NCBI GenBank assembly: GCA_020137815.1
Contig: CM035359.1
Location: forward strand, 8,029,267-8,093,266
Reading direction: 5' to 3'
Length of the DNA: 64,000 nucleotides
Source of the DNA: Hormiphora californensis
Taxonomy: Eukaryota > Animalia > Ctenophora
The position numbers were made by a program, and so were the translations under genes. A model generated the notes under the pieces. The model worked only from the letters and a program-made list of their open reading frames with translations, searched no databases and was not told the origin of the DNA. Below are positions 1 through 64,000 of the stretch, piece after piece. The stretch's first letter is position 1, and each line of letters begins with the position of its first letter.

Positions 1-1680
1 TGCAACCAAGCCAGGACACTGAAAATTGAGGACCGAATAGAATGCCACAGCGAGGCACCAGCATTCATATCGGTCAAAGACCACAAAGAAGGGTTCCAGA
101 ATGCTCCCAAATGCAGGCTAATAAACCCATCTTCAAACCAACTGGGAAAAGCCAGCAAGCTAATTCTGGAAGGCATAATCAAAGAAGTAAAGAGGAAATC
201 CGGAGTATCCCAATGGATCAGCACCCAACAACTGCTATCATGGTTTCAAAAAAGGCACGAAGGAAATCCGAAACCAGAAAAAGCATCATTACTCCAATTT
301 GATATTGCCGAGTTCTACCCATCAATCTCCGAAAATCTCATGGACAGAGCAATAGAGAGTGCAAAATCACTAACAGACATACCACCAGAACATGTTGAGG
401 TGATTAAGGCATGCAGGAAGAGCGTACTGTTCAGTGACAACAAAGTGTGGAGGAAAAAAGACAAAAATTTCGATATTACCATGGGTGCACTAGATGGAGC
501 TGAAGCATCTGACCTGGTAGGAATATACCTGCTACAGCAAATCCAGAACTACCTAGAATCAAACCACGAGGGTTGCCACAGCGGAATGTACAGAGACGAT
601 GGGTTGATATACATCAACAACAGCAACGGACCACTTTTAAACCGAATTGAAAAACACCTGCACCGGCTATTCAAGAACAACGGAATGAAAATAACGGTGG
701 AACAAGTGGGAAAAATTGTGAATATACTGGACGTCACTCTCAACGCAGAGACAGGAACCTTCAAACCATTCCGGAAACCCAATAGCAACACCACCTACGT
801 GAACAAATCCTCAAACCACCCACCTGTAATCCTGAAAAACATTCCAAGGACCATACAGGACCGCCTATGCAGTCTATCGCACTCGGAGAAAGAATTCGAA
901 GAATGCAAGGATGTCTACCAAGAGGCATTGGTAAAAGCAGGATACAAATCTGACATGAAGTTCACAAAAATTCAGCAAGGTGGAAAACACCGGAAGAGGA
1001 AAAGGGCGAGAAAAATCATTTGGTTCAACCCGCCATTCTCGAAAAATGTGGCTACGGATATCGGAAAACAGTTTTTCGACCTACTGAGACTGCACTTTCC
1101 TCCCCAACACCCATTTCACCGGCTCTTCAACAAAAAGACGGTAAAATTGTCCTACTCTACCATGATGAACATGGACAGCATCGTCAAGGCTACCAACAAG
1201 AAGCTCCTGAAGAAAGCAGAAGAGATGCATGAAGGGAAGGGAAAGGAATGCAACTGCAGGAAAGCCGAATCATGCCCCGTAAATAAAAAGTGCCTAACGA
1301 CAGGGGTAGTGTACGAGGCTACTGTGAAGCACGGGAACAAGGAGTCAAAATACGTCGGAATGGCCGAGGGGACGTTTAAATCCAGACTGAACACACACAA
1401 AACTACATTCAGACACGACAGATACAAAAACGAGACAGAACTGTCCAAACTAGTCTGGAGACTAAAGGACAGAGACATAAGACATGACATAACATGGCGA
1501 TTATTAGCCAAAGCTCGCACATATGAACCTGGTAATATAACCTGTAATCTGTGTCTGGCGGAAAAGTACCACATCCTCAGAGGGAAGGACCTGATAAACA
1601 GGAAGAGCGAACTGTTAAACAAGTGTCCGCACAAGAGGAAGTATCTAGCCGTTAAACTCATGAAACACCCAACTTTATGA
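1..1680 (+). CDS. Penelope-like retroelement ORF (RT + C-terminal GIY-YIG endonuclease), probably Hydra clade; 5' part lies outside the window
   Basis: Frame 1 is open from base 1 (CNQARTLKIEDRI...), extending the 340..1680 ORF. RT motifs QFDIAEFYPSI, ITMGA and YRDDGL; linker WFNPPFS...KLSYS; CNC..CP...CL; GIY-YIG VVYEA..YVGMAEGTFKSRL..H; terminal CNLC..EK..C.H. No stops or frameshifts seen. Confidence 0.95.
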   Translation, partial: CNQARTLKIEDRIECHSEAPAFISVKDHKEGFQNAPKCRLINPSSNQLGKASKLILEGIIKEVKRKSGVSQWISTQQLLSWFQKRHEGNPKPEKASLLQFDIAEFYPSISENLMDRAIESAKSLTDIPPEHVEVIKACRKSVLFSDNKVWRKKDKNFDITMGALDGAEASDLVGIYLLQQIQNYLESNHEGCHSGMYRDDGLIYINNSNGPLLNRIEKHLHRLFKNNGMKITVEQVGKIVNILDVTLNAETGTFKPFRKPNSNTTYVNKSSNHPPVILKNIPRTIQDRLCSLSHSEKEFEECKDVYQEALVKAGYKSDMKFTKIQQGGKHRKRKRARKIIWFNPPFSKNVATDIGKQFFDLLRLHFPPQHPFHRLFNKKTVKLSYSTMMNMDSIVKATNKKLLKKAEEMHEGKGKECNCRKAESCPVNKKCLTTGVVYEATVKHGNKESKYVGMAEGTFKSRLNTHKTTFRHDRYKNETELSKLVWRLKDRDIRHDITWRLLAKARTYEPGNITCNLCLAEKYHILRGKDLINRKSELLNKCPHKRKYLAVKLMKHPTL

Positions 1681-1711
1681 AGGAGCAGAGGACTGTTAAC
1701 GAGTAAACAAG

Positions 1712-1769
1712 TTTACAATTTTAAATCCTGACGATCGCTTTTGCGTGAAACATTTGTTGATTTTGTAAA
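1712..1769 (+). ncRNA. Minimal type I hammerhead ribozyme in the PLE pseudo-LTR
   Basis: atc-CTGACGA(1728)-tcgc tttt gcgt-GAAA-c attt g-TT-gat; stem I extends via tttacaa/ttgtaaa. Lies about 50 nt after the PLE stop codon, the expected position. Confidence 0.85.
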
Positions 1770-2526
1770 TCCTTGTTTTCACTTGTCATACTAGCAGATT
1801 ATAGATCCAAGTTTGGTCTCATTTTGTGTGCCAAACGATGGACCACATGTTAGACCCGTTTTCATGGCCATTAGACATCACACGCATTCATAGCGGCGTC
1901 TGTTTTGAGTGGCATTTCCTGCGCTAAAAACGGCATATTTTCGCGAGCCTAACCGGAAAAACGCGCGTTTTGACCCCATAGTGAGACGGTACTTTCATCG
2001 ATTTTCCTTTAGACTGCGTTGAGACGTACTTTTAAAACTCCGTCTGAAATACAGACGGAGTTCTAAAAGTCCGTCTCAACGTCTGGTACAATTTTCAGAC
2101 GTGCCGTCTCAATTTCGGACGGATACCGTCTAGACACCGTCCAGACGCCGTCCAGACGCCGGGACGGTACCGTCTAGAGACCGTCTGATACCGTCGCAAC
2201 ACCGTCTGATACCGTCTATAACCCGTCTAGAGACCGTCTGATACCGTCTATAACCCGTCTCAAGCACTTTCGGTACCGTTTTTAGCTTATTTCACCGAAA
2301 CCCGTCCAGACGGTATACCGTCTAGACGGCGTCTAGACGCCGTATGCCGCAAATGAGAAATTGCCCTTAGATTACTTCTAGGTAGTCATGTTTTTCAGAG
2401 ATTTCCCAAATCGGTCAGCCCATATCATATCCATGTGGTTATGGTCATGTTACTATGGATTTTAGATTCTAGTATTCAAGAGGACCGGAAGGAGATTATC
2501 ACCATTGAAGCTAGCTTTTTTTATAG

Positions 2527-2615
2527 GAGAAACGAAGAGAATTCAATACTTGAGAAAACGATGAAAATTCGCCAACACTCTAGCCAAACTGACACTCCTG
2601 ATTGTGCTTTCATTG
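2527..2615 (+). CDS. Exon of C-type lectin/Sushi protein gene (CTLD helix 2 to 'WIG' position)
   Basis: ttttatag acceptor; RNEENSILEKTMKIRQHSSQTDTPDCAFIG; G|gtatgt donor in phase 1 matches the next exon. Confidence 0.75.
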
Positions 2616-2751
2616 GTATGTTATCTCTTTTCAGGTTACCGGTACATCATTACCGAAATAACCGGGCCTTGTTACTTTCTGATCGCGTGAAGCGCAATGA
2701 TACACTTGCGCAGCAAGCCGAGGTTATGAGTAAGAACTATTTCCCCTATAG

Positions 2752-2882
2752 GATTCACTGACCGAGCAAGGGAAGGAAGTTGGCGCTGGATGAACGGAGA
2801 GAAAGTGACTTATACCAACTGGCATTCTGACTCACGGTACGGAGAGCTAGATCAGCCAAACAACGGATATAACCAAGGAGAG
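2752..2882 (+). CDS. Exon of C-type lectin/Sushi protein gene (CTLD core)
   Basis: ccctatag acceptor; GFTDRAREGSWRWMNGEKVTYTNWHSDSRYGELDQPNNGYNQGE, the classic CTLD EG.W.W.NG....Y.NW...QPN pattern; gtatgg donor in phase 0. Confidence 0.9.
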
Positions 2883-3127
2883 GTATGGTTCAGGGGTAAT
2901 TTGCGATTTGTGGGCGTTGCACTATAGACGCAGTACCCACGTACTATAACGCCCAATGCCATACTGGGCGTTGAAAAAAGCCTTTTCCTTCAAACAATTG
3001 TGCTAGCTTTGAATCTCAGAATCAAAATTCCAGTAATTAATGAACTATTTCAATGTGAATATCTGGTGCCTAATTATTCATTTTTTAATGAACTAACCTG
3101 ACGCCTGATCCACAAATGATACACCCA

Positions 3128-3260
3128 AAACAGCAAAGACAAGATGAATTCAACGTTTCGGATTTAATATCCTTTATCAAGAAATTGGAAATTGGTTTTC
3201 CAATTTCTTGATAAAGGATATTAAATCCGAAACGTTGAATTCATCTTGTCTTTGCTGTTT
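3128..3260. ncRNA. Inverted pair of minimal hammerhead motifs (U3-A8 core variant), PLE pLTR relic
   Basis: About 64-bp perfect inverted arms; each reads ttc-TTGATAA-a-ggat attaa atcc-GAAA-cg-TT-gaa (+ copy 3205..3239, - copy 3149..3183). Confidence 0.65.
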
Positions 3261-3457
3261 ACAACATACACTCTCAATATCAAGGATGAGACCTACTAAA
3301 CCTAATTTCAATCCCATCCGCCACATCCCAATCCACACTCACCGATAAACCGAATAAAACAAGCCGGAACTAAAACTAACAAAAAATGGACAAACTAGGG
3401 ACATTTTAAATTTTGGGTCATATATGACCCTATCGTCAAAAGAGGTACCAAATTTTA

Positions 3458-4066
3458 CAGGAACCGACCGATTCCAAATTTCAAAACGATTCCGATAACT
3501 ATCCGATTATCAAATTTTTAACCGATAACGATAAGATAACGAATTTTCAAAATTAACTATAATAAATCATCATAAGTAGTAATCTGTATCACTTAATTAT
3601 CATTTATATTCTGCACAACACTCGACAATGGTATCTGAAGTACAACTTGTGCAAGAGCATCTCGATACTCTCTGGCTTCAGCAGCCACCTCTTGGTGAAC
3701 GCAGTAGCTCTCGATTCTGGATTCAGACCTTTGCATCACGTGATAATCTATCATTGGTATTGGTATTGGTTTGATATACCATCATTTGATATGCTGGGCA
3801 GTTTGATCACGTGCTTATTAGTGGTCTGAAATTCAATCCGAGCTCTTTAGCACGGATCGTGTGTTCGGATAATCAAGCAATAGATTCTGTTCAAAGAAAC
3901 CGTCTCTACTGGCTAGTTACACATTGGTCACTGATTACATGTCCTAATTCAGTCGTCAAAAAAATCGGATTCGTTTTGTAAACTTTAACGAATACGATCC
4001 GATACCGATTCAGCAAAAATCAACGATTTTTAAACGATTACGATTCCGATGATCGGTCGGTTCCTG
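3458..4066. mobile_element. hAT-like non-autonomous TIR element
   Basis: 15-bp TIR CAGGAACCGACCGAT...ATCGGTCGGTTCCTG; flanks aaatttta/aaatttcc (degenerate 8-bp TSD); subterminal ccgat/acgat repeats. Confidence 0.6.
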
Positions 4067-4392
4067 AAATTTCCTGAAAACGGCTCCCACGATCAGGCCA
4101 ATTGTCCGTTCTGCATAAATATCATGTTTTATTAGTAGAGGGGTTGTAGCACCGGGAGGTAATGAGTAAACACACACACACACACACACACGCATTGAGC
4201 AAGCTCGATTTTTAGCTATTCTCCGGCTGGGTATAGGGCTGAGGTACTGGCAAGATATAGTAGGATCGCTACTGCCCACATGTCAAGTTTATTCGGATAT
4301 ACAAGTTTAAAAAGGTTGGGGGTCACAGGGACCGTCTAAGCTTCGCTCCCCGTTAACATTGCCTGTAACCGGGGGTCCACTTAGCTCTCATA

Positions 4393-5947
4393 CAAGGTGG
4401 CCCATAAATTATGATAGCGGGGGACGAGCCGTACCTCCGAAACGGTGATAGTTGTGCAAAAACAAACTACGGGAACATGCTGGAACAATTCCTGGACGAC
4501 TTTTTGCAAATTATGAAATTTTTATTCAAAAGTTCATTTTTCATTCATGAACTTTCTACACGTTCATTAATGAATTAAGGACTCTAATTTACCAAGAGTT
4601 AGGCATTTTGTTTGGGTTGAATTTATCTTTCCAATGAGCACCATGAAAATCAAATTGAAGCACCAGGTCACATGATAGTTGAGAAAATGCACATTCATGA
4701 TTTTGGCTCTTCCTGCGACTTTCAATCGGCTGTATCACGGCTACCTTTTGTTCAATCGTTTTAAAAATCTGGGAGAACATCGGATAAGCAAAGATCTTTC
4801 CTCACAAGAAAAATCAGGGTCAAAACTCAAAGTTCATTTTCAAGTGTTGGTAGTTCATTCCACTCATTCAGGAACCAACATCCCTAAAGTGATGAATAGT
4901 GATGGTTTTTGTTTGGCCCATACCCTGCAATGATAGAGAGGTGTAAAATTACGTTTCCGGGCTAGTTAGTGGGTGTCCATGTGATCATGATGATATCTGA
5001 CACCTTTTCTGAGCCATAATTATGGGATTTTCTCAAATTCAAGCATGTGATTTGAGTTTTTGTGATTGGTATCGTGCAGCAATGTTGAGAGATCTCATAG
5101 CACCTCACAAATGATGATTAGTTCAATGAAAGGAGTTGATTTATGATAGAAAAGATTAAAACAGACGTAAAAATGAACTAAACGATAATTTTAAATCATA
5201 AATCAACTCATTTCATTGAACTGATCATCATTTTTGAGGTGCTATGAGATCTCTCAACATTGCTGCACGATACCAATCACAAAACTCAAATCACATGCTT
5301 GAATTTGAGAAAATCCCTTAATTATGGCTCAGAAAAGGTGTCAGATATCATCATGATCACATGGACACCCACTAACTAGCCCGGAAACGTAATTTTACAC
5401 CTCTCTATCATTGCAGGGTATGGGCCAAACAAAAACCATCACTTTTCATCACTTAAGGGATGTTGGTTCCTGAATGAGTGGAATGAACTACCAACACTTG
5501 AAAATGAACTTTGAGTTTTGACCCTGATTTTTCTTGTGAGGAAAGATCTTTGCTTATCCGATGTTCTCCCAGATTTTTTAAAACGATTGAACAAAAGGTA
5601 GCCGTGATACAGCCGATTGAAAGTCGCAGGAAGAGCCAAAATCATGAATGTGCATTTTCTCAACTGCCATGTGACCTGGTGCTTCAATTTGATTTTCATG
5701 GTGCTCATTGGAAAGATAAATTCAACCCAAACAAAATGCCTAACTCTTGGTAAATTAGAGTCCTTAATTCATTAATGAACGTGTAGAAAGTTCATGAATG
5801 AAAAATGAACTTTTGAATAAAAATTTCATAATTTGCAAAAAGTCGTCCAGGAATTGTTCCAGCATGTTCCCGTAGTTTGTTTTTGCGCAACTATCACCGT
5901 TTCGGAGGTACGGCTCGTCCCCCGCTATCATAATTTATGGGCCACCT
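4393..5947. mobile_element. Foldback MITE, Tc1/mariner-like, about 770-bp near-identical inverted arms
   Basis: TA-CAAGGTGGCCCATAAATT...AATTTATGGGCCACCT; mirrored ORFs 4589/5511 and 4679/5439 confirm the palindrome; short AT-rich spacer near 5160-5190. Confidence 0.8.
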
Positions 5948-6674
5948 ACTCGGCCATTACTCCCAACCACTAGTAGTGGTTTTCAGTACCTCTTATACTG
6001 GTAAATCCGTATAGAAACAATCCTTGTGTTTTAATAGCGATCACTCCGTATATCTTGCACTGACCCAGTATTACCACACATTAATTGTGCAATTGGCACT
6101 ATGGGATTTCTCCACTGCGGCCGGCACTGTGAGTAATCAGCCACTATATAAGCTACATCTTGGTTGCTAACCAGTCAATACATTAGTAGAGGGGTTGTAG
6201 CACCGGGAGGTAATGAGTAAACACACACACACACGCATTGAGCAAGCTCATTTTAATGAAGCCCCTCCAGAAAGCTCCCTGTGACCCCCAACCTTTTTAA
6301 ACTTGTATATCCGAATAAACTTGACATGTGGGCAGTAGCGATCCTACTATATCTTGCCAGTACCTCAGCCCTATACCCTCAATGCGTGTGTGTGTGTGTT
6401 TACTCATCATGTTTTATCACTATCATGATGGCGAATATTCGCGTAAAACCGTTTCAAACTTCATGGGAGGTCATTTTTTGCAATTTGTCAGACATGACCC
6501 TATCGTCGTTAGAATTAATTTAATGGAACCCGGTCATCAATAAAAATTACAGGTCACGCAAAGACATTGGGACACCCTGTTTAGAGGAATTATAGACGCT
6601 TTATAGACACGCTCGATCTCAAATTTTAATGAAGCCCCTCCAGAAAGCGACCATTAGGGAATATTTTAAGAGAT

Positions 6675-6747
6675 GCCAGGGTGGTGTAGTGGCCATTACA
6701 CTCGCCTTCCACGCGCTAGGTCACAGGTTCGGGCCTGGACTAGCGCA
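6675..6747 (+). pseudogene. tRNA-Gly(TCC)-derived sequence, probable SINE head
   Basis: A box TGGTGTAGTGG, anticodon arm ctcgc cttccac gcgct, B-box-like GGTTCGGGCC; stems imperfect; followed by non-tRNA body. Confidence 0.55.
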
Positions 6748-7014
6748 ATGCTACCTAGACCGCCAAGCTATGATTGGTAGAGGCTCTTTCGAGAGTTTCG
6801 CAAAGACGGTGCATATCTAACCAATAAGGTTGCCTGCTTGGGGTGGCGCTTGAGCTATGCTGCAGAGAAATCTGTACCAAAAATGGACCGTTACTGAACG
6901 CCATTCGTAATAGGAGATCAGCACCACGGCATCGTTCCGACTTACCTTACCAAATTTCAAATATCCGCAATTTAGGTCTATAATACACTCTTAAACGCAA
7001 CATCTAATCACTAG

Positions 7015-7159
7015 GAGGACTATTGTGCTTCATGCAAGACGAATACTGGCTCCTTTAAGTGGTACGATGTTGGCCCACCGAGAGCTACCAATCCGGGATT
7101 GTCTGGTCAGTCCAAGAACCAGGGTTGGGCATATTGCACCATACCAAGGCTATCTATAG
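7015..7159 (+). CDS. Exon of C-type lectin/Sushi protein gene (CTLD C-terminus)
   Basis: ctag acceptor in phase 0; EDYCASCKTNTGSFKWYDVGPPRATNPGLSGQSKNQGWAYCTIPRLSI (EDC, WND-like WYD, final Cys); G|gtaaga donor. Confidence 0.8.
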
Positions 7160-7245
7160 GTAAGAGGGAAACTGTTATAGCAGTAGAACTAGAACCAGAC
7201 TGAAAAATCATTATGGGAAAACTTCACACATCCCTTAATTTGTAG

Positions 7246-7366
7246 GTGGTGACAGTTCTGATAGAAGGCAGTGTCTGGAGCCAAATATATCCAATGGTTA
7301 CAGCTATCCTATCGGACCTATCCAATCTGGAACTAGTGTGAGCATCTTCTGTTACCCCGGGTTCAG
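7246..7366 (+). CDS. Exon of C-type lectin/Sushi protein gene (Sushi/CCP N-half)
   Basis: ttgtag acceptor in phase 1; GGDSSDRRQCLEPNISNGYSYPIGPIQSGTSVSIFCYPGF (C..P.I.NG...G..V...C.PGF); perfect AG|gtaagt donor. Confidence 0.85.
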
Positions 7367-7620
7367 GTAAGTACGGTCGTTCTTTTGGACTTTTGGAGCA
7401 TTTGCATATTCTCATTTCTTTCGAGAACCGCTTGGCAGCGAAGCTGCCAACTACGTCGGAGACTTCGCTGCGCTCCCCTGCACGTAGGGCTGGCCCTAGA
7501 AACCGGCGATAATATCCAATCGAATTGAAAGTTCGAGAGATCGAATCGAATCGAATCGAATCGAGTAATTTTTGAGCTCAAAGATTGAATCGAGATCGAA
7601 TCGATAAATTTGGGGGGGGG

Positions 7621-7890
7621 GGGGGCTTTTTTTGGCTTTTTTTGATCTGGCTTTTTTTGATCTGGCTTTTTTTGGCTTTTTTTGATCTGGCTTTTTTTGG
7701 ATCTGGCTTTTTTTGGCCTTTTTTGGCTTTTTTGATCTGGCTTTTTTTGATTTGGCAGTTTTGATCTGGCTTTTTTTGGCTTTTTTTGATCTGGCTTTTT
7801 TTGATCTGGCTTTTTTTGGCTTTTTTTGATCTGGCTTTTTTTGGCTTTTTTTGATCTGGCTTTTTTTGGCTTTTTTTGATCTGGCTTTTT
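7621..7890. repeat. GATCTGGCTTTTTTT/GGCTTTTTTT minisatellite inside a TIR-like element (about 7497-8210)
   Basis: Visible tandem units; inverted AAAAAAGCC units at 8039-8072; ATCGA subterminal repeats; element start repeated at 8216. Confidence 0.75.
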
Positions 7891-8907
7891 TTAAATCAAA
7901 CTTTTTTCGGTAAAAAAATATTTCCCTATCGATATAAAATGATAAAACTAGATCAAAGAAGCCATTTTAAAGTGTTTTTAGTGTCATACAGACCATATAA
8001 TGTCAGAATTACATGCCAAAATGAACAAAAAAGTAGGGCCAAAAAAAGCCAAAAAAAGCCAAAAAAAGCCAAACCCGCCCTAAAATCCGGGATTGATCTG
8101 GCTTTTTTTTTGGCCTTGGCCCCCCCCCCCCCCCATTTTGATCGGCCACCCAAAGACCGAATCGAGATCGAAAAGAAAATGTCAAACATATTCAGTTCCT
8201 AGCCAGTAGAAACCGGCGATATTATAGGATCGAATCGAAAGATCGAATCGAATCGAGATCAAATCGAAAGTTTTGATCACTCAACGATCGAATCGAGATC
8301 GAATCGATATTTTTGGGGGGGGGGGGCGGCTGAAGTTTTTGAAGTTTGAAGTTTTCCACCCTACTTTTTGAGTCACTGCGCTGGCAAGCGCAAAGGTGAC
8401 CACCACCTCCCCCCAGCCGTGCGTGCCAGAAAGCAGTAATAAGCTTTTTCAGTTTTTAGCCAAAAATGACGCCCATAGCGAAGCCCCCACTGCACCAATC
8501 GGTCTGAAATTTGGTATACAGTGTCATGTAGACTAGATCTATTGGAGTTCAAAAGGGCAAATCTCTATCTCTTTTAGTTTCAGAGTTATGACATGGTGAA
8601 AAAAGCAATAAATGTCCCTGGTCTATATATCCATGTACATACATACATACATACATACATATTGTTCTACCTTGCTAATTGGAGAGAACTGGGATCTATG
8701 ATAACTTTGATTGGTGATAACTTTGATAACTTTGATTCTTTGATTTTTTTGACTGCTAACACATGCTTTGATTTGTTGTTTAGGAACTCTTAAAATATAT
8801 AAAAACGTCGGACAAATTGGAATAAATAAATCTCGCTCTGCCAGCGCGCGCGGCCTCGTACAACTACAAAAGTTAGAAGCCGCGCGTGCTGACCCTAACA
8901 CATATAT

Positions 8908-9112
8908 ATATTATACCAAAACTAATTAAAATTAGTGGCCGGAAAGGTTACCCTACTATTTGAGCTACCTTTGCCACCTTAACATTCAGAGGGTACAGAC
9001 AGGTTACAGAAGCTTCGCCTATCTTCACAAGGGAATGTAATGGTACCAAAGGTAGCTCAAATAGTAGGGCAACCTTTCCGGCCACTAATTTTAATTAGTT
9101 TTGGTATAATAT
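8908..9112. repeat. Short foldback (about 70-bp arms) at the end of a GACGTCA-rich dispersed repeat
   Basis: atattataccaaaactaattaaaattagtggccggaaagg...cctttccggccactaattttaattagttttggtataatat; body 9112-9520 related to 10190-10460, 12095-12230, 28810-29125 and 34740-35170. Confidence 0.7.
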
Positions 9113-10475
9113 GCATCATTTTTGGGATTTTTTTATCCCTCAAGATGTAGTAGAATAGGTACAGAGAGGTTAAAATCGCAAAATTGCGAATTTTTCATTT
9201 TTGACGTCATTCTGACGTCATAACGCGACGTCACGACGTTATGACGTCATAATGATGACGTAATATCATCGGGAGTACCTAGATGAAGATACTGACCAAG
9301 TTTGAGATTGATTGGATGAGATTTGAGTCCGCTATGGCGAAAAACCCCATATCGTCATATCTAATTTTAAACAGTCATAACACTTTAGACGCGTTTTAAG
9401 ACCCTTATACATCTAGTTTTGAAAAATTTGCAATCCAGTTTCTGAAAGTTCAGACAATTCTCTTTCCATGATATTCTCTTCGTTTTTCGATTAGAATCCG
9501 TCTTCAGGGTGTAAAATGAGCTCAAAGAAGTTTGGTCAGTGTGTAAATAAATGACGACTTTAAGACGTTCTGTAGGACGTTCCTGGGGATGATTGAAAAC
9601 CTCACCCCGCTAATAACACAATAATCGGGATTAGATTTACAAGCTAGTGAAAACGAGAAGTCTCTATCTCTTTCCGTTTGTTCAGAACCGTGCTCAGAAA
9701 AAGCGTCTCTCCTACGCGCGCACGCGTCCGTTACACTGAATCTATAGCAAATGGGACCGGTCTGTAACTTCGGACCCAAATGAGATAGAGACTTGAAATT
9801 TTAAACTTAAGTAAAAGACCCCAAGCCGGGTATACATTCCAAATTTCAAGTCAATCGGATGAAAGGGGGAGACGCTATAGCCTTCTGAATTCCGGTTTTT
9901 CAGCCAAACACCCATAAAACGTATAACTGCGTTTCTGGCAGCGCTTTTGGGGGGGGGGGGGAATAGCAACCTTTGCGCTTGCCAGCGCAGTGATAGACGC
10001 TTTTTTACACAATTTGCAGACAATTTTCTGGAAAAACTACAAGAGATAGACACTTCTCGTTTGAATCATTCAAAGGATAATCGTTTGAATTGTGGTATTG
10101 GACGGTTTTCATGTTCTAGGTCCAACCAAAAACCTTAAAAACTGTCATAAAGTTAAGTCATTTTTCAAATCGACGAAATTTCTTTGAGCTCAATTTACAC
10201 CCTGAAGACGGCTTCTGATTGGAAAACGGAGACCACACTTAAGAAATATAATCGTCTAAACTTTCAGAAACTATATTGCAAATTTGTGAAACTCTATTTC
10301 CAAGGGTCTTAAATCGCGTCTGAAGTTTTAAGACTGTATGAAAATAGATATGACAATAATGCGTTTTTCGCCATAGCGACCTCAAATCTTGTCCAATCGA
10401 TCTAAAACTTGGTCAGCATCTTTATCTAGATGAGCCTGATAATAATTGTTGACTATCATGACGTTATAACGTCGT

Positions 10476-12082
10476 TGTTGTTGTTTGTGCCTCCCACTTC
10501 CAATCCCACGGCTGCTTCATGGTCCAGCGTGACCAGATCATCAACCCGAAGGTGAGATCAAGATTCATAGATATGTATCCCAGATCGGTCAGCTTTCGTT
10601 TCCTGAGGTCACAACACACACAAGGTGTCGTTTCCCCAGGAGGCGGAGCTTCCTTCTCCATGACCTCTGGATCATAAAGCATGTTGCTGTGGTTTTGCAC
10701 CCGTACTTTATTGTACAGGTCTTGGGTTTCACTCATAACGGGGGTTCCCTTTATAAGAGATGTAGCTTTGGACAGGATGAAAGCGGCCTTTGGACAGAGG
10801 TTACTTTCATATTTGCGTACTTACCCTCTGGTTTAACGAACCAGTACATCCCGTTTGGGTTAACGGGCAGGGGTTTTGGCCCCTGTGGGTATTACGTCCC
10901 CTCCGATCTTGTTTTGTTTGTTGAGCCCCTTTCCTCCCCATCTTAGCGGAATCGGTTGCTTCTCTTTATTAGTTTTGCGAGTTTGTTTAGGTTAAAGTGT
11001 CTCGTTTCAGATTTGTATGATTTTTCTCTTATTGTTTACTCACAATAAGAGGCGTCCGAGTTTATGTTTTGCCTCATCGAGGTCCGGGCAAAACATGAGG
11101 ACATGTTCTGAGTTCTCTTTTACCTTACACGGTGTGCAATTTGGGTCGATTTTGTTGTCTTTGATTTGTTGGGCTGATGCCAGCTTGTTTGTCCTGATAT
11201 GGCTTGTGTTAGTTGTCTTAGGCTTTTTGTCTTTATCATGTTGTACTGTTTGTATAGTTTTGGTAGTACTGCTGTAGTGAAAACGTTATACTTTTTCGTT
11301 TGTATTTCTTTGAAGATAGTTTTATTTAAGTGTATCGAGATGATAGGTTACTAGTCATTTAATAGTTTAAATTTGATATGTCTGGTCGTCACTCCATTCG
11401 AGAGAGGTATGCGTAGTAACTCCCCGAATGACGTGGGCTACGAAAGAAGTACCATGATGGTTTTTCTCCTACTCAGTCTGGAATTTTGCTGAGTAGTAGT
11501 CCCAGATATCCCTTTATCCTGACCCAAGGCTGGGCAGCCAAGTCTGGGCGGTCAGGAGGGTGGTATGCCACCAGCTTGGAATTCCCTTTATCCTGACCCA
11601 AGGCTGGGAGGTCAGGAGGGTGGTATGCCACCAGCTTGGATATCCCTTTATCCTGACCCAAGGCTGGGAGGTCAGGAGGGTGATGTGCCATCTTCTGTTT
11701 CTCCCACCCTTTGCCTGATGGGCTTTAATGGCAAAGGACGGGTTTTGGCCGGTATTTAGCCAGTCTACTTTGGCCCAGTGCACAAGGCTGGGGAGATGGT
11801 GTAATACCGGCCGGGGGTATCTCTAGTCAGAGAGAGATGAGTCATGAGCGGATTAGAGAAAGGAAAAGAGAAAAACACACCATCCAAGGAGGGCAGCTCT
11901 GTTTCCTTGGAGTGGTATGTGAGATGCTCCAGGCAGTTCAAGAGCTTCATGGTTTACCCCGGGGTATGCCGGGTCACCCCTGAAGATTCCCTGTCTGGTC
12001 TGTAGGACACTATTGCTATCTAAAATAATAGACATTAGCCGCGGCCTGCATCTCAAGGGCGTGGGAAGGAATCTCACCATCC
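10476..12082 (-). mobile_element. Non-autonomous non-LTR retroelement (I/Loa/R1-like derivative)
   Basis: 12-bp TSD TTATAACGTCGT (10464-10475 and 12083-12094); (CAA)n 3' tail on - strand; frameshifted C-terminal relic LRQLTQAISG../..DPNCTPCKVKENSEHVLMFCP (CCHC knuckle, about 11085-11225); three ~60-bp tandem units 11505-11690. Confidence 0.75.
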
Positions 12083-12847
12083 TTATAACGTCGTGACGTC
12101 ACGCTATGACGTCACAAAGACGTCAAAATTGAAATTTTCGTACTCCTGACGATCTTTACAAGTTCTGCTACGTCCAGACATGTCTTACATCGTATTTCAC
12201 ATCAGAAAATACCAAAAATGAACCTAAATTATGCCGGGCAAAGGTGTCAGTTTGACAACAAAAGTGGTCACCTTTCCAGCCAACTAATTTCTTTTAGTTT
12301 TTGGCATAATAATGTAATAGATTTTTGTAGCTCATCAGGAACCGGAGATGTGACCAATTATGATAATGCCAAAGGAAACTTACGCGGTTATTATCATAAG
12401 TGATCATATCTCCGGTTCCTGATGAGCTACAGAAATCGTTTGCATACCGTTGGAAAGGGAATGGCGAAGGTTTGAAGTCTTTATCTTATCAGGAACAGGA
12501 GTTATGAGCCAAAACGTGAAAAGTCAATCTTGAAAAACTTTTTCTTGCGTGTTTTTTGAAAAACGAAATTGGTTTGGCAAGCATTTTTTTTTGCGCATAC
12601 CACGCTAGTGTCTCCCACTACTATCAGTGACTTTTATTACACTTGTTTAGGTTAGTTTCATGCTTAATAGATATTGTGGCAAAGTTATCCGGCCTTGTCT
12701 GCCCTTTTTCTACCACAAATTAGGATATTTACAATGATTCCTAGCCATGAAATCCAAGCACAATTTGGTGTAAAAAATTTAATTTCTTTATAAAAACAAA
12801 TTTGATTTTAATTTAAATTAGGATTTTATATAAATTAGGATTTATAT

Positions 12848-12997
12848 AAATTAAGTCCAAAAACCAATTAAATAAATTAGTTTGGATGCCCGGGCCCATG
12901 TGGTGTCACGGGGGTAATACCTTTAGGCTACTGCCATAATTAACGGCATATCTCGTTAAGTTATCCTTCAATCTTTCTATCTCTATCTATCTCTCTC

Positions 12998-13080
<83 letters not shown>

Positions 13081-13325
13081 CACTATTTCTCTTTCTCTTT
13101 CTCTCTCACTGTTTCTTTCACTATATCTCTCTTTTTTTCTCTCTCCTCTTATTTATCTCTCCGTCTTTCTTGATTATATCTCACTCTTTCTATCCTATTT
13201 TTCATTGCCTTTATCTCTCTCGATATCCATCATTTATGACAGTAGCCTAAAGGTATTACCCCCGTGACACCACATGGGCCCGGGCATCCAAACTAATTTA
13301 TTTAATTGGTTTTTGGACTTAATTT
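12848..13325. mobile_element. Foldback element: ~85-bp inverted arms bracketing a (CT)n tract, TTAA at both ends
   Basis: ttaagtccaaaaaccaatt...ggcccatgtgg / ccacatgggcc...ggtttttggacttaa; an arm recurs at 16155-16209. Confidence 0.7.
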
Positions 13326-13874
13326 CTATTCTTTTTGGTGTTAAATAGCTATTTTTTCTGATTTCTGCATATTTTCGAACTTGAATAGTTCATAAATATG
13401 CGAATAACGACTAAACGGTGAGAGATACGACTTTTTGTCAGGGGGACCACCCCTCATAAATCGACTATTCTGCGCCGGAATATGTCCATGAAAACGTCCT
13501 AGGACCAGCCGAAGTGGAAATATTAAGAACTAGAAAGCCCGTTAAAGTAGAGCACCCGTTGACCCAAATCCCCACACCCTCCCTGACCCAGGAGCACCCC
13601 TCTCACCCGCTGGAAAGCCCGTTGGTTGGACCCCGTTGATATCTCTCTCTCTCTATCTCTCTCTCTCTCACTCTCTCTTTCTCCATCTCTCTCTATCTCT
13701 CTCTACTTCTCTGTCTCTATCTCTCTGTCCATCTATCTCTATCTCTCTCTCGCTGTCCCTATATCTCTATCTCTCTCGCTGTCCCTATATCGCTATCTTT
13801 CTCGATCCATCTCTCTGTCTCTCTAGCTATCTCCTCCCTCTCTCTCTCCCCCCTCTCTCTCGCCCTCATTCTCT

Positions 13875-13995
<121 letters not shown>

Positions 13996-14429
13996 TCCCT
14001 CTCACTCTCTCACTCCATCATGTCGGTGTCGGGCTGATGAATATAGAGGATGGTAGAGTGGTAGGAATCGTGATGAACATCAAGGGTGATGAGAAGAGAG
14101 CCGCTTGAAACATGCCGAATTGGTGATAATATCACTGATAAACATCCGTAGAATTGTAGCTGTTTAGAGTAATCAACGGGGTACGTATAGGTAGAAAATC
14201 TTTGGCATTCATCGGGGCAGCAACAGTAGATGACACACCACCACAAAACACCGCAGGAACACGAAACACAACACCCAACAACATGCACGTGCAGTATTCA
14301 GACCCTTGCCCACCAACCATAACAACCCCTTGATTTGCACGGGCAAATGGGCAAATTGTTGCACGCTAGTGTTGCAAGCTAGGATACTCCATCACTACCA
14401 CGCCACTCATTTGTACTTTATAATAAGGA

Positions 14430-14724
14430 CTAGCGCACCCATTGGGTGCGCCTCAAGTTAGGGCTTTTTGATAACCCATCCGGCTTCGCCGGGTGGTTCT
14501 TTTCGCCCATTTCAACGTCAATAACACGGTTGCCATGGCAACTGAATTGTTGAAATTCATTTGAAAATATTAACAAACTTCCACTGGAAGTTCCAAAAGT
14601 GTGAATAACAGCTTTACAGCTTTGGTCATATGAAGTGTTTTATGAAGGAGCAGTCTGTCGCTTAGATACCGCCTAACGAACGACCACCACTTCGACGTCG
14701 TTCATCTCCAAATTATAATAGAGA
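14430..14724 (-). mobile_element. Non-autonomous Helitron
   Basis: On - strand 5'-TC start, hairpins CCCGGCGAAGCCGG and GCGCACCCAATGGGTGCGC, CTAG end; same family as 21471 onwards. Confidence 0.85.
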
Positions 14725-15180
14725 TATGCATTAAATCATGAATCGGTGCATAAATATGCAAATAACGGCTTAACGGTGCCAGATAGAGATTTTTGTTCCG
14801 AGTGAGACCCCCCATAAATCGACTATTTTGCGTCGAAATATGTCCATGAAAATGTTCTAGGATCAGCTGAACTGGAAACATTCAGAATATGCATTAAATC
14901 ATGAATCGGTGCATAAATATGCAAATAACGGCTTAACGGTGCGAGATACGACTTTTTGTCCAGGGGACGACCCCCCATAAATCGACTATTTTGCGTCGAA
15001 ATATGTCCATGAAAACGTTCTAGGACCAGCCGAAGTGAAAATATTAAAAATATGCATAAAATCGTAAATAGGTGCATTAATATGCAAATAACGGCTTAAC
15101 GGTGCGAGATAGAGATTTTTGTCCCGAGTAAGAACCCCCATAAATCGACGATTCCGCGTCGAATAAGACCGGTTTCAAGA
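14725..15180. repeat. Imperfect tandem repeat (~165-170-bp period)
   Basis: atatgcaaataacggcttaacggtg...ccccataaatcgac recurs at about 14753, 14917 and 15080; related copy 13395-13530. Confidence 0.7.
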
Positions 15181-15812
15181 TTCTATGACCTTCCAGTCGT
15201 GTCATATCGCGACCATGAATATTTAATGACTAATTAATGAATAATTAATGAACTGTGGCGATTTCGAAGTTCTCACACAGCTATTACCGAGCGCAATGAT
15301 GTAAGGAAACACTGTTCCAAACGGCAAGTCTCTACTATTTGTGGTTTAGGAGAACACTCAAAGATAAAAAAGCGTCCTCCTCCCCTCCCCCTCCTTACAT
15401 TTTTGCATTTTGGGACCCCTCTGGCAAATTTTTACTTAACATCCGATCGTTCTGAAAATTTGCATGCCTCTTCTCCTATATGAGGGCCCTCAGAGTACAA
15501 AATTTCAGCTCTCTACTTCATCTGGAACATGCTTTTTTAAAGCATCAAAAACTCCGAAATCTGCAATGGTTTATAGTAGCACTGGCAGGTTTTCATGCGC
15601 TTGTGTGTAGAAGTTTTGCGTGTGCTCTCTCTTTTGTTTTTTGAGTTAGAGGGTATTTCTAAGGTGAGGGCTCTGCCCCCACACCCCCGTTTATGGTGGG
15701 GGCTGTGCCCCCACACCCCCCTTTTGGGCCCGGGGCACTTGCCAGTGCTATGATTAGGATTTATAAAAACAAATTTAATTTTAATTTAAATTAGGATAGA
15801 AAGAGTGAGATA

Positions 15813-15860
<48 letters not shown>

Positions 15861-16242
15861 AGCGAGAGAGAAGCAGAGGAGGGGCGGGCATCGCGAGAGA
15901 GAAGAGAGAGAAGACGAGCGAGAGAGAGAGCGATCGCACTGCCGATCCTCTCGCTCTCTCTCGCTCTCTCTCTTCGCTCTCTCATCTCGCTCGTCTTCTC
16001 TCTCTCTCGCTCTCTCTCGTCTCTGCCTCTCTCTCTCGCTCTCTCTCTCTCGCTGTCGTCCCCGCTCTTCGCGATCTTAGGTCCTCCCTCTACTTACAGT
16101 ATCTCCCGTTAATTTCTCGCTCTTAGCTTTTCTTTCCTTACCTCCCCCCGTACTCCACATGGGCCCGGGCATCCAAACTAATTTATTGAATTGGTTTTTG
16201 GACTTAATTCATATACTAGTGAGGTGTCAATACTCTTTTCAG

Positions 16243-16333
16243 TACCCGGGGATCTGTTAAGCTAGCTTGTCTTAATGGCCAGTTATCGTGGACTTCTGAT
16301 CGGAACTGCTACCCTAGTATAAACTGTTTTGGG
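16243..16333 (+). CDS. Exon of C-type lectin/Sushi protein gene (Sushi/CCP C-half)
   Basis: ctcttttcag acceptor in phase 2; STRGSVKLACLNGQLSWTSDRNCYPSINCFG supplies the remaining two Sushi cysteines; gtatgt donor (an alternative donor at 16317 is possible). Confidence 0.7.
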
Positions 16334-16665
16334 GTATGTCGTGCGTATGTGCGTGTATGACACAATAGATCAATAAATCAATCAAAACTGCCGCTGGCAG
16401 TGGCATGTCCCGCAATAAATCATATAATGTCAAGAAAACTATCCACACTGGACAAAACTTGGTGGCGAATGGCGATACAGGGTGGCGCATCAGAATTAAT
16501 AACACGAAGACGGGTAAGGTCTTTTGTGTGCGTTTACCATGTTACCCTAACCTGGTACCCACCATGTCAATTTGTTTCACGCAGTTAGTAGTAGTAATAA
16601 TTATTATTTAAAATTATTATTATTTAAAATAAATCAGTAAAGTGAAACTTACAAAGTAATACAAG

Positions 16666-16752
16666 ATTTAATAATCGTCTAATCAAGTTTCATGCTTTCA
16701 CAATCGTCAGACGATTGTGAAAGCATGAAACTTGAGTAAACGATTATTAAAT
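16666..16752. ncRNA. Inverted hammerhead pair folded back at the catalytic core
   Basis: Palindrome centred on 16709. - strand: aatcgt-CTGACGA-ttgt gaaa gcat-GAAA-cttgat-TA-gacgatt. + strand: CAGACGA...GAAA-c ttga g-TA-aacgatt. Confidence 0.65.
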
Positions 16753-16864
16753 TTAGGGTAGGTCTGAATTTAGGGTAGGTCTGAATTTAGGGTAGGTCTG
16801 AATTTAGGGTAGGTCTGAATTTCGGGTAGGCCAATTTAGGGTAGGTCTAAATTAAAGGTAGGTC
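16750..16864 (+). repeat. 17-bp minisatellite AATTTAGGGTAGGTCTG
   Basis: About 6.5 units; reverse-orientation relative at 60583-60682. Confidence 0.85.
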
Positions 16865-16894
16865 CGTAACGTATCGTTTATGAAATCATGATTA

Positions 16895-17775
16895 GATCGC
16901 TGAACCGTGTCCCGTATCTCGTATCAACTCATTGCAATTCGAGGTTAGACACAGATTAGTTCACTGAACCACTTCCCGTATCTCGTATCAACTCATTACA
17001 ATTCGATGTTAGACACACTAGATCAGGTCGCTGAACCACATCTCGTATCAACTCATTGCAATTCGATTTTAGACACAGATCAGGTTGCTGAACTACGTCC
17101 CGTATGGGGGGAGACACACTGAAGTTGAGCGCGCTCGTTCAAATCTCAACCTCGCGACACGCACTGAAGTTCGAAGTTCGAAGTTTCGCGAAAACCAATT
17201 TTCGGCTGAGAAATCATTTGTAAGATGCTAACTTACTTACTGTTACCGGTACATTTCTAAAAGTGTCCATATCCATACCGAGTCAATTTCACCGTTTTTT
17301 AAATGTTTGGCTAATCCGGTCACAGTTGTCCCAATTCACCAAAAATTTTAAAAACGGTTAAATTGACTCGGTATGGACAAAGGACACCTCGAGAGATGTA
17401 CCAGTAAATAAGTTAGCACAATTAAGAAATGATTTCTCAGCCGAAAATGGGGTTTCGCGAAACTTCGACATTTTCCGCGAAACTTCAAAGGGGGGGGGGG
17501 TGACACGTAACACTTTGTAACACTTTGTAACATGTGCAGAAAACTTTTTGTGCACGTTACATGTTACAAAGTGTTACAAAGTGTTACGTGTCACCCCCCC
17601 CCCCTTCAAACCGCGAAACTTCAGTGTGTTTCACGCGGTTGAGAGTTGAACGCGCGCGACCAACCTCAGTGTGTCTCCCCCCTATCTCGTATCAACTCAT
17701 TGCAATTCGATGTTAGACATAGATCAGGTCACTGAACTACGTCCCGTATCTCGTATCAACTCATTGCAATTCGAG
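16895..17775. repeat. ~60-bp tandem repeat (gtcccgtatctcgtatcaactcattgcaattcg...) interrupted by a nested palindromic element (about 17105-17683)
   Basis: Units at 16908, 16975, 17040, 17684, 17741 and 18631; internal inverted repeats 17180-17300/17352-17470 and 17490-17605. Confidence 0.7.
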
Positions 17776-17779
17776 GTAT

Positions 17780-18604
17780 TAGTCAGGACCACTATTGGTG
17801 CGCGGTCGTGCCCACGGAAGGAGTGCTTGGATCATCTTGAAACCGGTTTTAAGCTCACTAATGCATACCCAAAAGTGTCTATAGCCATTTGGGTGATGTT
17901 CTGACAATCCAATCACGAGTTATGACCGAAAAACAGTCAAAAAAGACGTTTTAAAGTGACAAAAAGGAGGATCTGAACACAGCCCTTATATGAAGGGCTG
18001 GGGCTTTGAAACTTCTTGTGTGGACAGAGAATCGTCCAAATTTGCAGTGTCAACTTTCAGATAGTTTCTATCTTTTGTAGTTATCTAATTAGAGCCATTC
18101 AAACATGTGAGACGATCTTTATGACCCTGCAAAACAGGGTCATTAGGTACTACTTCCATCTCATATTGCTTGCTCTCACCGCTTGTATGCTTTAATCCGC
18201 TCTCTAATTGGGCAAATCTCGTCAAGTGATCACTTCACAAGCAGTATTATAGGCCCCTTTAGCAACTTCTCACATGTTTAAACGACTCTAATTAGATAAC
18301 TACAAAAGATAGAAACTATCTGAAAGTTGACACTGCAAATTTGGACGATTCTCTGTCCACACAAGAAGTTTCAAAGCCCCAGCCCTTTCATATAAGGGCT
18401 GTGTTCAGATCCCTCCTTTTTTGTCACTTTTAAACGTCTTTTTTTGACTGTTTTTCGGTCATAACTCGTGATTGGATTGTCAGAACATCACCCAAATGGC
18501 TACAGACACTTTTGGATATGCATTAGTTAACTTAAAACCGGTTTCAAGATGATCCAAGCACTCCTTCCGTGGGCACGACCGCGCACCAATAGTGGTCCTG
18601 ACTA
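17780..18604. mobile_element. Academ-like foldback element with ~330-bp TIRs
   Basis: Termini TAGTCAGGACC...GGTCCTGACTA; 3-bp TSD TAT; near-identical copy at 40929. Confidence 0.8.
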
Positions 18605-18835
18605 TATACACAAATTAGGTCGCTGAATCACGTCCCGTATCTCGTATCAACTCATTGAAATTCCATCTTAATCACCGATTAGGTCGGTAAACGGTGAACT
18701 GTGTTCCTTATCACATAAAGTGAAATTAGAACTGTTTCGCTGATTAGTTTATGAACGTAGATGTAGATTTTCACCCTGAGTTGAAATCTGTTTAAGAAGA
18801 CCAATTTATTTGCCAATATACAATATACATCCTTA

Positions 18836-18875
18836 TTTCAAAGTTTTCAACACTACTTTAAACAAATTAATTGAG
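18836..18875 (+). ncRNA. Ctenophore-type spliced-leader (SL) exon sequence
   Basis: tttcaaagTTTTCAACACTACTTTAAACAAATTAATTGAG closely matches the Pleurobrachia SL as I recall it (...TTTTCAACACTACTTTAAACAAATTAATTTGAG); the match is from memory and has not been aligned. Confidence 0.7.
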
Positions 18876-19112
18876 GTTCCGTTCAACTTCTACTCGTTAA
18901 TCTTATGAGAGCTCTGCTCAATTCATCTCTTTTCTAAAGACAAGACAAGTCTGGTGTTCCTGTCTCCCTCTACATTGCACCCGGAGCTCATCTACGGACA
19001 AGCAGGGAGAAGGGAATACGATGCCTTCTTCAATATTTTCAATTTTGATATTATATAATAAATAAGGGAAGAGACCCCATAGACGCCTATCTCGGGGAGA
19101 GCCGTGCCATTA

Positions 19113-19403
19113 GGGGAAACTCTAACTGATTGGCATCCCATTAATGGGATCCCATCAACAGTAAAACTCTAACTGATAATGGACCACAGTGATGGTTCTT
19201 TCTCTGTATTCTCTCTGTGTGCGCGCCCGTACCCGGGCATGCCCTATAGTTCTTTCTCTGTATTCTCTCTGTAGGCAGTACATAGATGTACTGCCTACAG
19301 AGAGAATACAGAGAAAGAACCATCACTGTGGTCCATTATCAGTTAGAGTTTTACCTGTTGATGGGATCCCATTAATGGGCTTCCATTCAGTTAGAGTTTC
19401 CCC
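19113..19403. mobile_element. Palindromic MITE, PIF/Harbinger (Tourist)-like
   Basis: GGGGAAACTCTAACTGA...TCAGTTAGAGTTTCCCC; TTA/TAA flanks; copies at 22269 and about 32731. Confidence 0.7.
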
Positions 19404-21470
19404 TAACAACCCAGGTGACCTTTTAAAAAAACTTTTACTTTTATCTTGCCCCCTTGAGTGGAACTTATTCCCTAAAAACTGGAAATACAGCTGACCCCAT
19501 TTTTTTTTCCCTCAGACGAAAGACCATCTTGGGAAAAGGGCCTTACACGACAAATTTAATTTCGCTGTTTTGGGGTGTGGCCCCTTTCCTTCCTTTTTTT
19601 ACAAAACTGCCTTCTTCCACACATAGCGTTCATTTTACATTGTACTCAAATTGAGGTTGGAGTGGTGGTGTTGAGCAGTGAAACAAGATGGTGGACCTGC
19701 ACCACCGAATGAATTACAATGATCTTAAACTTACCCACAGTCGGCAGACGTTAAATAGGGGTAGGTTCATGAGGGAGGGGGGGGGGAACGGGACTCAAGG
19801 GAAGTATTAAATCTAATTGTGTTATTAATGAGTAAAATAACTGCTAGATGACAAACAGTATAAGAGTGCCTTTAAGCGTACTTTTTTTAAATAATTTAAA
19901 TGAGTTTTTTAAGGACGGAAGAACTCGCGCCAGAGGCTGTAAACTATTAGTAAGAGTAGTGGGTTATTCATTTTGTAGTTCCATGCGCAGATTCTGCAAA
20001 TGCCTTGCAAGCCAAGTATTTGAGTGAATATTAGACCCAGCTCGCGTTCCATGGCAATAAGGGAAAAAAGTGCACACAAACGCAACACACATCTGCAAAA
20101 ATTCTGTCCAACTCCATTTCCCACAATTGCTAGGCAAATAAGTTGAGAGACCTGGCCTTCGCACAAGCAAAAAGAGCCTCACCTCGGTTCTCTCCCGCCA
20201 TATGAAGAGCGATAGACTCTTCTATTCGCTCTCTCTCTCGCGTAGCTCGATGGCTCTCGCGATGCGCGCGCGCGCGAGAGAGGAGCGATCGCGCGAGAGA
20301 GCGAGAGAGCGACGCCGCTAGCGAGAGGCCGCGAGAGAAGACGGCCTCGACGAGCGAGAGAGAGCAGCCGAGCAGAGAGAGAGAGTGACGAGAGGAGAGA
20401 TGAGACGCAGAGATTCGAGAGATGCGAGAGAGAGAGGCGAGAGAGCGCCGCGCGAGGAGAGAGATGCGAGCAGAGCGAGGAGAGAGAGAGCGAGAGAGAG
20501 AGAAGATACGAGCGCGAGAGAGCGAGAGAGAAGAGGAGAGAGAAGAGAGAGAGCCGCGGCGAGATAGAGCGCTAGAGATGAGAGAGAGTATGAGCGAGTC
20601 TAGCGTATCTAGAGAGACGAGTAGATCAGCGAGAGCGAGGCGGAGCCGAGGCGCGAGCGCCGAGCGAGAGAGCGTAGGAAGAGAGAGACGCGTAGCAGCT
20701 AGAGGAGATCGTGAGCGAAGAGAGTGCGAGCGCTCTGCGCAGCGAGAGAGAGAGAGAGAGAGGATCGCGGAGCGAAGAGAGTAATAGAGAGAGAGAGAGC
20801 GCGCATAGAGAGATCGAGAGATTCCGAGAGAGATCGAGGGAGAGAAGAGCGAGCAGATACGAGAGAGAGCGATCTCGCGCTCGCGATCGAGAGATGAGAG
20901 ATAGAGAGAAGGAACGTACTAGACGTATATAGAGAGAGCGAGATACTATAGACAGAGAGAGAGATAGTAGAGTAGATAGTGACGAGACGAGGAGAGATAT
21001 CTGAGATCGGCTCTCTCGTATATCTAGCTAGAGCTAGAGTAGATAGCGATCGATATCTCTGCTCTATTATCTCTCTGCTACGTAGGATATCTATATGATA
21101 GGGGACGGGGAACATATAAATGGTAGCGGTTCTTCATGTCCGCATTCATTTTCAAATTTAAGTTCCATCCCAGTTTTGATCCCAATCCGTCCCAATTTGG
21201 CTTTAACTTTTTTTCTGTTTTCTTCAAATCTGGGGCAATATTATTTTTACGCTGTTCAATGGCTCAATGCCCGTATGAAACTGATGACCCTTCAGTGTGT
21301 AACCCCATATAAGTGTGGTTGCACCCCCTTTCGCCTGCAACTGACAGACTGGGCGACGTCTATTTTGCAGATATCTGCAAAACTGCAGATATTCGGCTAA
21401 TTCAGGAGCTTGGTTTTTCTGCGAATACTTCGCAAAAAAATCCAAAAGATTTTGCGAAGTATCTGCAGAA

Positions 21471-22102
21471 TCTCTATTATAATTTGGAGATGAACGTCGA
21501 AGTCGTTCGTTAGGCGGTATCTAAGCGACAGACTGCTCCTTCATAAAACACTCTACATGTGCCCACTTTTGGAACTTCCGGTGGAAGTTTGTTGATATTT
21601 TCGAATGACTTTTAACATGCCAGTCCCCATAGTTACCAATTCAGTTGCCATGGCAACCGTGTTATTGACGTTGAAAGGGCAGAAAAGAACCACCCGGCGA
21701 AGCTGGGTTGGTTATCAAAAAGCCCTTACTTGAGGCGCACCCAATGGGTGCGCTAGTATCTGAAATTTTGCAGAATATCGGTGCATGGAACTAGGGGGTT
21801 ATAATTTGGAGATGAACGTCGAAGTGGTCGTTCGTTAGGCGGTATCTAAGCGACAGACTGCTCCTTCATAAAACACTTCATATGACGAAAGCTGTAAAGC
21901 TGTTGCTCACACTTTTGGAACTTCCAGTGAAAGTTTGTTGATATTTTCGAATGACTTTTAACATACCAGTCTTCATGGTTACCGATATAGTTGCCATGGC
22001 AACCGTGTTATTGATGTTGAAAGGGGCGAAAAGATCCACCCGGCGAAGCCGGGTGGGTTATCAAAAAGCCCTTACTTGAGGCGCACCCAATGGGTGCGCT
22101 AG
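21471..22102 (+). mobile_element. Two non-autonomous Helitron copies (21471-21756, ~21799-22102)
   Basis: TCTCTATTATAATTTGGAGATG start; double 3' hairpin; CTAG|T end. Confidence 0.85.
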
Positions 22103-22268
22103 TTTATTTAATGTGCAATTTGTACGTTTATATAATATCTTTTCAAATCAAATCAAATCAAATCAAACTCTTATTTACATTAATTTACACATGAAATTAT
22201 TACAACAAAATATTAAAAAATGAACCCGTTGTTGCACATTTTGTTCAGTGGTGGCCTTAGTCGTGTAA

Positions 22269-22578
22269 GGGGAAACTCTAACTGAATGGCATCCCATTAA
22301 TGGGATCCCATCAACAGTAAAACTCTAACTGATAATGGACCACAGTGATGGTTCTTTCTCTGTATTCTCTCTGTATGCACGCCCGTGCCCGGGCAATGCC
22401 CGGGCACGGCGGGCATGCCCTATAGTTCTTTCTCTGTATTCTCTCTGTAGGCAGTACATAGATGTACTGCCTACAGAGAGAATACAGAGAAAGAACCATC
22501 ACTGTGGTCCATTATCCGTTAGAGTTTTACTGTTGATGGGATCCCATTAATGGGATGCCATTCAGTTAGAGTTTCCCC
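22269..22578. mobile_element. Palindromic MITE, PIF/Harbinger-like
   Basis: Same TIRs as 19113; TAA on both sides. Confidence 0.75.
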
Positions 22579-23157
22579 TAAATGAGCGTCTTCGATGTCA
22601 TGTCACACCCGCCAACACCATTGGTGTGAACATAGAAACCAAGAAATTAATTGAAAAAGTTTGAAATAATTTCGCAACTTGCTGATTCGACAAAACCATT
22701 ATAAACCCAACTTCGGGTTTACCCGTCTTCGTGTTATTAGCCGTAATGCGCCACCCTGCATCCCCACCCAGTTTTTTCCAGTGTGGCTGGTTTTCTTGAC
22801 ATTATATGATTTATTGCGGCTAGCAGTGTTTGATTGATTGATTGATTGATTGATTGACGAGGGGAAGCTTGCCTTTTGCAATCATAATAATAATTCTTGT
22901 TATTTCAGCATGGATGTAGTGGGAGTGGATACGATCATAACAACGGTGAATCATCAAGTAACCTAAATATTATATCAATGAATGAGATCTGTTCAGGATT
23001 AAATAGGGAGGAAAATTAGAAAAATATCTGGCGAGGGCCGGGCTCGAACCGACAACCTCTGGGTTTCGCGTCCATTGCTCTACCTATTGAGGTAGGTAGA
23101 GCAATGGACGCGAAACCCAGAGGTTGTCGGTTCGAGCCCGGCCCTCGCCACCAAAGA

Positions 23158-23230
23158 GGCGGGGTAGCTCAATAGGTAGAGCAATGGACGCGAAACCCAG
23201 AGGTTGTCGGTTCGAGCCCGGCCCTCGCCA
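23158..23230 (+). pseudogene. tRNA-like sequence of the 332-bp repeat family
   Basis: Identical 73-nt cloverleaf to 47191-47263; preceded by an inverted partial copy (23029-23091) and a direct partial copy (23095-23150); duplicate at about 33581-33655. Confidence 0.75.
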
Positions 23231-23291
23231 GATTAGTTTTCATGTTCTAGGTCCAATCAGAACGTCGTGACAAACTGTCATAAAGATATAA

Positions 23292-25823
23292 TCTCTATTA
23301 TAATTTGGAGATGTCGCGTGATGGTCGTTCGTTCAGCGGTATCTAAGCGACAGTCTGCTCCTTCATAAAACACTTCAATGTGCCCAAAGCTGTAAAGCTG
23401 TTATTCACACTTTCTGAAGTTCCAGTGGAGGTTTATTAATATTTCGAATGACTTTCAACAAGCCAGTCCCCATAGTTACCAATTCAGTTGCCATGGCAAG
23501 GGGCGAAATGAACCACCCGGCGAAGCCGGGTGGGTTATCAAAAAGCCCTTACTTGAGGCGCACCCAATGGGTGCGCTAGTCTATATTATAATTTGGAGAT
23601 GAACGTCGAAGTGATTGCCGTTCGTTCAGCGGTATCTAAGCGACAGTGCTCCTTCATCAAAACACTTTATGTGCCCAAAGCTGTAAAGCTGTTGCTCAAA
23701 CTTTTTGAACTTCCAGTGGAAGTTTGTTAATACAGTCGGACCCCGATTTAGTGGCATCCTCGGGGGAAAAAAATCCTGCCACTAAATCGGGGTGCCACTA
23801 AATCGGGGAGGTCCATATTTGGCCCATAAAAACCTATTTTATGCCCAAAATGCTATACTAAGACTAAAAACACCTCTAACTGTTATATATGCAATATTCA
23901 TGTATTGATGACATGATAATTTCTAAATAGAAAACTTTAAAATAATTTTTTCAAAAAAAATGTGAAAAATTTTCTAAGTTATATACCCTGCTAACTTAAA
24001 TAATGCGCCAGTGGCGAGAAGTCCCACTAGCGCGCTCTCAGTAAACAGCCAGTCCAGCGGCAGATTATTTCCCACTGGCAGGTTATTTATTCTTAACTTC
24101 TAAGTAACATTCAAAGTGTGTGTAAATGATCAGTTCTTACTAAAATACAGAGGGAACACTATGTGCAACACTTACACACTACATTGGAGAGAAAGAAAGG
24201 ACACATTCCGTCAATTACTCTCTCTTTATCTCCCCTTTTGTCTCACTATCTCTTTCTCTGTGTTATTTGTGACATGCCCCTTATCAGGCTATTTCTTTCA
24301 CTCTCTTTCCTTAGCAACTGTTTAGTAACTGTTACCAAACAGTGTACACTCAATTGTGACGTGTTTTTAACTATTTCTCAGTTCTCTTTGTGTGTTTTGA
24401 TTAGTGTTCTCTCTCTTGTTGGTGTGTAATACTTGAAATAAACAACTAAAGCAGGGTATATAACCCATAAACTCTGACCACTGGCACGTTATAGGTTTAA
24501 ACCCCTCCGCCTCTCCCTCGGCTCCGCCTCGGGATCGTCGTCGTGATTTAAACCAGTTTATCCGCCAGCGGCGGATAAACTCCAGCTAACTTCTCCCAGC
24601 GGCGCGCTGGGAGAAAGTTATCTGAAATAACGCGCCAGTGGCCAGAGTTTATGCCTCATATACCAGCCCGTCCGATTTGTGTTTCGAATCAGTGCAGCTT
24701 ACTGGATGTCCTGTCTAATTAGCAGGTTCGAAACGGACCGATACGTGATACCATGCCGAATCGGGGCACCCTAAGCGGGTGAGGAAGTATCAAAATTTCA
24801 AAATAACTTTTTCTCTCAAAATTTATGGGGAGCACCGATCAAAGCATTGACAATCGTACTGTAAAATTTTGCAAAAAAAGTTTTAAAATTTTTTTAAAAG
24901 TATACCAGCCACGTCCGAATCGTGTTTCGAATCGGTGCATCTTATCGCATGTCCTGCTGCTAATTAGACGGTTCGGAACGTGATCCCCATCGAATCGAAA
25001 TCTTGACTCTTGGTGACCTTGTGATTCAATGGCCCCATGGGGATCACGTATCGGTTCGTTCCAAACCGTCTAATTAGCAGCAGGATATGCGATAAGATTC
25101 ACTGATTCGAAACACGATTTGGACGTGGCTGGTATTCCTTTGAAAAATTTTCAAAAACTTTCAAAAAAATTTCACAAATTAAAATTCAAAAAATTTTTGG
25201 GGGAAAAAAATCGTGCCACTAAATCGGGGTGCCACTAAATCGGGGGCCACTAAATCGGGGTCCGACTGTACTTTCGAATGACCTTTAACATGCCAGTCCC
25301 CATAGTTACCAATTCAGTTGCCATGGCAACCGTGTTTTTGACGTTGAAAGAGGCGAAAAGAACCACCCGGCGAAGCCGGTTGGGTTATCAAAATGCCCTT
25401 ACTTGAGGCGCACCCAATGGGTGCGCTAGTCTCTATTATAATTTGGAAATGTCGCGTCGAAGTTTTTTCATCCGATCGATATCAATAGGGTGTGTTTTCG
25501 AAAGCTCAGGATTAGCTTAGTCGATTAGAAAAAGAATTAATCTAATCCCATGTAGGATTTTTGAAAAAAATCGACATCAAAGATCAAAAAAACCACAAAT
25601 AAAAGACCGAGTACGAATGGGTGCTCCTTCATAAAAAAATTATGCGACCAAAGCTGTAAAGCTGTTGCTCACACTTTTGGAACAATTCAGTCCCCATAGT
25701 TACCACTTCAGTTGCCATGGCAACCGTGTTATTTCCGTTAAAAGTGGCAAAAACAACCACACGGCGAAGCCGTGTGGGTTATCAAAAAGCCTTTACTTGG
25801 GGCGCACCCAATGGGTGCGCTAG
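23292..25823 (+). mobile_element. Head-to-tail array of three Helitrons (23292-23579, 23580-25429, 25430-25823)
   Basis: CTAG|TC junctions at 23579/23580 and 25429/25430; second unit interrupted by the MITE at 23733. Duplicate array at 33718-34713. Confidence 0.85.
23733..25268. mobile_element. pogo/Tc1-like MITE with a nested insertion (about 23977-24660)
   Basis: TIR CAGTCGGACCCCGATTTAG; TA TSD confirmed by the empty site gtttgttaa-TA-ctttcg at about 34160; shorter family member at 50031-50881. Confidence 0.9.
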
Positions 25824-25990
25824 TAATAAGACATTTTTAAAACCAACCAAATTTCTTTGAGCTCAGTTTACACCCTTAAGACGGTTTCTGATTGAAAAAC
25901 GGAGACCACACTTATGAAAGATAATCGTCTAAACTTTCAGAAAATTATTGACAAAATTGAGAAAACGGAAACTCGAATTTCTTTGGTTAA

Positions 25991-26090
25991 NNNNNNNNNN
26001 NNNNNNNNNNNNNNNNNNNNNNNNNNNNNNNNNNNNNNNNNNNNNNNNNNNNNNNNNNNNNNNNNNNNNNNNNNNNNNNNNNNNNNNNNN
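25991..26090. other. Assembly gap (100 N)
   Basis: Run of n characters. Confidence 1.
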
Positions 26091-29000
26091 CACCGCGTTA
26101 GAAATCTCCTCGAACCTTAGAAATCCTGAGTACATTGGCGACCTTCCAGTCTCTCTCCGTTTCCTGTAGGGGAGCTGGAGTAGTGTGCTGGGAAGGGTTT
26201 GGTTTTTTTGCTGAGGTCTTTTCCTTCAAGTTCGCCACTTGTTGGTTTCGAGCTCGTTTCCCTTTGCCTGCGTCTTCATCATTGTTGTACACCAAAATGA
26301 TGTACGCTTGCTTTAGAATTCAGAGAGTAGCAGATAGAGAGAGCGAGCACGAAAGAGAGAGAGAGAGAGACGAACGAGAATGAGACCAGAGCTAAGAGAG
26401 AGAGAGACATGAGAGAGAGAGAGAGATAAGAGAGAAGAATAGGAGAGAGAGAGAGAGACAGAGAGATAGACCGGGAGATGGAGAAGGATAGCAACCTGAA
26501 TAAGTACCTCGAATAAGAGATTGAGAACGAGGATAAAGTAGAGCCTTCTGTATCTCCTGCTCAGTAAGTTGTCTTTGCTACAGCGCCACGTGTAACCCTC
26601 TACCCCATCTATGATAACGGCTATTAGTTTGTTGTGAACAGTGAAATGTAAGTTGATCCCTTCGCCAACTCCTTCATATTTCTTAATATGTATCTAATCT
26701 TACTATATATATTATGCTATATCTATATGAATATTTAGATATATTAACGCGGTGGGCGGAACTCTAGTTCTACGGACTCTTTATTCGAATCCAAGGCGGA
26801 CTCTATATCTCAAAAAAAACGGGACTCTTTAATCTCACAGTTTAGCTTTGACAAAAAGTTTACGCAGATCCTCACCTGGTGTATCTTTACGGCATCCAGC
26901 AGTCCGCCCTGTTCAGACTTCTTTATTCCCGTGCCCGGGGAGTCTCTCTTAGACACGCACGTGCTAACAAGATCATTCAGGTTTAGGAAATCACAGATTG
27001 TGTATGATTGACTAAAAGTGGTCCGTTCCGTCGCGTCGGACAACTCCTAACGGAGAAAAAGATAGAACAAATTTTAATTGTCCATGTGTATACAAACCTC
27101 TGCGCAAAATATTAGAATAGGTTATCTAAGTAACGTGATTTATAAATTGGATACAAGGTTACTAAGATTCATATCTAATTAGATCAGGAAAATGAGATTG
27201 AGAGACCCTCGGTTAGCCTCGAATTTGACATGAGTCTGATTTGAGGATGAGCACAAATTAATCTGTAGAATGCTATGTTCTAATGGCGTCATTAATAGCC
27301 TTGTTTCGACTTAACCGAGTACAAGCCAGCCAGCGCTTGTGACCGTCTGCTTCTGGTCCGAATGTTCCAGTTGTTGGAAAATCAAGTGGGGTGGAAGGTA
27401 GACAAAAACGCCTTACAACAAGTCCTGTCCTTCATGAAAAACTTTCATCTCACGCTTCGTTTGATTCCACAAAGGAAATGATATAACACACATTGTGGCG
27501 CGCAATTCGCGCTGATAAGCACTTTCCCCCATATCCACCTCGAAATCACTTTGGTTGGGGGGGCCCTACAGCCATGCTATGAAGTGGTAGAACGTCTTTC
27601 AACGCATGAACTACTCTGTCACACTGAGTGACTGAGGTTGAGATGCGGTTAAGTTGAGAGCACTTGGTAACCAACTGTGTGGTCTCCTAACTAGAATTGT
27701 TGCCTAACAACTGTCTGGTTACCATAGGAACTCTGCTTTGGGTTCCAAGCACACTGCCTTTGGTCCCATAGGCCACAACTTACCTAGTTACCACCTTAAG
27801 TAACCCATCGCATCAGCCAAAACTGCTCTCTGCAGCACAAAATCATCAGGAAATCCAGTTTTGAAGCTTTTCATCCAGATTTTAAGTCTCATTTGCGAGT
27901 ACCACGCATTTGAATCTAGATGGCCATAATTCCTTGTTAGACTATAGAGTCCTCTCAGACATTTTTGGCGCAAATCCTCCTCAACTCCGGACTCTAATGT
28001 ACTCAAATTCCTAACCCAACCCCCAACCTAAACCCTACCTCGAAACCCCAAATAACGGCCTTAACACTTCCTACATATTCTAGGGGTAGAGTAACTCTCG
28101 TGTTCCCCGGCCTAACAGGCCGAAAATCTCGAGTTTTCGCGGCGAGCAGGCTGATCTCTAATCTAGTCTTTGTTTAGAATTTTTTAGAGAAAGAGTCCGC
28201 CCTGTGTAGACTTTTTAGATCACGAGTCCTCCTAGAGTTTAGACTTTATTTTTGGAGACTCTTTCTAGAATCTAAATTTCGTAGGCAAACTGACGAACCT
28301 TTGCCCTCTCCGTGGTTTCATCATCTTATCTTCCCTCTCTGATTTCTACTCTCTTCTTCTCTCTCTCTCTCTCTCTCTTCTCTTCTCTCTCGTCTTTCTC
28401 TTCTTCTTCTCTCTCTCTTTCTCTCTCTCTCTCTCCTCTCTCTCTTCTTCTCTCTCTCTCTCTCTCGCTCTCTGACAGTCCTCTCTCTCTCTCGCCACTC
28501 CGTTCTCTCGGTGACGTCCGTCTGCTCGGAACGGCTCCGGATGCTCCTGTTCCTCTCTCCCTCTCTCTACTCGTCCACCGCAGGCTGGACTCGGGTCGGG
28601 GGCTAGCATGTCCTATCTTCTTTGTCTCGATCAGTACTCCCACTACCCTCTCTTCGGACTTGATCCCGGTTCATCGCCCTCCCCTTCGTGTTTTTCTACT
28701 CTCCTTGTTCGTTTATCCCCATCGATTATCCGGAACCCGGCCGGGCAAGGTGTCAGTTTTACAACAAAAGTATCACCTTTCCAGCCAACTATTTTTGTTA
28801 GTTTTTGGGCATAATTGGGGTATTTTTTGGTATTTTCTGATGTGAAATACAATGTAAGACATGTCTGGACGTAACAGCGTGTAAGGACCGTCAGGAATCG
28901 CTAAAATACGCGAAAATTTTCAATTTGACGTCATTGTGACGTCATGACGTTATAATGTCATGATAGGGAAGTATTATTATCAGGCTCATCTAGATACAAT

Positions 29001-29126
29001 GCTGACCAAGTTTGAGATCGATTGGACAAGATTTGAGGTCGCATAACGGCGAAAACGCACTATCGTCATATCTATTTTCATACAGTCTTAACACTTCAGA
29101 CCGCGATTTGAGACCCTTAAAATAGA
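26091..29126 (-). repeat. Error-rich inverted duplicate of about 34857-38155
   Basis: E.g. 26098-26340 mirrors 37925-38155 (TTPAPLQE in both), 26750-28300 mirrors 35460-36603; lacks the 36630 MITE. Confidence 0.8.
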
Positions 29127-29817
29127 AAAAAAAAGGGGGGGGGCCCGGGCAACCGAGCAGAGAGAGAGGGGAGCCGAGAGACGAGAGAAGGAGGGAGAGG
29201 AGGGGGAAGAGAGGGAAAAGGAAGAGAAAGGAGGAGAGAGGAGAGAAAAGAGAAGGGGAGAGGGAGAGAAGAGAGAGGAGGAGAAGAGAGAGGGGAAGAG
29301 AAGGAGTAAAAAAACGAAACGAGAGAGAGAAGAGTTTTAGTTTTGAGAGAGATAGGAATGAGTCTAGTTTAATATATTTTCCTAAAGGGTCTCTTTTTTC
29401 CTTCTCTCTCTTTATCTTCTTCTCTTTCTCTTCTAGCCTTATTCTTTCTCTTCTCCCCTCTTTTCTTCTCCTCTTTCTCTCTATTTTCCTTTTTTTCTTG
29501 CCTATCTGTTTTGTGTGTGATCCCTAAACCCTGTCCCCTTTTTAAAACCGTGTAACAAAAAAAATGATCGACAAGAACCAAACGGCTATAAAAAGAAACT
29601 CAAGTATCCCCAGCAAAACCTGTTTTGATTTGATAAAAAATAAAAAGTTTTTGCGAGCAAACAAGTAAACAAGGACTTTTTGCCCAAGGGTTTAAGTGAG
29701 ATTAACAAAAAAATTCGCCAGTTACCGGCCGACAGAGTTTACACCATGAAAGACCACCCGTGTTTTTTTATTAATCTAACCGGTTTCCCTTAGCCCCAAA
29801 TTTGATAAAAATGGCAA

Positions 29818-30627
29818 ATGTGTTTTTTTGACGGCTACAGTGAGCTGCCTGATGACTACTTTACCCGTCCAAACCTGATGTGCTACGAATGTGGCTCCCC
29901 TTCTCACCGTGAATGCTATGAGAACATCATTGATCCTAGCATTGGCATTCTCTATCGGTGCACATCATGTTCCCCACCCGCCACACACGAGAGCAATGTA
30001 GCCCCTGCTATTGATGAGTCTCGTGAGAATGATAACAGCGGAACAAAGGACGACAACAAGGACGACGATAATGATGGCAAGGATAGAAAGGATGATGAAA
30101 CACATCCTGCCAACTTACCAAAAAGGAGAACATTTGACCGCTCCTTGACAATTTGCAAATTTTTCCGAACAAACAGGTGCAAATTTGGAAACAATGGTAA
30201 AGGCTGCAAATTCTACCACCCCCCTGTATGTAGAAAATACAAAGAGTGGGGAACAGATGAACAAAGAGGGTGCAGCAAAGAAAGTGAATGTAAGTACTTC
30301 CATGTTAAACTATGCAAATCTGGAGGCCCTGATAGGAAGTGCAAGAAATCAAAGTGCCATCTAGTACATGTGAGAAGTAGGAAGAAGAATCCCCCTCCCC
30401 CCTCTGATAAAGTGATCCCCCCTGCTAAAACCAATCAGGTGTCGTATCAAGGACCACGTGCACAACAGAATTTTCTGACACTCGTGGAACAACTGACAGC
30501 TGCGATGGCAGCCCTCTCCCACGCCCCCAAAAAGAAGGGCAGGAATGCGAATTCTCAGAACCACTCTTGTTGTGCCCAGAAGGCGGCGGCAACAATTACA
30601 CACAGCTGTCCGAATTCTTGCTGCTAA
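29818..30627 (+). CDS. LINE ORF1 protein (PHD-like finger + three CCCH zinc fingers), CR1 group
   Basis: CYECGSPSHRECY...YRCTSC; CKFFRTNRCKFGNNGKGCKFYHP; CRKY...CSKESECKYFH; C...CKKSKCHLVH; overlaps the start of an APE ORF2. The true start may be upstream in noisy sequence. Confidence 0.8.
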   Translation: MCFFDGYSELPDDYFTRPNLMCYECGSPSHRECYENIIDPSIGILYRCTSCSPPATHESNVAPAIDESRENDNSGTKDDNKDDDNDGKDRKDDETHPANLPKRRTFDRSLTICKFFRTNRCKFGNNGKGCKFYHPPVCRKYKEWGTDEQRGCSKESECKYFHVKLCKSGGPDRKCKKSKCHLVHVRSRKKNPPPPSDKVIPPAKTNQVSYQGPRAQQNFLTLVEQLTAAMAALSHAPKKKGRNANSQNHSCCAQKAAATITHSCPNSCC

Positions 30628-31746
30628 ATGCTAGAGGAATAAACCCGACCTTCCTTGCACAACGCCACAAAGCAAAGCAAATTGCTGAATGGATGAGAGT
30701 TTCTAAGAAAAATGTTCCCTTCTTAGTTATGACTGAGACACATTTGAACTCAACTATTTTTGATGTAGAAGTTGAAATGGAAGGATTTTCGGTATTTAGA
30801 GCTGACCGTGTTCGAAGAAAACATGGCGGTGTGGCTATATACGTGAGAAACGACCTAGCAGTGAGCTCCCAAAATGTGTTCTCATCATCGTTTTGTGAAG
30901 CATCCATGGTCATGATTGATTCAGCAAATGTAGCAGTGATCGGTATCTACCGCCCACCAGCTTCCTTTTCTCATCCAGAAAGATGCTGTCCCCCGGAACA
31001 CTTCGAGAACTGTCTCACTGCTGTAAAAAAGTTTATTGAGGAGAATAACCCAACAAACGTGATCATATCCGGTGACCTTAATCTGCCATTTGTGAACTGG
31101 ACAGTCCCAGAAGTAACACCCGGCCTCAATGTACTTGTGTCTGAGAGACGTGCCGCAGAATCAACATTCGAGTTAATGAATTCTCTGTTCTTACACCAAG
31201 TTGTGAAAGAGCCCACCAGAAAAGGAAAAAATATACTCGATGTAATCCTAACTAACAATGAGAATATGATTCACAGCACTGAAGTAACTGCCACTACCCT
31301 CTCAGATCATGACCTTGTGTCCTGCTTTTTAGCTGCCAATGAAATTCCTGGCATCAATGGAAGAATGAAGGGCTCTTGCTATGAACTACTGGGAAAGACT
31401 AGTCCATCTTGACCTGTACTCCCTCCAAAGGAGAAGGGAAAGATTTAAGATCATATCAATGTGGAAAATTCACATCGGACTTGCCCCCGACCACTACAAT
31501 ATCTCATTCCGGAACTCTGTGAGGCATGGACCAACTGCTGAAAGGCCCATTGGCAAAGCCTCTCGTAAAGGAATAAATACCAAGATATTCAACGGATTCA
31601 CTTCCTCCGCTATTGGGCTGTTTAACTCAGTACCGGCAATGGTCAAGAATAAGGAGACCCTGGAAGGAATGAAATCTACCCTGGATAAACACTTATCCCA
31701 AATGCCAGACCAGCCTCCGACCAGAGGTTTACATGCGAAGGAATAA
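30567..31746 (+). pseudogene. Internally deleted LINE ORF2: APE endonuclease joined to the C-terminal tail, RT absent
   Basis: LLNARG, TETHL, RADR...GGVAIY, IYRPP, GDLN, ILD, SDH motifs, followed directly by NYWERL..L.LYSLQRRRER...PDQP typical of CR1-group ORF2 ends. Confidence 0.85.
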
Positions 31747-31912
31747 TAATAGCACGGGGACTGGTAATACTTCCCCCTTCAAAATATAGGGCGGGGTACC
31801 CCCCCTAAAAAAAAAGGGAAACCCGAGGATTTTTCCCCCCCTCTCATGACCTCTACCCCCTTTTAATCTTTTTTCCTCTTTTCTCTCTTCTCTTCTCTCT
31901 TTTTTGGATGGT

Positions 31913-34853
31913 TAACATATCAAATGTGTAGGTTGATTGTCCGTTCTTTTAAAAATTTAAGTTCCACCCCGTTTTGACCCCAACCCGCCCCAATTTGGCT
32001 TAACTTTTTTTGTTTTTTAAATCTGGGGCAAATTTTTTTTACGCTGTTCAATGGCTCAAGCCCGTTGAAAATGAGCCCCTTCGTGTGCCCCCATAAAAGG
32101 GGGTTTGCCCCCCCTTTTCCCCTGAAAATGACGACGGGGACGTATTTGCAGATATCTGAAAAAATGAGATTTCGGCTAATTCGGGAGTTTGGGGTTTTTT
32201 CTGGGGAATACTTGCAAAAAAACCCAAAAGATTTGCGAAGTATCGGGAAAATCGAAATTTTGCAGAAACGGTGCAGGAACTGGGGGTTTATAATTTGGAG
32301 ATGAACGGAAGTGGTCGTTCGTTAGGCGGTATTAAGCACCAGATGTCCTTTCATAAACACTTCATATACAAAGTGTAAAGCTTTTGTCCATTTTTGGAAC
32401 TCCAGGAAAAGTTTGTTGAATTTTCGAATGACTTTAACATACCGTCTCGGGTTTACCGATTATTTTGCCAGGCAACCGTGTTATTGTGTTAAAGGGGCAA
32501 AAAAGACCCCCGGCGAACCCGGGGGGTTATCAAAAAGCCCTTCTTGAGGCGCCCCCCAATGGGTGCGCTAGTTTATTTAATGTGAAATTTTGATTTTAAA
32601 AATTTTTTTTTCAAACAAATAAATCAAATAAAAAACTTTTATTTACTTTAATTTAACATAAAATTATTACAAAAAAATATTAAAAAAGAACCGTTTTTTG
32701 CACTTTGTTCAGTGGTGGTTTTGTCGGAAAGGGGAAACTCTAATGAATGGCATCCTTTAAGGGGATCCTCAACAAAAAAACTCTAAGATAATGGACCCGT
32801 GATGGTTCTTTCTTGTTTTCTCTGAGCACCCGGCCCGGGGAATGCCCGGGCACGGCGGGAGGCCTTAGTCTTTTCTGTATCTCTTGAGGAGGAATGATGT
32901 ATGCCACAGAGAGAAAGAGAAAGAACCATCACGTGGTTTCCATTATGTTAGGTTTTTTGGAGGGATCCCATTAATGGGATGCCATTCAGTTAGAGTTTCC
33001 CCTAAATGAGCGTCTTCGATGTCATGTCACACCCGCCAACACCATTGGTGTGAACATAGAAACCAAGAAATTAATTGAAAAAGTTTGAAATAATTTCGCA
33101 ACTTGCTGATTCGACAAAACCATTATAAACCCAACTTCGGGTTACCCGTCTTCGTGTTATTAGCCGTAATGCGCCACCCTGCATCCCCACCCAGTTTTTT
33201 CCAGTGTGGCTGGTTTTCTTGACATTATATGATTTATTGCGGCTAGCAGTGTTTGATTGATTGATTGATTGATTGATTGACGAGGGAAGCTTGCCTTTTG
33301 CAATCATAATAATAATTCTTGTTATTTCAGCATGGATGTAGTGGGAGTGGATACGATCATAACAACGGTGAATCATCAAGTAACCTAAATATTATATCAA
33401 TGAATGAGATCTGTTCAGGATTAAATAGGGAGGAAAATTAGAAAAATATCTGGCGAGGGCCGGGCTCGAACCGACAACCTCTGGGTTTCGCGTCCATTGA
33501 CTCTACCTATTGAGGTAGGTAGAGCAATGGACGCGAAACCCAGAGGTTGTCGGTTCGAGCCCGGCCCTCGCCACCAAAGAGGCGGGGGTAGCTCAATAGG
33601 TAGAGCAATGGACGCGAAACCCAGAGGTTGTCGGTTCGAGCCCGGCCCCTCGCCAGATTAGTTTTCATGTTCTAGGTCCAATCAGAACGTCGTGGACAAA
33701 CTGTCATAAAGATATAATCTCTATTATAATTTGGAGATGTCCGCGTGATGGTCGTTCGTTCAGCGGTATCTAAGGCGGACAGTCTGCTCCTTCATAACAC
33801 ACTTCAATGTGCCCAAAGCTGTAAAGCTGTTATTCACACTTTCTGAAGTTCCAGTGGAGGTTTATTAATATTTCGAATGACTTTCAACAAGCCAGTCCCC
33901 ATAGTTACCAATTCAGTTGCCATGGCAAGGGCGAAATAAACCACCCGGCGAAGCCGGGTGGGTTATCAAAAAAGCCCTTACTTGAGGCGCACCCAATGGG
34001 TGCGCTAGTCTATATTATAATTTGGAGATGAACGTCGAAGTGATTGCCGTTCGTTCAGCGGTATCTAAGCGACAGTGCTCCTTCATCAAAACACTTTATG
34101 TGCCCAAAGCTGTAAAGCTGTTGCTCAAACTTTTTGAACTTCCAGTGGAAGTTTGTTAATACTTTCGAATGACCTTTAACATGCCAGTCCCCATAGTTAC
34201 CAATTCAGTTGCCATGGCAACCGTGTTTTTGACGTTGAAAGAGGCGAAAAGAACCACCCGGCGAAGCCGGTTGGGTTATCAAAATGCCCTTACTTGAGGC
34301 GCACCCAATGGGTGCGCTAGTCTCTATTATAATTTGGAAATGTCGCGTCGAAGTTTTTTCATCCGATCGATATCAATAGGGTGTGTTTTCGAAAGCTCAG
34401 GATTAGCTTAGTCGATTAGAAAAAGAATTAATCTAATCCCATGTAGGATTTTTGAAAAAAATCGACATCAAAGATCAAAAAACCACAAATAAAAGACCGA
34501 GTACGAATGGGTGCTCCTTCATAAAAAAATTATGCGACCAAAGCTGTAAAGCTGTTGCTCACACTTTTGGAACAATTCAGTCCCCATAGTTACCACTTCA
34601 GTTGCCATGGCAACCGTGTTATTTCCGTTAAAAGTGGCAAAAACAACCACACGGCGAAGCCGTGTGGGTTATCAAAAAGCCTTTACTTGGGGCGCACCCA
34701 ATGGGTGCGCTAGTAATAAGACATTTTTAAAACCAACCAAATTTCTTTGAGCTCAGTTTACACCCTTAAGACGGTTTCTGATTGAAAAACGGAGACCACA
34801 CTTATGAAAGATAATCGTCTAAACTTTCAGAAAATTATTGACAAAATTGAGAA
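31913..34853 (+). repeat. Direct duplicate (probable second haplotype) of 21110-25975
   Basis: Same order of Helitrons, Harbinger MITE and tRNA-like repeat; lacks the 23733 MITE; error-rich until about 32960. Confidence 0.85.
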
Positions 34854-35290
34854 ACTCTATTTCTAAGGGTCTCAAATCGCGTCTGAAGTGTTAAGACTGT
34901 ATGAAAATAGATATGACGATAGTGCGTTTTTCGCCGTAGCGACCTCAAATCTTGTCCAATCGATCTCAAACTTGGTCAGCATCTGTATCTAGATGAGCCT
35001 GATAATAATACTTCCCTATCATGACATTATAACGTCATGACGTCACAATGACGTCAAAATTGAAATTTTCGTATTTTAGCGATTCCTGACGGTCCTTACA
35101 CGTTCTGTTACGTCCAGACATGTCTTACATTGTATTTCACATCAGAAAATACCAAAAATATACCCCAATTATGCCAAAAACTAACAAAAATTAGTTGGCT
35201 GGAAAGGTGACTACTTTTGTTGTAAAACTGACACCTTTGCCCGGCCCGGGTTCCGGATATCATCGATGGGGTAAATCAGGGAGTTTGAGA

Positions 35291-35429
<139 letters not shown>

Positions 35430-36629
35430 TAGAAATCAGAGAGGGAAAGATAATGATGAAACCCGGAGAGGGCAAAGGTGTCAGTTTGCCTAAATTTAGA
35501 TTTAGATAAAGAGTCCAAATAAGTCTAAACTCTAGGAGGACTCTTTATCTAAAAAGTCTACACAGGGCGGACTCTTTATCTAAAAATTCTAAACAAAGAC
35601 TAGATATAGAGTCCGCCTTTCGCCGCGAACTCGAGATTTCGGCCGTTAGGCCGGAAACGAGAGTTTACTCTACCCCTATACTAATTTAGAAGTGTTAAGG
35701 CCGTTATTTGGGTTCGAGGTTAGGGTTAGGTTTTGGGTTGGGTTAGGATTTTAGACATAGAGTCCGGGTTGGAGGATTTGGCGCCAAAATGTACTAGAGG
35801 ACTCTATATCTAACAAGAATTATTGCATTATGTATTCATAATGCGGTGTTTCCCTGCCAAATGGATTTAAAATTGATGAATAAGCTTCAAAACTGGATTT
35901 CCTGATGAATTTTGTGCTCAGAGAGCATTTTTGGCTGATGCGATGTTGGTTACTAAGGTAACTAGGTAAGTTGCTATGGTAACCAAAGGCAGTTGCTATG
36001 GTAACCAAAGCAGTTCCTATGGTAACCAGGACAGTTGTTATGGCAACCAATTCTGTTGCTTAGGAGACCCCAGTTGGTTACCAAGTGCTTCAACTTTAAC
36101 CGCATCTCAACTCGAGTCACTAGTGTGACAGTAGTTTCATGCTTGAAAGACGTTCTACCACTTCATAGCATGGCTGTAGGGCGCCCAAAGTGATTTCAGG
36201 TGATAGTGGGAAGTGCTATCAGCGAGTAATTGCGCGCCACAATGTGTGTTAATCATTTCCTTTGTTGAATCAACGAAGCGTGAGATGAAAGTTTTATGAA
36301 GGAGCAGACTTGTTGTTAGGCGTTGTCCGTGACGGACGGACGGACACTTTTAGTTAACTACACAATCTGCTGATTTCTAAACCCTGAATGATCTTTTTAG
36401 CACGTGCGTGCTAAGAAGATCACCCGGGCAGGGAAAAAATTCTACACAGGGCGGACTCTTTATCTAAAAAGTATACACAGGGAGGACTCTTTATCTAAAC
36501 TTTTTTCAAAATCTAACTGTAGATAAAGAGTCCGTTTTTAGATATAGAGTCCGCCTTGGATTTAGATAAAGAGTCCGTTAGCACTAGAGTCCGCCCACCG
36601 CGTTATATATATATATATATATATATATA

Positions 36630-37511
36630 CCGTGTGCGGCAAAAAAAGCCCCCCCCCCCCCCCCTAGACCACCATAGTTGCCGATGTGGTGGAGAGCTGT
36701 AACTTGGCAGGGTTGCTCCACTATGTCTATCTTGATCCTGACAGAAAAATCAGAGCTCTAGCTCAAAATTCATTTTTTTGATAGGAATGAACATTGTCAT
36801 TCATTCCAAGAAAAAAATATTTTCGGTCCAGAATTCAAGCAATTATCTTTGGCCATCGATTAGCTTTCCAATGTGACCAAGATCATCTAAATTGGGCAAC
36901 CACAAGAGACACAGTGTCATCTTTCTTAAATTTAATCAGGTCATGTGATCTTCACCGAATCGTTGAGTGTTCAGTATTACGAATCGGTCTAAGTGGTAGA
37001 GAATCACGTATCACGGCTACTAATGAGGGATGACGATGCTGATTGGTCATGAGATCTGTAGCTCTTTGATAAATGTCCTCTTTCCTCGAATCACATTACC
37101 CTGTATTGGTACACATACCTCATTAGCGGCCGTGATACGAGATTCCTCTGCCCATTGGCTCGATTAGCAATCCCGGATAATCAACGATTCGGTGAAGATC
37201 ACATGACCTGACTAACTTTAAGAAACATGACACTGTGTCTCTTGTGGTTGCCCAATTTAGATGATCTTGGTCACATTGGAAAGCTAATCGATGGCCAAAG
37301 ATAATTGCTTGAATTCTGGACCGAAAATATTTTTTTCTTGGAATGAATGACAATGTTCATTCCTATCAAAAAAATGAATTTTGAGCTAGAGCTCTGATTT
37401 TTCTGTCAGGATCAAGATAGACATAGTGGAGCAACCCTGCCAAGTTACAGCTCTCCACCACATCGGCAACTATGGTGGTCTAGGGGGGGGCTTTTTTTTT
37501 GCCGCACACGG
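36630..37511. mobile_element. Foldback MITE (Tc1/mariner-like) inserted in (TA)n
   Basis: TA-CCGTGTGCGGCAAAAAAAGCCCC...GGGCTTTTTTTTGCCGCACACGG-TA; about 390-bp arms (mirrored ORFs 36794/37123). Confidence 0.85.
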
Positions 37512-37512
37512 T

Positions 37513-37566
<54 letters not shown>

Positions 37567-37827
37567 TTAAGCCAAAAACTAATTGAAATTAGTTGGCGGG
37601 AAAGGTGACCCACTTACACCTTTTGCTACTGCCGGGTATCACCACGAACTCTCATTCTATCCCTCGGTATCTCAATCTCTTATTTTTCGAGGGGAAATGA
37701 TTAATGTCTGATGGGATACAAAGTAAAGATTGATTATAATAACTGTATAAATGTGATATCTATCTATTGCGATGAATAGCAAGAGCTAGGTCTCTCCTCG
37801 TACTTGCTCTTGCTCTCTCGATGCTAA

Positions 37828-37889
<62 letters not shown>

Positions 37890-37929
37890 CTCTCTTTCGC
37901 TCTCGCTCTCTCTATCTCGCTCTCTCTCT

Positions 37930-40900
37930 GAATTCTAAATGCAAGCTGTACCATCCTTTTGGGTACAACAAGTTGAGAAGAGCTGCAGTCAAAGCTCGAA
38001 CAAACAAGCTGGCTAACTCGAAGGAAAAGACCCAGCCAAAAAACCAAACCTGCCCCACCACTACTCCAGCTCCCCTACAGGAAAAGGTAGAGGAGACTGG
38101 AAAGTTCGCCAGATACCAGGATTTTCTAAGGTTCGAGGAGATTCTAACTCGGTTGATGGGAAGAATGAACTCCATGGAGAAATCAGTGAACAGGTACAGG
38201 GGCTCCCGTGTCCTCCGTTAAAGCCGGCATGGCTCCCCCAAAGCCAAATGCCAGACTTCAGTTTCATGAGTCAGCCTGCCTGGTGTTAAATGCTGGGGGT
38301 TTCGATCCTGGCGCCCGCAGCAATACAAGGTGAAAGAAAGATGTACTGAACCACGAGATTCTCTCACTTAGGGAGAAGGGAGTATGTGTACCTTTTATAG
38401 GTATCACTGAGTCGTGTTTGAGGGACTTTCACCTTGATGCACAAATCCAGCTGCCGGGCTACCAGTGTATTCGAGCTGATAGGGTAGGTAAACAGGGAGG
38501 ATGTGCTCTTCTTTATATTGATGAAGGTGTTCCGATTAAATGCTCAGCTAGCTACGACGATGGCACATGTGAAGGCGGTTTTCTGCCGTCTCCCATCTTG
38601 TTCCATGAGCATTGCTGTAGTCTACCGACCCCCTCACCCCTGATGCCCCCTATGATAGCTTTTCCGGAGTTCTCCAGTTCTTGGGTTCTAACCTAGATAA
38701 GGATCCAGATACGGAGTTCTTCCTAATGGGAGACTTCAACTTTCCGACAATTGATTGGGATCACCTGTCTATTGGAGGCAGGGCAGCAGAAAACACCCGG
38801 TCAGCTCGACATCTCCTTGAGTTATCGGAGAAGTATTTTCTGCAACAGGTTGTCGACTCGAGAGTGATTTCCAGAGCTTCCCAGCTGCGTTCACCCATGA
38901 AGTTCTTTCTGCTTGTCAAGAGGTTTTCCGGGAAGTTAAAGCTCCTAAAGGGAAACCGTCAACCGAACTGCTACAAGAAGCTACAGAGAAAGAAGTCCAA
39001 ACTCCGAGTACGTATAAACGCCCTGAGAAGTAATGACCAAGTGGCAGCAGCAGAAGAAGTAGAGGAGCATCTCTCTCAGGTCTGCCTAGAGATCAAAGAC
39101 CTGGTACTAACCAGGAGAGATGATCGACAGCAACGGGCAGTACTGAATAAGTTGAGAACATGAATCATGCTGCCAGACCAAACCCAAAGAACCGAGACAA
39201 ACCCCGCAAAACCAACCTCCAAACCAAACAACCAGGAAACCTCCACCAAACCTCCAAACCTCCACCAACCTCCAAACCTCCAACAACCTCCAACCCTCCA
39301 CCAAACCGCCAAACCTCCACCAACCTCCAAACCTCCAAACCTAAACGCAACCTAACCACACCTAACGCCGCCAAACACCAAGAGATCCGGAACAGCGGAA
39401 AGATCGAGACCCTCCGTCTGGCGTCCACTAAGATGGTAAATGTGGACACTCGCCAGAAACCGAGACTCAGATCGAACTCATCAGCCGTAAACCTGACACC
39501 GTTTCGGGGCTTTAATTCGGTACGGGTACACAAGGTACTAAGTCAGGCGCCCCGGCAATCTCGATGATCTGAGACCACCGTTCGATCTATACCCAGTTGC
39601 CCGGAATGAATGTGTCGACTGGGGTCCCTCACTGCCTCCCCCTTTGACAGGTTTATGAAGTCGGACCCGTGGTACTTCTACTCTTTTGCAAAATCCCTTG
39701 CAAGGGAAAGTCAACCATCCCTCTTATCACTAAGGACGATGGTTCCATGGCAACTGATCCCAAAGAGATCGCAGACGCTTTTCAAAGTGAATTCTGCAGG
39801 GTATCCAGTGATCCGAACAACCCTGAGACCGAGGAGCCAACCTTCGATAAGCCTGAGCTATCGTGGTTGGATGAGGGTATTGAGCTCCACGATGAAGATA
39901 TCATCAAGGTGTGTAAGGACCTGGAGTCTTCTTCCTCACCCGGACCGGATGGAATCCCCTCCCGGATCCTGAAAGAGTGTGCGGAGGTACTGGTGAAACT
40001 CTGGGACTCATGTGGCGTGACTCACTTCGACTAAGGAAAGTCCCGGAATACTACAAAATGGGTCACGTTGTACCCCTCTACAAAAAGGGGGACAAGTCGA
40101 GCACGAAAAACTACAGACCTGTCACACTGACGAGCCATGTAATAAAACTGTTCGAGCGGATCGTCAGGGCCCATATAATGGTTGATCGTTTTGAAAAAAA
40201 TGGACTATTTTCAAAAAAACAACATGGCTTCCGCAAAGGACGATCGTGTCTGACCCAGCTTCTTGGCCACATAGACTGGGTGATGAAAGCCTTATGTGGC
40301 GAAAAAGATGTAGACGCTATCTACCTCGACGGCTCGACTATAGTCGAGCTTTTGACCGCGTGGACATTGGTTTACTGCTCGTTAAACTGAGGCGGTATGG
40401 AGTCCACTCTCAGATTGTTGAATGGATGGAATCTTTTCTGACCGACAGGAAATAGAAAGTGGTGCTTGATGGGTCACACTCTGAGATCGCTACCATTATA
40501 ATAAGCGGTGTACCCCAGGGAATTGTGTTAGCACCGTTCCTCTTCTTAATATTTAACAATGATCTTGAGGGAGTAGTTAAAGATGCTATACTCAGTTTCT
40601 TTGCTGACGACTCGAGAGCCGCGATGGAGATATCTGCTGAGACTGACATGGTGAAGCTACAGCAGGATCTGGATCGAGTGATGCTGTGGTCTAGGACAAA
40701 CAATATGGTCCTAAATGAAGACAAATATGTTCTTCTGACCCACAAACACAACCCGAATTCCCACATGAACCTCTTTCCTATGACGGGCATTGAGTACACC
40801 ACTAGTGGCGGTGCTAAGATCTCACCATCGGATCATGTAAGAGATCTGGGTATCATAGTCTCCAGTGACTTATCTTGGAGACCGCACCTCGTAAATTTGG

Positions 40901-42410
40901 CCAAACGAGCAAGATGCATGGCACAATGTAGTCAGGACCACTATTGGTGCGCGGTCGTGCCCACGGAAGGAGTGCTTGGATCATCTTGAAACCGGTTTTA
41001 AGTTAACTAATGCATATCCAAAAGTGTCTGTAGCCATTTGGGTGATGTTCTGACAATCCAATCACGAGTTATGACCGAAAAACAGTCAAAAAAGACGTTT
41101 TAAAGTGACAAAAAGGAGGATCTGAACACAGCCCTTATATGAAGGGCTGGGGCTTTGAAACTTCTTGTGTGGACAGAGAATCGTCCAAATTTGCAGTGTC
41201 AACTTTCAGATAGTTTCTATCTTTTGTAGTTATCTAATTAGAGTCGTTTAAACATGTGAGAAGTTGCTAAAGGGGCCTATAATACTGCTTGTGAAGTGAT
41301 CACTTGACGAGATTTGCCCAATTAGAGAGCGGATTAAAGCATACAAGCGGTGAGAGCAAGCAATATGAGATGGAAGTAGTACCTAATGACCCTGTTTTGC
41401 AGGGTCATAAAGATCGTCTCACATGTTTGAATGGCTCTAATTAGATAACTACAAAAGATAGAAACTATCTGAAAGTTGACACTGCAAATTTGGACGATTC
41501 TCTGTCCACACAAGAAGTTTCAAAGCCCCAGCCCTTCATATAAGGGCTGTGTTCAGATCCTCCTTTTCGTCACTTTAAAACGTCTTTTTTGACTGTTTTT
41601 CGGTCATAACTCGTGATTGGATTGTCAGAACATCACCCAAATGGCTATAGACACTTTTGGGTATGCATTAGTGAGCTTAAAACCGGTTTCAAGATGATCC
41701 AAGCACTCCTTCCGTGGGCACGACCGCGCACCAATAGTGGTCCTGACTAATGGGTGTTCGGGGTGTTCTCCAGTAGGGAACCAGAGCTGATGATCACTGT
41801 TTATATATCACTGGTCAGAAGTTTGATGGAGTACTGCTCTCCATTGTGGAGCCCGCAAACCGTCGGAGACATCCAACTGCTAGAGTCTGTTCAGCGGGGT
41901 TTCACAGCGAAAATCTCGGGTATGAAGGACCTTGACTACTGGCAGCGCCTAAAAGCCCTTGACTTGATGTCTTTGCAAAGACGACGGGATAGGTATGCAG
42001 TGCTAATTATGCACAAGACATATCGGGAGTTGATACCAAACGAAACCGGTGTTAGCTTCAACCGTACATCCCGCCACGGTGTCAAAGCAGAGCTACCTGA
42101 CCTGTCACGGGTGAAGAGCAAAAGAACTAGCACACTGTACAGCTCTTCTTTCGGTTCCATCGGCCCTAGACTGTGGAACTGTCTCCCGGACGATCTGAGG
42201 GAGATTGAGGACCCTGATTTATTTAAATATAAGTTGGACCTCCTTCTCCGTGATATCCCAGACCGTCCCCCTACACCTGGATATCAAGCGCCAAACAGAA
42301 ACTCTTTGTCTGACTGGTGTGTTGGAGCCAGTTTCAATAAACGGTGGTCCGAGTTCCTGGGATGACCTGACGTATCATGGCTAACAAATCAAAAGTATCA
42401 AAAGTAAGTA
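37930..42410 (+). mobile_element. Decayed CR1-group LINE (ORF1 remnant, APE, RT, C-terminus, short-repeat tail)
   Basis: APE (GITES, RADR..GG, GDFN); RT (SPGPDGI, NYRPVTLTS, QHGFRKGRSCLTQL, GVPQG, FADD, VRDLG); C-terminus (LMEYCSPLWSP, YWQRL..L.LMSLQRRR); many frameshifts; tail tcaaaagtatcaaaagtaagta. Confidence 0.92.
40929..41749. mobile_element. Academ-like foldback element inserted in the LINE RT
   Basis: TAGTC...GACTA termini; 3-bp TSD ATG; removing it restores AQWVFG in the LINE ORF2. Confidence 0.88.
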
Positions 42411-42411
42411 G

Positions 42412-42478
<67 letters not shown>

Positions 42479-43337
42479 CTCTATCACACTCTTTCACTGT
42501 CTTATTTCATTATTTTCACCTCTTTTATCCCTGATCCCGGCAGCAGGCAAAGGTGTAAGTGGGTCACCTTTCCCGCCAACTAATTTCAATTAGTTTTTGG
42601 CTTAATTTAGGTCCCTTTTTGGTTTCTAATCGCAGCATGGCATTATTTCATGATTTAATATTGTCGAAATGATGCGTTATATGAGAAACGAGACGAATTT
42701 CTGTGAAAATCGTATTTTAGACGTCATAATGACGTCATTTGACGTAATTAGTGACGTCGTAACGACGTAATTGCAACACGATATATTTTTAATCAATACC
42801 CCTTTTAAAGTTTCATTGACCACTGCAGTGGTCAGGAAAGGGAGTTTTTGCTCGAAAAACGTTCAATTTGCTGAATTTTTCGTCAAATTTTTGACTTCCG
42901 ACGCGATTTAAGGGCTCAAAATGATAAGCTACGAAAATTCGCTATATAGTACCTGAAAATTCAGACGATTTGCCGGTAGCGATTTTTCTTCAAATCAGAA
43001 ATCAGAACACGTTTTCAGGGTGCTAGAGGCGTTTAGTCGGTCTGGCGCTGTACCACGTAAGCCAACGGCTAAAGTAACGTGAGCACGTCATCATATCACG
43101 TGATCATACCTATAATACCACATATGGTGTTTTACGTCACAAGATATGTCCCGTGGTGTGTGATATTTGGATATTTAATGACGTCATATGCCCAAATATG
43201 GAGTTAGGTGGTACAGCGGGGCTATTTTACCTTTACTTCCCCTGTCAAACAACCTGTAACACAACATTTTATCATGTCATATTCTCTTTCAGATAATCCT
43301 ACTGTACGCGGTTAAGTGGATACAGCTACACTGACAG

Positions 43338-43405
<68 letters not shown>

Positions 43406-43409
43406 TAGA

Positions 43410-43457
<48 letters not shown>

Positions 43458-43819
43458 AGTTGGCAGTTAAGTCGTGTTGAGACTCTACGTCCGGTTGGGA
43501 GTGGTCCCTAATTAGTAGGTATAACGCCCACTGCTCATTTTTTGGAGAAATAACACCCGCGCGGTAGCGGGCTGATATGACTGCATCCGAAGTGATAAAT
43601 ATCATAACCCCCGCTCCAAAAGTGCAATTTATTACACGTAAGAATTCACCCAAAAAGGTGTGAAAATGTTGTGGCTTGCGCGTGAGTAATACTGAGAATA
43701 CTCCGCAAGCAATCGGTGTGATATATATAACGATCGATTTTGTGATATCGTTGTTCTTTCTTCTACTTACTCAAACTCCTGTGTATCACTTTGACCAGTT
43801 CCAGACACACGCATCAGAA

Positions 43820-43832
43820 TGGCGACGAGGAT
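43820..43832 (+). promoter_or_regulatory. Primer-binding site (tRNA-Ser-type)
   Basis: TGGCGACGAGGAT begins 3 nt after the 5' LTR and is complementary to a tRNA 3' end ...ATCCTCGTCGCCA. Confidence 0.75.
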
Positions 43833-44538
43833 CAATGTGTATTTGTGATCTTTCTCGGACAGTTTATTCAGTATGCAGCAGGTTTTGTTGTGAGCCCACT
43901 AGGTGTGTTCAGCCTGTGTGCAGGAGAAGATCGGCGGAGAGGTGTGGTGTTAATGGACTACGTTGTGATCGTGTAGTGCCAGGTGAGAGGAACTGTGTTG
44001 TGTTCTCAGGAGACGATCGGCGGAGAGGTGAGTTGGACCCGGATTCTCTACGTGTGTTTACTGGAATTCGTGACGGTCGGAGATGTGTCTGTCGATGTAA
44101 GACACGCGGTGTGTGTAACGACTCTCAGTTCGTGGGAGAGTGGCCTCTGGGAGGTATTGGCACCGTTCACCCCCTGTTGTTGTTGTGGAGGGTGATCTCC
44201 AGATCACGGGTGTTTTTATTCGGGCAACTTCTATGTGAGGAGGAAGGATTGCCGTGTCCCTGTTTGCTACGTTGGATTGCAGAGGGAGTCACAGTTAGCA
44301 GTGTTTGTGTACCGACCAGCTTTGTTGTGGACGTTGGTTCGGTGTTCCTCAGTGATGTGGAGAGCGAGGAACAACCTGAGTTATGTAACCTCCTACGTTG
44401 TGGAGTGGCGGAGAACTCAGTTAGTAATTGTACATGTGGTCCCGGTGTTGTAGTGGGATTCACAAGTTGCAGCAGCCCTGAGGATGTGAGAGGGTGTGCT
44501 GGGAACTCTCAGAAGAGAGGTGAAATGTGTCTAGAGGA

Positions 44539-44800
44539 ACCTTGTGCTGAGGAAGGTTGGATTATCCTATGTTACCTTGTGCTGAGAAAGGTTGGAGATC
44601 CTGTGGTACCTTGTGCTGAGAAAGGTTGGAGATCCTGTGGTACCTTGTGCTGAGAAAGGTTGGAGATCCTGTGGTACCTTGTGCTGAGAAAGGTTGGAGA
44701 ACCTGTGGTTCCTTGTGCTGAGAAAGATTGGAGATCCTGTGGTACCTTGTGCTGAGGAGGTTGGAGATCCTGTGGTACCTTGTGCTGGGAAAGGTTGGAT
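44539..44800 (+). repeat. 34-bp minisatellite inside the LTR element
   Basis: ACCTTGTGCTGAGAAAGGTTGGAGATCCTGTGGT, about 7.5 units with no spacers. Confidence 0.9.
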
Positions 44801-45765
44801 ATGTAGGTACTGCAGCCTTCATTGTGTGTGTGGGAAGGACTGTATGTTTTGTGGACATTGTGTTGAGGTAGCACCTTGTGTTATATGTACCTCGTGTGAA
44901 CAATATCAAAGAACTTAGTCACCATACCATATGGACTTGGAGAGAGATGTGACTAGAGTTGTAGTGCGAGTGAGATTGAGATACTCGAGGATAGTAAATC
45001 TCTATGAATGTAGAATTGTGTTGCGAGAGAGATTGAGATATTCCATGATAGCAGATCTCTGAGAGTGAATGATTGTGTTGCGAGAGAGAGATCAGAGCGA
45101 GAACCTCAGAGATAGAGATGTTTGAAAACAGTAGATCTCTGTGACTGTAGAATTGTGTTACGAGAGAGAGATCAGAGCGAGAATCTCAGAGATGGAGATG
45201 TTTGAGGATATTAGATATCTGTGTTAAGTTTTAGCTTTTCATTTGTACCCCTTTTTATGATATAATAGAGCCTGTGTGTGGTGTCTAGTTATTCAGTGTG
45301 TGGAGAGAAAGGTGTTAGGTGGTCTGTCAGACAAGTTTTGGCAAGTTTGGATCGTGGCCATGTCTGGGCAGTGAGAGAGCTAGTTGACTGTCAGTGTCAG
45401 GGCAGGTCGTAGCAGGCCTAGCCTTTGTGTGAGAGAGCGATCAGTTTGACTGTCGGCCCGACAGTGTCGGGTCTCTGTGTGAGAGAGCTGTGTGCGCGGT
45501 GTGTGTGTGTGAGTGCGCGAAGTTTGAGCTCTATGGAAAGTTGTAGTTGTTAGCATTTAGCGGCGTGTTCGGTTCCCGCCACGCGCGGCCCACTGTTAGT
45601 TCATGGAGTCGGAGTTGTTCTTGGAGACGGTGTGCGAGAGACCGGAGACGTCATGTTAGTCTGTATTTTGAGGGATGTTTGGAGCCTCAGAAGGAGTGAG
45701 AAGGGTGTTGTGGCTTGCGCGTGAGTAATACTGAGAATACTCCGCAAGCAATCGGTGTGATATAT

Positions 45766-46028
45766 AAAGTCCAATTTTTAATAAAGCGAACCGCAAAAAA
45801 TTCCCACGCACCGTGGGAAAGTTTTTTGTCGGTTGTTTCGATCATATCTCTGGCTCCTGATAAGATAAAGACTTGATCCTGGTTGCGTTGGAAAGAGAAA
45901 AATGTTATCTTTCCAATGCGACCAATGACAAGTCTCTATCTTATCAGGAACCGGATTTAGCACGCGCAAATAGAATTATATTATTATTAATGCGCGTGAG
46001 CGGTTCGCATTATTAAAAATCGCACTTT
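45766..46028. mobile_element. Small MITE in the 3' LTR (TA site)
   Basis: aaagtccaatttttaataaagcgaaccgc / gcggttcgcattattaaaaatcgcacttt; absent from the 5' LTR; partial relative at 63500-63613. Confidence 0.8.
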
Positions 46029-46081
46029 ATAACGATCGATTTTGTGATATCGTTGTTCTTTCTTCTACTTACTCAAACTCC

Positions 46082-47455
46082 AATGATGAGATCTTGTTCA
46101 GGATTAAATAGGGAGGAAAAATTAGAAAAATATCTGGCGAGGGCCGGGCTCGAACCGACAACCTCTGGGTTTCGCGTCCATTGCTCTACCTATTGAGCTA
46201 CCCCGCCGACAATTTAACTACATTTCCTCGCTCTATATCCTGAACATTGCCCTTAGCTATTGCAGCATCACATATCGGAACAAGATTTTTAATATCTTCT
46301 CTGGCTGCTAATCTCACTTTCTCTCTCACACATACACGCCCTACTGTACAACAGTGAAGGGGAAACATACAGCGGGCAGATCACGGTTGTGGAAGAATGG
46401 ATTGGTTAAATATCAATGATGAGATCTTGTTCAGGATTAAATAGGGAGGAAAATTAGAAAAATATCTGGCGAGGGCCGGGCTCGAACCGACAACCTCTGG
46501 GTTTCGCGTCCATTGCTCTACCTATTGAGCTACCCCGCCGACAATTTAACTACATTTCCTCGCTCTATATCCTGAACATTGCCCTTAGCTATTGCAGCAT
46601 CACATATCGGAACAAGATTTTTAATATCTTCTCTGGCTGCTAATCTCACTTTCTCTCTCACACATACACGCCCTACTGTACAACAGTGAAGGGGAAACAT
46701 ACAGCGGGCAGATCACGGTTGTGGAAGAATGGATTGGTTAAATATCAATGATGAGATCTTGTTCAGGATTAAATAGGGAGGAAAATTAGAAAAATATCTG
46801 GCGAGGGCCGGGCTCGAACCGACAACCTCTGGGTTTCGCGTCCATTGCTCTACCTATTGAGCTACCCCGCCGACAACTTAACTACAAAAAAAATATCTGG
46901 CGAGGGCCGGGCTCGAACCCGGCCCTCGCCAGATATTTTTCTAATTTTCCTCCCTATTTAATCCTGAACAAGATCTCATCATTGATATTTAACCAATCCA
47001 TTCTTCCACAACCGTGATCTGCCCGCTGTATGTTTCCCCTTCACTGTTGTACAGTAGGGCGTGTATGTGTGAGAGAGAAAGTGAGATTAGCAGCCAGAGA
47101 AGATATTAAAAATCTTGTTCCGATATGTGATGCTGCAATAGCTAAGGGCAATGTTCAGGATATAGAGCGAGGAAATGTAGTTAAATTGTCGGCGGGGTAG
47201 CTCAATAGGTAGAGCAATGGACGCGAAACCCAGAGGTTGTCGGTTCGAGCCCGGCCCTCGCCAGATATTTTTCTAATTTTCCTCCCTATTTAATCCTGAA
47301 CAAGATCTCATCATTGATATTTAACCAATCCATTCTTCCACAACCGTGATCTGCCCGCTGTATGTTTCCCCTTCACTGTTGTACAGTAGGGCGTGTATGT
47401 GTGAGAGAGAAAGTGAGATTAGCAGCCAGAGAAGATATTAAAAATCTTGTTCCGA
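46082..47455. mobile_element. Multimeric tRNA-like retro-insertion: 332-333-bp units, tandem plus inverted
   Basis: About 2.4 units with tRNA on - (46135-46207, 46467-46539, 46799-46871), then about 1.6 units inverted; 12-bp TSD TACTCAAACTCC (46070-46081, 47456-47467); empty site in the 5' LTR. Confidence 0.85.
47191..47263 (+). pseudogene. tRNA-like Pol III unit (non-canonical anticodon arm)
   Basis: Acceptor GGCGGGG/CCTCGCC, D stem GCTC/GAGC, T arm GTCGG TTCGAGC CCGGC; anticodon stem has 2 mismatches and loop CGCGAAA lacks U33; TATA at about -30 and a T-run just downstream. Confidence 0.75.
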
Positions 47456-47529
47456 TACTCAAACTCCTGTGTATCACTTTGACCAGTTCCAGACACACGC
47501 ATCAGAAAACTCTTTCTTTTGTGTGTGTG

Positions 47530-48792
47530 TAGGGTAGCCACTGGCTATTTGAAACGCCTGCCAATGTGAAACAGTGTCTGACTATTTGAAACGCATGGTC
47601 TGGCTATTTGAAACGCAGTGCCGCGTATGTAGTAGCTTGTCTTTTGTCATACACTGACTGTACATCGCGCAACCTCGCCTACGCGGCCTCACGTAGCCGC
47701 ACCGGGCCTTCGGCCCGGTGCGAAGAGGAGGGTCTCATATGAGACAAATTGTCTTGGGAGATGCCTAGCAAACGGTTTGCGGATATGCCGTTATTTTAAA
47801 TTCTGGAATAGAAACAATCCTTGTGTTTAAATAAAAATTCAAAGATTTCCTTTTTATTTCAAAAAATGAAAATTGAGAAAATTAAATATAATTATAAATA
47901 GCTTTTTTTAAACCTCTGGGCTCCGTCTCAGATCGGAAAAGTGTTCTAATTAAGCATAATTGGGTCTTAATGACCCCATTTACAACTTTTCACCGGGAAA
48001 TGATTTATACTTATGTGAGGGCACTTTTCCGACTAATTTTGATACGCTGAATCACGTAAGCAGCCTTTCCAATCCCTCAGAGGTCAGGAAAGTACCTTAA
48101 TTGAGCAATTAAGGTCAATTAGACCCAATTATACTCAATTAGGGCACTTAATCGGCCTCAGACGGATTGGAAAAGTTGCTTACGTGATTCAGCATATCGA
48201 AATTAGTCGGGTTCAGTGGTTTCCGATATGTTATGATCTGCAGGGCAAGCGATTCTGGTAATTTGAAACACTGAGGAGGGCTATTTGAAACACTTTTCTC
48301 CAAATCCGCTGTCGGAAATTTTTGATGTTCATTTTGAGCATAGGGAGGATATGAATTATGATTTAAGCCATTTCCGCCAAAAATTGGCCGAATTTGGGGC
48401 AAAAACCGTTTTCCTGGCTATTTGAAACACTTTTTGGAAACATTAACTGCACCAAGCACATGCAACCAAATTCAGATTTCAGACATGGAATGGCTCTGCA
48501 CAACCCTTTTCTAACTATTCCATGTCAAAAATTTCGGTTTCGTGGAGAAATTGAGGGAGATACGGGTGTTTCAAATTAGCAGACCGCGGCGGGCTAACTG
48601 AAACACCAAATTTGGATAGATATCACGTGACCCTGGCCCCGGAAGCCAAAATGAGACGTCTCCAACCACCCCAAAAACTACCCAGGGACTGTCTCGGTAA
48701 CACAAGGTCAAAAAAATTTGGGTTCGACTTGATTTGTGGGCAGGCAAGGGAAAAAAGTGAAAAACAGTTTCAAATAGGCAGTCGCTACCCTA
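47530..48792. mobile_element. Non-autonomous TIR DNA transposon
   Basis: TAGGGTAGCCACTGGCTATTTGAAAC...GTTTCAAATAGGCAGTCGCTACCCTA; internal ctatttgaaac repeats; superfamily unclear. Confidence 0.75.
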
Positions 48793-48940
48793 CTGTTGTG
48801 TACACACTACACACTGTTGCAAAGAGAAAGAGAGATTAACACAACAAGGGGCGGGTGAATGGCGACAAGAGAGAGAGAGAGAGAGAGGCAAGAGAGACAT
48901 TGATAATCCTTATCCCTTTAATTAGCACCCAATAGTTCGC

Positions 48941-49279
<339 letters not shown>

Positions 49280-49625
49280 TAGACGGTAGGCGGACTCTAG
49301 TGCTAACGGACTTTTTATCTAAATTCATGGCGGACTCTATATCTAAAAGCGGATTCTTTATCTACAGTTATACTTTGAAAAAAAAATTAGATAAAGAGTC
49401 CGCCCAATGTAGATGTTTTAGAAATAGAGTCCGCCCTGTGTAGACTTTTAGACATAGAGTCCCCTGGTACTGAACGAACGACTTCGACGTTCATCTCCAA
49501 ATTATAATAGAGATAGAGTCCGCCTTTTGTAGACTTTTTAGATAAAGAGTCCGCCCTGTGCCACAAGAGAGCTCTATCGGCGTGGAACCGAGAGCAGATA
49601 AAACAACAAATAGAAACACGTTGGT

Positions 49626-49666
49626 TTACAAACAAATGTTTCGATCTTGCGATCTCATCAGTGTAA
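49626..49666 (-). ncRNA. Minimal type I hammerhead ribozyme (inverted pLTR of PLE 2)
   Basis: - strand: ttaca-CTGATGA-gatc gcaa gatc-GAAA-c attt g-TT-tgtaa; perfect stems I and II with a GNRA loop. Confidence 0.9.
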
Positions 49667-49671
49667 TAAAA

Positions 49672-50897
49672 ACAATTAAAGATATATACACAATGGTATT
49701 TACAATGGCAATTCACAATTTTATATTATTAAAAGCATAGGTAAAATCCTCAACATTTTAATCTTTCATTGTCCTGCTGTTTCTTGACCCACGTATACAT
49801 AAAAGGCTCAATTTTAAAATGATAAAGGAGAGTCTCACTCTTCAAAAGCTAATAACGTCATTAAAATTCTCATTCTTCTTATTACAAATCTTGTTACATA
49901 AAAGTTTTAAAAAAGTCTTGCATTCAGGTCCATAGCCTCCTGTTATTGAAAAAATTAAAGGGGTAAAAGTGCCTCTTTCGACATTTAAAATTCTCTCATT
50001 ATATTTACACCTTTTCTTAGATTCAAGATACAGTCGGACCCCGATTTAGGGACACCCTCGGGGGAAAGGGTCTTGTCCACTAAATCGGGGTGTCCTCTAA
50101 ATCGGGGTGAGCCATATTTGACCCAAAAAAACTATTTTATTGCCTAAAATGCTATATTATTAAGACTAAAGACACCTCTAACTGTTATATGCAATATTCA
50201 TGTATTGATGACATGATCATTTCTGATTAGAAAAAGAAAAATATAAAATAATTCTTTTTCAAAAAAAGTGGAAAATTTTATACCAGCCCGTCCAGTTTGT
50301 ATTATATTTCGAATCTGTGCAAAGTATACTGGATATCCTGTCTAATTAGCGGGTTCAAAACGAACCGATACGTGATACCATACCGAATCGGGGCACCCTA
50401 AGCGGGTGAGGAAGTATAAAAATTTCAGAATAACTTTTTCTCTCAAAATTTATGGGGAGCACCGATCAAAGCATTGACAATCGTACTGTAAAATTTTGCA
50501 AAAAAGTTATAAATTTTTTAAAGGTATACCAGCCACGTCCGAATCGTGTTTCGAATCGGTGCATCTTATCGCATGTCCTGCTGCTAATTAGACGGAACGA
50601 ATCGAAACGTGATCCCCATCGAATCGAAATTTTGACGCTTGGACCTTGGTGAACTTGTGATTCAATGGGCACCATGGGGATCACGTGTCGGTGCGTTCCG
50701 AACCGTCTAATTAGCAGAAGGACATGCGATAAGATGCACCGATTCGAAACACGATTCGGTGATGGCTGGAATCTTTTTGAAAATTTTCACACAAAAAAAT
50801 CAAAAATTTTTGGGGGAAAAAAATCCTGTCCCTAAATCGGGGTGTCCCTAAATCGGGGGTCCCTAAATCGGGGTCCGACTGTATGTAAAAACCTTCT
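49672..50897 (-). mobile_element. 5'-truncated RLE-type (CRE-like) non-LTR retrotransposon, interrupted by a MITE
   Basis: - strand translation across the MITE: EGFTYLESKKRCKYNERILNVERGTFTPLIFSITGGYGPECKTFLKLLCNKIC...RVRLSFIILKLSLLCIRGSR (one stop), the C-terminal restriction-like endonuclease pattern; 14-bp TSD TCAGTGTAATAAAA (49658-49671, 50898-50911). Confidence 0.8.
50031..50881. mobile_element. pogo/Tc1-like MITE (same family as 23733)
   Basis: TA-CAGTCGGACCCCGATTTAG...CTAAATCGGGGTCCGACTG-TA. Confidence 0.9.
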
Positions 50898-50980
50898 TCA
50901 GTGTAATAAAATAGGGAAACAAAATTATCCGAGTAAGTATGCTCCTTCATAAACTCCTTCACAATAAGAACTTTTTCTTG

Positions 50981-51521
50981 TGTATGAACAACCTAGAGAG
51001 GATAATAAAAGGGCACAACAGAAAACTACTCCACAAGCATGTACGAGCGGAAGTCAAAGACACACGGACGTGTAACTGCCTGGATAGAGAATCCTGCCCA
51101 TTGAAGGGTAAGTGTCTTCAACAGGGAGTAGTATATCTGGCAAAGCTGAAGTCTGATGCAGATGAATATCACTACGTCGGTATGACAGCTGCAACCTTCA
51201 AAAAACGATACTACGGTCACACTTCATCATTCCGGCATGAGGAACACGGCAAGGACACCAAGCTGTCCGAAAAGATCTGGGATCTGAAAGTTTCACGAAC
51301 TTCCTTCACGTTTCAGTGAAACGTGAAGGAAGTTCGTGGGATATCGAGTGGGAGATCCTGAGGAGAGGAAGACCTTACACTGTGGGCCAGTCAACATTAC
51401 ATGCGACCTCTGTACATCGGAAAAGCTAGAGATTGTACGAAAATCGAGGGACCAGCGGCTGTTAAATTCTAGAACAGAGATCCTCTCAAAATGCCGACAC
51501 AAGAAAAAGTTCTTACTGTGA
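50981..51521 (+). pseudogene. 5'-truncated Penelope-like element 2 (GIY-YIG fragment)
   Basis: CMNNL...CNC..RESCPL.GKCL..GVVY...YVGM...FKKRYYGH...CDLC..EK...LLNSRTEILSKCRHKKK; preceded by an inverted copy of its own 3' end (50898-50983 and 49559-49671), a typical PLE structure. Confidence 0.9.
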
Positions 51522-51573
51522 AGGAGTTTATGAAGGAGCATACTTACTCGGATAATTTTGTTTTTCTATGTTA

Positions 51574-51614
51574 TTACACTGATGAGATCGCAAGAACGAA
51601 ACATTTGTTTGTAA
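51574..51614 (+). ncRNA. Minimal hammerhead ribozyme in the PLE 2 pLTR
   Basis: ttaca-CTGATGA-gatc gcaa gaac-GAAA-cattt g-TT-tgtaa; one stem II mismatch relative to the 49626 copy. Confidence 0.85.
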
Positions 51615-51974
51615 ACCAACGTGTTTCTATTTGTTGTGATATAGAGTTTAGACTTATTTGGACTCTTTATTTAAATCTAAATTTAGATATAGAGTCCACT
51701 GTAGACTTCTTTTTTCCTTGCTCCTATTACCTACCCCAAACCAAAGTCCAGAATGTCCTGCTAAATATCATGGTATGTTGAAACTGGTTTATAATTATAA
51801 AATACCGATCCAATCATTATTATAATGAGATCTGATCAGAATTTAATCCTGATAATTTAACATTATGACCCTTCCCACCCGAATCTGCCCGCTTGTATGT
51901 TTTTTTCCCTTCACTGTTGTTACGTAGGGTGGCGTGTTTGTTTGTGGAAAAGATGATGTGAGAATGCAGCGAGC

Positions 51975-52567
51975 CGAAGTGGGTGGGTGTTTTCATGGTG
52001 ACAATGGTGACAGATGTAAATGTGGCTCATCTTTGACCATTTAGGGTATGTTCCACCATCACCATTTTGATCACCATTTTCCCCATTGTTTCCATTTGTC
52101 TTGTCCACCATTTTTCTCCATTGTCACCATTTTTGACGAAATTGCGGATTTTGGCAGAATTTTCTTTAAAATTGTAATAAAATTTATTAATTGCCTAGAC
52201 CGCGACCTACTATTGGTTCATAAGTTGTTAACATGGCCGATTCCGGATCGCTATATTGTTTGGACGCTAAAACTTCCCCAAATGTCACGTAGATGTGTAC
52301 CTCCGTCGCACCAACACATCAACAGCGCATTTATCCACCTGTGCCCCTTAATTACATCCATGGACTTGAAACTTGGTAAAGTGTCCCCCCAGTTGTCCAT
52401 AACATCATATTATGTCCCGATAACATCAACATGATCATCCTGTAGACAAGCTCCAGAGAGAATGGTGAAAATGTGACTCACTCTAAATTTTGTTCATGTC
52501 ACACATCACCATTTGTCACCAAAGTCACCACCATTTGTCACCATTTGTCACCATGATTACCCCCCCG
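51975..52567. mobile_element. TIR element with gtcacca subterminal repeats, inserted in a degenerate 332-bp-family unit
   Basis: gggtg..tttcatggtgacaatggtgac / tgtcaccatgattaccccc; flanks 51810-51970 and 52570-52600 resemble 47270-47455. Confidence 0.55.
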
Positions 52568-54235
52568 AGCGAAGATATTATAATCTATCTTGTTTCCTGA
52601 TAATAACTATCTGTAATAGTTTGTATTGATCCTATAAGTGAATGATGGAACTCGGGATACAATATGTCTTGTAATTTGTATGGCTATGCCTTATTTGTTT
52701 TAGTTCGATCTAGATCAAATCTTGTACAGCCCTTTGAAACACCCCTCCCCCCTCCCCAGGTCGATTAGAGGACGAACAGTGGCAACCCCTGGTAGGGGGG
52801 GGGGAGGGGTATGAACTTAGAACTGTGTACTGGAGCTGTCTACAAGAATGGAGCGGCCAGAACTGCCCCATACATCACTATCTCCACAAAATGGTGTGTT
52901 ATCACTTCCATATGACATATTCAATCCTTTATTCTCTAATCTCTCTCTATCTCTCTCTATCTCTCTCTTTCTCTCTCTTTCTCCATCTTTTCTCTTCTCG
53001 TCCTCTCTTCTCTCTCTCTCCTCTCTCTTCTCTCGCTCACTCTCTCTCTCACGTCTCTCTCTTCTCTCTCTCGTCTCTCGAATCTCTCTCTCTCTCTCTC
53101 TCTCACATCTCGGCTTCTCTCTCCTCCTCTTCGCATCCTCTCGTCCTTTCATCTCCCCTCCCCCTCCTCCTAGATACCGAGTGTGCAATGTTACGACAGG
53201 ATCGACTTCAAACCGATGTGAGGGATCTGCCATTGATTTCCAAGGGTCTGCCATTTACCACCAGTGTAACTGTTAAACCAAGGACCTTAATGAAAGGAAC
53301 AATGAAATTATCGAGGACGTACCTTGTGACAGACAATTTTCTTGCTTTGTTGAAAACAGAGAGAGAGAGAGAGAGAATGTAGAGGTGAAGACGTGAAACA
53401 CAGTGTGTTTTCTCTAAAGCTGTCGTCAATTTTATCTTATCTAGTACCATTATATTAATCGTTGTTTATCTTGTTAAGTGTGTGTTATAAGATTTTGACA
53501 TTCATTTTTCCAAAATATGTCTCCGCCATTTCATATCTCTGGTGCACATCAAACATATATCAGGGACAGAAGGTGGTGAAGGCATCTTCCCTACAACATC
53601 ATTCTCTGAATAATCTCTCCCTTTGTCTCTCAGTTTGATGTGCACTTGAGCTGGTTTATGTTCACACCTGCACCCACTCTGAATCATATGTCTTCCAAAC
53701 ATTAACACTTCATTTTCCCAGCATTTCATTGTTGTTACTCATCCCAAATGTTCAAGCCACCTGCTCCAACTCCATGTTCTGATCTTCATCACCAGGTCAT
53801 CTATTGATGTCAGTCAATAGTCCGGTAAACTACACTTTAGTTGTTTCCTTTCAGACTCATTTCAGACTGGGGAGAGATGTAGTTAGGTGATGGATGGGAG
53901 CGGGTTTTATGTAGCTTCCAATTCGAAGGAGAGGCAGTATGTTATGTAACGCGCGGTGACCTCGCTGTGGCAAAAAGCAAACAGGATTGGGCGCCTTCTC
54001 TCGCGCGCAAACTCGTGTACGGCGCGCTGGGACCAAGCCGGAAAAGTGGATTTTCCCACGGTTTAAAGGTGCTCTCAGAGCTTTATCTTAACTTATTTAG
54101 TCAATTTTTTTTCACTAAATGTCCATTAGATAGGTTCCCAACGCTTCTTAAAAATCAGGAGCTCATAGAAACGTCATCTTCACTGATTTCTGAAAGAAAA
54201 CTTTTTTCAGGGACACTCTCGGGCAAAATACCCCT

Positions 54236-55467
54236 TCTTAAAAGGTAAGCGGTAAATACTCACTCGGTTCTTCACATTTTTTGGACGTTTTTTGGCGCAA
54301 ACTCAGCCATGTTTCTTGACCAATTTGCAAAATCTTGGGCTCATTGGAAAGAAGACATAAGAGCTTTCCAATGAGCCCTAGAAAAGGAAAATCGGCCGCA
54401 AAATGCGCGGCGCTAATGGCGAAAACGCGCATTTTACGCCATAACGTACCCGCGCATTTTGCGCCGATTTTCATTTTCTAGGGCTCATTTTAAAGGTCTT
54501 AATGTCCTCTTTCCAATGCCCAAGATTTTGCCAATTGGTCAGAATGGCTGAGTTTAATGGCCAAAAACGTCCAAAAATGTGAAGAACCGAGTGAGTATTC
54601 TGCTCACTGGGTGCTCACTGGGTGCTCCCCCTCTCCTTCCTCACCTCCATCTCTGGCCCTCCTTCACCGTTTCCAGCCCTCACCACCCTTTTTCCTGTCC
54701 GTGGTTTCCATCTACTTCCTCTCTCTGAGTTGCATCTCTCCGTCAGTCCCCTGTCCCCCAGCAGCCGCTCCACCGACACTCCGCTTCCTTCTCGTCGTCT
54801 CCACCGCTGGTCTGGACTCCTCCATCTCCCTCCTCGTTCCAGCCCCCCACCCCTTTTTTGATCCGGATCATCGTCTCGCCTCTTGCTCTTCTGTACTTCT
54901 CACCTTTTCCATTCCTCACCTCTGCCCTCCTTCATCTCACCCTTTTCTCCAGCCTCGCTGCCCTTTCCCAGGAACCCATCCCTAGCTGCTCTCAGTGCTC
55001 TTCGTCAGCCTCAGTCCTCTTTACCTCCGGTCCCCCGCCTCCCGCACGTTGTCTTACTTAACTACTCTATTCCCTGCTTTCCTTTCCCCCTGTTTAGTGC
55101 GTCCCTCTCCACATCACTGCTGTTCACCTCTCTCTTAGCATCGTGTTTTTTCTCTCTCTCACCCTTCCACCGTCATCCCACTCCCTTAATCACACTGTTC
55201 TCTTCTCCACTTACCACCAACTCTATCACTAGTGCACCCCCCCCCCCCCCCAATACACAGTACCTTGATCCCTTCTCCCTCCCCCATCTCCCTCCCCACT
55301 TCTCATTTGTCCTCTTTTTTTAACTATATTTATTTTTTGGAGTGTGTTTTTAATTATTAATTAAATTATTATTGTTTTTCATGGGTCGGGTAACAACCGA
55401 CCTGAATCATTTTTAAAACTTGTCTAAAAAACTTGTCTAAAGTATTTACCGCTTACCTTCTTAAAAG
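54236..55467. repeat. Foldback element interrupted by pyrimidine-rich low-complexity sequence
   Basis: 54256-54420 mirrors 54455-54599; the outer end (agtatttaccgcttacc) resumes at 55441. Confidence 0.6.
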
Positions 55468-55496
55468 TGTTCCTTTAGTTAGGGGACAAAGGCTCA

Positions 55497-58038
55497 TGAA
55501 TGGGGAAAAATTTGCAACAAGCTAATTCCTTCACTAATGTGTTCCTAAGGGTCTCCACTAAGCCCCCAGAAAGTGTAACGCGTGTGCGGGTGCAGCATGG
55601 TCATTTCCGGTTTGGGCGTGGCTGCGCATGGTGAAGATTGACACTTTCTTTCCCTTTGGGTTATAGTAAAATGAGGACATTAAAATGTGCAGATCGACGG
55701 GTTAGTGGGGGTAAACATGTCAAAATTAAAATTTCATGATTATTTTAATGAGATATTGCATAATTAGCATATTGTGCTCACGCAAGGTAATTTGATGGTT
55801 AATGGGGTAGGATGGGTTTGGGCCCGGAAAAAGATCTACCCGACCGAAAACATCGTGTTAGTGGGGGTAGAGCATGTCAGATTTTGTAATTAAACCATTT
55901 TCTTTATGAGATAATTGCATAATTAGTAGACTATTATCGAAAAATTTAAAAATTGGAACTTTGGATCCAGAAAAAGATCTACCCCCGACCAAAAAAAGCG
56001 TGTTTAGTGGGGTAAGCATTCAAATTACCCTCAAACCATTTTGCTAATGATATGGCCCTCCCAATACCCCTCATACCCTACTAGATACCTCTATGACCTC
56101 CCAGAACAACCCTCCATATACTATCTAATATCCTATCTAATATCTCTCTGACCCTCAGACCCTACCTGATACCTCTCTGACCATCCCAGATACCCCTCAG
56201 ACCCTACCTGATACCCCTCTGACCATCCCAGATACCCCTCAGACCCTACCTGATACCCCTCTGATCCTCCCAGATACCCCTCAGACCCTACCTGATACCT
56301 CTCTGATCTTCCCAGATACCTATCAGATCCACCCAGATACCCCCTAAGCCTCTCAGATAGCCCTTAGACCGTGCTAGATATCCCGCAGACCCTATCTGAT
56401 ACCCCTCTGACCGTCCTAGATAGTTTCTGAGACCGGCCTAAATACCCCTAACCATACCTGATACTTCTCTGATCCTCCCAGGTACTCCTCAGACCACCTG
56501 ATACCCCTCTGACCCTCTCAAATACTCCCTCAGACCCTACCTGATACCCCCTGACCCTCTCAATACTCCTCAGACCCTACCTGATACCTCTCTGCTCTGA
56601 CCATCCCAGATACCCTCAGACCCTCCAAGATAGCCCTAAGCCGTGCTAGGTACCTCATCAGACCCTCCAAGATAGCCCTTAGACCGTGCTAGGTACCTCT
56701 CAAACCCTCCAAGATACCCTTAGACGTGTTAGGTACCGCTCAGACACTGAGATGCCTCTCTGACCCTTCCATATACCCTCGAAACCCTGCTAGGTACCCC
56801 TCTGACCCTCCAAGATAGCCCTTAACCGTGCTAAATACCTCTGATGCAGAAGGGTCTGAGTGTTTTTCTAGCATGCTTTGAGAGGTATTTAGCACGAAGT
56901 TAAACCCTTGTGGCCGTCCTAGATACCCGCGTTGGGCACGGTGTGAGGGTATATTCAGGTGGGGTCAATGACTATCTAGTTGGATCTTAGTGGGTATTAG
57001 TTAGAGTCTTAGGGGATATAATAGGGTCTTAGGGGTATATGGGATGGTCAGAGGGGTGCTAGCACGGTCTCAGGGCTATCTACACGTCAGAGGGGTATCA
57101 GGTAGGGTCTGCGGATATCTAGCACGATCTAAGGGCTATCTGGGAGGATCTGATAGGATCTGGGAAGATCAGAGACTAGAGAGGTATCAGGTAGGGTCTG
57201 AAGGGGTTCTGGGAGGATCAGAGAGGTATCAGGTAGGGTGAGGGGTACTGGAAGATCAGAGAGTATCCAGGCCAGGTAGGTCTGAGGGGTATCTGGATGG
57301 TCATAGGGGTATCAGGTAGGGTCTGAGGGGTATCTGGATGGTCAGAGGGGTATCATTATGGTCTGAAGGGGTATCTGGAGGATCAGAAGGGTATCAGGTA
57401 GGGTCTGAGGGGTGTCTGGGAGGGTCATAGAGTATCTAGTAGGGTCTGAGGGTATCTGGGAGGGCCATATCATTAGCAAATGGTTTGAGGGTAATTTTGC
57501 ATGCTCTAAATAACCCCCACTAACAACGCTGTTTTTGGTCGGGTAGATCTTTTTCCGGTCCAAGTTCCAATTTTTAAATTCTTTTAGATAATTAGTCTAC
57601 TAATTATGCAATTAATCTCATAAGAAATGGTTTAATTACAAATCTGACATGCTCTTAACCAACTAACACTACGATGTTTTCGGTCGGAGTAGATCTTTTT
57701 CCGGGCCCAAACCCATCCTACCCCATAAACCATCAAATTTACCTTGCGTGAGCACTAATTATGCTAATTATGCAATTATCTCAATAAATAATCATGAATT
57801 TTATTTTGACATGTTCTAACCCCCACTAACCCGTCGATTCTGCACATTTTAATGTCCTCATTTTACTACTTAACCCAAAGGGAAAGAAATGTCAATCTTC
57901 ACCATGCGCAGCCACGCCCAACCGGAAATGACCATGTTGCACCCCGCACACCGCGTTACACTTTTCTGGGGGCTTAGTGGAGACCCTTAGGAACACATTA
58001 GTGAAGGAATTAGCTTGTTGCAAATTTTTTCCCATTCA
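55497..58038. mobile_element. 2.5-kb foldback element with an internal ~34-bp minisatellite in both orientations
   Basis: 55497-56060 mirrors 57460-58038; cagaccctacctgatacccctctgaccatcccagatac-type units on + then - strand. Confidence 0.75.
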
Positions 58039-58439
58039 GGGCCTAAATCCGCCTTTAATCCCCTTACTACTTGTTAAAAATGAGGAAGATTGGTAAAAAG
58101 ATGGACGAAATTGGATAAAAAATGAAGGAGCTACGATTTTTACAAAAATGTGATATCGATTCTGTCACCCTTACAACAAGCTTCGCGAGCTTCGTTTTCG
58201 CGCGCTACGCTCCAGTTACAAAATTTGAAACTGACATCAGTTTCAAATTTTGTAACTGGTCCAGTTGCAGAATTGAAACTGACATCAGTTTCAAATTGTG
58301 TAGCTGGTCCATTTGCGGAGTTGAAACTGACATCAGTTTCAAATTTTGTAACTGGTCCCCTACGCGCGCGAGTTGTAAGGGTGACTGCGTCACCAAAAGG
58401 ACTGGAAGACCAGTGAAGTGGCAGGAAGAACAGGGAATA

Positions 58440-58720
58440 ACAGTGAGAACGTGAAGGACAGGGAAGAACAGGAGGACGGCAATGATAGGAAGGACAGGGA
58501 AGGATAGAGAAGGACAGGAAGGACAGTGACGGGCAGGGAAGGCATAGGGAGGACAGTAAGGACAGGAATGGTCAGGAAGGACAGCGAAGGACAGGGAAGG
58601 ATAGGGAAGGACAAGGAAGGATAGGGAAGGACAGGGAAGGAATGGGAAGGACTGTGAAGGACATGGAAGAACAGGGAAGACAGAGAAGAACTGGTAAACA
58701 TGCGAATACAGGACGGCGAA
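58440..58720 (+). repeat. Purine-rich ~10-bp satellite (GACAGGGAAG)
   Basis: Visible degenerate tandem units. Confidence 0.8.
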
Positions 58721-59984
58721 AGATTGGGAAGCCAGTGATGCCTGTACACTCGTGTGCCTATTTGTTTCCAAATGCCTAATTTAAATTTCAAAATTTCACT
58801 TGTATCGGGTTAAATGAGCTCCTACGATCATTCTAAACATTTTATCACAAAGTTTTGCTCTACCATGGCCCAATTACGTTGGCACGAGTATCCCATATAT
58901 GGGCATATTCATTTCAAAAGTCTGTTTTAGGGCGTGATTTCGAACAAAACACACATATAAATCGTCCTCGTGACACTTATACAACTGTTACTTTCAGTTT
59001 GCGTCTTTCAGATATCCACTTTATGAAACAAAAATAAAATTTTTCTCTCTTTTTTTTCTTGCTAATTTTACCAACTTGTCAGAATCGTGGGACGAATTTA
59101 ATTTTTTTTAGTTTTTTCTGGTGGAAAAGCAAATTTCGGTTGTAATCGACTAATTTTGGCCTGGCAGACACGATCCCGTTCATGAAAAAGCTCTCAAAAT
59201 TTAAGACATGTCCAAAATGAAGATTTTTTGTCAAAAATGAACATTGTTTTAGGTCAAAAATGAACTTTAGCATCATTTAATGATGCATATCATTTTGTCG
59301 TTTCGAGGTGCTGATCACGATCCTGAACATAAAAAGTTGATATCAAGAACATGTCAAAAATGGTGAAACCACACATATTTTCCCTGTTTTTATACCATTT
59401 TTCGGTTAAAAACTACACTTTTTAAATCGCGATGGCCAACGTAACTGACAAACACTATCTCGATCTGTTTTTGCTGATGTGAATAGAGAATTGTCCATAG
59501 TTTCACATTAGCTAAAATACTGAATGGCCTAGTCGAAAAAAATTTGAAATAGCACACCCTACTGTACACGGGGAACCGTGTGCATATATAATATTTACAC
59601 CGTAGTGCTTGCCAGCACTGCATTGGTTGTGGGATGAATCATGATGTTAAGTATGTAAACCTGAATAACAGCCTCATGTTTGGCCCGCCGAGTTCCCCGA
59701 TGAGACCCGCCGAGTATTTCGACGTATGTCGTAATCGTGAAATGAATGTAACCCGAATACCATACTAACGGCCTCATGTTTGGCCCGCCGAGTTTCCCGC
59801 TGGGACCCGCCCAAGTAATCCAATACCCGCCGAGTATGCCGACGAAAGGAATACTTAAGAAGCTGAATTTTCCATTGAGGGCAGTTCCCACTCCGGACCA
59901 GTTTACAGAGAGGATCTCTACTACAAGCTCCTGAGATGTCCCTGCTCTACTGTTATACTTCCTTTACTGATGATGAGGATCGAT

Positions 59985-60433
59985 TCTTGATGTCTGTGAT
60001 GTCTGTGATGTCCTTTTGATTGTCTTGTGATGTCTTGTGATGTCTTGTGATGTCTTGTGATGTCTTTGGATGTCTTGGATTGTCTTGTGATGTCTTGTGA
60101 TGTCTTTTGTGTCTTGTTGTCTTTTGATGTCTTGTGATGTCTTGTGATGTCTTGTGTTGTCTTGTGTATGTCTGTGATGTCTTGTGATGTCTTTTGATGT
60201 CTTGTGATGTCTTGTGATGTCTTGTATGTCTGTGATTCTTTTGATGTCTAGTGATGTCTTGTGATGTCTTGTGATGTCTTGTGATGTCTTTTGTGTCTTG
60301 TGATGTCTTGTGCCTGTCTTGTGATGTCTTTTGATGTCTTGTGATGTCTTGTGTTGTCTTGTGATGTCTTGTGATGTCTTGCGATGTCTTGTGATGTCTT
60401 TGATGTCTTGTGATGTCTTGTGATGTCTGTGAT
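59985..60433 (+). repeat. 10-bp satellite (GATGTCTTGT)n
   Basis: About 45 units. Confidence 0.95.
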
Positions 60434-60877
60434 GGAAAGCGATAGAAACCTTCACTGAACGTGTCTCATATCGTCTAACACTCCTCCTGATTGGCTTCCC
60501 CGAATCATGTTCCATATCTCGTATCGTCTCACAACCGCTAATAAGCTTCCGCCGAATCACATTCCAGCTTAGTATTCATACTGCCCTAAATTCAGCCTTC
60601 CCTAAAATTCAGACCTGCCCTAAATTCAGACCTTCCCTAATTCAGACTCGACCTGCCCTAAATTCAGACCTGCCCTAAATTCTGTCGAAGTTCTAACTCC
60701 CCTGCCATAATTCTATGAGACAATAAATAACTTTGACCAAAATTTCAGACCTCTAGCTCAAATCCATATTTTGTGATAGGAATGAACTTGTTTTGTTCAA
60801 ACCGGGCGTGGGGAGGGAGGGTCAACAAGTCAAGAATGAACATTGTCATTCATTCCAGAAAAAAAATTTCCGTCCAA

Positions 60878-62600
60878 AACGTGTCCTCAATGTGTCCACA
60901 AGTGTCCTCAGACTGTCTCTCAACCTGTCCACAACCTGTCCACAACGTGTCCTCAACCTTCCTCAACCTGTCCCAAACCTGTCCACAATGTGTTCTCAGA
61001 CGTCCACAATGTGTCCTCAACCGTGTCCACAATGTGTCCCTCAATGTGTCCTCAACCTGTCCTCACACGTCCCACAACCTGTCCACAATGTGTTCTCAGA
61101 CTGTCCACAATGTGGTCCTCAACGTGTCCACAATGTGTCCCAATGTGTCCTCATTGCCTAATGTGCCACGAGAAAAATGGAAGCGTCCAAATCTAATACC
61201 CCAATTTGTCCCAAATGTGTCCTCAATGTGTCGTCAACCTGTCCTCAACCTGTCCCAACGAGTGTTCCTCAACCTGTCCTCAACCTGTCCACAACCTGTC
61301 CACAATGTGTTCACAATTTGTTCTCAGACTGTCCACAATGTGTCTTCAACGTGTCCACAATGTGTCCACAATGTGTCCTCAATGTGTCTTATGTGTCCAG
61401 AGAAAATGGAAGCGTCCAAATCTAATACCCCAAATTTGTCACAATGTGTCCTCAATGTGTCTCAACCTGTCCTCACCTGTCCTCCAACCTGTCCACAACC
61501 TGTCCACAACGTGTCTCACCTGTCCTCAACCTGTCCTCAACCTGTCCACACCTGTCCACAACGTGTCCTCAACCTGTCCTCAACCTGTCCACAACCTGTC
61601 CTTGTCCCGAGAAAATGAAGCTCCAATCTAAATACCCCAAATTGTCAAAATGTGTCCTCAATGTGTCCTCAACCTGTCCTCAACCTTCCACACCGTCCAC
61701 ACACGTGTCCTCAACCTGTCCTCAACCTGTCCACAATGTGTTCACATGTGTTTCTCAGACTGTCCACATGTGTCTTCAACGTGTCCACAATGTGTCCACA
61801 TGGTCCTCAATGTGTCCTTAATGTTCCACGAGAAAAATGGAAGCGTCCAAATCTACTTACCCCAAATTTGTCCTCAATGTGTCCTCAACCTGTCCCTCAA
61901 CCTGTCTCTCAACCTGTCCACAACCTGTCCACAACGTGTCCTCACGTGTCCTCAACTGTCCACAACCTGTCCTCAATGTGTCCACGAGAAAAATGAAGCG
62001 TCCAAATTATAACCCCAAATTTGTCACAAATGTGTCCTCAATGTGTCCTCAACCTGTCCTCAACCTGTCCACACCGGTCCACACGTGTCCTCCAACCTGT
62101 CCTCAACCTGTCCAAACCTGTCCACAATGTGTTCACAATTGTGTTCTCAGAACTGTCCACAATGTGTCCAACAATGTGTCCACAATGTGTCCTCATGTGT
62201 CCTTAATGTGTCCACGAGAAAAATGGAAGCGTCCAAATCTAATACCCCAAATTTGTCCTCAAGTGTCCCTCAACCTGTCCTCCACCTGTCCACAACCTGT
62301 CCACAACGTGTCCTCAACCTGTCCTCAACCTGTCCTCACCTGTCCCTCAACCTGTCCACAACCTGTCCACAACGTGTCCTCAACCTGTCCTCAACCTGTC
62401 CACAACCTGTCCTCAATGTGTCCACAATGTGTCCTCAATGTGTCCACAATGTGTCCTCAACGTGTCATCAACCTGTCCTCATTGTCCTTAATGTGTCCAC
62501 GATTGATGTGCAACCGTTACTCAATGTGTCCACATGTGTCCTCAATGTGTCCTCAACCTGTCCTCAATGTGTCCACATCGTGTCCATAATGTGTCCCCAA
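60878..62600 (+). repeat. 11-bp satellite (AACCTGTCCTC/AATGTGTCCAC) with higher-order punctuation
   Basis: Marker gagaaaaatggaagcgtccaaatctaatacccc recurs near 61170, 61400, 61610, 61830, 61986 and 62216. Confidence 0.9.
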
Positions 62601-63725
62601 CGTTCCGTAGGCAGTATGTCATGATGCCTTGATCTATAACTGTTTAATTCTCGTTTAATTCCCCTTATTTTAACTGTTTTAGCGTCATACTCCTTTTGGG
62701 TACGGCCATTGCCGCACCCCCTATACGTCCTCTCCAACGAGCCTAGAAAACTTCAAGCCTAGAAGACTTCAGGGGGCTAATTTACATTTTAATTGCATGT
62801 TTTACTTCTAATTACATTCCAATTACTTTCTGTTTTCAGGATAACTTTCTCCCATCCAATATGTTTCTTCTATTCTCTTCAAGGAAGCATGAAAACGACC
62901 TCAAGACCTTTCTAACGAGCCCTAAAAACCTTTCTTACGACTTCATTTTTAATTGCATGTAATTACTTCAAATTACATTCCATATTGTCCCCCGTGTGTG
63001 GTGGTGTGGAGGATCCTTTTACTCAAAGTCAGATCCATTCCAATGATGTTTTTGGTATACAAATTCGAAAACACGTTATATCGGGGCCACTAACGGTACT
63101 TTCAAGGAACGAAAAGGGAATCGTATACAAAATCTGACCTTCAAAATCGAACTCTGATGAACTCAAATATTCTCATCTCTCTTTAGGTCTCTCTCCCCAC
63201 TATCTAACCAACACTCTCTCACTCTTACTCTCTCTCTTAGCTCAAATACTATCTCTCTCCAAATCTCTCCAACTCTCAGAATCAAAATCTCTCCACTCTC
63301 AATATCTCACTCTGTCTCTGAACTCCTCCTCGCGCGACTCTCAGACGACAGTTAATTCATGTTGCCACACCAACCGGTAGGAGCTACATATGCTATAACA
63401 CTGGTGTGTATTTGTATATCGCGCCCGCGCAGGGCGCGATATGGCCGCATATCGGCCCCTTGCGGAGCAAGGGGGCGATATGCAATATAATGCAATATAA
63501 TGTGACCAATGACAAGTCTCTATCTTATCAGGAACCAGATTAAGCACGCGCAAATGGAATTATGTTTTTATTAATGCGCGCCCCCCGTTCACATTATTAA
63601 AAATTGGACTTTAATCCCCTTTCAAGTTTTTCAACTCTATTTTCAACTATTGAACATCATCAAATTTCACAGGTTCAAACAACAAAATAATTACAGAGAG
63701 AGAGAGAGAGAGGAGAGAAGAGAGA

Positions 63726-63756
<31 letters not shown>

Positions 63757-63798
63757 GAGAAGAGGAGAGGAGAGAGGAGGAGTAAGAGAGAGAGTAGA

Positions 63799-63856
<58 letters not shown>

Positions 63857-64000
63857 TAGAGAGAGAGAGAGAGAGAGAGGAGAGATGCAACACAACTCAT
63901 GTCAATCCTTCAAATATGTTTCCCTTTTCAACTCCAGACATGTCTAGACATTTCTAGACGGTAGGCGGACTCTAGTGCTACAAGACTCTAAAGTCCTAAC

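Follow-up and report, generated by a model that had tools for sequence, protein, structure and literature searches.

Which machinery copied the 332-bp non-coding unit that stands in this DNA as a multimer of two opposed arms, headed by a tRNA-like domain? Short interspersed elements (SINEs) are taught as passengers of LINEs, and the known short passengers proposed for Penelope-like elements (PLE) are defined by a hammerhead or derived from a PLE. The unit analysed here behaves as a non-autonomous PLE would if its head were SINE-like and, by definition, is no retrozyme. The preferred reading, with a probability of about 0.6, is that of a non-autonomous, tRNA-headed PLE passenger copied from a linear multimeric RNA. 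The window denotes the whole stretch of 64,000 nucleotides that was analysed. Unit positions are counted over 332 nt from tRNA base 1, which corresponds to window position 47191 on the plus strand.

Structure of the insertion

The insertion and its host element comprise the following features.

43667 to 47504, plus strand: host LTR element, young, with identical 150-bp LTRs and a 5-bp target site duplication (TSD)
46070 to 46081, plus strand: left TSD copy, 12 bp, its final base common to TSD and unit
46081 to 46886, minus strand: left arm, 2.43 units, with the outer (RNA 3') end at position 126 (site A) and the inner end at -15 from tRNA base 1
46887 to 46919, minus strand: junction piece of 33 nt, with two additional bases and unit positions 82 to 52 (from the T-run end into the T arm)
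46920 to 47457, plus strand: right arm, 1.62 units, starting at position 62 (T arm) and reaching its outer (RNA 3') end at site B, position 267
47456 to 47467, plus strand: right TSD copy, 12 bp, its first two bases common to TSD and unit

The insertion block is composed of 2.43 and 1.62 near-identical 332-bp units, with the arms placed tail-to-tail inside the 12-bp TSD. A tandem repeat with a period of 332 and 2.4 copies was detected at 46081-46886. The left arm matches the unit at 804 of 806 nt, with one mismatch and one extra base, and the right arm is identical to it (538/538). The unit contains no ORF longer than 61 codons. The preliminary description had proposed about 2.4 tandem and about 1.6 inverted units, inserted in a single event with a 12-bp TSD and an empty site in the sister LTR. 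Both proposals are borne out by the arm lengths, by the two TSD copies and by the empty site present in the 5' LTR of the host (43667-43816). Since the host LTRs match at 150/150 aligned bases, the insertion is very young. Three pieces come in addition to those described earlier: the 33-nt third piece at the inversion point, which pairs with the right-arm start as a 23-bp foldback, a 36-bp inverted repeat, and another insertion, which contains a CCA junction.

The left arm opens with 0.43 unit and then requires the other 191 positions. Consequently, by the logic of the sequence, the template held no fewer than 1.43 units at insertion, and the RNA was multimeric or circular.

The 3' LTR that carries the block also has another insertion, of about 260 bp (45767-46027) and related to 63499-63613, and two insertions give it the appearance of a hot spot. 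Elsewhere in the window a repeat of about 300 bp, which ends in GC hairpins and CTAG and is presumably Helitron-like, is present in tandem and dispersed form (14411-14725, 21469-22107, 23289-23733 and 33715-34354). An 830-bp element with 333-bp inverted arms occurs in two 99% identical copies (40926-41751 and 17776-18609), one of which splits the RT region of a LINE (38334-42410). A scaffold gap of 100 N is placed at 25991-26090.

Abundance of the unit

The unit was detected in 20 of the 24 listed runs, from two organisms and marine metagenomes. It is carried by 1739, 670 and 304 contigs in three DNA runs, with hundreds of variants per run and all 28 unit bins covered; one of these runs may come from the source of the window, and runs X17-X24 were excluded. 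The 332-bp family is abundant and young. None of the contigs listed spans even one unit, and the contigs are consistent with multimers outside the window. Joints of unit end to unit start (best 12 of 24 rows) only reflect continuity across the arbitrary cut at 179/180 and were excluded as proof of multimers. RNA is represented by three contigs from two metatranscriptomes, possibly with DNA carry-over. Contig depth was left out of copy-number and end mapping, and further sequence searches for additional copies returned one match in total.

The tRNA-like domain

The tRNA-like domain is present four times in the block, and in the right arm the inverted repeat lies around it as follows.

46135 to 46207, minus strand: tRNA-like domain copy 1, left arm
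46467 to 46539, minus strand: tRNA-like domain copy 2, left arm
46799 to 46871, minus strand: tRNA-like domain copy 3, left arm
47191 to 47263, plus strand: tRNA-like domain copy 4, with A and B boxes, which defines unit position 1
47152 to 47186, plus strand: inverted repeat, upstream arm (positions 294-328), containing the TATA-like hexamer at -30
47267 to 47302, plus strand: inverted repeat, downstream arm (positions 77-112), containing the T5 run

The 73-nt domain scores 52.3 bits against the Rfam tRNA model, for a family threshold of 29. A single TATA-like hexamer occurs in the unit, at -30, and the tRNA is followed by a T5 run at 47268-47272. The cloverleaf with A and B boxes, upstream TATA and downstream T-run reported earlier is thus present, and so is the opposition between intact and decayed arms: the acceptor (7/7), D (4/4) and T (5/5) stems are fully paired, whereas the anticodon stem retains 3 of 5 pairs. 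The domain has a G at position 33, a serine anticodon and a 5-nt variable loop. A functional tRNA-Ser is expected to have a paired anticodon stem, U33 and a long variable arm. The domain has the cloverleaf score of such a tRNA and lacks these three features, and on its sequence it is unlikely to decode. All six tRNA calls within the window are the 332-bp element, and such units get annotated as tRNA-Ser genes, which calls for caution. In the variant copies of runs X1 and X13 the anticodon arm (47210-47240) differs, whereas the D and T arms match; these are loose-end consensus letters only. A bacterial tRNA parent was considered and rejected: the 5' pattern has no exact match in genome contigs, and the best phage matches, tRNA-Met at 79-80%, are too weak to point to a parent.

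The inverted repeat around the tRNA (36 bp, 78%) prolongs the acceptor stem, and none of 2000 shuffles attained its score. The predicted fold of the whole unit is compact (z -4.0). On the other hand, the pairing probability of the T stem in ViennaRNA is 0.02, and an alternative fold without this stem is favoured by 3.8 kcal/mol. This counts against the preferred reading.

Search for a ribozyme

A motif scan detected no hammerhead or HDV-like motif in the unit on either strand. The hammerhead scan recovered one of the two control hammerheads of the window, and a looser regular expression recovered both; the HDV-like descriptor, which gave no match in the unit, was run without a positive control. 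The Rfam search of the unit to E=10 returned the tRNA and three weak, chance-level matches only, a weak negative given that the gathering score missed the two real minimal hammerheads of the window. With both strands clear and the controls of the window recovered, the earlier statement that no hammerhead is visible in the unit stands. The unit was also compared on both strands with a PLE hammerhead or 3' UTR from which it might have decayed, and the similarity was not significant.

Outer ends recur at two internal sites

Further copies that bear on the ends are listed below.

22972 to 23233, no strand assigned: second insertion, composed of a minus arm of positions 130 to 11, a D-arm foldback, tRNA 16-73, CCA, four spacer bases and tRNA 1-76
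23151 to 23157, plus strand: CCA and the four spacer bases, which separate tRNA base 73 from the following tRNA base 1
33394 to 33658, no strand assigned: duplicate of the second insertion, with the same CCA junction, not independent
51800 to 51979, no strand assigned: old relative of the non-tRNA part, about 70% identical, whose short inverted arm stops close to site A

All three independent copies available in full sequence have an outer end at site A: at 126 in the left arm, at 130 in the second insertion and at 125 in the marine metagenome contig L001. Three random ends would lie this close with a simulated P of 0.00087. The inverted-arm end of the old relative adds a weak instance of site A. 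Site B is the stop of the right arm at 267, and four loose-end rows (14 contigs from two samples, with mixed flanks) end at 264-268. Three loose-end rows with 24 contigs run into site A. Among the best 18 of 307 rows, seven of the eight right-hand rows with at least three contigs end at site B (4) or run into site A (3). The rows used, the best 18 of 307 and the best 19 of 150, were picked by support and yield no enrichment figure.

No poly(A) or simple-repeat tail is present at any observed end. Both RNA 3' ends face outward, the arrangement predicted for cDNA priming at each of the target nicks. The ends had previously been described as starting and stopping at arbitrary points of the unit; this has to be abandoned, both being recurrent (125-130 and 264-268).

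Inner junctions and the CCA junction

Inside the block, the left cDNA path halts at -15, two bases are added, and copying resumes at position 82, at the T-run end, and continues to 52, followed by the T-arm foldback. The junction at the T-run would fit a jump onto a Pol III transcript with a U-tail, and it would also fit a jump across the flanking stem, in the predicted fold of which position 318 lies opposite 85-88. The RNA sense equals the tRNA sense in the CCA piece as well as in the T-run piece. All three further inversion joints listed among the contigs pair positions 206-213 with -10, 59 or 63, that is, with the leader or the T arm. Among the best 19 of 150 loose-end rows, four have breaks at -2 to +3; antisense unit sequence adjoins the break in three of these, and one of the four, from an RNA run, lies exactly at tRNA base 1. 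The remaining breakpoints are at -15, -10, 11, 16, 52, 59, 62, 63 and 206-213. The stops at base 1 and at -15 favour a linear RNA that begins at the tRNA head. The circular template of the preliminary description finds no support: the 3' ends keep to two sites, and a number of 5' breakpoints are located at tRNA base 1 or close to it, a pattern that speaks for linear RNAs with a SINE-like head. The recurrent inner breakpoint of the inverted arms (47064-47071, positions 206-213) is some 55-60 nt upstream of site B, where a long hairpin is predicted to have its 3' base, and may be a stall of the reverse transcriptase.

In the second insertion the copy stops exactly at base 73, continues with CCA and starts again exactly at base 1. 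For this reason a matured template can be read from it, and within the unit base 73 precedes letters other than CCA. The junction suggests that a matured tRNA mimic served as template for this one insertion event. The earlier proposal that the tRNA fold is processed gains here one direct piece of support, from a single insertion. No TSD was found at the second insertion, and evidence from one insertion without a TSD counts against the preferred reading. Neither the CCA junction nor the inversion junction of the main block is among the contig joints listed, an absence that proves nothing. The second insertion lies within a 2-kb duplicate (21762-23733 and 32254-34162; 92% identity, many single-base indels) that may be an assembly or haplotype duplicate.

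A probable Penelope-like mechanism

The protein of an Anolis PLE cuts and extends both strands from fixed internal starts and does not need hammerhead cleavage in vitro, as given in the available part of PMC11167929. Tandem and inverted copies are PLE hallmarks, according to the available part of PMC8557442. Fixed internal, tail-less ends at both nicks fit PLE priming, and PLE-type mobilisation is likely. The locus has a tandem array with an adjacent inverted copy and 3' ends that are fixed, internal and free of a homopolymer tail, and a GIY-YIG PLE exists in the genome as a broken fragment. Since the 3' ends are fixed internal sites, the case for a PLE is stronger than the one argued before. 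What survives of the earlier idea of a PLE-driven, non-autonomous, ribozyme-less unit is the helper and a template longer than a unit, with the fixed ends in its favour, and what finds no support is the permuted picture and the circular template. Candidate machinery is found 3.4 kb from the block.

50895 to 51637, plus strand: broken PLE 3' fragment with a GIY-YIG end, an inverted piece and a minimal hammerhead

The identity of this fragment as a PLE, with GIY-YIG at the C-terminus, is taken from motifs read by eye. It has 11 longer homologues, and the two examined both have RT motifs ahead of the endonuclease; in Pfam, P0001, P0002 and P0006 are unnamed and P0010 has one weak unrelated match. 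A second hammerhead copy, at 49603-49669 on the minus strand, has the same 3' end as that of the fragment. No significant similarity between the unit and the PLE 3' end in the window was detected (best 21/500 shuffles in 6 tests, one PLE family). The lack of a matching PLE partner counts against the preferred reading, and the fragment is only a candidate for the machinery in this genome.

In the mechanism proposed, the tRNA domain would let Pol III-type transcription begin at base 1 or immediately ahead of it, and a part of the transcripts would run past the T-run into further tandem units; read-through by Pol II is an alternative. The enzyme, presumably of a PLE, would then nick both strands 12 bp apart and prime a cDNA at each nick, from the fixed internal RNA sites at positions 125-130 and 264-268 where the observed ends lie. 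Both cDNAs would stall in or before the tRNA domain and be joined into the tail-to-tail block, as the junctions suggest, and a stalled cDNA may sometimes jump to a free 3' end that adjoins the 5' end in the fold. Host enzymes would at least sometimes cut after base 73 and add CCA, judging from one junction, and the flanking 36-bp stem probably restrains such cutting in multimers. The tRNA would act mainly as promoter and RNA start, and a ribozyme or a circle would be unnecessary. A T5 run directly behind the tRNA should halt Pol III before site A. This run, kept in L001, counts against multimers made by Pol III.

A wider generalisation, rather unlikely, is that of a recurring animal class of Penelope-dependent elements in which a tRNA mimic replaces the hammerhead as promoter and as a processing site cut by the host. 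RNase P would set the start at base 1, which may yield unit-length circles, and the 36-bp stem would gate RNase Z so that multimers survive. If true, the maturation of a tRNA mimic would for the first time be documented as a fossil, in these junctions. A passenger that is headed by a tRNA, lacks a ribozyme and has two start sites that can be mapped would be a small natural substrate for PLE recognition, for the formation of tandem and inverted copies and for the relevance of the hammerhead.

Alternative explanations

Multimers could also come from circles: RNase P would cut each unit at base 1, the monomers would be ligated, and rolling reverse transcription would follow, with the tRNA fold replacing the retrozyme hammerhead. 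This is unlikely, even if it would account for scarless unit joins at 99.8-100% identity, for the compact fold, for the processing shown by the CCA junction and for an elbow and acceptor kept intact beside an anticodon arm that is broken and varies between runs; size and TSD also match those of retrozymes in the available part of PMC7229834. Evidence of circles is absent, linear ends follow from the cDNA stops at base 1 or close to it, and CCA addition amounts to a second cut, which would split the unit. RNase P leaves a 5' phosphate and a 3' OH. Such ends differ from the 5'-OH and cyclic-phosphate ends of retrozyme monomers (PMC7229834, same part). An ordinary LINE-driven tRNA SINE, quite improbable here, would have its head at base 1, where breakpoints at bases 1-3 are indeed seen, its inversion from LINE twin priming and its tandem copies from insertion or from DNA-level duplication as in SINE-derived satellites. 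The A and B boxes, the TSD and the LINE endonuclease and RT fragments in the window agree with this, and SINE-derived satellites and tailless tRNA retrocopies are known (available parts of PMC10702118 and PMC3747384). Nevertheless, the unit has no tail and no match to a LINE 3' end (one tested), both outer ends lie at fixed internal sites, more than one unit stood within a single TSD from the start, and 65 nt separate site B from the head. Nor does the block look like in-place growth from part of a SINE, the mark of SINE-derived satellites, as whole units, arranged as arms of opposite orientation, stand within a single TSD, the host LTR is young, and no fewer than 1.43 units were needed at insertion.

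The least probable account, to which very little weight is given, holds that a tandem array of tRNA genes or pseudogenes, or the pLTR of an autonomous PLE, was copied as a bystander, or that the block is partly an assembly artefact. The good tRNA score, the TATA-like box and the terminator are those of a real gene, no contig among those listed spans a unit, and the assembly has indel-rich duplicates. Against this account stand the anticodon stem with 3 of 5 pairs, G33, the serine anticodon combined with a 5-nt variable loop, the hundreds of variant contigs per DNA run, the exact TSD and the empty site, the lack of any ORF above 61 codons, and the loose-end rows listed, none of which continues into one common long sequence.

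Comparison with known elements

At the level of titles and abstract openings, in mostly non-subscription literature, no description of a tRNA-headed, ribozyme-less PLE passenger was found, and a prior description is possible. The Sm-alpha unit of Schistosoma is about 335 bp long, tandem and dispersed. The SINE-like repeats Sm-alpha and Sj-alpha resemble the present family as high-copy tRNA-derived sequences tied to hammerhead-type repeats, Sm-alpha combining a tRNA-derived part with a hammerhead (PMC2770079, available part). In contrast, the unit described here has no hammerhead, and it has full acceptor, D and T stems set in a long flanking stem, and the CCA junction.

Retrozymes are defined by a hammerhead and circles in the available parts of PMC7229834, PMC11722881 and PMC8969392. 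Metazoan non-LTR retrozymes share short tandem units, low GC, a TSD above 4 bp and PLEs as proposed helpers (PMC7229834, in part). The short non-coding tandem unit and the TSD of more than 4 bp are found here as well, whereas the type I hammerhead and circular RNA of metazoan retrozymes contrast with a unit that carries no ribozyme. The ribozyme-poor Chlamys PLEs have non-autonomous derivatives that form multimers, such as the ribozyme-less MRC1 of Chlamydomonas, and in PMC8557442 tRNA comes up once, for selenocysteine. These derivatives generally match their autonomous partner at the 3' end, in contrast to the present unit, for which no such match to the one PLE family of the window was detected.

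Likeness to tRNA-derived SINEs, SINE-derived satellites and tailless retropseudogenes lies in the tRNA head with A and B boxes, the TSD, the tandem derivatives and the tail-free retrocopies (available parts of PMC8969392, PMC10702118 and PMC3747384). Unlike tRNA-derived SINEs, the unit has no tail or LINE-derived end, it forms a multimer with an inversion in one TSD, and it has two fixed internal 3' ends. With the Poseidon PLE of Anolis (PAc) it shares priming on both strands and fixed internal starts, and hammerhead cleavage is dispensable in vitro for PAc (PMC11167929, in part). PAc is autonomous and its start sites bound a tail of 30-40 bp, whereas the unit described here has two sites about 140 nt apart.
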